From positions 1-45,414 of the forward strand of contig CAYGWR010000002.1 in assembly GCA_964353645.1 (NCBI GenBank): a stretch of 45,414 nt of DNA, read 5' to 3'. This document shows positions 1 to 45,414 of the stretch, one piece after another. A model generated the notes under the pieces. It saw only the letters and a program-made list of their open reading frames with translations, did no database searches and was not told where the DNA came from. Position 1 is the first letter of the stretch. Every line of letters begins with the position of its first letter. The translations under genes and the position numbers were made by a program. The DNA comes from an uncultured Dehalococcoidia bacterium (GTDB lineage Bacteria; Chloroflexota; Dehalococcoidia; SZUA-161).

Positions 1-114
1 TTTGGCGCCTCAGCCCCAGGCAAAGTGATTTACGAGCAGTTAGGCCTCACTGCACGACGTGTAGCAGAGGCAGCATCAAAACTTCTATACGGGCAGCGTC
101 ATGAGACGCTTTGA
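1..114 (+). CDS. 3' end of a transketolase-like gene (last 37 codons; the rest lies upstream of the window)
   Basis: Frame +1 is open from base 1 to TGA 112-114. It reads FGASAPGKVIYEQLGLTARRVAEAASKLL, the conserved FGASAP...FG.T...V C-terminal tail of transketolases. Confidence 0.55.
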   Translation, partial: FGASAPGKVIYEQLGLTARRVAEAASKLLYGQRHETL

Positions 115-188
115 AGTACTGCCTATGGCAGGACCTGGAATAGTTTGGCTGCCAAGACAGAAAACAGGAATCCGATAACGTGAATCCA

Positions 189-216
189 CAACTTCAAATT
201 TTAGAAGTTGTTTATT
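189..216 (+). terminator. Candidate intrinsic terminator downstream of the transketolase-like gene
   Basis: CAACTTC-AAATTTTA-GAAGTTG (7-bp stem, 189-210) followed by TTTATT. Confidence 0.4.
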
Positions 217-219
217 AGT

Positions 220-330
220 CTCTTTTCAACCCCTGTACCCCCCAAGATTGGGGGAATTTTAAGACTGGGGGACACCCCCAGTCCCCCATCATCCGCCTGA
301 GGCAGACTGCGCCTCTTTTTCAGCAGTCTC
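220..330 (+). repeat. Family-A intergenic repeat, copy 1 (divergent right half)
   Basis: CTCTTTTCAACCCC...CCCCCAAGATTGGGGG...CTGGGGGACACCCCC aligns with the copies at 23633, 25127, 37561 and 43929. The third hairpin here is GAGGC-AGACTGC-GCCTC plus TTTTT instead of GAGGGGC-TTT-GCCCCTC. Confidence 0.8.
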
Positions 331-337
331 TATACAT

Positions 338-850
338 CTATTTCTCCTCTTGAAGGTACTCCTTAGCTAGGTCGATATACAGTTGTTTACCCCAATCCCA
401 GAACTTCCTATCTTTGTCTTCTACGTTTCTTACCACCTTGGCGGGGTTACCCCTGGCAACTATTCCCGGTGGAATTTTCTGTCCCATTTTCACAGTTGAA
501 CCTTCAGCAATAATAGCTCCTTCTCCAACTTCAGCAAAGATACTGAGCACTGAGCCCATGCCAATGACAGCCATATCACCAATGTAGCTAGAATGAATTA
601 TGGCTCCATGTCCAATAGTGACTTTATTGCCTACGCGGCATGTTTCCCCTGGGGGAGCGTGCATGATCACCCCCTCTTCAACAGCAGTGCCGCTGTCTAT
701 TTCTATACATCCATAGTCACCCCGCAATATGGCTCCGTGACCGATATAGCAATTGTCACCAATACGCACATCACCTATCAGTATCGCGTATTCGCTTACG
801 TAAGTGTCTTTGCCTATCTGTGGCTGCCTGTTTCTGAAACTACGCATCAT
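338..850 (-). CDS. Hexapeptide-repeat (left-handed beta-helix) protein, gamma-carbonic-anhydrase/PaaY/CaiE-like
   Basis: 170-aa ORF with imperfect hexapeptide repeats (IGDVRIGDNCYIGHGAILRGD, VTIGHGAIIHSSYIGDMAVIGMGSVL). GGAGAAGG lies upstream of the ATG. Confidence 0.85.
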   Translation of the reverse strand: MMRSFRNRQPQIGKDTYVSEYAILIGDVRIGDNCYIGHGAILRGDYGCIEIDSGTAVEEGVIMHAPPGETCRVGNKVTIGHGAIIHSSYIGDMAVIGMGSVLSIFAEVGEGAIIAEGSTVKMGQKIPPGIVARGNPAKVVRNVEDKDRKFWDWGKQLYIDLAKEYLQEEK

Positions 851-925
851 TTACCTTCTCCCATTGAGAAATAGTAGTAACGCACTCGTCATAAAAATTG
901 AAGTTGTCACCTTCTATATATCCCC

Positions 926-1375
926 TCAATGTGCCCGGTAGGCTCGCTTCCATGGCTGGTTCTTGAAAGCCAGGTAGTCTCTTATAGCTGCTCTTAATGT
1001 ATCTGATGCTAATAGAGCACAATGCTGGCTCTCCTCTGGCAAACCTCCTAAAGCATTCAGAACATCGTGTTGGGTAATCTTGAATGCATCAGATACGTTC
1101 TTACCTTTGGCCAGTTCAGTCACCATGCTTCCAGCGGCTATCGTTGTCGCACAGCCATCCGTAAAGAAAGTGGCGTTTAGAATCTTATCGTTTCTAACCC
1201 TTATGCATATCTCCATGGTATCGCTGCAAGAACCGACTACGCTGGCGAAACCATCGGCATCAGGGATCTGCCCCAGGTTTCTGGGGTTCTGAGCATGGTC
1301 AATAACAATCTCCGTGTATACTGTCCTCAAATCCCTGTTTGTTTTCTCGGGTTCCTTTTCCGCTTCTGAGTACAT
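926..1375 (-). CDS. IscU/NifU-N-type Fe-S cluster scaffold protein
   Basis: 149-aa ORF with the three scaffold Cys contexts (GSCSD, TDGCATT, SQHCALLASD) and the DHAQNPRN N-terminal motif. Confidence 0.85.
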   Translation of the reverse strand: MYSEAEKEPEKTNRDLRTVYTEIVIDHAQNPRNLGQIPDADGFASVVGSCSDTMEICIRVRNDKILNATFFTDGCATTIAAGSMVTELAKGKNVSDAFKITQHDVLNALGGLPEESQHCALLASDTLRAAIRDYLAFKNQPWKRAYRAH

Positions 1376-1476
1376 TCCAATTCCTCTGTTAATTCGGATT
1401 TATTGGATACAGGTTTGGGCAGCGCTTCAGCGCTCCGCTGTTCGCGAGCGATTTGTCAGACCACCATTAATGTTGT

Positions 1477-2070
1477 TTAAGGTTTCCAGACCTCCCACAC
1501 CCTTCCAACCAGCGCGGGACCTGGTTTGAGCGTGACCTGCCCAGGCTGCCAACCCGAAGGCGTGACTTCCCCTGTTGCCCGCACATGCTGGAATGCCTTT
1601 ACCTGCCTGACTAATTCATCGGGATTCCGCCCCACTTCAGGCGTTAGCACTTCCATCGCCCGGATGACGAAGTCAGGGTCAATAATAAAGCGACCGCGGA
1701 TGTCCACTCCAGCCGATTCGTCGTACACACCGTAGACCTTCCCGATTTTGCCCCCGGCATCTGAGAGCATGGGGAAGGGAACGCCGCCATTTACCATCTT
1801 GGACAATTCCTGCTCCTGCCAAATCTTGTGCACAAAACGGCTGTCTGTGCTCATTGCCAGAACTTCAACACCCAACGTCTTAAACTCCTCGTAGCGGGCA
1901 GCGACCGCTGCCAGTTCTGTGGGTCAGACAAAGGTAAAATCTCCCGGATAGAAGCAAAGGACAACCCATTTCCCCTTGTAGTCCGAGAGCTTGATAGGGA
2001 CGAAGCCCTTGCCGGCAACAAAAGCATTCGCCTCAAAATCCAGTGCTCCTTGTCCTACACGTGCGAACAT
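1477..2070 (-). CDS. prxU: Selenocysteine-containing peroxiredoxin (PrxU-like; in-frame UGA at 1924-1926 read as Sec)
   Basis: Track ORFs 1924..2175 and 1477..1875 share one frame and are joined through a single TGA. That TGA sits exactly at the peroxidatic Cys position: GDFTFV-[TGA]-PTELAAV. The best start is ATG 2068-2070 (AGGAGGTTAGAGAA-ATG, giving [14 protein letters not shown]). An alternative in-frame ATG at 2175 also has an AAGGAGG SD. The resolving Cys is absent (GEVTPSGW instead of EVCP..W). Confidence 0.85.
1897..1912 (-). promoter_or_regulatory. Candidate bacterial SECIS hairpin for the peroxiredoxin UGA
   Basis: mRNA 5'-GGCAGC-GGUC-GCUGCC-3' forms a perfect 6-bp stem starting 11 nt after the UGA. 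Its GGUC apical loop resembles the E. coli fdhF SECIS apex. Confidence 0.6.
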
Positions 2071-2298
2071 TTCTCTAACCTCCTGAGATGATGAAGCTCT
2101 TGCCGCTTGGGGGGCCGATTCGGGAACAATCGGACCGCGTGCCGGTTTGACACAACCTTCTTTGAGCTCTGCCATACTAACCTCCTTCTGTGATTCTTTT
2201 ACTTCCTTTTTCGCGCCGCCCTGGGATGATTCCTGACTAGGTCGTGCACAGAGGCATTATGAATTCTCGCATAGTAACGCTCAATGTTGCCCCTCTGT

Positions 2299-3303
2299 CT
2301 ATTCAGATTTGTTGGCCGCGGCTTGAAGAAAAGCATCTGCGAAGCTACGCATGGCCTCTGAGTCATAGCGTTCGATGTTACCCTCATCGCAGAGCTTCGC
2401 CATCTCAGGGTCTATGGGAATCTGTCCCAGAAGAGGAGCATTGGCTGACTTTGCCATCTCCTGACCCTTGCTCTTGCCGAAGAGCTCTATCCGCTTCCCG
2501 CTATCGGGCAGCAGGAAGTAGCTCATATTCTCAACCACCCCTATTATGGGTATATTCATCTTCTGCGCCATTTGCACTGCCTTTCTCACCACCATCGCCG
2601 CCAGCTCCTGAGGGCTGAATACAATGACTACCCCTGAGAGAGGCAGAGATTGCATAACGGTCAGTGGGGCATCTGCCGTTCCCGGTGGCAAATCGACCAG
2701 CAAATAATCGAGCTTCCCCCAGAGCACATCCTCCCAGAATTGAGTTATGGTTTTCCCTATGAGGGGCCCGCGCCAGATAACAGCGTCATCCTCATTGTCG
2801 AGAAGCAGGTTGATAGACATTATCCCTATGCCAAGATGGGACAGAGGAGGCAAAATTCCGGTTTCGCTGCCAGCAGGGCGTCCGCTGATGCCAAACATAC
2901 GGGGTATGCTGGGTCCTGTAATGTCGGCATCGAGAATGCCAACCTCGTAACCACCTCGCGCCAGTGAAATTCCGATAAGGCCGGTAACCAGCGACTTGCC
3001 CACCCCGCCCTTGCCGCTCATAATGGCAACTACGTGCTTGACCTCATTGAGTTCTTTCGGTTTGGAGTCAACGAAATCAATCTTCACCTGTTTTATTTTG
3101 GGAAGCCCTTTGACGACATCTCTTGCCTTGGCTTTTATCCACTCCTGTGAGGCTGGACTCAACGCCGCTGAGGCGATCGCGATGTCAACATTGCCATCCG
3201 AAAACGCTACATTCTTAACGAGGTTAAGCTTGTTCAGGCTGCGCATCGAGCCCGGCACTAACACAGCCTCAAGCCTTTCTTTTATCTGTTCTTCGGTAGT
3301 CAT
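2299..3303 (-). CDS. Mrp/NBP35/ApbC-family P-loop ATPase with N-terminal DUF59-like domain; lacks the canonical CxxC cluster-bridging motif
   Basis: Deviant Walker A is IMSGKGGVGKS. The family motif ENMSYF is followed by LLPDSGKR where ApbC/Mrp proteins have C-x-x-C. The protein is 334 aa. Confidence 0.85.
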   Translation of the reverse strand: MTTEEQIKERLEAVLVPGSMRSLNKLNLVKNVAFSDGNVDIAIASAALSPASQEWIKAKARDVVKGLPKIKQVKIDFVDSKPKELNEVKHVVAIMSGKGGVGKSLVTGLIGISLARGGYEVGILDADITGPSIPRMFGISGRPAGSETGILPPLSHLGIGIMSINLLLDNEDDAVIWRGPLIGKTITQFWEDVLWGKLDYLLVDLPPGTADAPLTVMQSLPLSGVVIVFSPQELAAMVVRKAVQMAQKMNIPIIGVVENMSYFLLPDSGKRIELFGKSKGQEMAKSANAPLLGQIPIDPEMAKLCDEGNIERYDSEAMRSFADAFLQAAANKSE

Positions 3304-3360
3304 AGTTTAGCCTCCTTAGTAATTGTGTCAGGTTAGTCTCTAACTGACACTTTTATTCGC

Positions 3361-3759
3361 TTAGTGCAGTCTATCCATCAGGTTGGGGAGCTTGCCCTTT
3401 AAATAGAGCTCCACAGCTTTATAGATATTATCCACATCAGTTACTATGGTTTCGATATTGTAGCTTTTCAAGCTCTCGTAAGCACCCCATCCCATGCCTC
3501 CTGCGAGCAACACCTGACAGTCGGATATAGTCTCAGCCATGTTGGCATGCTTGCTCTGCGAGTCGGCATCATAGCCGTGGCGCTCGCCTGGCGCCGTTTT
3601 GTGGGGCTCGTGAGCGGCGAAGGTATGATGTCCAGCCTTGGGTCTCTGTTCCTTGTTCGCGATTACCCCGTCCTCCACCGTGAGCACCACGTAATACGGG
3701 GCTCGTCCGAAGTGCTGGCTAATTTTGTAGCCATCTTCTGATACAGCAGCTATTCTCAT
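3361..3759 (-). CDS. NifX/NifB-C-terminal-like (dinitrogenase FeMo-cofactor-binding fold) domain protein
   Basis: MRIAAVSEDG..ISQHFGRAPYYVV...VLLAGGMGWGAYESLKSYNIE, the typical pattern of this domain family. Confidence 0.8.
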   Translation of the reverse strand: MRIAAVSEDGYKISQHFGRAPYYVVLTVEDGVIANKEQRPKAGHHTFAAHEPHKTAPGERHGYDADSQSKHANMAETISDCQVLLAGGMGWGAYESLKSYNIETIVTDVDNIYKAVELYLKGKLPNLMDRLH

Positions 3760-3776
3760 TTCAGCCCCCTATATAT

Positions 3777-4067
3777 TTAATCCAGCTTCATTTCGTATTT
3801 TGGTTCTCCATCCCCCAGATGGATTACAATCTTAACATTCTTGCCTTCAGAAAGGTACTTTTCAGATTCATCACGTAGCTTCTGCAGTTCAGGGGATGTA
3901 AGTAAGGTTATCAAAGCCTCATAAGTCTGTTCAGGCTCCTTGTTCCCTCCTTCGCATTTGAGTATTTCCCAGAGACAATTACGAGCTTCTTCCTCGGCAC
4001 AGCATTTGATACATCTCCCGGGCACTTCCTTGGTAGTGTATCCAAGCTTAAGCTCGATATCACTCAT
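3777..4067 (-). CDS. Small Cys-rich hypothetical protein (96 aa from MSDIELK)
   Basis: GGAGGGGTAAGAGAC-ATG SD. The start overlaps the upstream stop by 8 nt. Five Cys lie in CIKCCAEEEARNCLWEILKC. I recognise no family. Confidence 0.5.
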   Translation of the reverse strand: MSDIELKLGYTTKEVPGRCIKCCAEEEARNCLWEILKCEGGNKEPEQTYEALITLLTSPELQKLRDESEKYLSEGKNVKIVIHLGDGEPKYEMKLD

Positions 4068-4311
4068 GTCTCTTACCCCTCCGGCAGCCATCTTCTGAGG
4101 AGCACGGCGGTTTGTCGCAGCGCTCCTCCCTGCCGCAGCAAGTCGAGCCCTGTGCTCTGCCCTCGCCTCGTACTAAGTGAGATGCTGAAAAAAGCTTCTC
4201 AAGAGCACCACTGCCACAATAGGGACAAGCGGATGGTGTGTTGTCAACACCGCGTAGTAATACCTCTGTGATTTTGCCGCAATCACGACACTTGAATTCG
4301 TATATAGGCAT
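4060..4311 (-). CDS. FmdB-family zinc-ribbon protein (CxxC...CxxC)
   Basis: MPIYEFKCRDCGKITEVL...CPYCGSGALEKLFS is the signature of the family. GGAGAGGAG SD precedes ATG 4309-4311. Confidence 0.75.
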   Translation of the reverse strand: MPIYEFKCRDCGKITEVLLRGVDNTPSACPYCGSGALEKLFSASHLVRGEGRAQGSTCCGREERCDKPPCSSEDGCRRGKRHE

Positions 4312-4313
4312 AC

Positions 4314-5177
4314 CTACTCCTCTCCTAATGCTTGACGAATCTTTTGCCACATTATCTCAATCTGATGGGCAACACCGTTTTGGCGGTATTCAACTACGGG
4401 AGTACCCTGCACCAGGGCTTCGGTCACCACATTATCGAAAGGCAGTTTGGCTGCTACCTCTATCTTTTGCTCGCGACAGAACATCTCGATTCTTTGTGTA
4501 TTTTCTTCGTTCAGGTCATACTTGTTGATGCAGACCAGCGCGGGAACTCTGAAATGACGGCACACTCCGATTACCCGCTCCAGGTCGTGCATCCCCGATA
4601 GAGTGGGCTCGGTCACCAGGAGAGCCAGATTGGCTCCAGAAAGGGAAGAAATTACCGGACAGCCAATGCCCGGGGGGCCGTCGGTGATGATGTAATCGAG
4701 GCCTTCCTTCTGCACAATTGATCTGGCGTTCTGCCTGACTACGTTCACCAGCTTGCCTGAATTCTCCTTAGCAATCCCCAGCCTGGCGTGAACCAGCGGT
4801 CCATACTTAGTGTCTGAGATAAACCAGTGCCCTGCCATATTCTCCTTCATGGTTATGGCATTCTCAGGGCAGACACGGGCACAAAAGCCACAACCTTCGC
4901 AAGCGGTGGGGTCAATCTTCAGGTCATTTATCGCTTCAAATCGGCAGACTTCTTGGCACAGGCCACAACGTGTACAGAGTTTTTCATCGATGATGGCTGT
5001 CTGACCGCTTCTAAAGTCACGGGTTTCCTTCGCCTCTGGTTTCAGAAGCAGGTGCAGGTCAGCGGCATCCACATCGCAGTCACACAGCACCTTGTTTTTA
5101 GCCAGTGCTGCAAACGAGGCTACTATGGTAGTCTTGCCTGTCCCGCCCTTTCCGCTGAGAACTACAATTTCTTTCAT
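4314..5177 (-). CDS. MinD/ParA-superfamily P-loop ATPase with inserted 2x[4Fe-4S] ferredoxin domain (COG1149-type)
   Basis: VLSGKGGTGKT P-loop, plus CTRCGLCQEVC and CEGCGFCARVCP ferredoxin motifs. A 4-nt overlap (ATGA) joins it to the upstream paralog. Confidence 0.85.
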   Translation of the reverse strand: MKEIVVLSGKGGTGKTTIVASFAALAKNKVLCDCDVDAADLHLLLKPEAKETRDFRSGQTAIIDEKLCTRCGLCQEVCRFEAINDLKIDPTACEGCGFCARVCPENAITMKENMAGHWFISDTKYGPLVHARLGIAKENSGKLVNVVRQNARSIVQKEGLDYIITDGPPGIGCPVISSLSGANLALLVTEPTLSGMHDLERVIGVCRHFRVPALVCINKYDLNEENTQRIEMFCREQKIEVAAKLPFDNVVTEALVQGTPVVEYRQNGVAHQIEIMWQKIRQALGEE

Positions 5178-6031
5178 CTTCTTACCTGTCTTTGTTCAGC
5201 TACAATCCCCTCGATAGTGTGAAAGAGCTCAAGGAACCTACCGCGCCACTCAGGCATGCCTTGGACCAGCGTAATACCGTTCGAATACAAACGGGCTATC
5301 TCTCTGTCCAGCGGTATTTTGAGGAGCAGGGGTATATTTTCCTTAACACAGTACTCCTCTACCTTGCCGTATGTGCCACCCGCGCGGTTGAGCACTATAC
5401 CGCAGGGTATGCCCAATACCTTCACTGTATCAACAGCAAGAGACAGGTCGTGCAGCCCAAAAGGAGTGGGCTCGGTCACCAGCAAACAGAAGTCGCTGCC
5501 CCTTACCGCCTCCACAACCGGACACGATGTGCCGGGCGAAGCATCAATAATGGCTGTCTTCGTCTTGTTAATAAGCCGTTTCACCTCTCGAATGACTGGC
5601 GTAGCCATAGCCTCGCCTATGGTGAGCCTACCCTGGACAAAATCTATTTCACCTGCGTAGCCTGTTTCGACTACTCCTACCTCTCTCCCTTCCTCCGATA
5701 TCGCCTTTTGAGGGCAGAGATAGGCGCATGCCCCGCAGCCGTGGCATAGCTCGGGGAAGATAAGCACTATGTCCTTGACCACAGCGATGGACTTATAGGC
5801 GCAAACCCTGGCGCACTCGCCACAGTAGTTGCATTTCGTCTTGTCCACCTTGGGCACCGGGATGCATACAGGCTTGCTCTGAACAATCTTAGGCTGAAGA
5901 AGCACATGGACATTGGGCTCCTCGACATCGCAGTCCAGAATCTGCACCTGCTTTCCCAGTGAGAGGGCAAGGCTGGTAGCTACCAGGGTCTTCCCCGTGC
6001 CTCCCTTACCACTGGCGATGGATATAATCAT
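5174..6031 (-). CDS. MinD/ParA-superfamily P-loop ATPase with inserted 2x[4Fe-4S] ferredoxin domain (paralog)
   Basis: IASGKGGTGKT P-loop, plus CNYCGECARVC and CHGCGACAYLCP motifs. Confidence 0.85.
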   Translation of the reverse strand: MIISIASGKGGTGKTLVATSLALSLGKQVQILDCDVEEPNVHVLLQPKIVQSKPVCIPVPKVDKTKCNYCGECARVCAYKSIAVVKDIVLIFPELCHGCGACAYLCPQKAISEEGREVGVVETGYAGEIDFVQGRLTIGEAMATPVIREVKRLINKTKTAIIDASPGTSCPVVEAVRGSDFCLLVTEPTPFGLHDLSLAVDTVKVLGIPCGIVLNRAGGTYGKVEEYCVKENIPLLLKIPLDREIARLYSNGITLVQGMPEWRGRFLELFHTIEGIVAEQRQVRR

Positions 6032-6048
6032 ATCTTATGTGCCCTCAA

Positions 6049-6651
6049 TTAGACTTGAACAATCAGCACTCTCTGGACTTCGCTTTGGAATTCTTTAATA
6101 GCAAGTCCTTTATTCACAAAATAATCCTTCGCTTCATCTAAGCGATGCTCAAAATAATCGTGTTTTCGTCCTTCATGCGTATGGCACATATTGATAATCT
6201 CAAACCCTTTTTCGCTGAAATCACTTAAGGCAACCTTTCCATTAGGCCGCAACAAACGGACAATCTCATCTAAAACCGCAAATGGCTTTTCAAGGTGATG
6301 AAACACGTTAATAGAAAATATCATATCAAGGCTTTGGTCCGGAAAGTTCAAATGTTGCGCATTCTCTATTCTAAAAACCACCTGCTTTCCCAGCCCAAAA
6401 TATTGCATATTGAGCTTCGCAATTTCCTGCTCCTCTTTGGATATGTCTATACTGATAAAACTGAAACCGCGCTTTGCCAAAGCAAGCGCAAAATGCCCCT
6501 TACCGGTCCCAATCTCTAAGATTTTCCCTGAAAAAGGTAAAGATTTATCGAGGATAAAATCCCTTTCTTTTTCCAAATCGTAACCAAAGCTTCGGTAAAA
6601 ATTAACTCTTGCTAAATACCTTTCATGATTCTCAAAAACTACCTTCTCCAA
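6049..6651 (-). CDS. Class I SAM-dependent methyltransferase (compositional outlier)
   Basis: SAM motif I is ILEIGTGKGHFAL, and motif post-I is DIS. Hand counts give about 37-40% GC (6061-6180) versus about 62% in the adjacent 5941-6000. Confidence 0.85.
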   Translation of the reverse strand: MEKVVFENHERYLARVNFYRSFGYDLEKERDFILDKSLPFSGKILEIGTGKGHFALALAKRGFSFISIDISKEEQEIAKLNMQYFGLGKQVVFRIENAQHLNFPDQSLDMIFSINVFHHLEKPFAVLDEIVRLLRPNGKVALSDFSEKGFEIINMCHTHEGRKHDYFEHRLDEAKDYFVNKGLAIKEFQSEVQRVLIVQV

Positions 6652-6747
6652 GTCGCCTCCGTGCCTGCACCTAGCCGGGTTCCACCCCTCATACCGTGTC
6701 AGTCGCCACGGCCCATGCCGTCTTTACTTCTGGCTATCAACTTACAA

Positions 6748-6966
6748 TCATCCCCTTGCCATTTTGGTGCCGCATTTTGGGCAATTTATGTCAGAGCAGG
6801 GAGTTCCAACGCTGTGCGGCACCGTCGCCCCGCATTTAGGACAGACGCAGTTGCCGCCGCTCCCTGCTCCCGGGCGATTTCTGCCACGGCCTATACCCCG
6901 GCCTATACCTCGACCTGTTCCCCTTCCACCGCCACCGGGCGGTCCGGTTCTATCTCCACCAGGCAT
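6748..6966 (-). CDS. Gly/Arg-rich small protein with DUF5320-like N-terminus and C-terminal zinc ribbon
   Basis: MPGGDRTGPPGGGGRGTGRGIGRGIGRG...CVCPKCG...CPKCG. AAGGAGGTGCATT-ATG SD. A paralog lies at 8358..8588. Confidence 0.7.
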   Translation of the reverse strand: MPGGDRTGPPGGGGRGTGRGIGRGIGRGRNRPGAGSGGNCVCPKCGATVPHSVGTPCSDINCPKCGTKMARG

Positions 6967-6977
6967 AATGCACCTCC

Positions 6978-7358
6978 TTATTTTGTTCCGCCCATGCCGT
7001 GATGGGCTTTAACACTGGGTTGAGAAGCGGCCTTCAACCTTCCCGCTTTGAAATCCTTGGCAGCCTGCTCAACTTTTCCGGAGACGCCGGTTATTACCTG
7101 AATCCCGGCGGCCTCAAACACCTGATACGCGTTCGGGCCGCAGTTGCCGGTCAGCACTGCCTTGACGCCTTTACCCACTATTCCCTGAGCCGCTGATATA
7201 CCCGCGCCGCCTCCCGCCATCATGTTGGCGTTCTCGATAAACTCGAACTCCATGGTAGCCGGGTCGCCTACTGCGAAGTATTGACACCTGCCAAAGCGAG
7301 GGTCGACAGAGGCGCTAAAATCCTTTCCTTCCGAACTGATACAAATCTTCACGTTCAT
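6978..7358 (-). CDS. NifX/NifB-C-terminal-like domain protein
   Basis: DPRFGRCQYFAV...AGGGAGISAAQ...VLTGNCGPNAYQVFEAAGIQV. TAAGGAGGA-ATG SD. Confidence 0.85.
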   Translation of the reverse strand: MNVKICISSEGKDFSASVDPRFGRCQYFAVGDPATMEFEFIENANMMAGGGAGISAAQGIVGKGVKAVLTGNCGPNAYQVFEAAGIQVITGVSGKVEQAAKDFKAGRLKAASQPSVKAHHGMGGTK

Positions 7359-7364
7359 TCCTCC

Positions 7365-7742
7365 TTAATGACAACTTCCGCCGTCGCCATGCTCCTTACA
7401 AACATCCAACCCACCCAAGGTATTGTTCATAAAATCATCTAAAGCGGCCTGCACTTTGCCTGAATAACCAAATATCTGCACCCCTGCGCTGGCAAATTTC
7501 TGCTGGGCGCCCATTCCCATTCCACCGGCAATGACATGCGTTACCTTGTGTTTGAGAAGCTCATCAACCGCAATACACCCGCCGCCTCCATGAACTGCGG
7601 TATTAGGAACAATCCTGGTTTCGGTGATCTTTTTCTTGTCCTTGTCAATGTCCACAAGGAAGAAAAACGCGCACTGACCAAAATGTGCGCAAACATTACC
7701 CCGGATACCTTTTTCATCTTCTAGTACTACTCCAACTCTCAT
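7365..7742 (-). CDS. NifX/NifB-C-terminal-like domain protein
   Basis: HFGQCAFFFLVD...HGGGGCIAVDELL...VIAGGMGMGAQQKFASAGVQI. I prefer ATG 7742 (GAGG upstream, gives MRVGVVLED) over the track start at 7775, which has no SD. Confidence 0.8.
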   Translation of the reverse strand: MRVGVVLEDEKGIRGNVCAHFGQCAFFFLVDIDKDKKKITETRIVPNTAVHGGGGCIAVDELLKHKVTHVIAGGMGMGAQQKFASAGVQIFGYSGKVQAALDDFMNNTLGGLDVCKEHGDGGSCH

Positions 7743-7781
7743 CGGGACTAACCTCACTTTCTTTTTATAAATCATGCGTTG

Positions 7782-8205
7782 TTATTTCTGGTCTGTTTCA
7801 TGCGTATCTTTCATGGCATGAATAAGCGCTTCGATATCCTCAAGCTGCTGTTTCAGAAAATCGGCCTGATCCTTGAGTATAGTTGCTTCATCCTCTTTAG
7901 CTCTTCCCCAGATGGGAAAGCTTGTGGCGGGCCAACAGTTTCTAATTACCCGAAGGGCAGAGTTCCACGGGTTTACCCGTGGGTGAATGAGCAATCGCCC
8001 GAAGGGCGTCAAGCGAAGATTGAACTGTAAAGTGCCACGGGCTTGCCCGTGGGTATCTACAGCCGCGTCCTCCGCCTCTACCGTAAAAAACACGCCTCCC
8101 AAACGACCGATTTCCTGCGCCATTGAAAGCTACAGCGCAATGGCCCATCCCTCCTCCTGTCATGGGGCCCATGCCCCTCGGTCCTGTTCCATCAAATCCT
8201 GGCAT
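7782..8205 (-). pseudogene. DUF5320-like gene split into two frames by a hairpin-rich insertion
   Basis: The N-terminal half runs from 8205 down to about 8056 (MPGFDGTGPRGMGPMTGGGMGHC...GRGGGRGCR). The C-terminal half runs from 7940 down to 7782 (WPATSFPIWGRAKEDEATILKDQADFLKQQLEDIEALIHAMKD). The halves are in different frames. Together they match the architecture of the intact paralog at 10070..10423. Confidence 0.65.
7941..8055. mobile_element. MITE-like 111-115 nt insertion inside the DUF5320-like gene
   Basis: It is flanked by direct TCTA (7941-7944 and 8056-8059). The ends are imperfect inverted repeats: TACCCGAAGGGCA at the left, and TACCC-ACGGGCA as the reverse complement of the right end. 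The interior holds four hairpins: CCC-GAA-GGG, CCACGGG-TTTA-CCCGTGG, CGCCC-GAA-GGGCG and CCACGGG-CTTG-CCCGTGG. Removing 115 nt restores one reading frame. Confidence 0.5.
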
Positions 8206-8324
8206 TTTAGGCCTCCTTTAAATAATTTGTATCAGTCGATTGTTAGCCCCAGCAGCGCTGCGGCAAATCAATAACATCAGCCTGTGCATCTCCTAATATT
8301 TGTTTTATCATGCTTTTTATTATC

Positions 8325-8350
8325 CCTCCCTTGCCGCTGGCGATGGATAT
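8325..8350 (-). pseudogene. Relic of the 5' end of a MinD-like ATPase gene (P-loop region only)
   Basis: CCTCCCTTGCCGCTGGCGATGGATAT matches 6000-6025 (CCTCCCTTACCACTGGCGATGGATAT) at 24/26 positions. It translates as IISIASGKGG and then runs into AT-rich non-coding sequence. Confidence 0.55.
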
Positions 8351-8357
8351 GATCTTT

Positions 8358-8588
8358 CTATTCTCTCGCCATTTTACCGCCGCATTGAGGGCAGTTTACG
8401 TTATAACATGGGACACCCCTTTGATGAGGCGCCTTGGTTCCGCAACTGGGACAAACACAGTTGCCGCCGGGCCCTGCTCCCGGGCGATTGCCGCCCATCC
8501 TCCCAGCACCTTTGACTCCTTTGGCAATACCTCTTCCCGTTCCCGAACCGCTGCCCCAAGGGGGCCCCGTTCCATCTCCTCTAGGCAT
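8358..8588 (-). CDS. Gly/Arg-rich small protein with DUF5320-like N-terminus and C-terminal zinc ribbon (paralog of 6748..6966)
   Basis: MPRGDGTGPPWGSGSGTGRG...CVCPSCG...CPQCGGKM. The GAGGAGG SD lies 8 nt before ATG 8586-8588, so I prefer that start over the GTG at 8594. Confidence 0.7.
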   Translation of the reverse strand: MPRGDGTGPPWGSGSGTGRGIAKGVKGAGRMGGNRPGAGPGGNCVCPSCGTKAPHQRGVPCYNVNCPQCGGKMARE

Positions 8589-8623
8589 TGCCACAACCTC
8601 CTCATTGAAATTCGCCCTCTTTC

Positions 8624-9454
8624 CTATTCCAGGGTTATCTGTGTGCCTGCATTATTTAAGAAAAAGATATCTTTGAACTCCTTAGCCAGAGCAGCGGAGG
8701 CATTAAAACCGGTGCAATGGGACACCCCAAGCCTTTGTAGCCCAAGCCCCTTTAGCTCGTTAGCAGTCTTTTCAATGCGCTCCGGCGAAGCCACCATGAG
8801 ATGCGTGCCCCCGATTATAGTGTGTATGTATTCCCCTCCTGTGAGCTTCTGGACTTGTCTGACGGTGTTGATAATGCCGCGGTGAGCGCATCCGGTAATC
8901 AGAACCAAACCCTCAATTGTCTTTACCACCAGAGCTAGGTCATCCGCTAGCGGGTCGGGTATCATCTTATTGCCCTCCTTCACGCAAAGCCTGTCATCAA
9001 TCGTCTCGTACCCTGTGGTCAGCTCAATCTCGCCGGTGGTTTTTATGTCATCGCTTATCTTGAAGGGCTTTTTCGTGAGATTGAATGATGCTCCAAGACT
9101 TTCAAGGTCTTCCTTCATATAAGGTATCCCCGCATAGCGGCTCATTTCACCATAGACAACGTATTTAGATATCCATATATCCGGATGTGCTATAACCTGC
9201 ACCTGCTTTCTCACCCGCCTCAGCACGTCGCGCAACCCCCCTGTATGGTCTCCGTGGGCATGGCTGAGCACAATGGCATCGATTGTGGAGAAGTCAATTC
9301 CCATGAGGTCAGCGTTGTACACCGCCGAGGTGCTCAAACCTGTATCGAGCAGCACTTTGGCGGTCTCCGTTTCCACCAGGATGCTCAGGCCCCACTCGCC
9401 GAGGAAACCAAGCTGGGCAGTGTTCTCGCTGAGGGTGGTGATACGCACGGCCAC
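8624..9454 (-). CDS. Metallo-beta-lactamase-fold protein
   Basis: HAHGDH motif (VLSHAHGDHTGG). 276 aa. GTG start with GGAGGTGACAA upstream. Confidence 0.85.
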   Translation of the reverse strand: MAVRITTLSENTAQLGFLGEWGLSILVETETAKVLLDTGLSTSAVYNADLMGIDFSTIDAIVLSHAHGDHTGGLRDVLRRVRKQVQVIAHPDIWISKYVVYGEMSRYAGIPYMKEDLESLGASFNLTKKPFKISDDIKTTGEIELTTGYETIDDRLCVKEGNKMIPDPLADDLALVVKTIEGLVLITGCAHRGIINTVRQVQKLTGGEYIHTIIGGTHLMVASPERIEKTANELKGLGLQRLGVSHCTGFNASAALAKEFKDIFFLNNAGTQITLE

Positions 9455-9475
9455 TTGTCACCTCCAATAGTGTTT

Positions 9476-9997
9476 CTAGGGTTCGGCTCTTTTCTCAAGC
9501 TGGTTGAGACGGAACATAACCTCACTCAATTGCTGCCTGAGCATCTGAGATTGGGATTTTAGCTGGCCCAGCTCTTGCTCAACGTTAGTAGTCCCTGACT
9601 CTTTAGCGGCCCCTGCGCCTTGGCTCATTCCACGGCCCATTCCAGAGTGAGAGCCGACGCTGGGCTTTGATGTTGTCTTAAATTCACCTGATTTGTATTG
9701 TTCAATGGCCTTTCGTATGTTGCCAGAGACACCTGTTACAACCTGGATGCCTGCCGCCTCAAGAGTTCGATAGGCATTGGGGCCACAGTCGCCAGTGAGC
9801 ACTATTTGCACTCCTTTACGGGCTACCGTCTGCGCGCTGGCTATTCCCGCTCCGCCGGAGGCCATTAAATTGGCATTCTCAATAGCTTCGAATTACATGT
9901 TATCCGGGTCAATCAGGACAAAGTACCGACATCTGCCAAAACGAGGGTCCACCTCAGCATCCAGGCTGGGAGCGGTTGCTGAAATTGCGATTTTCAA
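9476..9997 (-). pseudogene. NifX-like domain fused to a Gly/Arg linker and a DUF5320-like coiled-coil tail, interrupted by an in-frame TAA (9893-9895)
   Basis: TTG start at 9997 with GAGGAGGTATACC upstream. The gene reads LKIAISAT..VDPRFGRCRYFVLIDPDNM-[TAA]-FEAIENANLMASGGAGI. The stop aligns with a Glu in the paralog 6978..7358 (DPATMEFEFIENANMMAGGGAGI). The tail is GMGRGM...ELGQLKSQSQMLRQQLSEVMFRLNQLEK. Confidence 0.7.
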
Positions 9998-10069
9998 GGT
10001 ATACCTCCTCGGCTGGGGCAGGCTTGGGGAACATGAAAGCCTGCCATAGCATTACTGCATGTTTCGTTA

Positions 10070-10423
10070 CTACTTCTGTTCTTTCTCCAGTTCTTTTATC
10101 CTGGCTTCGATTTCATCGAGTTGGGCCTTTATGGCGTTGGTCTCCTCTCTGAGGAAATCCACCTCCTGCTTCGGGCTCATCTGTGGGGGGTAGGGAGTGG
10201 TGCCAAGGTATCCTGCCCCTGATTTGAAAGGCAATGCCCCAAGCCCCGCATATGAAGGCATTGCCCACCAACGCCTGGGTAGCAAGGTATAGAAGCGGCA
10301 GAAGGGATAGAGATTGCCACGGCCCATTTCTGTTCCTCTACCCATACCGAGACCTCTGCCCATCCCCATACCACGACCCAGGCCCATGCTGCCCCATCTG
10401 AACCAACCTCTTGCGAACGGCAT
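10070..10423 (-). CDS. DUF5320-like Gly/Arg/Met-rich protein with C-terminal coiled coil (intact)
   Basis: GLGRGMGMGRGLGMGRG repeats, then KQEVDFLREETNAIKAQLDEIEARIKELEKEQK. AAGGAGGTAAGTGAG-ATG SD. Confidence 0.7.
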   Translation of the reverse strand: MPFARGWFRWGSMGLGRGMGMGRGLGMGRGTEMGRGNLYPFCRFYTLLPRRWWAMPSYAGLGALPFKSGAGYLGTTPYPPQMSPKQEVDFLREETNAIKAQLDEIEARIKELEKEQK

Positions 10424-10464
10424 CTCACTTACCTCCTTTCCACTTGTTTAATAGATTCCTCTTG

Positions 10465-11229
10465 TTACTTCTTCATGGTAAGCAGGCGCACTCCTTTCAT
10501 CTGGCGGAAGGTAGCGCCCTGGCTGACGTATCGTAAAACTGTTTCTATATCAACAACTTTGGTACCTGAAATAACATCTACTCCGTAATCAAAGAGTATC
10601 GGTGAGAGCGGGGTGCTTGGTCCTAAAACAATGACAAAAGCCTTTGGTTCACAGAGCGTGAGCAGGTCTTCGATAGTGTGATTGACAAAGGCACTGCCTG
10701 TGATAGCCACAACATCAGCTTTAGGAATGATGTTGTGTGCCTCGCCTTCCCCCAGGTCGTTCTCTCTGGGGTGCTTCTCAATTACCCAGAGTTCTTTTGT
10801 TGTTTCGCGAAGCCTTTTAACAAATGGGAAATGTCCCACGATTGCTACCCTTTTATCACGGCCCTTTTCCTGTATAAGTTCAGCAGCATTGAGGTCAATG
10901 CACCGACTTTCCTCTATTTCAATGAGGGAGTTCATAGTTGCGATACCTATTGCTGCTTCCAGCTCGCTCTCCGAACGGGCCATCCTGGCCAGCCCGAGAG
11001 CAGATTTTTCCGTCAAGTGCCCCGCATCTTTCACTGGAGCAGGGAGATCAGTACTGTGATGGTCGGGCGCGTGCGGCGTTGATGCAAGCCCACAGTTACG
11101 GGTCAGCACGGCTGTCCAGAAGGGTCCCAATCGTATGTCTTTTAACGTGGCTTGATAATCAAGCACGGTGAGTAAATCGTTTATGATTTTCAGACTCAAG
11201 ATTACCAGTCCTTCCTGCCCCGGCGGCAT
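10465..11229 (-). CDS. DUF364/DUF4213 (putative heavy-metal chelation, Rossmann-like) protein
   Basis: GPFWTAV...CGLAST N-terminal part, and VAIVGHFPF...ADVVAITGSAFVNHT...LGPSTPL C-terminal part. The start is uncertain because it overlaps the upstream gene by 28 nt. Confidence 0.75.
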   Translation of the reverse strand: MPPGQEGLVILSLKIINDLLTVLDYQATLKDIRLGPFWTAVLTRNCGLASTPHAPDHHSTDLPAPVKDAGHLTEKSALGLARMARSESELEAAIGIATMNSLIEIEESRCIDLNAAELIQEKGRDKRVAIVGHFPFVKRLRETTKELWVIEKHPRENDLGEGEAHNIIPKADVVAITGSAFVNHTIEDLLTLCEPKAFVIVLGPSTPLSPILFDYGVDVISGTKVVDIETVLRYVSQGATFRQMKGVRLLTMKK

Positions 11230-11672
11230 CTACCCCGCCCCATCATGCCAAAGCCGAATCCGGCCACTGGTTGTATTTCAGGACTCTGACACTCTGGGCA
11301 TGAAGAGGGAGCACCCGCTACCATCTCCTCAAATGGCACATCCCACTCATGGCCTTCGGTGCCACACCTGAAGCGGCGCATTGCCATCTCGAAGTTACCT
11401 CCCTCGATGCGAATAGCCTTGCCATTAAGCAGGGCATCGGCCACCTTCTTTCGTGCAGACTCCAACACCCTGTGAAAGGTGGGACGCGAGATGTTCATCT
11501 TTTGGGCGCATTCCTCCTGCTCCAAACCCTCGATGTCTTTCAGGCGGATTGCCTCCACTTCCTCGACTGAAAGATTGACTTCCTCCAGAGAATAAAGGGG
11601 GATTCCTGCCGGCTTGAAATAGGTTATCTCAGGAATAAAGCCAACACGGCGACACTTGATTGGCCTGGGCAT
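11202..11672 (-). CDS. DUF134 (UPF0251) predicted DNA-binding protein with C-terminal zinc-ribbon and Gly/Arg tail; first gene of the operon
   Basis: MPRPIKCRRVGFIPEITYFKPAGIP...EAIRLKDIEGLEQEECAQKMNISRPTFHRVLESARKKVADALLNGKAIRIEGG is the family signature. The extension has C..H...CPEC and GFGFGMMGRGRCRRGR. Confidence 0.85.
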   Translation of the reverse strand: MPRPIKCRRVGFIPEITYFKPAGIPLYSLEEVNLSVEEVEAIRLKDIEGLEQEECAQKMNISRPTFHRVLESARKKVADALLNGKAIRIEGGNFEMAMRRFRCGTEGHEWDVPFEEMVAGAPSSCPECQSPEIQPVAGFGFGMMGRGRCRRGRKDW

Positions 11673-11697
11673 AAGTCAAAGCCCCCTTCGATTCAGT

Positions 11698-11727
11698 ATT
11701 AATTATGAACATATGTCCATAATTAAT
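11698..11727. promoter_or_regulatory. 30-bp near-perfect palindrome, candidate operator of the long operon
   Basis: ATTAATTATGAACATATGTCCATAATTAAT is self-complementary except for one symmetric position. It abuts or overlaps the -10 of the minus-strand promoter. Confidence 0.55.
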
Positions 11728-11753
11728 ATAGCATTGATATGTTTACATGTCAA
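11725..11753 (-). promoter_or_regulatory. Sigma70-like promoter of the DUF134-led operon
   Basis: On the minus strand, TTGACA (11748-11753), N17, TATATT (11725-11730), about 55 nt upstream of the ATG at 11672. Confidence 0.55.
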
Positions 11754-11762
11754 GGTTAGAAT
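11734..11762 (+). promoter_or_regulatory. Sigma70-like promoter of the divergent methyltransferase gene
   Basis: TTGATA (11734-11739), N17, TAGAAT (11757-11762). It interdigitates face-to-face with the minus-strand promoter. Confidence 0.5.
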
Positions 11763-11824
11763 ACTCGAGGTGCTACCTTATTGAACTCTGAGAGATTCGG
11801 CTCTCCCAGTGATGAAAGGGTTTG

Positions 11825-12499
11825 ATGACTGATGTAGAGAAGTTCGAGGCCAAAAGAGACCGTGTAAGAGCGCGTCTCTGCAGATTCACCAGAAAGGCTT
11901 TTCAATTGCTTCCCAGGTTGGATAGACCTTGTATTCTTGATGTGGGATGTGGCTCAGGCGTCGCTACTATAGAACTGGCAAAGCTTTGTGATGGTCAGAT
12001 AGCAGCCTTGGACATAGATGAACATGAGCTTAATAGGCTTGATGCGAAGATTGAAAAGGCGGGGCTTTCGCACCGCCTGACGACTGTGAAATGCTCAATG
12101 TTAGAAATGGATTTCCCAAATGGCAGCTTTGATATTATCTGGGCCGAGGGTTCGATATATGTGGTTGGCTTTGAAAATGGGCTCCGGGTATGGTCTCGAT
12201 TTCTCAAACCCAAGGGATTCCTTGTTGTGCACGATGAAACAGGAAACATAGATGAGAAACTAAAACAGATACCATCTTGTGGATATGATTTAATCGACTA
12301 TTTTATATTAGACCAGGATGTCTGGTGGAACGAGTACTGCGTTCCTCTGCAGAGGCTGATTAATGAAATGCGACCCCGATGCGCCGGTGACTCCAAGGCG
12401 CTTGCCCTAATCGACCAGAACCAGCATGAGATCGATATGTTTAAGGTGACTCCGGAACAGTACCACTCAACGTTCTTCATTATCAGAAAAAGACACTAA
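11825..12499 (+). CDS. Class I SAM-dependent methyltransferase
   Basis: ILDVGCGSGVATIELA motif I and ALDID post-I. ATG 11825 lies one codon after the TTG used by the ORF track. Confidence 0.85.
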   Translation: MTDVEKFEAKRDRVRARLCRFTRKAFQLLPRLDRPCILDVGCGSGVATIELAKLCDGQIAALDIDEHELNRLDAKIEKAGLSHRLTTVKCSMLEMDFPNGSFDIIWAEGSIYVVGFENGLRVWSRFLKPKGFLVVHDETGNIDEKLKQIPSCGYDLIDYFILDQDVWWNEYCVPLQRLINEMRPRCAGDSKALALIDQNQHEIDMFKVTPEQYHSTFFIIRKRH

Positions 12500-12690
12500 A
12501 GGGATCTGGGCCAGGGGAAACGGGCCACACCATACCCCAGAAAATACCATTACCCCATAAATTATCAGCGTTAATGGGACTCCTTGAAAACATAATTTGA
12601 TATACACTTGGGACCATCAGTTATTTCTGAAGGCCTTATTGTCCCACTTCCCCTGACCACGTGGACATCTGCATTGTCATCTAACCACGC

Positions 12691-14697
12691 TCACGCTAAC
12701 CTGGCTATTTGAAAGACCACGATGGCGAGAGAGAGCGAGAGTATTATTTGCAGGCCAATGGAAAAGGCCACCCAGCGCCAGCCTCCGGTCTCCTGACGAA
12801 TCGCTGACATTGTAGCGACACAGGGAACGAAAAGAACCTGCGCCACGAGGAAGGCAATCGCCGCACCTGGAGTCAGCATCCCTCTCAGAGCCTGAGTCAG
12901 CCCGACGCTTTCTCTGCCCAGCAATACGCCAAGGGTTGCTATTGTGTTCTCCTTGGCTACAAAGCTGGTCAATAGAGCCACCATTAATTGCCAGTTCAGC
13001 CCCATAAGCTTGCCAACAGGCTCAAGCCCTTTGCCAATGTGCCCAAGAACACTGCCTTCGATATTGCTTGAGGGGAAATAGGATAGGAGCCAGATGATGA
13101 TAGACACGACCAGTATGATTGTTCCAGCGCGTTTGATGAATGCTATGGTCCGCTGCCATGAGACAAGTCCGATAGTTCGCGGATTAGGCTCGTGGTAGAG
13201 CGGCAGTTCCATCATCAGAACAGCCCTCTCGCCTTGAAAGATGAAACGGTTCATCAGTAACCCTGAAATCACCAACACCACCAAGCTAAAGGCGATGATT
13301 CCCGCCGTTACCAGTATGGCTTGGCCCCCGAAGATCGCTGCTGCGATCACCCCGATTACTGCCATTCTGCCTGCACAGGGGATAAGAGGCGCCAAGAGCA
13401 CGGTCAAAAGACGAGCCCGCTTCGACTCGATAATGCGCGTCCCCATCACTGCGGGGACGTTGCACCCGAAACCTAAAAGCAGCGGCAAAGATGACTTGCC
13501 GTGTAATCCCAACATGTGCATGAACCTGTCTGTGACGAAAGCCACCCGTGCCGTGTACCCAACATCTTCCAAAAAACCCCAGGATACGAAGAAGAGAAAC
13601 AGTATTGGAAGAAATGTGAGAACGGTTCCCACCCCGCCCAGTAGGCCATTGCCAAGGAAGCTTTGCAGCCAGCCTGGCATGAAATGCATGTGGTCAAATA
13701 CCAGTGTTTGCGCTCTTTCAATTAAGCTGACCTGCAGGAAATGCTGCACGGGAACGCCTATTCCATAAACGACGAGGAAGACAAGGATCATGACTGCTGC
13801 CAGAACTACCAAGCCCCAGATCGGATGAGTTGCAGCATGGTCGATTTTCTCGGTAACAGAGACTCGGCCTATGGCGGGCCTGTCTTGAGCTGACGATAGC
13901 ACATTCTTGACCCAATCGAAGCGGAGCCCGGCTAAGGTTATTGCAGCAGACTCCTTGTTGCTGAGAAAGGAGTCCAGTTCCGCCTGTCGGTCCTGTGATA
14001 GGCGGTCGTGTAGCAACTTGTTGATCTGGCTATCACCCTCTAATACCTTCATAGCCGCCCAGTGCCTCGGGTAGGGACTCGTGTCCGCATCTGTCAAGAG
14101 ACCTTCAATATGAGCTATGTCACCTGAGATCTTGCTGCCATACTCCACATGTCCCACCGCCGGGGAATCCACCGCTTGAGTGCATTTCTGTGCAATGACT
14201 TCCACCAGCTCCTTCAAACCCCGGTTCTTGCTGGCCACCATGGGGACAACTGGCATATGCAGCGCTGACTCCAGAGCCTTAACGTCGATATTCATGCCTT
14301 CCTGTCGGGCTACATCCACCATGTTCAGGGCGACTATCAAACGCGGTGTGAGTTCCATGAGCTCAGTCACCAGATACAGGTGGCGGTCCAGGCTGGCGGC
14401 ATTGAGCAGGGCGACAACCACATCGGGCTTTTCCGTCACCAGGTAGTCCCGTGTAATCTGCTCTTCCAGTGAGTTGGCGGTGAGGCTGTATGTGCCTGGC
14501 AGGTCGACCAGTTGGAGAGTTAAACCATTGTAGCGGGCTGTTCCGGTCTTCTGTTCCACTGTCTTCCCCGGCCAGTTACCCACGTGCTGGGAGAGGCCTG
14601 TTAGAAGATTGAAAACTGTGCTCTTGCCTACATTAGGTGCTCCGGCCAGCGCCACGACGACGGTTTTCTTGTCAGGTTTCTCAGGTTGCTCTAGCAT
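12691..14697 (-). CDS. feoB: Ferrous iron transporter FeoB
   Basis: 668 aa. The N-terminal G-domain has GAPNVGKST, DLPGTYSL and NMVD motifs, followed by a polytopic membrane domain. Confidence 0.95.
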   Translation of the reverse strand: MLEQPEKPDKKTVVVALAGAPNVGKSTVFNLLTGLSQHVGNWPGKTVEQKTGTARYNGLTLQLVDLPGTYSLTANSLEEQITRDYLVTEKPDVVVALLNAASLDRHLYLVTELMELTPRLIVALNMVDVARQEGMNIDVKALESALHMPVVPMVASKNRGLKELVEVIAQKCTQAVDSPAVGHVEYGSKISGDIAHIEGLLTDADTSPYPRHWAAMKVLEGDSQINKLLHDRLSQDRQAELDSFLSNKESAAITLAGLRFDWVKNVLSSAQDRPAIGRVSVTEKIDHAATHPIWGLVVLAAVMILVFLVVYGIGVPVQHFLQVSLIERAQTLVFDHMHFMPGWLQSFLGNGLLGGVGTVLTFLPILFLFFVSWGFLEDVGYTARVAFVTDRFMHMLGLHGKSSLPLLLGFGCNVPAVMGTRIIESKRARLLTVLLAPLIPCAGRMAVIGVIAAAIFGGQAILVTAGIIAFSLVVLVISGLLMNRFIFQGERAVLMMELPLYHEPNPRTIGLVSWQRTIAFIKRAGTIILVVSIIIWLLSYFPSSNIEGSVLGHIGKGLEPVGKLMGLNWQLMVALLTSFVAKENTIATLGVLLGRESVGLTQALRGMLTPGAAIAFLVAQVLFVPCVATMSAIRQETGGWRWVAFSIGLQIILSLSLAIVVFQIARLA

Positions 14698-15602
14698 TTG
14701 GGGTTCATTCTAGTCACCATTATCTTGGCAGCCATTCCTTGACCGAGAGCCACTTCCACATCGTGGACCTTGGCCAAGACCGGGCCGCGCCCGAAGTTCT
14801 CGATCATTTTCACTGTGCTCCCTGGAGTGAATCCCATCGAGAGACACCGTCCCAACATCTCCTTGCCGCCCGTGTACGACTTCAGAACGCCGAATTCTCC
14901 AGTCTGGAGCTTGCTCATGGGGATCTCCTCGTCAGCCGCTTCTTCACCGGGGGAGACGCAAATTGCCATGAGATAATCCGCAGTCGTTTTATCCAGCAGC
15001 AATTTTTGCCCGTCCAGTTTGAGCTCCAGGGTTCCGTCATCGTCCTTCTTTTCGATCCTTACGATCGCCTTCGGCTTCAACCCCCACTTTTCTATTTTCC
15101 TCAACAGCCGGCTGTCCTCCTTCACCACCGCAGAGATACGAACTTTTTGCCCCACCTCAAACTCCGAAAGCGGCCTGACGTCCTGATCCTTGACATATCC
15201 ATTCTTGTCTGGAATTGGGTTGCCATGAGGGCAGGTGTCTGTGTAACCTAAAAGTGAGGCTAGACTCTCCTCCATATCTGGGGAAATGGCGTGTTCCAGG
15301 CGACAGGCTGCGTCGTGAACCTTGTCCCATCGGAGACCAAGGATATCTGTCAGAAACCTCTCCCACAGGCGATGCCGCCTGATTGTGGTCAATGCCGCTC
15401 GGCTGCCTTCAGCGGTGAGCGAAACCCCTCTGTTGTGTTCGTAGTTTATCAGCCCTTCAGCCTCCAGCCTTCGTATCATATCGGTGACAGCTGGTAGCGA
15501 AACTCTCAGATCGGCCGCAAGAGATGACGTGGAAACGGGCATTTCAGTCTTTTGCCTCTTGGAAATCGCCTCCAGATACTCTTCCACCCGTTCGCTTCTC
15601 AT
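14691..15602 (-). CDS. DtxR/MntR-family metalloregulator fused to two SH3-like FeoA domains
   Basis: HTH plus the metal-site region RHRLWERFL...VHDAACRLEH...CPHGNPIP, then two FeoA-like modules (VGQKVRISAV...; TGEFGVLKSY..LSMGFTPGSTVKMI). The stop overlaps the feoB start by 7 nt. Confidence 0.85.
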   Translation of the reverse strand: MRSERVEEYLEAISKRQKTEMPVSTSSLAADLRVSLPAVTDMIRRLEAEGLINYEHNRGVSLTAEGSRAALTTIRRHRLWERFLTDILGLRWDKVHDAACRLEHAISPDMEESLASLLGYTDTCPHGNPIPDKNGYVKDQDVRPLSEFEVGQKVRISAVVKEDSRLLRKIEKWGLKPKAIVRIEKKDDDGTLELKLDGQKLLLDKTTADYLMAICVSPGEEAADEEIPMSKLQTGEFGVLKSYTGGKEMLGRCLSMGFTPGSTVKMIENFGRGPVLAKVHDVEVALGQGMAAKIMVTRMNPKC

Positions 15603-15625
15603 TGGTGCTAGCCTCCGATGATTAT

Positions 15626-15674
15626 TTAATCAGGCTTAATTTAAGTCGACTTAACTTAAGCCGACTTAATTGTA
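15626..15674 (-). promoter_or_regulatory. Array of alternating TTAAG/CTTAA half-sites (three 14-mers at 15-bp period) abutting a TACAAT -10; candidate DtxR-type operator
   Basis: TTAATCAGGCTTAA-T-TTAAGTCGACTTAA-C-TTAAGCCGACTTAA. The middle 14-mer is a perfect palindrome. A minus-strand TACAAT sits at 15669-15674, and the array lies 24-67 nt upstream of the ATG at 15602. Confidence 0.5.
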
Positions 15675-16033
15675 GCACATTGCACAAGTAAAGAGCAAGA
15701 TCTGCACGGGTGATTCCAAACATCCGGGCAGTCTCCGAGACATTGCAATTTGTCTTCAAGTATTCCAGGACAGCTCCCCGTCCTGCCTCTGCATTAAATC
15801 CCCGGAGTTGCTTGTAGTCAATTGTGCCCCTCCCCACCCCAGTACGGAGTCCAGCTTTCACACTTCCTCCATTTCAGACTATCGTTGGTGATACCCAGAA
15901 GCTCTAACGTCTTCTCGATATACTTACTATAACCATAGTCTAGAGACTGTATAGTATGTCCTGGACACCGCACAACATTACGTTGACTCAGGTAATGCTG
16001 AATGTTAACATACAAAGCCAGAGGTGCTTATTA

Positions 16034-17185
16034 ATGGAAGCGATGAAGAGACTCTCCGACCACCTGGCAACCAGACTGACCGAGTTAGCACGGCTGCAAA
16101 AGAGCGGGACTAAAGTCATCGGCTACGCCCCCGGGGGCTATATGCCGGAGGAGTTGGTCTACGCCTGCGGGGCAGTTCCAGTGGGCCTCATCAGAGGAGG
16201 AGACCCGGAGCCAGTAGCAGAAAGCGCTGCATACGTTCCTCGATTCATAGACACATTCTGTAGAGCACAGATCGGGTACAGAATGCTGGGCGAGGACCTT
16301 CTCTACCAGATGATAGACCTTCTCGTTGTCCCCATCACAGACCACAATATCAAGACCATAGCTGACTGCTTCAACTTTTTCGCCAAAGCCAATGTGTTCA
16401 GGTTTGGAGTCCCTCATCAGAAAGATGAACACGCCTTTGAGTACTATCTCGCAGGGCTGCACAAGTTCAAGGAGAAGCTGGAGGAGTTCACCGGCAGCAA
16501 GATCGAGGATGGCAGACTGAGGGAAGCAATCATTTTGTGCAATAGAATGAGAGAGCTTCTGAAGGGGATAAGCCTGTTACGCTTGTCAGAGCAGCCGCCG
16601 ATAACCAGCCGTGAATTCGTGAAACTGAATCATGCGTCGTTTATTGCTGATAAGCGAATCTTCATCGATGTGCTGGAGTCGCTTCTTAAGGAGTTGATGA
16701 AGAAACCTGCATCGGGTCCAAAGGGGCCGCGACTCCTGTTAACAGGCTCCACCCTGGCTATGGGTGACTACAAGGTACTGGAGATAGCGGAGGATGCCGG
16801 GGCATCTATCGTCATCGAGGAGTTCGCCGAGGGAATGAGACACTATGAGGAGAATGTCCACCTCGACGGTGACCTTATGGCAGCCCTGGCGGATAGATAC
16901 TTCAGGAGAAGGATGCCTCCGGCCTGGTTCAGGCCCGCCAAGGAGAGGCTGGATTATCTGATAAAGCTGGCCCGGGATTTCAAGGTGGATGGCATTATCT
17001 GGTATCAACTCATGTACCGCAGCAGCTACGATATTCAGGCATTCTATTTCGAAAAGAGGCTGAAGAAAGAGCTCGATATCCCTATGCTGAAGATCGAATC
17101 AGACTATGATGTCTCCGAGAGGGGCCCTCTCAGGACAAGGCTCGAGACCTTCGTTGAGATTATCAAAGCGGGGGGAGGTCGCTAA
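16034..17185 (+). CDS. 2-hydroxyacyl-CoA dehydratase / benzoyl-CoA reductase BcrC-BadD family subunit
   Basis: 383 aa from MEAMKRLSDHLATRL. The family is assigned on overall pattern only (VIGYAPGGYMPEELVYACGAVPV, a C-terminal ...DYDVSE...TRLETF tail, and the typical subunit size), followed by a paralogous subunit and an activator. Confidence 0.75.
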   Translation: MEAMKRLSDHLATRLTELARLQKSGTKVIGYAPGGYMPEELVYACGAVPVGLIRGGDPEPVAESAAYVPRFIDTFCRAQIGYRMLGEDLLYQMIDLLVVPITDHNIKTIADCFNFFAKANVFRFGVPHQKDEHAFEYYLAGLHKFKEKLEEFTGSKIEDGRLREAIILCNRMRELLKGISLLRLSEQPPITSREFVKLNHASFIADKRIFIDVLESLLKELMKKPASGPKGPRLLLTGSTLAMGDYKVLEIAEDAGASIVIEEFAEGMRHYEENVHLDGDLMAALADRYFRRRMPPAWFRPAKERLDYLIKLARDFKVDGIIWYQLMYRSSYDIQAFYFEKRLKKELDIPMLKIESDYDVSERGPLRTRLETFVEIIKAGGGR

Positions 17186-17187
17186 AC

Positions 17188-18582
17188 ATGTACACCGAGC
17201 TTTTCAAGCTGTGTGGCTTTGAACCGGATGAGATAGAAAGGGAAAGACGGAGGATTGACAAGGCGTTCAAAATCCTGGGGATAAACAAAGAGGACATCCA
17301 GAGGGGCGAGAAGAGGCTGAAACAGTATCTGGACATTGAGTTGCTGGGGGTGCGTAGATTCCTCGGGATATGGATGAGAGAGCTTGTTAATCTGGTACTG
17401 GCAAGGGAAGAACACAGGAAAATAGTGTACAGCGATTTCCCGATGGAACTCAGGCCATTGATGTCAATGATGTTATCAACCGCTGAAAAGGATGTCTATT
17501 TCGCCACTCCGGGACAGATACTCAACATGACTATGGGGCAGATTTTCGATAAACTTACCCCCTTTCTGGTGGCAGGGGAAGAGAACGGCCTGCCACCCGG
17601 AGCCGCCCACTGCGCTCTATATCAGACTCGGCTGGGGGCGATGGTGAAGGGCGTAATTCCCTTCCCCGACCTGTCAGTAATAGCATCCTATCATTGTGAC
17701 CAGCCGGCTGAGGCAGAGCAATTGCTGCATGAGGTCTACGGCGTTCCGGTAGCATACCTCGATAGCTGCCCGGACCCGAACTGGGGCGACTGGCCGAAAT
17801 TCAATGACCACCGGGTTCGTTATTGCGGCTCACAGGCGCGCAAGCTCTTCCAGACATTTGAGGAGGTGATCGGCGCTAAGATGACGGAGGAGGCGATACA
17901 CACCACCAATAAATCAAACGCCATATTCCGTCTCAAGTTACAGCAGTTGGTGGAGCTAATTGGGCATGCGGATCCGCAGCCGATAAGTCAGGCAAGCCTG
18001 GTGCACGCCTTTTTCCTGAACTCTATGCCTACGAGAGACATCGAAGGGAAGCAGGAGTCGCTGGAGATTCTGTGTGGTGAGGTAGAGGAGAGAGTTAACC
18101 AGGGCAAGGGGGTAGTTGAGAAAGGAGCCCCCGGTGTCTTTTGCACCGCTACGATAAGTGTGGATCCTAGCATAACACGTATGATAGAGCAGACAGGCCT
18201 GGCCATTCGTATTCAGATACCGTTCTGGCTCAGTCCGTGGGTGCTCACCAGACATCCATACAGGGATTGGGCGGATAAGATCGGTGTAGGCCCCTGCCTG
18301 GACATACCACACTCCGGTGAAGCCCATGTCGCTATCAACCTGGCGAACTGCAAGGCTTTCAACGTGGATGGGGTAATTGATTTCTACCCCTACTCCTGCC
18401 GCGAGTGGGTCCCCACCGTCATGATAACCAAGAGAACCATAGAGAGAGAGCTGGGTATACCGGTGCTAGTGTTGGAGGGGGACTGCTATGACACTCGGAA
18501 CTACAGTGCCGGCCAGCTAAGAACGAGAGTCGAAACGTTTGCAGAACTGCTTCGGGCGGCCAAAGCTGACAAGGCGTCGTAG
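17188..18582 (+). CDS. 2-hydroxyacyl-CoA dehydratase / benzoyl-CoA reductase family subunit (second component subunit)
   Basis: 464 aa, only 2 nt after the previous stop. The tail LVLEGDCYDTRNYSAGQLRTRVETFAELL parallels that of the first subunit. Confidence 0.75.
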   Translation: MYTELFKLCGFEPDEIERERRRIDKAFKILGINKEDIQRGEKRLKQYLDIELLGVRRFLGIWMRELVNLVLAREEHRKIVYSDFPMELRPLMSMMLSTAEKDVYFATPGQILNMTMGQIFDKLTPFLVAGEENGLPPGAAHCALYQTRLGAMVKGVIPFPDLSVIASYHCDQPAEAEQLLHEVYGVPVAYLDSCPDPNWGDWPKFNDHRVRYCGSQARKLFQTFEEVIGAKMTEEAIHTTNKSNAIFRLKLQQLVELIGHADPQPISQASLVHAFFLNSMPTRDIEGKQESLEILCGEVEERVNQGKGVVEKGAPGVFCTATISVDPSITRMIEQTGLAIRIQIPFWLSPWVLTRHPYRDWADKIGVGPCLDIPHSGEAHVAINLANCKAFNVDGVIDFYPYSCREWVPTVMITKRTIERELGIPVLVLEGDCYDTRNYSAGQLRTRVETFAELLRAAKADKAS

Positions 18583-18589
18583 AGAGATA

Positions 18590-19372
18590 ATGATTACCGC
18601 TGGAGTTGATGTTGGAGCAGCGACTGCCAAGACAGTTATTGTGGCAGATGGCAAGATTCTGTCCTACGCTGTTATACCAACAGGCGACAGTGTTGCTCGA
18701 GCAGCAGAAAAAGTAACAAAAGCAGCTTTGGAGCAATCGGGTCTCTCCATGTCTGACCTCAGCTTTGTCATCTCCACAGGTTACGGGCGGAACGGTGTTG
18801 CCTTTGCCAACAAAGCGGTAACCGAGATTATCTGCCACGCTAAGGGGGTGAACTTTTTAATTCCCGCAGCCAGAACGGTCATCGACATAGGCGGTCAGGA
18901 TAGCAAAGTTATCGGAGTCCGTGAAGATGGCACTGTCAGAGATTTCGTCATGAATGATAAATGCGCTGCCGGGACGGGTAGATTTCTGGAGGTCATGGCT
19001 GGGGTTCTAGGCCTCGATATCAAGGAAATGGGGCCGATATCCCTGACTAGCAAAGAGCCCTGTACGATAAGCAGTACCTGCACCATATTTGCCGAAACTG
19101 AGATGGTCTCACTTCGCGCCGATGGCAGGATCAGGGAGGACATAGTCGCTGGAATTCATCGGGCTGTGGCTTCAAGAGTGGTAGTCATGGGAAGAACCGT
19201 CGGCTACAAGGAGCAGGTGGTATTCACCGGAGGCGTCGCCAAGAATCTGGGGGTTAAGTATTCCCTCGAAGCCGGAATCGGTCTTCCCATCCTGATTCCA
19301 GAGGAGCCTCAGATCGTGGGAGCCCTGGGAGCTGCCCTCCTCGCCAGACGTGAGTTGGGTGTTCTCCGCTAG
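18590..19372 (+). CDS. BcrAD/BadFG/HgdC-type ATPase activator (archerase) of the dehydratase-type enzyme
   Basis: MITAGVDVGAATAKTVI, DIGGQDSK, NDKCAAGTGRFLE and SSTCTIFAETEMVSL (the cluster-bridging Cys context). Confidence 0.85.
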   Translation: MITAGVDVGAATAKTVIVADGKILSYAVIPTGDSVARAAEKVTKAALEQSGLSMSDLSFVISTGYGRNGVAFANKAVTEIICHAKGVNFLIPAARTVIDIGGQDSKVIGVREDGTVRDFVMNDKCAAGTGRFLEVMAGVLGLDIKEMGPISLTSKEPCTISSTCTIFAETEMVSLRADGRIREDIVAGIHRAVASRVVVMGRTVGYKEQVVFTGGVAKNLGVKYSLEAGIGLPILIPEEPQIVGALGAALLARRELGVLR

Positions 19373-19471
19373 ACAGACCTGTGACAACAACAATGAGCAC
19401 TATCTCGCCAAGTATACCGGCCTCTCCGATTTTAAGTGGTCTCTGGGCGCAATCTGAATAGTTACTTTGCG

Positions 19472-19966
19472 CTATACTTTCAGCCTTTCCCTGAATTCCT
19501 TAACTTGAGCCTTGTATTCTTCCAATCTCTGCGGTGACATTTCATCTGGCCATTCGGTACCGACTTTATTCAGTAAATCAACTATGACAGAGCTTTTAGG
19601 TGCGATTGCCAGAGCCCTCTTTACGTCGCCTTTGTCCAGCTTTATCTTTGCTGTCATGAAAAGCGAGATAAAACCCTGTTCCTTCTTTATCAGCTTTTTC
19701 CAGATTGATGGAGTTGCGCCGAAAACCAAGTCCGACTTCGTTTCGGCGTCATCCTTACTCAACATCATGCTATCATCCTGTATAACACCATCCGTGACGT
19801 GGAGACTGAAGTAAATGTCCTTGTCTATACCGAACTTAGGGTCTGCACTGATACGAAAAGAAGCAAATAGGGTCATGCCTTTGAAATTCCTACTCTGATT
19901 TTCCGGATTTTCCATGTAAACCTTGCCCAGCGCTGCCACCCATTCCGGCGTTGCATACGGTAACAT
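19472..19966 (-). CDS. SCP2 (sterol-carrier-protein-2)-like lipid-binding domain protein
   Basis: 164 aa. TPEWVAAL...GATPSIWKKLIKKEQGFISLFMTAKIKLDKGDVKRAL is the typical SCP2 C-terminal pattern. AAGGAGGAAAAT-ATG SD. Confidence 0.65.
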   Translation of the reverse strand: MLPYATPEWVAALGKVYMENPENQSRNFKGMTLFASFRISADPKFGIDKDIYFSLHVTDGVIQDDSMMLSKDDAETKSDLVFGATPSIWKKLIKKEQGFISLFMTAKIKLDKGDVKRALAIAPKSSVIVDLLNKVGTEWPDEMSPQRLEEYKAQVKEFRERLKV

Positions 19967-19985
19967 ATTTTCCTCCTTATCCCCT

Positions 19986-21680
19986 TTATTTGAGAAGCCC
20001 CTGCTCCTTCATCTTCTTGATTTCCTCTTCCCTCAATACCCTTTTGAATATCTTCTCGGTTACAGTCAGTGGCAGTTCGTCTCTGAACTCTATGTGTTTG
20101 GGGACAGCGATGGAGGGAAGCTTCTCCTTGCAATGGGCGATGATATCATCGGCGTTCAGCTTGCCCCTATACTCTTCTTTTGGCTTTATAAACGCCTTTA
20201 TCCTCTCGCTTCCGGGGCGCTCGGGGTCAGGGATGCCCACTGCCGCAGCCATAGCTACGCCGGGATATTTGAACAGAACCTGGTCAACCTCTGTGGTGTA
20301 GACTTTGTATCCTGAGATATTCGCCATGTCCTTGATGCGGTCCTCCAGAACGAAGTAGCCGTTTTCATCCATCCTACCGATGTCACCGGTACGAAGCCAA
20401 CCGTTTTCCAGGCCGCTTCCAGGTGTAGGCCAGTAGCCCTTCATGGTCTGGGGTCCGCGAACCCATATCTCTCCGCTCTCGCCAGCGCCGAGTTCCTCCC
20501 CTGTTTCCAGGCTCACTATCTTCGCTTCAGTATCCGGGACAGGCACCCCGATGCCAAGAATCTCTTTGGCTACAAAACCGGTGAGTTTGGAGAAGGTAGA
20601 AATGTTCATATGGGTCATCGGTCCACACTCGGTCAAACCGTAGCCCTCTGTAACCGGCATCAACATATCGGACTTGATGGCGTTGAAAATCCCTTCGGGG
20701 AGCGGGGCAGCTCCCGACATGAACATGACCGGCAGTCGCCCTATCTTTCTCTCGGCTATCTTCATCAGGTGGGTGGGGACAACGTAGATTAGGATGGGGC
20801 GGTTCTCTTTTATGAGGTTCACGGTCTGGTCTATGTCTCTGGGGTCGGATACCAGCAGGATTCGCAGCCCCAGGCAGATGCTGGCTTGCATCCCCAAGTG
20901 TCCGTACGAGTGGAAAAGCGGGACGACTATCTCCGTGGCAGCCTTGCCTTTAAGTCCCGGCCAGAGAGGCTCAAGCGTCCATAAAGCCTGCCTTACATTG
21001 CAAGCCCTGTTATAGTGGGTAATCATCACGCCTTTCGGCACACCGGTAGCTCCGCCGGTGAAGGAGAGATAAGCCAGGTCCTCCATGGGGTTGATGTCAA
21101 CGTGAGGCGGGTTCGGTTCATGCTGTGCTATCAGGTCTTTGAACTGGTGAGCGCCTGACACCTGCTTTGCTTCGGGTGATGTGGGAGAGTAGTCCATAGG
21201 CGAGGTTACAATTACATTCTTGAGTTTTGTTTTGCCCTTTATCGAATCTACCAGGCTCAAGCCTTCGTCCGAGCAGACTACTGTCTCCGCGCCTGACTCA
21301 CCTATCTCATATTCTAGGTCGAGAACCCTGTGAAGTGTGCTGCAGGGGACAAGGGCAGCGCCCGTTTTGGATACGGCGAAATCGGTCATGATGAATTGGG
21401 GACAATTCGGTAGAATCGAAGCCACCCTGTCGCCCTTCTTAACCCCCAATCCCGCAAGGGCGTTAGCCAACCTGTCTACGTAATTCCTTAGCTCGCTATA
21501 CTTTATCTTTTTCCCCAGATACTCCACTGCAACCTGTCCGGGATATGCTTCGGCTGAATCGTCCAGGAACTTATATATGGGTGCCCTGGGATAGGGCTCC
21601 AGAGTCTTTTTCAATTGATATGGCCCGAGCTTATAATTCTTGAGCCAGGGCTTGTCACTGCCTTTTATCTTATCTGTCAT
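19986..21680 (-). CDS. AMP-forming acyl-CoA synthetase/ligase
   Basis: AMP-binding motifs YLSFTGGATGVPKGVMITH, TEGYGLTE, GWLRTGDIG and KVYTTEVD. I prefer ATG 21680 (MTDKIKGSDKPWLKNY, SD AGAGGGA) over the track start 21779, which would overlap the AOR gene. Confidence 0.9.
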   Translation of the reverse strand: MTDKIKGSDKPWLKNYKLGPYQLKKTLEPYPRAPIYKFLDDSAEAYPGQVAVEYLGKKIKYSELRNYVDRLANALAGLGVKKGDRVASILPNCPQFIMTDFAVSKTGAALVPCSTLHRVLDLEYEIGESGAETVVCSDEGLSLVDSIKGKTKLKNVIVTSPMDYSPTSPEAKQVSGAHQFKDLIAQHEPNPPHVDINPMEDLAYLSFTGGATGVPKGVMITHYNRACNVRQALWTLEPLWPGLKGKAATEIVVPLFHSYGHLGMQASICLGLRILLVSDPRDIDQTVNLIKENRPILIYVVPTHLMKIAERKIGRLPVMFMSGAAPLPEGIFNAIKSDMLMPVTEGYGLTECGPMTHMNISTFSKLTGFVAKEILGIGVPVPDTEAKIVSLETGEELGAGESGEIWVRGPQTMKGYWPTPGSGLENGWLRTGDIGRMDENGYFVLEDRIKDMANISGYKVYTTEVDQVLFKYPGVAMAAAVGIPDPERPGSERIKAFIKPKEEYRGKLNADDIIAHCKEKLPSIAVPKHIEFRDELPLTVTEKIFKRVLREEEIKKMKEQGLLK

Positions 21681-21691
21681 AAGCTGTCCCT

Positions 21692-23560
21692 CTATTTCCC
21701 CCAGATATCGGGGATATACTCCTCCAACCCCAGTTGTTTGAGTTTCGCGGCGGTGGGTTTTCCGGTAGCCTTGTCCCATCCCCTCAACTCGTAGTATTTA
21801 TCCAGCATAGCGGGTAAATTCTCATTCACTTTGCCTGCTGCGGGACCCTCGGTCAAAGGCTCCTCTAAAAGTCTAGGGGGCAGGGTATCATCGGCTCTGG
21901 TTACACCCTCTCTGACATTGAAGACCCTGGCGAGGTTGTAAGCCCTCTCGCCAATTTTAACCAGGTCACTATAGGTAAATTTATGCCCCAGACAGTGTTC
22001 CACCAGCTCAACCCATTCCTCCGAGGACACGCAGAATCCCATGAACTTACATGCTCCCAATGTGTCGAGGGCGGTCATAACGTTCTCCAGTTCCACCAAA
22101 ATATGAACTTCACCGGGATCGGCCACGAGGCAGTCCTTGATTTGACTATCTGGAATACAGAGAAAAGGAATGTCAAGAAAGGTAGGCCCTTGAATATAGG
22201 CGGTGATGTGGTCACCGCCCCTGTTGGCTACGGCGTATGCCAGGCCGGTTATCTGCACAGCCCTGGAATCGTAAGCCGGAAGTTCGAGCCCCTTAACGTT
22301 CATAGCGAATCTTTCGCTGCCCTTGTCCAGCTTCTTAGCCATCCTCTTCGTGCCCTCAGCCAGCAGGTTGCCGATGCCCTCTCGCCTAGCTATCTTGTGT
22401 ATAAGCCCTATCATGACCTCGGCATCGCCGAACTTCAGTTCCAGCCCATGCGTATCTGCTTTAGTTAATATCTCCTTTTCATAGCATTCCATAGCGAAGG
22501 CTATCGTAGCGCCAGTGGAGATGGTATCCATTCCGTAATCATTGCACAGGTAATGCCCCTGCGTGATTGCTTCCATATCGGCGATCATGCACTGCCCACC
22601 GAGCGTGCCCACGGTTTCGTATTCAGGTCCCTCTCCCTTGGCACCCTTGTATTTACCGCTTCGTATCTCGCTGCCTCTGCCGCACTTGAGAGGGCAAGCG
22701 AAGCAGCCCAGAGGCTCTTTGAGAACCTTATCGCTGAGAGCCATCGCGTTTATTTCCTCTATCTGGGGGAAAACACTGGTCTGCCAGTTTCTGGTGGGGA
22801 ATCCACCCCTTACATTAACAAGGTCGATAACGGCATTCGTGCCGAATGTCTCTAACGTTATTTTGAACATGTGCTGGTCAAGCAGCTCGAACTGTTTCTT
22901 TGCCACCTCAGCGAAAGCAGCCGGCTTCGCCAGTTTCACAGGTTTCTTTCCGAATACGGCGATAGCCTTCAGCTTCTTCGAACCCATCACAGCCCCGCCG
23001 CCGCACCTTCCCGCCGCCCGATGCAGGTCGTTCATTATGCTGGCATACCTGACCAGGTTCTCACCGGCTATGCCAATACAGTCCACATTGAACTTCTCAC
23101 CCAGCTCCTTCTGTATCAGCTCTGTAGTCTCTAAAACGCTCTTACCCCACAGGTGTTTTGCATCCCTGAGTTCAACCTTATCTTCTTCAATCACCAGATA
23201 GACAGGTTTTGACGAGATGCCCTGAAATATGATTCCGTCGAAACCTGTTTTCTTAAAATCCACCCCCCAGAAGCCTGCTGAGTTCGACTGCGCCCAGAGA
23301 CTGGTCAGGGGCGACTTGAACACCCAGTTGAATCTTCCGGTGCTGGGCGCTGTAGTTCCCGTCAATGCCCCGGTCATAAGTATGAGCTCACTCTCAGACC
23401 CCAGAGGGTCGGTCCCCTTGGGAACCTCATGATAAAGGTAGTGGGTTGCTAGCCCAGCGCCTGTCAGGAACTTATCAAACAGGCTTTGAGGAATCTCCTC
23501 ATGTGAAATATGTCCCTTCGCTAAATTAACCCTCAGGATTTTCCCATGTGCTCCGTACAT
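21692..23560 (-). CDS. aor: Aldehyde:ferredoxin oxidoreductase family (tungstopterin enzyme)
   Basis: 622 aa. The N-terminus MYGAHGKILRVNLAKG..., the GxxC..CP.KC [4Fe-4S] context (CFACPLKCGR) and RGGDH are typical of AOR-family proteins. Confidence 0.9.
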   Translation of the reverse strand: MYGAHGKILRVNLAKGHISHEEIPQSLFDKFLTGAGLATHYLYHEVPKGTDPLGSESELILMTGALTGTTAPSTGRFNWVFKSPLTSLWAQSNSAGFWGVDFKKTGFDGIIFQGISSKPVYLVIEEDKVELRDAKHLWGKSVLETTELIQKELGEKFNVDCIGIAGENLVRYASIMNDLHRAAGRCGGGAVMGSKKLKAIAVFGKKPVKLAKPAAFAEVAKKQFELLDQHMFKITLETFGTNAVIDLVNVRGGFPTRNWQTSVFPQIEEINAMALSDKVLKEPLGCFACPLKCGRGSEIRSGKYKGAKGEGPEYETVGTLGGQCMIADMEAITQGHYLCNDYGMDTISTGATIAFAMECYEKEILTKADTHGLELKFGDAEVMIGLIHKIARREGIGNLLAEGTKRMAKKLDKGSERFAMNVKGLELPAYDSRAVQITGLAYAVANRGGDHITAYIQGPTFLDIPFLCIPDSQIKDCLVADPGEVHILVELENVMTALDTLGACKFMGFCVSSEEWVELVEHCLGHKFTYSDLVKIGERAYNLARVFNVREGVTRADDTLPPRLLEEPLTEGPAAGKVNENLPAMLDKYYELRGWDKATGKPTAAKLKQLGLEEYIPDIWGK

Positions 23561-23632
23561 TCCTGCCCCCTAAAGCGTTATTTCCTGGAAACGCTCTTTT
23601 TCTTTGGCTTCTCTGAGAGAGCGTTTGCTAAT

Positions 23633-23748
23633 CATCTTTTCAACCCCCTGTATCCCCCATTCTTGGGGGAATTGTAATTTTGGGGACACCCCCAAATCCC
23701 CCGTCAGATGGGCTTTGCCCCTCTGAACTCCCCATCAGTAAACGACTT
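23633..23748 (+). repeat. Family-A intergenic repeat, copy 2
   Basis: TCTTTTCAACCCCC...CCCCCATTCTTGGGGG...TTGGGGACACCCCC...GGGCTTTGCCCCTCTGAACTCCCC...GTAAACGACTT. It abuts the stop codon of 23747..25024. Confidence 0.85.
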
Positions 23749-25024
23749 ACTTTGATTTGCTTGACTGTTTGTGCCACAGCCCCATATGTTTCCTGTGGGT
23801 CTCATTCAGCAGTTTATCCAGCCCATATTCATTGTAGAACTCTTGCTCAAGGTGATGGACCTGCAGCCATTCGGGCATCACTATTGTATCAAAAGTGGCA
23901 GGAAATCTCCCATAGGTGTCGAATACGTAGTTACAGTAATCCTTGGTTATCTGAATGACTTTCTTGCTCGGCACAGGATAGCCCGGCTGTACCTTCTTCC
24001 AATTCTTACTAAAAGGCACCAGTCCTTTGTAGCTGGGTGTATACATGCCATTGCTGCCGAACTTTTTCTCAATGAAGGCATCTACAGCATCGTTCATGGT
24101 CTTGTAGTACGGCGGTTGATAGCTTTCAAAGATTCCGTCCAGCCCCACGGGGTTCATACCCAGCATAGCGCCGGAGCCCTCCTTTGCCAGGCTGTAACGA
24201 AAACCCAGAGATTGCAGCGCTATTATCCCTATGTATCCGGTCATGATAATAGAGCCAAGTCCCATAGCCTCTGCCATTAGTTGAATGTTCTGTAGCGCGT
24301 GAAATGAGGGAGCGAGATTGCCCAGGAATATAGTGTATTCAAAAGAGGAGAGAGGTACATCAGGACCTTTCAATGTACCATTGTCAATCCACTTCTTTAT
24401 CCCTGCTGGCCCCGTTTTCTTAACGTCATCGAATACCTTGTATCCTTCTCCCATGAACACGGCTATCACGGCATCGAGATATTCTTCTGATATCTCCAGT
24501 ATGGGCATGAACAGGGTGGTGCCGGGCTTGTTGGTATTCCAATGGACTATCCTAACCAAGGTCTCGGGCACCATGGCGAATCTACCGTCGGAAAGCTTGA
24601 CCGTATCCCGCTTGAAATACCTGGCAATCTTGTCCCAATCCTCCTCCGTTTCAATCTCCACGGCTTTGGTCGCTTCTTTGGGGTCGTAAACGAAAAGACC
24701 TTTGTCATTTGTGAAGAAGAGCTTCATATTATGTACATTGCATGCATAAGGAGTAGTCCTTCCTGTCCAACTGGTGAACATGCTCCCCTGCACGTCATTA
24801 GTAGGCATATCGGCTGCGATAGTTCCGGTTATCCCTGTGCCGGCCCAGCAAAGGATAGCAGTCTCTATATCATTCAACGGCACCGGCGGATTCTTGGAGG
24901 CATATTGAAGCGTTCCCTCTTCCATCTTGCAGCCGAGGGGGAACCTGCGGGTTCTCCTGTGAGCCATGGCTTTGAGAAGGGGATATGAGAAGACTTCTCT
25001 TACTTCCTTTTTATCTTTCAACAT
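23747..25024 (-). CDS. Uncharacterised 425-aa protein, possibly nitroreductase-fold
   Basis: Long clean ORF with GAGGAGGAGTCGG-ATG SD. The N-terminal AMAHRRTRRFPLG resembles the RRS.R.F motif of nitroreductase-superfamily proteins. The rest is not recognisable by eye. Confidence 0.55.
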   Translation of the reverse strand: MLKDKKEVREVFSYPLLKAMAHRRTRRFPLGCKMEEGTLQYASKNPPVPLNDIETAILCWAGTGITGTIAADMPTNDVQGSMFTSWTGRTTPYACNVHNMKLFFTNDKGLFVYDPKEATKAVEIETEEDWDKIARYFKRDTVKLSDGRFAMVPETLVRIVHWNTNKPGTTLFMPILEISEEYLDAVIAVFMGEGYKVFDDVKKTGPAGIKKWIDNGTLKGPDVPLSSFEYTIFLGNLAPSFHALQNIQLMAEAMGLGSIIMTGYIGIIALQSLGFRYSLAKEGSGAMLGMNPVGLDGIFESYQPPYYKTMNDAVDAFIEKKFGSNGMYTPSYKGLVPFSKNWKKVQPGYPVPSKKVIQITKDYCNYVFDTYGRFPATFDTIVMPEWLQVHHLEQEFYNEYGLDKLLNETHRKHMGLWHKQSSKSK

Positions 25025-25072
25025 CCGACTCCTCCTCTGTTTGCCTAAAACTAGGATTTCTTTGCTGTCGAC

Positions 25073-25081
25073 ATTTTACCA
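25073..25081 (-). promoter_or_regulatory. Possible extended -10 promoter element for 23747..25024
   Basis: The minus strand reads TGGTAAAAT (TGnTAAAAT) about 50 nt upstream of the ATG. No good -35. Confidence 0.3.
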
Positions 25082-25126
25082 CAATTGGAGGTTATATGCT
25101 TTCCTTGGAATATCACCGTTGGCTAT

Positions 25127-25255
25127 TAATCTCTTTTCAACCCCTTCTGGCTCCCCCAGTCTTGGGGGAGAAGAGGAACTGGGGGATACCCCCGGACCAC
25201 CAGTCCTTCTTGGGAAGGAGGGCTTCGCCCCTCTGCATTTCCCAGTATACAAGCT
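25127..25255 (+). repeat. Family-A intergenic repeat, copy 3
   Basis: TAATCTCTTTTCAACCCC...CCCCCAGTCTTGGGGG...CTGGGGGATACCCCC...GGAGGGCTTCGCCCCTCTGCATTTCCC. It ends at the stop codon of 25256..26932. Confidence 0.85.
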
Positions 25256-26932
25256 CTAGAACATCCGTCCCTTTTCCTCCCAGGGCTTTCTCAGTCCCAG
25301 ACGCTGCGAGATACGCTTATAGCAGTTGTAGGCAGAGAAACCAAGGGTCCCAACGCCGCCGCAATGTTGGGAGCCTGAGGCCATCCAGAAGTCCTCTACC
25401 CCCGGAACCTGGTACTGGGCGAACTCCGGGATGGGCCTAAAATTGCACCACTGGCTGGGACTCTGATTCGATGTATACATGCAACCGTTTACCCAGTTAG
25501 GATTTTTCTGCGAATATTCATAGGGTGTGGGGATGTTGACAGCTATCACATTATCCCAGGTCATGTTCGGCGCATACTTTTGCCACTCCTTTATCAAGCG
25601 GTCTCCTACCTCTCGCTTCACCTGTATCCATTCTTTCTCAGTCAGGTAGCTGGCGGGGGGAGGGTGTCCCTCCCCTACCAAGGCGACATGCTTCCCTGGA
25701 GGTGCATAGCTGGGGTCCCACTGAGTGGCAGTAAGTTCATACATATACGTTCTTTCTGGCCATCGGCCTGGCCTCAGGGTATGCATCTGGTAGCCATAGT
25801 GTGTGTACATGTATTCAATATCAGCATCACCGAGGAATACCAGGCGGGCTTTGCCGCAGTCAGGATTCCAATCGGCAGCTTTATACTGAGCCAGTTCGTG
25901 GAAGGCTATATGCCCCCAGAAGAGCTGTGACCTGTCTGTCATTATGTTATCGATTTTCCTTCGAATCTCCGGGTCTATCTGAACGTTACGGAGATGTCTT
26001 CTGACAGTCTGCTTGATCTCGGCAGTGTCGATCACCAGCTTTTTAGCTTCGATCTCGGTGCCATCGGCCAGCCTGATTCCGCAGGCACGACTGTTCTTTA
26101 CCAGCACTTCGTCGACATCGGCTCCCACGAAGAATTTACCGCCCTGCTCGCTTAAGGCCCTCTGAAGGGCATGGGCAACGTTGTGAAAGCCGCCTTCAGC
26201 TATGGCAAAAGCCTGGAGGCCGGCAAAGGATGGCATGGGCAACAAAGCCTGCAAGGGTGGGGCAACATCGCCAGGCGCTATTCCATTCATAAGCTGCCAC
26301 TGCAGAGCAAAGGACCTCATTTCCGGGCTGTCGTAGAGGTCGCAGACTATCTCGTACTCGGTCATGAAGGGATACCTGGGGTCTATGCCGCCTTCTGGGT
26401 CTTTCAACAGGTCTGCTATATAGTCTGTTTCCCCAGGGAGGGGAGGAGGGTTGAATAGGGTTTGGCCGTGTGAGTACATCCAGTTATACAGCTTCTTGTC
26501 CAATGCCTTCGATACCCTCTCGGCATCCCTGGGCGATATGCGCTCCAGTTCTTTGAGGTTCTTGTCGATGATTGCTTGATTGGGGAGGGCTGTCCCCAGT
26601 TCCTCGTTCCAATCCAAGGCTCGATAGACAACTATACATTTACCATTGGGGAATATCTTGGACATCATTACTTCGGGGAAGATGAACTTCAGCCCCTTCT
26701 CGCCGAGATTGAAGTCGTAGTATGCCGGGCTCATCCAGAAGGCGCAAATCTCGGCATGGGGGTTGCCACGGAAGCCGGATGCCGGCGTGGGAACAGTGCA
26801 GGCAGCACCGCCCAGCTCGTTACCCTGCTCGAAGAGGCCCACTGTCATGCCGTTGAGGGCCAGGTAACAGCCCATAACCAGGCCTTCTTTACCCCCTCCT
26901 ATTATCACTGCATCGTACCTTGCGTCAGCCAT
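25256..26932 (-). CDS. FAD-dependent oxidoreductase, phytoene-desaturase (CrtI, COG1233)-like
   Basis: 558 aa with the N-terminal dinucleotide fold YDAVIIGGGKEGLVMGCYLALNGMTVGLFEQGNELGGA. Confidence 0.8.
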   Translation of the reverse strand: MADARYDAVIIGGGKEGLVMGCYLALNGMTVGLFEQGNELGGAACTVPTPASGFRGNPHAEICAFWMSPAYYDFNLGEKGLKFIFPEVMMSKIFPNGKCIVVYRALDWNEELGTALPNQAIIDKNLKELERISPRDAERVSKALDKKLYNWMYSHGQTLFNPPPLPGETDYIADLLKDPEGGIDPRYPFMTEYEIVCDLYDSPEMRSFALQWQLMNGIAPGDVAPPLQALLPMPSFAGLQAFAIAEGGFHNVAHALQRALSEQGGKFFVGADVDEVLVKNSRACGIRLADGTEIEAKKLVIDTAEIKQTVRRHLRNVQIDPEIRRKIDNIMTDRSQLFWGHIAFHELAQYKAADWNPDCGKARLVFLGDADIEYMYTHYGYQMHTLRPGRWPERTYMYELTATQWDPSYAPPGKHVALVGEGHPPPASYLTEKEWIQVKREVGDRLIKEWQKYAPNMTWDNVIAVNIPTPYEYSQKNPNWVNGCMYTSNQSPSQWCNFRPIPEFAQYQVPGVEDFWMASGSQHCGGVGTLGFSAYNCYKRISQRLGLRKPWEEKGRMF

Positions 26933-26968
26933 GTGTACCTCCCATCCGCATATTCAGAGGCTTTGATT

Positions 26969-28405
26969 TCAAGATCGAAGATATTTCGTGATTTTTTCGC
27001 ACAAAGGGAAGACCATCTGATAAATCTTGTCTGAGACCATGCTGGTTACAGACCTAATCGTATCGCCTCCGAAGTAGAGGCCATGTATGTTGGGCGACTG
27101 CATGTCGATCTCCGTGGGGACCGCAGCCCAGGAATATCTCCCCCAGTTGAGCTGGAGAGTCATTCCCCTGAATTCGATAGCTTTGGCAAAACCAGGAAAT
27201 ACCTTTTCCACAGCCTCTTCCCATCTTCTATTCGCTTCCTTAACCACGTCCATAGGGGTGGTAAGCCCAAAGGTGGTATCGGGAAGCCCACCAGGGATAT
27301 AAGAGTAAATAAGTTGCTTTCCTGGCGGCTCTACAGCATTATAAAGCGATCCCACGCACCAGTCTCCCACGTAGGTGGGGAGGCCATAGTCAACATCAAA
27401 GATATGTACCCAGCCAGGGCCTTTCCTGGGGATAACCTCCTCTCGAAGAAGATAGAATCCGGTCAGGTCTTCGTAGGATAGCTTTGCGCATAACTCGATA
27501 GCTTTGGCCCAGTCTTTTGTCAGGAATTCAGACCTAAGGATGTTTCTTGCTACCGCTTCGAAGATAGGGATTGCGCATATAACAACCGGAGCGCTATATT
27601 CTTCTATGAAACCTGTTATATTATTCTGAACAACAACCCCTTTCACCCTTTTATTTTCTATCAAAATACTTCTGGCTCTCCTATTCGTTAGCACTCTTCC
27701 CCCGTGGTCTTTGTAATAATTGGTCAAAGGGGTTATGACCATATCCTCCATATTCCCCTTCTTGGGATACCAGAATAGAAGGGCTCCAACACGCGGGAAA
27801 GTACCCATGACGTTGGCAAACGCTCCGTAATTAACGACTGTGGCAGGGGCACCCATAAGGGGGGCGGCCAGCTCGAGAACCGCCTTAGCAATTGGGTCTT
27901 CAATATTTTTCTCTATCCAGCTAGCAAAGGTTACGTTCACCAGCTTACGGCATTCCTCTTCAGATGTGTCTTCCATAATACGGAAGGCTTTCATAAGCGC
28001 CTGCCTCGATGGTTTCTCCATAGGTAGGCCGCTGCCAAAAGCAAAAAAATCAAAGAAGTTCTCTACCCCCTTCTTCGGGTCCATGGAAAAATATTCGGTC
28101 CTGTTGGGGTTGTCTTTACTGACCTTCCCCATAGTCCAATCTACCACCTTGGCTTCTGGAGGGAATCCCATATGAGACAAGAACTTATACATGTAGGTTT
28201 CCTTGGGTGTGCGAACCAATGCCGTTGGCATGCGAACACCATTATCCGAGCGACAACCATGGAAATTAACGGCGCGGTATCTTCCCCCGAGAGTGGGTTC
28301 CCTCTCTATAATCGCTGAGGATACCCCTTCTTTGGCTAATAGGCTCCCTATAGATAGACCTCCGGGACCTCCTCCTATGATGAGTACGTCGAATTTACTT
28401 TTCAT
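26969..28405 (-). CDS. FAD-dependent oxidoreductase, phytoene-desaturase (CrtI, COG1233)-like (paralog)
   Basis: 478 aa. FDVLIIGGGPGGLSIGSLLAKEGVSSAIIEREPTLGGR, and a C-terminal GLYFGGD motif. Confidence 0.8.
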   Translation of the reverse strand: MKSKFDVLIIGGGPGGLSIGSLLAKEGVSSAIIEREPTLGGRYRAVNFHGCRSDNGVRMPTALVRTPKETYMYKFLSHMGFPPEAKVVDWTMGKVSKDNPNRTEYFSMDPKKGVENFFDFFAFGSGLPMEKPSRQALMKAFRIMEDTSEEECRKLVNVTFASWIEKNIEDPIAKAVLELAAPLMGAPATVVNYGAFANVMGTFPRVGALLFWYPKKGNMEDMVITPLTNYYKDHGGRVLTNRRARSILIENKRVKGVVVQNNITGFIEEYSAPVVICAIPIFEAVARNILRSEFLTKDWAKAIELCAKLSYEDLTGFYLLREEVIPRKGPGWVHIFDVDYGLPTYVGDWCVGSLYNAVEPPGKQLIYSYIPGGLPDTTFGLTTPMDVVKEANRRWEEAVEKVFPGFAKAIEFRGMTLQLNWGRYSWAAVPTEIDMQSPNIHGLYFGGDTIRSVTSMVSDKIYQMVFPLCEKITKYLRS

Positions 28406-28436
28406 GGTTGCCTCTCCTTTCCTGAATCATAGGGAT

Positions 28437-28465
28437 AAATTACTGTGTCACACACTCTCCGTCAA
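28437..28465 (-). promoter_or_regulatory. Sigma70-like promoter for the flavoprotein genes
   Basis: On the minus strand, TTGACG (28460-28465), N17, TAATTT (28437-28442). The spacer contains the small palindrome TGTGT-G-ACACA. Confidence 0.45.
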
Positions 28466-28542
28466 GTAAATCTGCCCAACTTTTGTCTGATTTTTCGCAC
28501 TGTCCCTTGACACTTTCTTGGAAACAACAGGAGAATACAGGC

Positions 28543-28585
28543 AGAGAAAAAGTAATAAGGCACGGCATACCTGCCCTATTACTTA
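28543..28585 (-). terminator. Intrinsic terminator after the LuxR-type gene
   Basis: On the minus strand, AAGTAATAGGGCA-GGTATGCCG-TGCCTTATTACTT (13-bp stem with one G-U) followed by TTTCTCT, 61 nt after the stop codon. Confidence 0.65.
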
Positions 28586-28646
28586 CAATACATCTGAAGC
28601 ATTTGCAGTAGATTGCTTTGGTTTTCCTATATATGTGGATAATCTA

Positions 28647-29333
28647 TTAGATACCTGAGGGTAGACGCTCCTGCTCAAGCTTTTGTCTTAACAGCCGGGA
28701 TATCGTCTCTACCGACTCGGGCCCCAGTGAGGCAAGCAGTTCCACTAGCTCATCGAGAGAGAAAACCTCACCAACATTGATGGCCCTTTGCTTTACTGCC
28801 GAGATAAACGCCTGGGCCCTGTTGCGTGCTTGCAGCTTGGTGCATGCCTGATACAGGAACGTCCTCACTGTGCTGGTTGATGTACAGAGTTTGTCGGCGA
28901 TTTCTTCATTCGTCAGTCCATGGGCAACAAGTATAAGGACGTCTTGCTCTCTCTTCGTTAATATGGTGTCTTGTTTTCCTCCCAAATTCAAAATCTGTTT
29001 TTCATCAGTGGATAGATGCCCATGCTCAAGCTTTTGGCTCACCAGTTGGGCTATAGTTCCAACTGCCTCGGGTCCTAAAGAGGCAAGTAGCTCTGCTAGT
29101 TCATTTAAGGAAAAGACTTCACGGAGGTTTATGTCCCCATGCCTCAGGGCGAAGAAAACGGCCTCGATCCTGTTGTGTGCTTTCAGTTTGACACATGCCT
29201 GGTGTAGAAACGTCTTCACTTTATTGGTGGATATATGGAGACGTTCCGTAATCTCCTCATTAGTCATACCCCGGGCAACTAGGACGAGGACGTCTCGCTC
29301 CTCTTTGGTCAGTATAGAGTCTTTCCTTTTCAT
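28647..29333 (-). CDS. Protein made of two tandem LuxR/GerE-type HTH modules (internal duplication)
   Basis: The halves align residue for residue: ILTKEERDVLVLVARGMTNEEITERLHISTNKVKTFLHQACVKLKAHNR...EVFSLNELAELLASLGPEAV versus ILTKREQDVLILVAHGLTNEEIADKLCTSTSTVRTFLYQACTKLQARNR...EVFSLDELVELLASLGPESV. Confidence 0.85.
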   Translation of the reverse strand: MKRKDSILTKEERDVLVLVARGMTNEEITERLHISTNKVKTFLHQACVKLKAHNRIEAVFFALRHGDINLREVFSLNELAELLASLGPEAVGTIAQLVSQKLEHGHLSTDEKQILNLGGKQDTILTKREQDVLILVAHGLTNEEIADKLCTSTSTVRTFLYQACTKLQARNRAQAFISAVKQRAINVGEVFSLDELVELLASLGPESVETISRLLRQKLEQERLPSGI

Positions 29334-29362
29334 AGGTCATCTACATCAGCGCGATGGCTCGC

Positions 29363-31330
29363 TTATTCTTCGAATATTGGGAGCGCCTTGATCACATCAA
29401 CAACTTTCTTGGAATCCAGTTCATCCAGTCTATAGTATGCACCACCGCTTGCTTCGACGATCTCTTTGTTGTATCCCAGTTTAAGAAAATCATCGTCAGA
29501 GTCTATGACCACCAGGTGTATGCCTTGCCTTTTGATCTCGTTAGCGATGGAGACAAGCTCCTCCCTCACATCTGTTCCCAGTGGCACATTGCCTCTTCCA
29601 TCGGAGACGAGCACCATGATGGGGATTATGTTCCTGCTCTTCCAGAGCTGAGTTTTCAAGACTTGAAGGCCTTTGTAGAGGCCGTCAGAGAGGGGGGTCT
29701 TTCCTCCGGTGGGGAGTTTCCTAAGACACTTTACAGCTAACTCCACACTTGAGGTGGGGGCTAGCATAACTTCAGCTTTGTCTCCCGTAACAGCGATGAA
29801 GCCCACTTTATCCCTTTTCTGATAGGAATCCTCGAGAAGAGCCAGGACGGATCTCTTTGCCATCTCCATCCCCCGCATTGCTGCCATCGAGCCTGAAGCA
29901 TCGACCACGAAGACGATGACAGAAGAGACCTTCTTTGCCCTGACCTTTTCTCTGAGGTCCTCTTTCTCTATCCTCAGGTCACCTTTTCTCGCTACAGCAG
30001 CTCTGATTGTGGCATCTATGGCGATATCGGTGGTTTTCCCCTCCGGAATCCTGGACTTCACGTATTTCCCGCTGTGAGTGCTCAGGGTTCGAGTCCTTCT
30101 TCCCGAACCAGACCTCTGTTTTTTGTCCTTGGGCAACTTTATTTCAGCCCTTTTTCGCCCTCCGATGTCGAAGGTTTTCTTAATCGCCCTTAGTCGCCCA
30201 TCCATTTGAGGATCGAAATCAGTCTCTCCGTTCTCATCAGTGTCTCCAGACTCGCCATTACCCTGCTCGCTCTTCCCGCTTCGGCTAGAAGGGGTTTTCC
30301 TCTGCAGAATAATACGCTCGATCTTTTCTGTAACTGGTTTCGGTTCCTCAAAAGGCATCCTCCTCATTCTGTGAGGCAAGACCAGTTCCGCCGCTTCCTT
30401 CACATCTTCTTCAGCAACATTCTTCCTCTGGTTGTAAGCGGCTATCGTCTTCGCAGCTCTAGTGATCAGGAAATCAGCTCGATGCCCATGCACCTCGAAT
30501 TCAAGGCAGATCTTGGCTATGGTCTTAAGAATGTCTTCTGGAATCTTGACATCGTTAAGAAGCTCTCTCGCCTTCAGTATCCTCTGCCTGAGTTTCTCTT
30601 GCTCCTTTTCATATTTCCTGGAGAATGATTCTGGGTCATTCTCGAACTCCTCCACCACTCTTATGATTTTAATTCTTTCCTTAGCATCCTTTATCCCTTT
30701 GACATCTACCGATAGCCCGAACCTATCCAAGAGCTGGGGGCGTATTTCCCCTTCCTCCGGGTTCATAGTTCCTACCAAGATAAATTTGGAAGGGTGTGAA
30801 ACAGAGATGCCCTCTCTTTCTACAATGTTCACGCCCATGGCAGCGGAATCAAGCAGAATATCTACCAAGTGGTCGTCGAGCAGATTGATTTCATCTATAT
30901 ACAGAATGCCCTGGTTAACCTCAGCAAGGATCCCCGGCTCCAGAGTCTTTATTCCCTCTCTTAACGCTTTCTCTATATCCAATGTCCCTATCACTCTATC
31001 CTCAGTGGCTCCCAAAGGCAGCTCTACTACCTTTATCTTCCTCCGTACTGTGGGAAGTTCCTCACCGGCCATGTACCTGGTGTTGCAGGTATTACATTGA
31101 AGGGAGGGGTTGTGGGGGCTACAGTTAAACGGACACCTGACCACATCTATCTCGGGCAGAAGGTCTGCCAAAGCCCTGACGGCGGTGGACTTGCCTGTCC
31201 CTTTTTCACCTCTGACCAGAACCCCGAGGAGGCTGGGGTTTATGGCGTTCAGGATTAAAGCCTGTTTAAGCTGCTGCTGCCCTACTATGGCTGTGAAGGG
31301 GAGGACAACCCTTTTCATCCGGTGAGACAC
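29363..31330 (-). CDS. ChlI/ChlD (BchI/BchD)-type AAA+ ATPase with C-terminal von Willebrand A domain
   Basis: [50 protein letters not shown] is the ChlI signature with an intact Walker A. The C-terminal VWA domain has the MIDAS motif VVDASGSM. The start is GTG 31330 or ATG 31318. Confidence 0.85.
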
Positions 31331-31459
31331 TTTGTTACCGCCTTTCGGCTCTCTGAGATATCGCCTTGCTTGTTGCCGGGAACAGATTGAGAAGCGGAGA
31401 ATTGATTGCGTCTCGAATCGCCATGATTTAGTGTGCCACTTTCTTACAGGATTGGTGAA

Positions 31460-31484
31460 GGTTTGTCAAGGGCTTTTGACAACC
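31460..31484. promoter_or_regulatory. Inverted repeat in the divergent chelatase / rubrerythrin-like intergenic region
   Basis: GGTTTGTCAA-GGGCTT-TTGACAACC (9 bp with one bulge). TGTCAA recurs 30 nt downstream. Confidence 0.3.
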
Positions 31485-31664
31485 TAAGTTACCAGCTAAT
31501 TATCTCCCTGTGCTGACGGGCTGTCAAACTAGATTCGCTTATCGGGTTAAATGTGATAACTTTTTAAGCTTTTCTGCGTTCATTTTATGACTTCTTCATA
31601 TCTGGCTTGATATTATGGTCAGTGTGTTACTATTATTTACAAAGGCTTTGAGGAGGTCGGTAAG

Positions 31665-32141
31665 ATGGGTGTATTCTTTTCGGGTAGAGAGCTTATCGAA
31701 GTCGCTATCGGGATTGAGAAGAACGGAGCAATTTTCTACGATTCCTTGGCTGACTCTACTAAGAATCTCGAGGCTCGGGGTACCTATAAACATCTGGCTG
31801 ACAGGGAAAGAGAACATGCTGCGATCTTCCAGAAGATGCTGGGTTCGGTGGGTGAGTACAAGCCGCCGGAGACATATACCGAAGAGTATAACCTCTACCT
31901 GAAGGCGCTGGTAGACTCACTTATTTTTACCGATGACAAGGTTATCCTCAAGATGGCACGGAAGGTAAATAGTGATGCTGAGGCAATTCAAATTGCCATG
32001 GGAGCAGAAAAAGACTCAATCCTGTTTTATATTGAGATGGAAGGCATGGTTCGCCGTACGGAGCGTAAGGTAGTGAGCAAAATAATCGAAGAAGAGAAAT
32101 CTCATCTGAGACAGCTTATGGACGTCAAAAAAGGTCTCTGA
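31665..32141 (+). CDS. Ferritin-like / rubrerythrin-family di-iron four-helix-bundle protein
   Basis: Two E..H pairs (ADREREHAAIF and IEEEKSHLRQL). GAGGAGGTCGGTAAG-ATG SD. Confidence 0.7.
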   Translation: MGVFFSGRELIEVAIGIEKNGAIFYDSLADSTKNLEARGTYKHLADREREHAAIFQKMLGSVGEYKPPETYTEEYNLYLKALVDSLIFTDDKVILKMARKVNSDAEAIQIAMGAEKDSILFYIEMEGMVRRTERKVVSKIIEEEKSHLRQLMDVKKGL

Positions 32142-32199
32142 AATAGTTGATGGAAATCCAAAGTTGTAACCCTTGCAGGAATAAAAGGAGGTGAGCGAG

Positions 32200-32325
32200 A
32201 TGGCAGTCAAGAAGGTAGGCGAAAAGTACAGGTGCAATGTCTGCGGCAACGAGGTGACGGTGACCAAGGTTGGTGGCGGTACTCTGGTCTGCTGCGGGCA
32301 GGATATGGAACTGCTCAATAAATGA
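32200..32325 (+). CDS. Desulforedoxin-type small Fe(Cys)4 protein (41 aa; absent from the ORF track because it is under 60 aa)
   Basis: ATG 32200 follows [58 protein letters not shown] carries the C-x2-C...C-C desulforedoxin signature. TGA at 32323-32325. Confidence 0.75.
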
Positions 32326-32391
32326 AGCTGAGAGTTGCTGTTTTAAGAAACGTGAGCCCAAAAGAGCAATAACAATTATGAGGAGGTAAAA

Positions 32392-32970
32392 ATGGCATAC
32401 ACTGCTAAGGACTACAAAAGCTTAATCGGGATGAAGGGTTTCAGCGATACTTTGCTCAACAATCATTTTACTTTGTACCAGGGCTATGTGACCAACACCA
32501 ATAAGGTGCTGGATACCCTCGCTGCCATGCTTAAGGATGGCAAGGTCGGGACGCCTGAATACGCCGAGTTGAAGCGTAGGTTAGGCTGGGAATTCAATGG
32601 AATGCGGCTACATGAATACTATTTTGAGAACCTCGGTGGCAAGGAAGGGCTAAACAGGGCAGGTAAACTGGGCAAGAAGCTGGCCGAGGAGTTCGGCAGC
32701 TATGAAAACTGGGAAAAGGACTTCAGGGGCACTGGAACCATGCGGGGAATCGGCTGGACTATCCTTTATCAGGATAACCTGACTGGTAGACTGATAAATC
32801 AGTGGATCAATGAGCATGATACCGGCCATCCCGCAGGATGCATACCGATCCTGGTGCTCGATGTTTTTGAACATGCCTTTATGATAGACTACGGGCTGAA
32901 ACGAGCGGACTATATCGAAGCCTTTTTCAATAACATCAACTGGGGTGCGGCGGAGGCTCGTCTCAGGTAA
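32392..32970 (+). CDS. Fe/Mn-family superoxide dismutase (divergent N-terminal helix)
   Basis: Metal-ligand contexts are present: NNH, LHEYYF and DVFEHAFMIDY. The usual K-H-H before YV is L-Y-Q here. Confidence 0.8.
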   Translation: MAYTAKDYKSLIGMKGFSDTLLNNHFTLYQGYVTNTNKVLDTLAAMLKDGKVGTPEYAELKRRLGWEFNGMRLHEYYFENLGGKEGLNRAGKLGKKLAEEFGSYENWEKDFRGTGTMRGIGWTILYQDNLTGRLINQWINEHDTGHPAGCIPILVLDVFEHAFMIDYGLKRADYIEAFFNNINWGAAEARLR

Positions 32971-33156
32971 AGGCACTGTTGGAAATTCATAATCTTTTTG
33001 AAGAGCTGACTTAACTAAGCAGTGGGAAGGCAGATAACAGTTGTTTCTGCGATGAGAACTGCCTAGTTGCGTCTTGTTGCTGTGATGCTTCCTGCATTCG
33101 GTGGCAAGGAGGTTGCTATTAGACTGTAATATGGCTATTCTATAGAAGTATTTACG

Positions 33157-33324
33157 ATGAGTCCCTTGCGACGTTTTCTACAGATAATATTTGCCCTGGC
33201 GGTGAGAAAGAAGGATGGCACACTTTTTACCAGTTTATCTGATGAGATGTTGTTAGAGTTGGGAGACCAGTTGATTGTCATAGGGAATCGCGAGCAATTG
33301 CGGGACTTGGAAGGGACGATATAA
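33157..33324 (+). pseudogene. Possible remnant of a TrkA-C (RCK_C) domain gene
   Basis: The 55-codon ORF reads ...RKKDGTLFTSLSDEMLLELGDQLIVIGNREQLRDLEG, like the C-terminal half of an RCK_C domain. It is bounded upstream by an in-frame TAA and has no SD. Confidence 0.3.
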
Positions 33325-33370
33325 GATAAAATGTTTATAGTGAAGAGATGGGGTTGAATAGGAGGAGGAT

Positions 33371-34126
33371 ATGCTGCAAATCAAAGATTTAAGCGTGGTT
33401 GTGGAAGGCAAACAAATTCTGCACGATGTTAATCTCTCAATAGGTGCCGGTGAGACCCACGCCCTTTTCGGCCCCAACGGCGGGGGTAAGACCACTCTGT
33501 TGATGACGATAATGGGTTTCCCCCGCTATCGGGTGACTAAAGGGCAGATTATATTCAAAGGTCAGGATATAACCAGGCTGTCTCTGGATGAACGAGCGCG
33601 TATGGGCATTGGCATGTCATTTCAGCGCCCCCCGGTAGTGCGTGGGGTCAAAACACGTGATGTGGTCACCGCCTGCCTGGGTCCCCAGGGAGACGGAGAG
33701 ATTGTCGGTAAGATGGCGGAGAGATTGAAGATGGGCGAGCTGATGGACCGCGATATAAACTACGGATTTTCCGGTGGTGAGATAAAGCGGTCGGAACTGC
33801 TGCAACTCATTGCTCAGAACCCTGACCTGGTTCTCCTAGATGAGCCGGAGTCAGGAGTCGACCTGGTGAATATGGGCCTGATAGGACAGATGATAAACGA
33901 ACTCTTACAGAAAAACGTAGTGCAGCATCCGCAGCGCCAGCGGACGCGTTCTGGCTTGATCATCACACATACCGGCCATATCCTGGACTATGTTCATGCC
34001 AGTAAAGGATATGTCCTTTTAAACGGAACGATCCCCTGTGAGCGGGATGCTCTGGAGGTTTTAGATTCCATAAAACAGAATGGCTACGAGGGATGCGTAA
34101 AGTGTCTGTGTCAGAAAGAGTTATAA
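33371..34126 (+). CDS. sufC: SufC Fe-S assembly ATPase
   Basis: MLQIKDLSVVVEGKQILHDVNLSIGAGETHALFGPNGGGKTTL, FSGGEIKRSELLQL and LLDEPESGVD. GGAGGAGGAT-ATG SD. Confidence 0.9.
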   Translation: MLQIKDLSVVVEGKQILHDVNLSIGAGETHALFGPNGGGKTTLLMTIMGFPRYRVTKGQIIFKGQDITRLSLDERARMGIGMSFQRPPVVRGVKTRDVVTACLGPQGDGEIVGKMAERLKMGELMDRDINYGFSGGEIKRSELLQLIAQNPDLVLLDEPESGVDLVNMGLIGQMINELLQKNVVQHPQRQRTRSGLIITHTGHILDYVHASKGYVLLNGTIPCERDALEVLDSIKQNGYEGCVKCLCQKEL

Positions 34127-35346
34127 GATCCAAGAAAACCAGGGAGTTAGCCGAAAAGGCGCTGGATAAGAAGCCGGCTATAGGTGAGGACATCGACATA
34201 GCTTCTTATTCCTCGAGCGCTGAGGAACATCCTTACCAGGAGAAGCCATCTCAGCTTTCAGCCCAGGACAAGAAGCGCATGATGGAGGTGGGGGTTACCC
34301 TGGACGAATCGAGCCAGAGGGGAGGAACCTTTGTCCAGTTGGATCGTTCTGTGGTCCATAGCTCCTCAAGCCAGGAGGGGCTGGAGGTTATGGACATCAA
34401 GAAGGCCCTGGAGACCTATGACTGGCTTAAAGACTACTGGTGGCGCGCGGTAAGCGTGGATGCCGACAAGTTCACTGCTCATACCGAGCTTTATCTAGAT
34501 AATGGCTATTTTATAAGGTCTCTCCCCGGCGCGAAGGCTATCCACCCTGTTCAGGCATGTCTTTACCTTGCGCATAGGAACCTGGCGCAAAAGGTGCATA
34601 ATATCATTATCGCCGAGGAGAACTCAGAGTTGCACATTATCACTGGCTGCGCTACCAGCCCCATGACAGCCTCCGGGCTGCATATCGGTGTCTCTGAGTT
34701 CTACATTAAACGTGGGGCGAAGCTGACTTTCACCATGATTCATAACTGGGCTCCAGAAATAGCCGTTCGCCCCCGCAGTGGCGCCATAGTTGAGGAAGGT
34801 GGGGTCTTCCTTAGTAATTATGTCAATATGAAGCAGGTACGTACACTCCAGATGTACCCTGTAGCCCGGTGCGTCGGCGAAAACGCTATTGTCAGGTTTA
34901 ACACTATTCTTGTCGCTCCCCCAGGCTCAACCCTGGACACCGGCTCCAGGGTGCTCCTCGAGGCAAAAGGCTCCCGGGCTGAGGTCATAGCACGAACTAT
35001 TACTACGGGGGGCACTATCATATCCAGAGGCTATATAGCGGGCAGTGCTCCCAATGTTAAGGGGCACCTGGAGTGCCGGGGTTTGATTCTCTCGGAGAAA
35101 GGTATCATTCACGCCATCCCGGAACTCAGGGGGGAGATTGCGGGTGTAGATCTTTCGCATGAAGCAGCAGTAGGCAAGATAGCTGAGGAGGAAGTTGAGT
35201 ATCTCATGGCACGTGGCCTTACGCGCGATGAGGCTACGGCAACAATAGTGAGGGGCTTCCTGCATGTTGATATCGAAGGTCTGCCGCCTGAGCTTGCCGC
35301 TCAGTTGAAACAGGCAGTTGAAACCAGCGAAAAGGAGCTTCTCTAG
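34093..35346 (+). CDS. SufB/SufD-family Fe-S assembly protein
   Basis: 417 aa, overlapping the sufC end. The C-terminal beta-helix pattern ...GHLECRGLILSEKG...IPELRGEIAGVDLSHEAAVGKIAEEEVEYLMARGLTRDEA is typical of SufB/D. Confidence 0.85.
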   Translation: MRKVSVSERVIRSKKTRELAEKALDKKPAIGEDIDIASYSSSAEEHPYQEKPSQLSAQDKKRMMEVGVTLDESSQRGGTFVQLDRSVVHSSSSQEGLEVMDIKKALETYDWLKDYWWRAVSVDADKFTAHTELYLDNGYFIRSLPGAKAIHPVQACLYLAHRNLAQKVHNIIIAEENSELHIITGCATSPMTASGLHIGVSEFYIKRGAKLTFTMIHNWAPEIAVRPRSGAIVEEGGVFLSNYVNMKQVRTLQMYPVARCVGENAIVRFNTILVAPPGSTLDTGSRVLLEAKGSRAEVIARTITTGGTIISRGYIAGSAPNVKGHLECRGLILSEKGIIHAIPELRGEIAGVDLSHEAAVGKIAEEEVEYLMARGLTRDEATATIVRGFLHVDIEGLPPELAAQLKQAVETSEKELL

Positions 35347-35373
35347 AATAATTTTAAAAAGGGAGGACATGAG

Positions 35374-36060
35374 ATGGACCTCAAGGCTTTGTACCCAATA
35401 AGCTATGGCATGTATGTTATAAGTTCCAGAAAGGGAAACAAGATTAATGCTCAGATTGCCAACACCGTGATTCAAGTCTGCTCCGACCCGCCGACCATTT
35501 CTATATGCATTAATAAAGAGAATCTCACCCATGAGTTCATCCAGGATAGCAAGGTCTTTACTGTTTCGGTGTTATCTAAAGAGACACCTTTGAGCTTCAT
35601 TGGCCGTTTTGGTTTCAAATCGGGAAGGGATGTAGACAAGTTTGAGGGAATCAACTACAAGACTGGTGTGACTAAAGCGCCCATAGTTCTGGATAATGCC
35701 CTTTCGTATATGGAAGCCAAGATGGTTAGTTCGTTAGATGCTAAAACACATACCATATTTGTGGGCGAGCTTGTGGATGCCGGTGTTCTCAGGGAAGGCG
35801 AGCCCATGACCTATGCCTATTATCATGAGGTCAAGCGCGGTACTACTCCTAAGACAGCTCCCCATTATGTTGAGGAGAAGAAAGAAGGAGATATTAAAAT
35901 GGCGAAGTATAAATGCTCTGTTTGCGGATACATCTATGACCCGGCAAAAGGCGATCCTGAGAGCAAAATTCCACCTGGTACCCCATTCGAGAAACTGCCT
36001 GATGATTGGACATGCCCGGTCTGCGGTGCAGCTAAGAGTGAGTTTGAGAAGATTGCATGA
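35374..36060 (+). CDS. Flavin-reductase-domain protein fused to a C-terminal rubredoxin (high-molecular-weight rubredoxin type)
   Basis: The N-terminal part is a flavin reductase-like domain. The C-terminus [13 protein letters not shown]...[13 protein letters not shown] is a canonical rubredoxin. Confidence 0.85.
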
Positions 36061-36089
36061 ATAGGAGAGGCTGAGGAAACTCGAGAGAT

Positions 36090-36764
36090 ATGGCTATCCA
36101 GGTAGAGCTTATAAAATCTATTCCCTATTTCTCCGGCCTGAGCCCTGCTGAACTTGATTCTCTCAAGGGGCTTATCTTTGAGACTACGGCTGAGAGAGGG
36201 GAATTCATATTGCTTGAAAGTGAGCCCGCCGATGCGTTGTATTTTGTTGTTTCCGGTGTAGTAAAGGTGTTCAAGACATCGGCTGATGGGAGAGAGCAGA
36301 TTCTCCAAATAGTACGTCCCGGTGAATCTTTTAATGATGCCCCTGTCTTCGATGGGGGCCCGAATCCAGCCAGTGCCCAAGCCATGGGACCGGTTGTCCT
36401 TTACGGGATAAACAATAGCGACATGGGGGCTATTCTCCGTACCCACCCACAGGTGGCCCTGAATGTAATCCATGTTTTATCACAAAAGCTACGGCATTTG
36501 GTGTCTCTGGTGGAAGATCTATCTTTTAAGCACGTTACTGCCCGGCTGGCTAAGATACTTTTGGAATACGCCGGTGATGGAGTAGGTTCTGCTAAGCCGC
36601 GGCTAACACAACAGGAGATGGCAGCTATGGCAGGAACTGCTCGGGAGATGATCGGTAGGTCGCTCAAAGAACTGGAGGTTGAAAAGATAATCAGGTTGGA
36701 GCATCACCGCATAGTGGTTACCGACAAGGAAGCCCTGAAAAAATGGGCGGGGGTGGTTGAGTGA
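36090..36764 (+). CDS. Crp/Fnr-family transcription regulator (no Cys cluster)
   Basis: A cNMP-binding-like beta-roll (ALYFVVSGVVKVFK...GREQIL..VRPGESF) and a C-terminal HTH (LTQQEMAAMAGTAREMIGRSLKELE). No cysteines, so it is not an FNR-type O2 sensor. Confidence 0.85.
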   Translation: MAIQVELIKSIPYFSGLSPAELDSLKGLIFETTAERGEFILLESEPADALYFVVSGVVKVFKTSADGREQILQIVRPGESFNDAPVFDGGPNPASAQAMGPVVLYGINNSDMGAILRTHPQVALNVIHVLSQKLRHLVSLVEDLSFKHVTARLAKILLEYAGDGVGSAKPRLTQQEMAAMAGTAREMIGRSLKELEVEKIIRLEHHRIVVTDKEALKKWAGVVE

Positions 36765-36828
36765 GACAAAGGTCACATACATATAGGTGCCCCTGCTCTT
36801 AAGATAGTTTTGTTAGGAGTTAAACAGA

Positions 36829-37035
36829 ATGCCTGAGATTCCCGTGATAGACCAGGAAAGATGTAACGGGTGTGGTCTGTGTATCACCGTATGCTCTTGC
36901 AAGTCATTGGTGCTGTTGGGGAATGTTATAACTTTCATTGAGACAGGAAATTGTGGCTGGTGCACCTGGTGCGAAGCTGTATGCCCTACAGGTGCCATAA
37001 ACTGTCCCTTCGAAATAATTATCGAGGAGCGCTAG
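36829..37035 (+). CDS. Small [4Fe-4S] ferredoxin-like protein
   Basis: CNGCGLCITVC and CGWCTWCEAVCP motifs in 68 aa. Confidence 0.75.
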   Translation: MPEIPVIDQERCNGCGLCITVCSCKSLVLLGNVITFIETGNCGWCTWCEAVCPTGAINCPFEIIIEER

Positions 37036-37193
37036 ACAACAAGCATTTCCCCCGCTCTTAATTCTTCTATACCTGCGTAGCCTCCTGCACCACCAGGGTA
37101 TTTAACCAACATTTGGTTACCAATGAGACAGAAGTCACATACAGCGGCTAACTCATAACTTATTATATCTTTGGCTGTGTATGGGGGTGGAAG

Positions 37194-37442
37194 ATGGGTC
37201 GCAAACCTAAAGCTGTACAACAAAAACAGAAACATATAGCCAGGGTCGGATGTGCTCACTACTGGATGATTGAAAGCCCTCAAGGGCCTATAAGCAAGGG
37301 TGTATGTAAGTATTGTGGCGCGGTTAGCGAGTTCATGAACTATGTGCCGTACCCATCATGGGAAGGCAAAATGCCCAAGCTTCCTGAACATCGCGAGCTG
37401 TCTGATGTTGAACCCGGTGATGATTCGAATAATAATTCCTGA
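37194..37442 (+). CDS. Small hypothetical zinc-ribbon-like protein
   Basis: 82 aa. GGGGGTGGAAG-ATG SD. C..H...CKYCG motif. A strong terminator follows. Confidence 0.5.
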   Translation: MGRKPKAVQQKQKHIARVGCAHYWMIESPQGPISKGVCKYCGAVSEFMNYVPYPSWEGKMPKLPEHRELSDVEPGDDSNNNS

Positions 37443-37529
37443 GACAACTTTGGAACGATAAAAGGTTCATCTAACATTTTAGGGGGCTAGTTTCAAACCC
37501 GCCTCTTATTTTTTGGAGGTCATCTTGTC

Positions 37530-37558
37530 CACCAAGTCGCCTCTTGGTGAGGTTTTTT
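37530..37558 (+). terminator. Intrinsic terminator
   Basis: CACCAAG-TCGCCT-CTTGGTG followed by AGGTTTTTT. Confidence 0.7.
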
Positions 37559-37560
37559 AT

Positions 37561-37694
37561 TAATCTCTTTTCAATCCCCTGTTTCCCCTAGTCTTGGGGG
37601 ACTTTTGAAGCCGGGGGATACCCCCGTACCCCCAGGCCTTCTCAGGAAGGAGGGCTTTGCCCCTCTGCACTCCCCATTTGCTAAACGACCTCTC
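37561..37694 (+). repeat. Family-A intergenic repeat, copy 4
   Basis: TAATCTCTTTTCAATCCCC...CCCCTAGTCTTGGGGG...CCGGGGGATACCCCC...GGAGGGCTTTGCCCCTCTGCACTCCCC...CTAAACGACCTCTC. Confidence 0.85.
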
Positions 37695-37702
37695 TTGGGT
37701 GA

Positions 37703-37731
37703 TTGCTCTCACGATGGAATTCAGGCATAAT
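37703..37731 (+). promoter_or_regulatory. Sigma70-like promoter of the CoA-transferase genes
   Basis: TTGCTC (37703-37708), N17, CATAAT (37726-37731). The -35 starts 9 nt after the conserved right end of repeat copy 4. Confidence 0.4.
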
Positions 37732-37770
37732 GTTGCTGTCGCCGTTTTTTGATAATCGGAGGGCAAGCGA

Positions 37771-38988
37771 ATGGCTAAACGGGCTCTTTCAGGACTTAAG
37801 GTAGTAGAATATGGAAGCTTTGTCTCTGCGCCCTATTGTACTAAGCTGATGGCCGATCTAGGTGCCGAGGTCGTCAAGGTCGAAGAGCCAGGTAAAGGGG
37901 ATGAATCCAGGGATTATGGGCCGTTTCCTGATGACGTTCCTCATCACGAGCGGAGTGGGCTTTTCCTCTACCTGAACACCAACAAACTGGGCGTCACGCT
38001 TAATGTAAAAACCACAACTGGAATGGCCATCTTCGAGGAATTGATCCGGGAGGCAGATGTCTTTGTGGAGAACAATCCACCCAAGCTCATGAATGAAGTT
38101 GGCTTGGATTATGCCAAGCTCAAGGAGCTAAATCCCAGGCTGATTGTAACCTCACTCACTCCTTTCGGGCAGACAGGTCCTTACAGGGACTACAAAGCCT
38201 ATGCCATAAACTGCTGTGCGTTTGGAGGCGTGAGTCAGAGTATAGGTCACTACTGGAGAGAACCATTAACAGCGCCGCTCTCACAGGGCCATTACCAGGC
38301 CGCTGTAAGCGGGGCTGGAGCCACGATGGTGGCTCTTCTCGCCCGAGATGTCACCGGTCGGGGTCAGCACATAGATATCTCAGAGGCTGATGTTTGGGCT
38401 ACCTACCATGTAGGATTCGGGATAACGATTTATGCCTTCGGCGCGAAGGATAATCTGAGGAAGGGCTATATCGGTGGTGGTTGGACATATCCTGCGCGGA
38501 GGGTTATTCCTTGCAAGGATGGTTATATGGCTCTCTGTGCACCCCAACTCAAGCAGTGGATAAAGTTTCTGGAACTGATGGGTAACCCTGAATGGACTAA
38601 AAACCCCAGGTACCGGGACCGCCACGCTATGGAGGATGACTATCCCGAGGAGGTAGACGCTCTATTAGCACCTTGGTTCCTTGAGCGCACTAAGAAAGAA
38701 CTGTTCGAGCTCTTTGAAAAGAACGCTGTCCCCTTCGCGCCGCTGTATAACATGGCGGACGAGGTCAGCGATCAACATCTCTCTGAACGCAAGTTTTTTG
38801 CCACATTAGACCGAGCGGAGGCTGGTGTGCTCAAGTATCCGGGTGCGCCATATAAGTTTTCCAAGACGCCATGGTCTTTGGAACGTCCTGCTCCTCTGCT
38901 GGGCGAACACAATGAGGCAATATACTGCGGACGTCTGGGTTACTTGAAAGAAGATTTAGTGGCGCTACGAAGAGCGGGGGTTATCTAG
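37771..38988 (+). CDS. Family III CoA-transferase (CaiB/BaiF/Frc family)
   Basis: LSGLKVVEYGSFVSAPYCTKLMADLGAEVVKVEEP...GD and VFVENNPPKLM are family hallmarks. 405 aa. Confidence 0.9.
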   Translation: MAKRALSGLKVVEYGSFVSAPYCTKLMADLGAEVVKVEEPGKGDESRDYGPFPDDVPHHERSGLFLYLNTNKLGVTLNVKTTTGMAIFEELIREADVFVENNPPKLMNEVGLDYAKLKELNPRLIVTSLTPFGQTGPYRDYKAYAINCCAFGGVSQSIGHYWREPLTAPLSQGHYQAAVSGAGATMVALLARDVTGRGQHIDISEADVWATYHVGFGITIYAFGAKDNLRKGYIGGGWTYPARRVIPCKDGYMALCAPQLKQWIKFLELMGNPEWTKNPRYRDRHAMEDDYPEEVDALLAPWFLERTKKELFELFEKNAVPFAPLYNMADEVSDQHLSERKFFATLDRAEAGVLKYPGAPYKFSKTPWSLERPAPLLGEHNEAIYCGRLGYLKEDLVALRRAGVI

Positions 38989-39031
38989 GGCCAAGATGTA
39001 CTATCTCGCATAGATTGGGAGGCTTTCAAAT

Positions 39032-40291
39032 ATGGCATGGTATCCTCTACAGGGTTATCGAGTAGTTGATTTCGGTTCTGCCTGGGCTGGCCCTCAGATG
39101 GCACACATAGTGGCAGATATGGGCGCCGAGGTTATCAAGGTGGAATCACGCAACAGGATAGATTACGGCAGGCTAGGCGGTGCTGCCAGCGCCAAGGACT
39201 TGCTGACCAAGACACCGGAGGCCATAGCAGCAACTGCTCCAGACAGATTGGAGCTAAACCCTGTATTCCATCTCTTGAACAGGGGCAAGAAAGGTATCAC
39301 TGTGGATTTCACTAAACCCAAGGGCGCGGATCTAATTAGAGAGCTAATCAAGAGAAGCGATGTGGTTGCCGACAACTTTACTCCGGGCGTGTTAGACAAA
39401 CACGGGCTAGGCTATGAGTCCCTGGCAGCGATCAAGCCAGATATCATTGTGGTATCTCTTTGCTTTGCCGGCCACACTGGCCCCTTAAAAGGTACTAGAG
39501 GGTATGCTCCTATCATAACTGCCCTTGGGGGGCTGGATAGTGTGGTTGGGTATCCTGATGAGTCGATCCCTTGTGGGCCGAGATTCGCCTATGGTGACCA
39601 TGTGGCAGCTACGCACGGGGCTCTTGCGATACTCATTGCCTTGATTCACCGTAACAGAACCGGAGAGGGCCAGTACATAGATATCTCCGAGTGGGAGGCA
39701 ACAACATCCCTGCTTGGCGAGCCCCTCATGGAATATATTATGAACCGCCGGATTCAAAAGCCTAGAGGCAATCGCGATCCTATTATGGCACCTCACGGTT
39801 TCTACCCGTGCAAGGGAGAAGGGCAATGGGTCTCTATTGCGGTTAAGACAGAGGAGGAGTGGCAGAGCTTCTGCCAGGCTATAGGCAATCCAACCCTGGC
39901 TGGCGATGAAAGATTTGCCGATAGGTACAGCAGGCTGCTCAACCAGGATGCGCTGGACAAGCTGGTAGGCCAATGGACTGCTAGTTACACTCCCTACGAG
40001 GTGACAGAAATTCTACAGAAATCAGGCGTAGCTGCAGCTCCCTTTATGATATCCAAGGAACAATATCATGATCCTCATTTTAGGGAGCGAGGAATTTTTG
40101 TAGAGGTCGATCATCCTAAGAGTGGACATGAGGTATTCTATGGCATCCCTTGGAAGCTGAGCGATACTCCGGGCGAGGTCCGCAGCAGCGGACCATTATT
40201 GGGTCAGGACAACGAATATGTGTTCAAGGAGTTGTTGGGCTTATCCCAGGAGGACTTTGAACATCTCGTGGAGGAGAAGGTCATCTTCTGA
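39032..40291 (+). CDS. Family III CoA-transferase (paralog)
   Basis: LQGYRVVDFGSAWAGPQMAHIVADMGAEVIKVES, VVADNFTPGVLDKHGLGYESL. 419 aa. Confidence 0.9.
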   Translation: MAWYPLQGYRVVDFGSAWAGPQMAHIVADMGAEVIKVESRNRIDYGRLGGAASAKDLLTKTPEAIAATAPDRLELNPVFHLLNRGKKGITVDFTKPKGADLIRELIKRSDVVADNFTPGVLDKHGLGYESLAAIKPDIIVVSLCFAGHTGPLKGTRGYAPIITALGGLDSVVGYPDESIPCGPRFAYGDHVAATHGALAILIALIHRNRTGEGQYIDISEWEATTSLLGEPLMEYIMNRRIQKPRGNRDPIMAPHGFYPCKGEGQWVSIAVKTEEEWQSFCQAIGNPTLAGDERFADRYSRLLNQDALDKLVGQWTASYTPYEVTEILQKSGVAAAPFMISKEQYHDPHFRERGIFVEVDHPKSGHEVFYGIPWKLSDTPGEVRSSGPLLGQDNEYVFKELLGLSQEDFEHLVEEKVIF

Positions 40292-40321
40292 TATCGGGCA
40301 ATATATTGATGTGTGACTTCG

Positions 40322-41422
40322 CTATGTTTCGACAAGAGCAGGAACTTGCGACATCATCACTTGCCGTCCAAGTATTTGCAGGAAAGAATCCACAACACCC
40401 GAATCCCATTGCCCCGGGGGCACCTTCATGAAGGATTCAACTGCTTCCTTACTTCTAAGGTCGACCTGATAAGGGTGACGGTAGGTCGCATTACTGTAAT
40501 ACTCTGTCTCTCTTTGCTGCTTACTGGAATCCCCAGCAATGAGCATAGTATCTCTCAAGCGCTCTAAGTGGGGCATTATCATGTCAGTAGGTGTATGCTG
40601 CCCTCTTATCCCGCTGTACTCAGCCTGTGTCAAAGGTGTTGATTCAATGAAGCCATAGTCTAGGATGTGAATCTTGCCGCTGGTACGTGATGTGGCAGCA
40701 ATATGCAACTCCCCTATCAATTTGGTCAGTTCGTTGTAACTCCTGGGTTGGTTTGCAATATCCTCGCCCAGCAGGCTCGCCCACTCCCCATGCTCACGAA
40801 TGGAGGCTCGGAATATCTCAGCCATCAACATCAACTTCTGTGCCATTTGCATATACCTCGCCGGTTCTTTGGGATGGGTTGCAGAACCGAAAGTCGGGAT
40901 AGCGAATTTCGCACCCGGTGTAGATTCTCTTTCCTGTGTCCAACGTATAGTCTTCAACTCCTCGAGAGAAATCTGTCCACATATCAATGACCTGATGGCT
41001 TCATTTTGCTCCGGTGCTAATTGAGGGCCTCCGTTTTTCAATACCAACCTTCTTATTTCAATAGCCTTTTTTACTCTTGTGCTAAGATCATCAAGATCGA
41101 AGGGTTTGGTCACGTAATCGTATGCGCCCAGTCTTAGGGCTTGGATGTGCATTTTTGTGTCTGCCATCGCAGTTAACATGATGACACAGATATCAGGATG
41201 GTCAGCAGTAAGTCTGCGCAGTACTTCCATTCCCGATAGGCCTGGCATATTGACGTCAAGGAGCACCAGATCGAAGCTCTTCATAGAGGCTTTACGCAAG
41301 GCTTCCTTGCCATCGGCTGCAACTTCACAATTGTAGCCGTCAAACTCTAATTTCCGAGAGAGGATGCTTCTTATTGGCTCTTCATCATCGACTATTAATA
41401 TGGTCAACTTATCTTCTTCCAC
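40322..41422 (-). CDS. Response regulator (REC domain) with a C-terminal domain resembling a degenerate HD-GYP/HD domain
   Basis: REC: ILIVDDEEPIR...LVLLDVNMPGLSG...LTAMAD...YVTKP. The C-terminal 230 aa follows HD-GYP spacing, but LDYG replaces the HD dyad and YRHPYQ replaces the GYP region. GTG start at 41422 with GGAGG upstream. Confidence 0.7.
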   Translation of the reverse strand: MEEDKLTILIVDDEEPIRSILSRKLEFDGYNCEVAADGKEALRKASMKSFDLVLLDVNMPGLSGMEVLRRLTADHPDICVIMLTAMADTKMHIQALRLGAYDYVTKPFDLDDLSTRVKKAIEIRRLVLKNGGPQLAPEQNEAIRSLICGQISLEELKTIRWTQERESTPGAKFAIPTFGSATHPKEPARYMQMAQKLMLMAEIFRASIREHGEWASLLGEDIANQPRSYNELTKLIGELHIAATSRTSGKIHILDYGFIESTPLTQAEYSGIRGQHTPTDMIMPHLERLRDTMLIAGDSSKQQRETEYYSNATYRHPYQVDLRSKEAVESFMKVPPGQWDSGVVDSFLQILGRQVMMSQVPALVET

Positions 41423-41935
41423 TTACATCCTCCGAGCCTCGATTAAGCTGTATTTCTCAAGAGTGGGCTGACCGTCAGAGATGATCGGAATCTCCACTAC
41501 AAAAGTCGATCCTTCTCCGAACTTGCTCCTGGCATAAATATGACCATTGTGCTGCTGGATGATGCCATAGCATATGCTTAATCCCAGCCCTGTAGTTAGT
41601 TGCAAAATAGAAAAAGCTAATGCGGGACCATATATTAAAAGGTAAAGTAATTTATTCTTTAACAGCTTCGACTTTTCTGTGGTAACCAGAACAAAATGCA
41701 AAAGAAGGGCTACCCCGATAGGCCAAAGACCAGTAAGTTTTAAAGCCATAAGTGCTATATTGGGGTTCTGTGCTTGGAGATTGCCGAATTCCATGAATGC
41801 CAGGTAAGACGCTACTACACTCAACAACATGAAAAGTCGATTCAGCGTATTCCTAGTATCCTGGAAGAAAACTGAACTTCCGAGGAAGAAACAAATCCAG
41901 GACGTTATCAAAAAAATTAAAGCGAGGACATTCAT
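41423..41935 (-). CDS. Truncated sensor-kinase remnant: membrane N-terminus fused directly to the last approx. 35 residues of an HATPase_c domain
   Basis: About 115 aa of TM helices run straight into GLGLSICYGIIQQHNGHIYARSKFGEGSTFVVEIPI (G2 box to the end of the ATPase domain). No H-box/DHp, N or G1 boxes. The stop abuts the response-regulator start. Confidence 0.6.
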   Translation of the reverse strand: MNVLALIFLITSWICFFLGSSVFFQDTRNTLNRLFMLLSVVASYLAFMEFGNLQAQNPNIALMALKLTGLWPIGVALLLHFVLVTTEKSKLLKNKLLYLLIYGPALAFSILQLTTGLGLSICYGIIQQHNGHIYARSKFGEGSTFVVEIPIISDGQPTLEKYSLIEARRM

Positions 41936-42125
41936 AGCTTACTCCGCTTCAGCAAGATTTCCTTTCGCATGGGATATGCATATTCGAAGGTTAGCACACT
42001 CGCTTGAAAGCATAAATAGCCCTTTTGGGGCTTATTGGTGGTAATATGGTACTAGGGACCTAGGTGAAAGATCTTGTATTTATCTTATAGTTGAGGTTTG
42101 CAGGTAATATAGGGATAATCAGCAG

Positions 42126-42668
42126 TTAGATTTTCACCTTGCCGTAGCGTTCCCATTCGCTGTAGACACAGCCGCAGTATCCCTGGTGGTAGAGGCCGAG
42201 TTCTCGAGATAGACGGTGGCTTTCCCTGAAGCCCGGTCGGAAATCCTCGTAGTAGAATCTTACTCCTTTTTCTTTTCCAAGCTGCTCTCCTGACTCCCGC
42301 AGCAGATCGTGCTTCTGATAAGGACTGATGAGCAAGGTGGTAGTAAAGGCTTCAAAGCCTCCTTCTTGAGCAACCTCGGCGGTTTTTGCCAACCGCAACC
42401 TGTAGCAAACGGGGCAGCGGTTGCTCTCATGGCCTACAACAGCCTGAAAGTACTTTAGCATGTCGTAGCCATCAGCTACGATGAGGGGCAGGTTAGTCGC
42501 TTGGGCGAAAGTTTGCATAGCCTCCAGGCGGAGCTGGTGCTCCCGAAAGGGGTGGATATTGGGGTTATACCAGAAAGCGGTGACTCTAAGCCCCTTGTCC
42601 TGCAAAGACTTCACCACGTAGGTAGAGCAGGGGCCACAGCATACATGAAGAAGAATCGAGGTAGCCAT
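42126..42668 (-). CDS. queH: Epoxyqueuosine reductase QueH (DUF208)
   Basis: LLHVCCGPCS...CPVCY...GYCGCVYSE is the QueH Cys pattern. 180 aa. Confidence 0.85.
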   Translation of the reverse strand: MATSILLHVCCGPCSTYVVKSLQDKGLRVTAFWYNPNIHPFREHQLRLEAMQTFAQATNLPLIVADGYDMLKYFQAVVGHESNRCPVCYRLRLAKTAEVAQEGGFEAFTTTLLISPYQKHDLLRESGEQLGKEKGVRFYYEDFRPGFRESHRLSRELGLYHQGYCGCVYSEWERYGKVKI

Positions 42669-42711
42669 CCTTTTATCCGGTAGTTAAGTACATGAAATCG
42701 ATACGCTAAAT

Positions 42712-42797
42712 GCCGTTCGTGGTGAGCTAGTCGAACCATGAACGGCTCTTCGTTGAACTCAGGATATGCCCTTCGACAGGCTCAGGGCGAACGGCTC
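42712..42797. repeat. Palindromic extragenic repeat between ruvB and queH
   Basis: GCCGTTCGTGG-N13-CCATGAACGGC (11-bp stem with one G-T) and GCCCT-N11-AGGGC, with GAACGGCTC repeated. Conceptual translations give FVVS*SNHE and PFDRLRANG. Confidence 0.55.
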
Positions 42798-42812
42798 AGA
42801 CTTTTCAAGTTT

Positions 42813-43835
42813 TTACAAAAGGCTGGGTTGGTCGGGTTTTCCCTTGGGATAGGTTAATCCAAGGTGTTCGTAGGCGAAGCGGGTGGCTAACCTGCCCCGA
42901 GGAGTGCGTTCCAAGAAGCTCAATTGCAGAAGATAGGGCTCGTAGACATCCATGATAGTGTCTGCCTCTTCGCTGATGGCAGCGGCAATGGTGTCCAACC
43001 CAACAGGGCCACCGTTGAACTTCTCAATGATGGTACGCAGTATCTTGTGGTCTACCTCGTCGAGCCCAATGGGATCAATTTCTAGTCTACCCAGCGCTTC
43101 TAAAGCGATTTTTTCCGTGATGACACCTTTGCCTTTTACCTGAGCATAGTCCCTGACGCGCTTGAGCAATCTGTTAGCTACTCTTGGGGTGCCACGTGCA
43201 CGCTTAGCGATTTCCTCTAATCCCCTCTTCTCGGCTTCTATGCCGAGGAGGCGGGTTGACCTTGCGATGATTACCTCGATAGCACTCTGGTCATAAAAAT
43301 TGAGCCGATACACCGCCCCGAATCTATCCCGAAGCGGTGGGCTGAGCAGTGCGAAGCGTGTTGTTGCTCCGACGAGGGTAAAGCGAGGTAGATTCAGTCT
43401 AAGGCTCCTGGCTCCTGCACCTTTGCCCATGACAATATCGAGGGCAAACTCCTCCATCACCGGGTAGAGCACTTCCTCTACTACACGCCCGAGGCGGTGT
43501 ATCTCGTCGATAAACAGAACATCTCCTTTGTTGAGGTTGGTGATGATAGCAGCGATATCGCCGGGGCGCTCTATGGCTGGGCCGGAGGTGATCTTGATAT
43601 TTACTCCCATCTCAGCAGCGATGATATAACCCAAAGTCGTCTTGCCCAGGCCCGGCGGGCCATAGAGCAAGATATGGTCTAAAGTTTCTCCCCTCCCCTG
43701 GGCAGCAGCCATAGATATCTTCAGGTTTTCTTTGACCTTCTCTTGCCCAACAAAGTCAACAAGGTGTTTAGGGCGAAGGCCCCTGTCAAGAACAATATCT
43801 TCTGCTCTGGGTTTGGCCGATATTACCCGCTCCAT
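42813..43835 (-). CDS. ruvB: Holliday junction branch-migration helicase RuvB
   Basis: [41 protein letters not shown] and GATTR. 340 aa. Confidence 0.95.
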
Positions 43836-43928
43836 CTTTCCTCTTTATCAGAAATAGGAACTCTGGCATATTATATCAGATTACGATTTCTTTGCCGAGG
43901 TTAAGATAAAAAAGAGAGCGTTTAGCAA

Positions 43929-44058
43929 CACTTTTCAACCCCCTAAATACCCCAGTCTTGGGGGACTTTTAAAGCTGGGGGATACCCCCATCCGCCTATG
44001 GCGGACTACCAGAGGGGCTTTGCCCCTCTGCACTCCCTGGCTGTTAAACGACCTCTTT
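43929..44058 (+). repeat. Family-A intergenic repeat, copy 5
   Basis: CACTTTTCAACCCCC...CCCCAGTCTTGGGGG...CTGGGGGATACCCCC...CCGCC-TAT-GGCGG...GAGGGGCTTTGCCCCTCTGCACTCCC...GTTAAACGACCTCTT. Confidence 0.85.
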
Positions 44059-44066
44059 ATATGTAA

Positions 44067-44095
44067 TTGACACCTCTCATTAGATGATATACACT
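44067..44095 (+). promoter_or_regulatory. Sigma70-like promoter of the mutase gene
   Basis: A perfect TTGACA (44067-44072), N17, TACACT. The -35 starts 10 nt after the conserved right end of repeat copy 5. Confidence 0.45.
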
Positions 44096-44135
44096 TTTGT
44101 GGGCAAGGTAATTATCGAAACTAAAAGGAGCATGA

Positions 44136-45414
44136 ATGGACACCAGCAAAAATAAGCGAGAGTGGCAGGAGAAGACCCTAAAACCATCGCTGAAGCGCGC
44201 CCCGGAACGCGAAGAACGTTTCCTGACCAATTCTGGGCTTGAGATTGATGACCTATATGCCCCTGATGACCTTCAGGGGTTCGATTATGTCCAGAAATTG
44301 GGTTTCCCTGGGGAGTACCCCTTCACCCGTGGAGTGCAGCCAACCATGTACCGGGGAAGAGTCTGGACCATGCGCCAGTATGCGGGCTTCGCCTCGGCCG
44401 AGGAGTCCAACAAACGCTATCATTATCTGCTGGAGCAAGGGCAAACCGGTCTCAGCGTAGCTTTTGACCTACCCACACAGATCGGCTATGACTCAGACAG
44501 CCCGAAGGCTCAGGGTGAGGTGGGCAAGGTAGGAGTGCCTATATCCAGTCTTGAGGATATGGAAACCCTGTTCAAAGGGATTCCTTTTGACAAGGTTAGC
44601 ACCTCGATGACTATCAACTCCACTGCCCCTGTCCTGCTGGCGATGTACATCGCTGTGGGCAAGAAGCAAGGAGTTGACCCCTCGAAACTAGATGGAACCA
44701 TCCAAAATGACCTGCTTAAGGAATACATCGCTCGTGGCACGTACATCTTTCCACCAAGACCCTCAATGAGGTTGATTACCGATATCTTCAGCTACTGTAC
44801 TGAGAAGCTTCCCAGGTGGAACACCATCAGCATCAGCGGTTACCATATTCGAGAAGCAGGGGCTACTGCTCCCCAGGAAGTGGCTTTCACTCTGGCTAAT
44901 GGGATAGCCTACGTCCAAGCTGCAATAGATATCGGCCTGGATGTAGATAGATTCGCCGGCCGGCTCTCCTTCTTCTTTGCCAGCCATAATAACCTCCTCG
45001 AAGAAGTGGCCAAGTTCAGGGCAGCGCGGCGGCTCTGGGCTAGAATCATGAATGAGAGATTTAAGGCCAAGGACCCGCGTTCTATGATGCTGCGTTTTCA
45101 TACCCAGACCTGCGGGCACACATTAACTGCGCAGCAGCCGGATAACAATATAGTAAGGACAGCCATGCAGGCGTTGGCTGCTGTATTAGGCGGGACTCAG
45201 TCACTGCATACCAACTCCCGCGATGAGGCTTATGCCACCCCCAGCGCAGAGGCGGTGACAATTGCCTTGCGCACTCAGCAGCTCCTTGCTTATGAGAACT
45301 GTGTTGGTGACTGCGTCGATCCCTTAGGCGGTTCTTACTACGTGGAATCTTTGACCGATAAAGTGGAAGCGGAAGCCGCTAACTATATTGAAAAGATTGA
45401 CCAACTGGGCGGTG
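44136..45414 (+). CDS. Methylmalonyl-CoA mutase family, catalytic (large) subunit N-terminal part; 3' end lies outside the window
   Basis: Open to the window end from ATG 44136 (AAAAGGAGCATGA-ATG). [71 protein letters not shown] and RFHTQTCG are family signatures. It is missing from the ORF track because it has no stop codon in the window. Confidence 0.9.

Follow-up and report, generated by a model that had tools for sequence, protein, structure and literature searches.

The closest described relative of the locus studied here is the orange protein (ORP) complex of Desulfovibrio vulgaris, from which Orp3, Orp4 and Orp8 were co-purified, with Orp5 and MrpORP reported as further members (PMC6345978, PMC8359166). 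The orange protein holds a [S2MoS2CuS2MoS2] cluster non-covalently; in vitro, MrpORP passes Fe-S clusters on to Orp3 and Orp4; and the regulation of orp by sigma-54 and OrpR has been mapped (PMC6345978, PMC8359166). The CxxC motif has been called essential for Fe-S biogenesis, and a Cys/His motif has been described in the C-terminal domain of MrpORP (PMC6345978). The D. vulgaris authors favour a role for ORP in cell division.

We analysed a window of 45,414 nucleotides from an uncultured Dehalococcoidia bacterium, in which a first-pass annotation had marked a candidate metallocluster-handling system whose combination of families was described as having no experimentally defined function. By sequence similarity we identify the core of this module as an ORP cluster like that of D. 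vulgaris, for which there is published biochemistry; the earlier statement was too strong and stands only for the physiological role of ORP, still described as unclear, and for the accessory genes. The literature searched gave no characterisation of the accessory DUF134, DUF5320, Gly/Arg-rich zinc-ribbon (GRZn) or MBL families, and for DUF364 it held only the enzymology of an unrelated Streptomyces pathway. Metallocluster handling is still the best reading, and the locus is a new variant of a known system. With a probability of roughly 0.55, we propose that the anaerobe-specific ORP cluster occurs here in an expanded Dehalococcoidia form, that its products build, keep and pass on anionic metal-sulfide clusters (Fe-S most probably), and that a DUF134 autorepressor controls its transcription as a single sigma-70 operon.

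Gene content and conservation of the cluster

Seventeen tightly packed genes occupy positions 2299-11672 of the minus strand, behind one strong sigma-70 promoter with a palindrome. The first-pass annotation had announced about 20 open reading frames in this interval; three genes beyond the 17 continue on the same strand, encoding a peroxiredoxin, IscU and a hexapeptide-repeat protein. Neighbouring genes of the operon overlap by up to 32 nt or lie up to 152 nt apart, where overlaps or short gaps of mostly 2-100 nt had been noted, and no internal terminators were found in it above chance. Profile searches confirmed all the family calls, among them DUF134, DUF364, the MBL fold and FmdB; the gene counts needed revision. 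Four NifX-like genes (Pfam Nitro_FeMo-Co) are present where four or five had been proposed, with no fifth, and four stand-alone Gly/Arg-rich genes where five or six had been counted. A class I SAM-dependent methyltransferase (6049-6651; family match) had been missing from the earlier gene list.

Two paralogues are broken in the strain under study, so not every part can be needed. NifX-like 1 has an in-frame TAA at 9895-9893, where the 98.6% identical locus L001 has GAA, and DUF5320b is split by a hairpin-rich insertion of 115 nt at about 7941-8055.

The remaining accessory genes are diverse. A DUF4213 plus DUF364 protein (10465-11229; 57 and 144 bits) has enolase-N-like and Rossmann-like folds, and an MBL-fold metallo-hydrolase (8624-9454; Pfam match) found no specific NCBIfam name. 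The FmdB-type zinc ribbon (Zn_ribbon_8; 4060-4311, its start adopted from the gene call in L001) carries CxxC...CxxC and a Cys-rich tail, and occupies the gene position of Orp5 in D. vulgaris, an equivalence by position only. It is followed by a 104-aa protein (3777-4091) of no confident family, with weak matches to AF_2379 and PF27306. At the distal end, as had been predicted, lie a selenocysteine peroxiredoxin (1477-2175), with an in-frame TGA (1926-1924) at the catalytic cysteine in the context FTFV-TGA-PTE, and an IscU/NifU-type Fe-S scaffold (926-1375; NifU_N), a conserved distal member outside the interval first delimited. The peroxiredoxin gene sits between Mrp and IscU in the Dehalococcoidia lineage studied. 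The operon has no gene for a cysteine desulfurase, which counts against the reading proposed here. The neighbours foreseen elsewhere in the window were also located: a DtxR-FeoA fusion and FeoB for iron uptake, two HGD-D subunits with a BcrAD activase, and a tungsten-type aldehyde ferredoxin oxidoreductase (AOR; 21692-23560) about 10 kb from the cluster.

We then surveyed 80 genome loci, anchored on the ferredoxin-inserted ATPase, for the families of the window. The loci cover more than 12 phyla, bacterial and archaeal, and the same families cluster in them, nearly all on one strand within 3 kb. The ATPase pair was present in 78 of the 80 loci and NifX in 75, followed by Mrp (43), GRZn (37), FmdB (37), IscU (32, each time on the same strand and no more than 5 kb away), DUF134 (24), DUF5320 (21), MBL (19), DUF364 (12, never on the other strand or more than 3 kb away) and the SAM methyltransferase (11). 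The gene order MinD-Fd, MinD-Fd, FmdB recurs among the loci. The combination of families noted at first pass is thus very strongly conserved when set against the control families, FeoB (4 loci) and the hexapeptide protein (1 locus).

The operon promoter and its DUF134-linked operator

The promoter and the palindrome are where the first-pass annotation had placed them. Read directly, the sigma-70 promoter (11725-11753, minus strand) consists of a TTGACA -35 box (11753-11748), a 17-nt spacer, and a TATATT -10 box (11730-11725) with an extended -10 TG; it is the sole 11/12 match within positions 200-12000. A 30-bp palindrome with one mismatched pair, ATTAATTATGGACATATGTTCATAATTAAT (11698-11727, minus strand), contains a conserved 20-bp core operator, TTATGAACATATGTCCATAA (11703-11722, minus strand). 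Because this core, TTATGRRCATATGYYCATAA, begins 2 nt downstream of the -10 box, the operator spans the expected transcription start. Allowing up to three mismatches, the core pattern matched once in the 45-kb window, against 0.03 matches expected.

In 14 genome loci, DUF134 genes are preceded by the same core operator, with one copy per locus, at the head of the operon. Of 120 metagenomic copies, 82 adjoin a DUF134 gene and at least 18 more adjoin other cluster genes; a good promoter accompanies 46 sites, and in 33 of these the end of the -10 box is 1-3 nt upstream of the operator. The DUF134 helix-turn-helix protein of the locus (11202-11672) matches Pfam DUF134 with 90 bits, together with sigma-70 region-4 and HTH profiles, and has a C-terminal Cys/His module, with conserved cysteines, and a Gly/Arg tail. 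From these features and the linkage of the operator to DUF134 genes we propose that it acts as the autorepressor of the operon. Elsewhere, five DUF134-NifX fusion proteins and one DUF134-GRZn fusion were found. The DUF134-linked operator and the DUF134-NifX fusions appear to be new relative to the known system.

ATPases, NifX-like proteins and Gly/Arg-rich proteins

The two CbiA/ParA ATPases with inserted 2x[4Fe-4S] domains and the Mrp-like ATPase announced at first pass were all borne out by family matches. The Orp3-like MinD-class ATPase (5174-6031) carries its ferredoxin insert after switch I and has Cys170 at switch II; its Orp4-like paralogue (4314-5177), whose gene overlaps it by 4 nt, has the invariant Cys173. 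Two CxxCxxCxxxC motifs are present in each. The switch II cysteine is kept in 81/81 Orp3-like and 75/75 aligned Orp4-like sequences; its presence in both ATPases, at the position of a NifH cluster ligand, appears to be new. In an AlphaFold2 model of the Orp3-like protein (pLDDT 83), the closest folds were archaeal MinD, ApbC, Cfd1 and ATPase-type HypB.

The Mrp/NBP35-class ATPase (2299-3303; ParA/NUBPL, 307 bits, and FeS_assembly_P) shares with the Mrp/NBP35/ApbC Fe-S carriers a deviant Walker A motif, GKGGVGKS, and a 250-bit match to A. fulgidus 2PH1, and its N-terminal DUF59 is of the type seen in ApbC. It differs from them in that LPDS replaces CPxC, which leaves it without CxxC cluster ligands (ENMSYFLLPDSG) and with a single cysteine in total. 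The replacement is common to the Mrp proteins of related Chloroflexota loci, whereas cluster-linked Mrp proteins in other phyla retain CPxC. This absence from an Mrp of the cluster appears to be new.

The NifX-like proteins are of distinct types. NifX-like 1 (9476-9997, TTG start at 9997) is of the orange-protein type with a coiled-coil tail. NifX-like 2 (7365-7775) is of a Cys/His type, with CAHFGQC near its start and C..H..CH near its end; its best NCBIfam match, positions 273-365 of MrpORP, suggests that it resembles the cluster-binding C-terminal domain of that protein. NifX-like 3 (6978-7358) is the candidate equivalent of the orange protein (Orp8), its best solved-structure match being 2WFB, the D. 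gigas ORP (E = 3.5e-19). NifX-like 4 (3361-3759) has no cysteine and a His-rich insertion.

The Gly/Arg-rich proteins form two pairs. DUF5320a (10070-10423) and the split DUF5320b (7782-8205, two reading frames) match Pfam DUF5320. In DUF5320a, an 85-aa cationic, Gly/Arg/aromatic-rich region precedes a C-terminal coiled coil; this region has 21% Gly, 11 cationic and 14 aromatic residues, 9 Pro, 1 Cys and a pI of 11.3. The published description of the IssA tail gives 15 Gly, 7 cationic, 14 aromatic, 11 Pro, 1 Cys and a pI of 10.7 in 70 residues. DUF5320a would thus resemble a detached IssA tail, in composition and not by homology of the tails. GRZn1 (8358-8588) joins a disordered Gly/Arg-rich N-terminus, from MPRGDGTGP, to a Cys6His zinc-ribbon-like knuckle (AlphaFold2: low confidence for residues 1-42, pLDDT 86-90 for residues 43-76), and its family comprised 1363 cluster representatives; GRZn2 (6748-6966) is a second such protein. 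Proteins in which GRZn is fused to NifX were found in other organisms. Gly/Arg-rich proteins that match the IssA tail in composition, one type being NifX-fused elsewhere, appear to be new.

Proposed function and relation to known systems

In the reading that we favour, DUF134 would bind the 20-bp palindrome and block transcription initiation, as suggested by an operator that is conserved and tied to DUF134 genes. The signal would be the cluster state, and its sensor either a NifX-like domain, such as some organisms fuse to DUF134, or the Cys module of the DUF134 protein here. IscU and the Mrp-class ATPase may supply Fe-S, given the in vitro transfer known for D. vulgaris MrpORP, but this step is doubtful here because Mrp lacks CxxC. 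The Orp3-like and Orp4-like proteins would form a nucleotide-switched heterodimer with two [4Fe-4S] clusters each beside switch I, and with the invariant cysteine of each at the NifH ligand position, in which ATP may gate electron or cluster transfer. NifX-like carriers would then bind the cluster without covalent ligands, in the manner of the orange protein, or through Cys/His residues (NifX-like 2). Composition and the fusion proteins suggest that the cationic DUF5320 and GRZn proteins wrap anionic inorganic species, as proposed for the IssA tail.

The cargo could instead be a Mo- or W-sulfide, because the orange protein was isolated with Mo-Cu ([S2MoS2CuS2MoS2]) and not Fe-S, and because DUF364 is linked genetically to molybdate uptake in a methanogen: in M. 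maripaludis, a modABC operon includes a DUF364 gene, and this gene is cofit with nifH. On this view, Mo/W-S or Mo-Cu-S species in sulfidic cells would be sequestered or delivered by the NifX-like carriers and the cationic tails, which might serve, for instance, the supply of tungsten or molybdenum enzymes or protection against thiomolybdate; the match of NifX-like 3 to the orange protein and the nearby AOR fit this. We nevertheless consider it unlikely. Beside the cluster, the window showed neither a mod/tup/wtp transporter nor molybdopterin genes, and the neighbours there serve iron uptake; DUF364 occurs in far fewer loci than IscU or Mrp; and the Mo-Cu cluster may, we would caution, be an isolation product.

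It is similarly improbable that the locus is a dedicated maturase, in which the ATPase pair acts like NifH on a NifEN-like scaffold to build or insert a high-nuclearity cluster, and the NifX-like proteins carry this cluster to one client enzyme. Carriers of the same fold (PF02579) as NifX, NafY and the NifB C-terminal domain are indeed combined here with a pair of SIMIBI-class nucleotide-switch ATPases, and NifH and BchL are among the fold matches. The invariant cysteine of the pair lies 7 residues past the switch II aspartate, as does Cys132 of NifH. However, nifHDK, nifEN and radical-SAM nifB are absent from the cluster, and the ATPases differ from NifH in their inserted ferredoxin domains and in a fold nearer to archaeal MinD and HypB. 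Among the window families searched in the 80 loci, no single client gene is conserved beside the cluster, and the system is carried by such diverse anaerobes that a common client is not obvious.

That the two ATPases act in anaerobes like MinD, patterning the chromosome or the site of division, with the metal clusters as redox sensors, is very unlikely despite fold matches to MinD, ParA and FleN, the morphological defects of D. vulgaris upon OrpR inactivation and the polar location of MrpORP, since the cluster is kept in Bacteria and Archaea, whose division machineries differ, is linked to IscU, Mrp and NifX-like carriers and not to MinC/MinE or ParB, has a regulator fused to a cofactor-binding domain, and shares its ATPase fold with the metallochaperones HypB, ApbC and Cfd1.

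As in IssA of Pyrococcus furiosus, which serves iron-sulfur/thioferrate storage, a NifX-fold (IPR003731) domain would work with a disordered, cationic, Gly/Arg/aromatic/Pro-rich, single-Cys region; the composition of DUF5320a follows the tail description almost count for count, and a GRZn module behind a NifX domain in other organisms gives an IssA-like architecture. Here, in contrast, domain and tails are on separate polypeptides, the tails bear a coiled coil or a Cys6His knuckle, and ATPases and a regulator are added.

With the ORP complex of D. vulgaris Hildenborough and D. alaskensis G20 (Orp3, Orp4, Orp5, Orp8, MrpORP, OrpR), the locus shares the paired MinD-type ATPases with two [4Fe-4S] ferredoxin motifs each, an orange-protein-type NifX-fold protein, a small Cys-rich protein encoded directly downstream of the second of this pair, an Mrp-class ATPase with the MrpORP model as the best match of its P-loop domain (321 bits), confinement to anaerobes, and local control by a dedicated transcription factor for which a cluster may be the sensor. 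It differs in having one sigma-70 operon with a palindromic operator and a proposed DUF134 autorepressor, in place of two divergent sigma-54 operons with OrpR and IHF, and an Mrp that has an N-terminal DUF59 and lacks the fused NifX-like domain and CxxC. It also has four NifX-like paralogues, and adds DUF364, MBL, methyltransferase, two DUF5320, two GRZn, AF_2379-like, IscU and selenocysteine peroxiredoxin genes.

Operon organization and conservation of the gene neighbourhood

The operon, credited by the first-pass annotation with about 20 minus-strand ORFs, comprises 17 genes by our count, running from 11672 to 2299; the close packing noted there holds, with neighbouring genes overlapping by up to 32 nt or standing up to 152 nt apart. 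The peroxiredoxin gene (1477–2175), the iscU gene (926–1375) and a hexapeptide-repeat gene follow downstream of 2299 on the same strand. The promoter proposed for the operon is present as described (TTGACA at 11753–11748, a 17-nt spacer and TATATT at 11730–11725, with a TG extension) and is the sole 11/12 sigma-70 match in a scan of 200–12000; the 30-bp palindrome reported with it was found at 11727–11698. Terminator-like sites occurred at chance level only, as did matches to the sigma-54 consensus, none of which lies at the operon head. On the plus strand, a 10/12 promoter-like site (11734–11762) lies back to back with the operon promoter region and overlaps it, and a second SAM methyltransferase gene (11822–12499) diverges from the operon; the same gene is found in L001, a metagenome contig 98.6–99.7% identical to the window.

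Pfam searches upheld all of the earlier family calls: DUF134 (11202–11672), DUF4213 with DUF364, an MBL-fold protein, Zn_ribbon_8, NifU_N, four proteins with the Nitro_FeMo-Co (NifX) fold (NifX-like 1–4 at 9476–9997, 7365–7775, 6978–7358 and 3361–3759), two DUF5320 proteins (DUF5320a, 10070–10423; DUF5320b, 7782–8205), two CbiA/ParA ATPases with two ferredoxin motifs apiece (Orp3-like, 5174–6031; Orp4-like, 4314–5177) and an Mrp protein with FeS_assembly_P (2299–3303). A SAM methyltransferase gene (6049–6651, minus strand) was missing from that list. Pfam gave no confident family for two Gly/Arg-rich proteins of 72–78 aa or for one protein of 104 aa, and no NCBIfam model named DUF364, DUF5320, the Gly/Arg-rich zinc-ribbon-like (GRZn) proteins or the 104-aa protein. 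The closest relatives are Dehalococcoidia, with 86% identity to a protein carrying that name and 79% to a genome locus (L005). A nitrogen fixation reading was rejected, as nif genes are absent, and nothing hinted at a role in anti-phage defence. An Rfam scan of the whole window brought no family to threshold.

The suggestion that this combination of families recurs was confirmed in 80 loci, obtained from a genome scan anchored on the ATPase (50–79% identical to the window protein) and searched as six-frame ORFs with the window proteins; nearly all matches share the strand of the ATPase pair and are no more than 3 kb away from it. The loci come from Chloroflexota, Desulfobacterota, Ignavibacteria, Omnitrophota, Planctomycetota, Acidobacteriota, Bacillota and others, with Bathyarchaeia, Methanocellaceae and ANME as archaeal carriers, and the anchor ATPase keeps 50–60% identity across phyla. 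Paired ferredoxin-ATPases were found in 78 of the 80 loci and NifX-like proteins in 75, followed by Mrp (43), GRZn (37), FmdB (37), IscU (32), DUF134 (24), DUF5320 (21), MBL (19), DUF364 (12) and the methyltransferase (11); because the searches used single sequences, the figures given for small proteins are minimum values. The two controls, FeoB and the hexapeptide protein, scored 4/80 and 1/80 respectively. Given these counts and its nearness to the ATPase pair, IscU is part of the system, and the unit reaches to 926.

The claim of a selenocysteine peroxiredoxin at the distal end proved correct, with a TGA codon (1924–1926) at the position of the peroxidatic cysteine, in the context FTFV-U-PTE. 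A GC-rich hairpin, GGCAGC-GGUC-GCUGCC (1895–1911), begins 13 nt 3′ of this codon and is a possible bacterial SECIS element; its region shows no folding advantage over shuffled sequence and has no Rfam match.

The genes described beyond the operon head, a DtxR–FeoA fusion, FeoB, two HGD-D subunits with their activase and an AOR, are likewise present. In 12691–15602, FeoB adjoins one ORF in which DtxR-type repressor domains are joined to two FeoA domains. Two HGD-D subunits (2-hydroxyacyl-CoA dehydratase/benzoyl-CoA reductase-like), a BcrAD-type activase and an AMP-binding ligase occupy 15956–19372, and an aldehyde ferredoxin oxidoreductase lies at 21692–23560; all of these are Fe-S-rich or tungsten-type enzymes near the operon.

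DUF134 and a conserved operator

In several phyla the core of the palindrome is kept just 5′ of DUF134 genes. When as many as two mismatches are allowed, this 20-bp operator occurs in 22 of the 80 loci, compared with about four in shuffled sequence, and in 18 of the 22 it stands at the head of the cluster. A search of metagenomes for perfect copies of the 20-mer, TTATGRRCATATGYYCATAA, returned 120 sites, of which 82 abut a DUF134 ORF and 9 another cluster gene; among the remaining 29, seven head operons that start with an ARMT1/DUF89 gene and two head DUF5320 genes. A good sigma-70 promoter accompanies 46 of 85 sites, and in 33 of these 46 the −10 box ends 1–3 nt before the operator, as in the window, where the gap is 2 nt. 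An operator so placed would cover the transcription start, which suggests that DUF134 acts as a repressor.

Five ORFs at other loci fuse DUF134 to a NifX-like domain (L037:662–1459, L092:8920–9618, L172:2422–3279, L176:1809–2711 and L202:1184–1879). The exact 20-bp operator lies beside four of them, and a two-mismatch version is found at L037. DUF134 is also fused to a GRZn module in one protein, and about half of 113 DUF134 proteins, that of the window included, carry a C-terminal Cys module. The fusions and the Cys module point to a regulator that may sense the cargo of the system. Literature searches on DUF134, UPF0251, COG1342 and DUF5320 found no functional study.

The ARMT1/DUF89-first operons (at L113, L118, L143, L148, L160, L174 and L200) begin with a damage-control phosphatase-like gene, continue with GRZn, NifX and ATPase genes where the contig is long enough, and have a divergent PdxB-like dehydrogenase gene. 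At three further sites (L086, L135 and L184) the operator adjoins an ORF of 405–448 aa, identified by Pfam in L184 as a pyridine nucleotide-disulfide oxidoreductase; these ORFs could be additional members of a DUF134 regulon.

ATPases, small proteins and disrupted paralogues

The eight ferredoxin cysteines are invariant in each ATPase paralogue. The signature lysine is retained in both, as are the two switch regions, I and II, and the ferredoxin domain is inserted directly after switch I. All aligned loci share one further invariant cysteine (Cys170 in the Orp3-like and Cys173 in the Orp4-like protein), seven residues past the switch II aspartate. The same distance separates Asp125 from the cluster ligand Cys132 in A. 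vinelandii NifH, and by that analogy the dimer interface could harbour a nucleotide-controlled site. The folds nearest to the ATPase model (pLDDT 83) are archaeal MinD, ParA-like proteins, ApbC, Cfd1 and ATPase-type HypB, with NifH and BchL ranking lower; a C-terminal helix is predicted at residues 261–284. A sequence search of solved structures found no ferredoxin-inserted member of the MinD class.

GRZn1 (8358–8588) and GRZn2 (6748–6966) belong to a family for which a library of 1.84 billion proteins yields 1363 cluster representatives. They start with MPRGDGTGP, followed by a Gly/Arg-rich stretch and the knuckle C-x-C-P-x-C-G-x5-H-x5-C-x4-C-P-x-C-G. AlphaFold2 folds residues 43–76 confidently and gives low confidence to residues 1–42; a fold search with the model returned nothing significant (best E = 0.39), its nominal neighbours being Cys4 zinc knuckles and rubredoxins. 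The module occurs elsewhere fused behind NifX domains, DUF134 and the PF04060 Fe-S domain. The DUF5320 proteins have the N-terminal motif of GRZn and a coiled coil at their other end.

Two genes of the operon are disrupted. NifX-like 1 has an in-frame TAA at 9893–9895 where L001 has GAA (Glu); this is either a nonsense mutation particular to the strain or an error of sequencing or assembly. DUF5320b is split by a 115-nt insertion (∼7941–8055); the L001 copy is intact and lacks the insertion. The inserted sequence contains two hairpins, each in two copies (CCACGGGnAAnCCCGTGG and GCCCTTCGGG), lies between the copies of a TAGA duplication and is much more stably folded than shuffled versions (z = −3.4). 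The break in L002, another assembly identical to the window, falls within this insertion and points to a small mobile element that is repeated; the insertion has no Rfam match, and copies of its hairpins are absent from the first 84 loci (L001–L084). In relatives of the same class a single DUF5320/NifX/GRZn set precedes the ATPases; the window adds a second, made up of DUF5320b, NifX-like 2, NifX-like 3, GRZn2 and the methyltransferase. The window still has one intact orange-protein-type NifX and one intact DUF5320, and the broken NifX-like 1 and DUF5320b look like redundant copies in decay. Across 342–13308, the window is 98.6% identical to L001 on the upstream side of the insertion and 99.7% identical on the downstream side, and the two operon halves may have had different recent histories.

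Probable cargo and relation to ORP and IssA

We favour the view that the operon encodes a system for the assembly, holding and delivery of metal-sulfide clusters, in which a DUF134 repressor would sense the cluster and control this machinery. Fe-S is the most likely cargo, because of the linkage to IscU and Mrp, the iron uptake genes that adjoin the operon here, and the IssA-like tails. The cargo might instead be Mo or W thiometalates: Orp8 of the D. vulgaris orange protein (ORP) complex is a homologue of the orange protein, which holds a non-covalent Mo-Cu-S cluster (PMC6345978, PMC8359166), and NifX-like 3 finds its best solved-structure match in 2WFB (E = 3.5e-19, residues 4–114). The NifX folds could also serve a dedicated cofactor maturase; none of the 20 operon proteins matches the NifB radical-SAM, NifEN scaffold or NifHDK families. 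MinD-like positioning, in line with the cell division hypothesis put forward for ORP, the role of which is called 'unclear' (PMC8359166), is given the least weight; Pfam shows no MinC or MinE family match among the operon proteins.

A bolder reading, to which we give roughly one chance in four, is that DUF134 and a NifX-like domain are the DNA-binding and ligand-binding halves of a metal-sulfide-cluster sensor widespread in anaerobes. This sensor would govern an ATP-driven Orp3/Orp4 machine, with its NifH-like switch II cysteine, that builds and mobilizes IssA-type polymeric (thioferrate-like) Fe-S stores held by NifX-fold carriers and detached cationic tails (DUF5320, GRZn). If so, ORP clusters would serve mesophilic anaerobes, bacterial and archaeal, as the general means of storing and buffering Fe-S, and this would account for the way in which anaerobes with many Fe-S enzymes buffer iron and sulfide in the absence of ferritin chemistry. 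ORP-type clusters span anaerobic Bacteria and Archaea, and the complex was reportedly described in 2011. The kind of system is already known, and the useful new leads are the regulator–operator pair and the IssA link. DUF134 and its operator offer a route to the inducing signal, with the NifX fusion pointing to the cargo itself; the detached and fused cationic tails tie ORP clusters to the idea of IssA thioferrate storage; and candidates for mutation are the switch II cysteine, invariant in both ATPases, and the CxxC that Mrp lacks.

In IssA, a protein of the NifX fold, the cationic tail has been proposed to envelop anionic thioferrate. In composition, residues 1–85 of DUF5320a closely match the published description of that tail (21% Gly, 11 Arg + Lys, 14 Phe/Trp/Tyr, 9 Pro, one Cys, pI 11.3). 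However, IssA combines fold and tail in one polypeptide, whereas the window tails are separate proteins, DUF5320 and GRZn; NifX-like 1 is the sole NifX-like protein of the window with a tail, a modest one, and fused NifX–GRZn proteins exist in other organisms.

The first-pass annotation was right in its observations and in looking towards metallocluster handling, but the operon is not 'uncharacterised', as ORP, a partly characterised system, is of this kind. In D. vulgaris, Orp3 and Orp4 are MinD-like ATPases with two ferredoxin motifs each, and MrpORP hands Fe-S clusters to them in vitro (PMC6345978, PMC8359166). The window has the same adjacent MinD-type genes (4-nt overlap), with CbiA/ParA and Fer4 matches in Pfam. 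Its FmdB-type protein (4060–4311), with a CxxC...CxxC pattern and a Cys-rich tail, is a counterpart by gene position of Orp5, a small Fe-S protein encoded after orp4 that has a homologue binding [2Fe-2S]. For NifX-like 2 the best match is the cluster domain at the C-terminus of MrpORP, with which it has the motif CxHFGxC in common, and the Mrp P-loop domain has MrpORP as its best NCBIfam match (321 bits, below the cutoff of 450, over model positions 1–243 alone).

The window Mrp, unlike MrpORP, has no fused NifX domain, the NifX-like genes being separate, and no CxxC. With Mrp/NBP35/ApbC carriers it shares the deviant Walker A GKGGVGKS (PF10609, 307 bits; 2PH1, 250 bits), but it lacks the CxxC of the bridging [4Fe-4S] cluster: its ENMSYFLLPDSG aligns with ENMSYFVCPNCG of 2PH1, LPDS replaces CPxC, the DUF59 cysteine is lost and one cysteine remains overall. 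Loss of CxxC is common to 10 Chloroflexota-type loci; cluster-linked Mrp proteins of other phyla keep CPxC. An Mrp without the CxxC ligands and the DUF59 cysteine (window 2299–3303; loci L005–L017) marks the cluster-linked form of the Chloroflexota lineage, and one locus, L016, contains both an Mrp with CxxC and one without. The step in which Mrp loads Orp3/Orp4 is weakened for the window, since its Mrp has no CxxC. Regulation also differs: the D. vulgaris genes form divergent operons driven by sigma-54, OrpR, which senses via an Fe-S cluster, and IHF (PMC6345978, PMC8359166), whereas the window has a single sigma-70 promoter with DUF134 as the first gene. We conclude that the window operon is a variant of the ORP kind of system, with another regulator, an Mrp without CxxC and extra modules.
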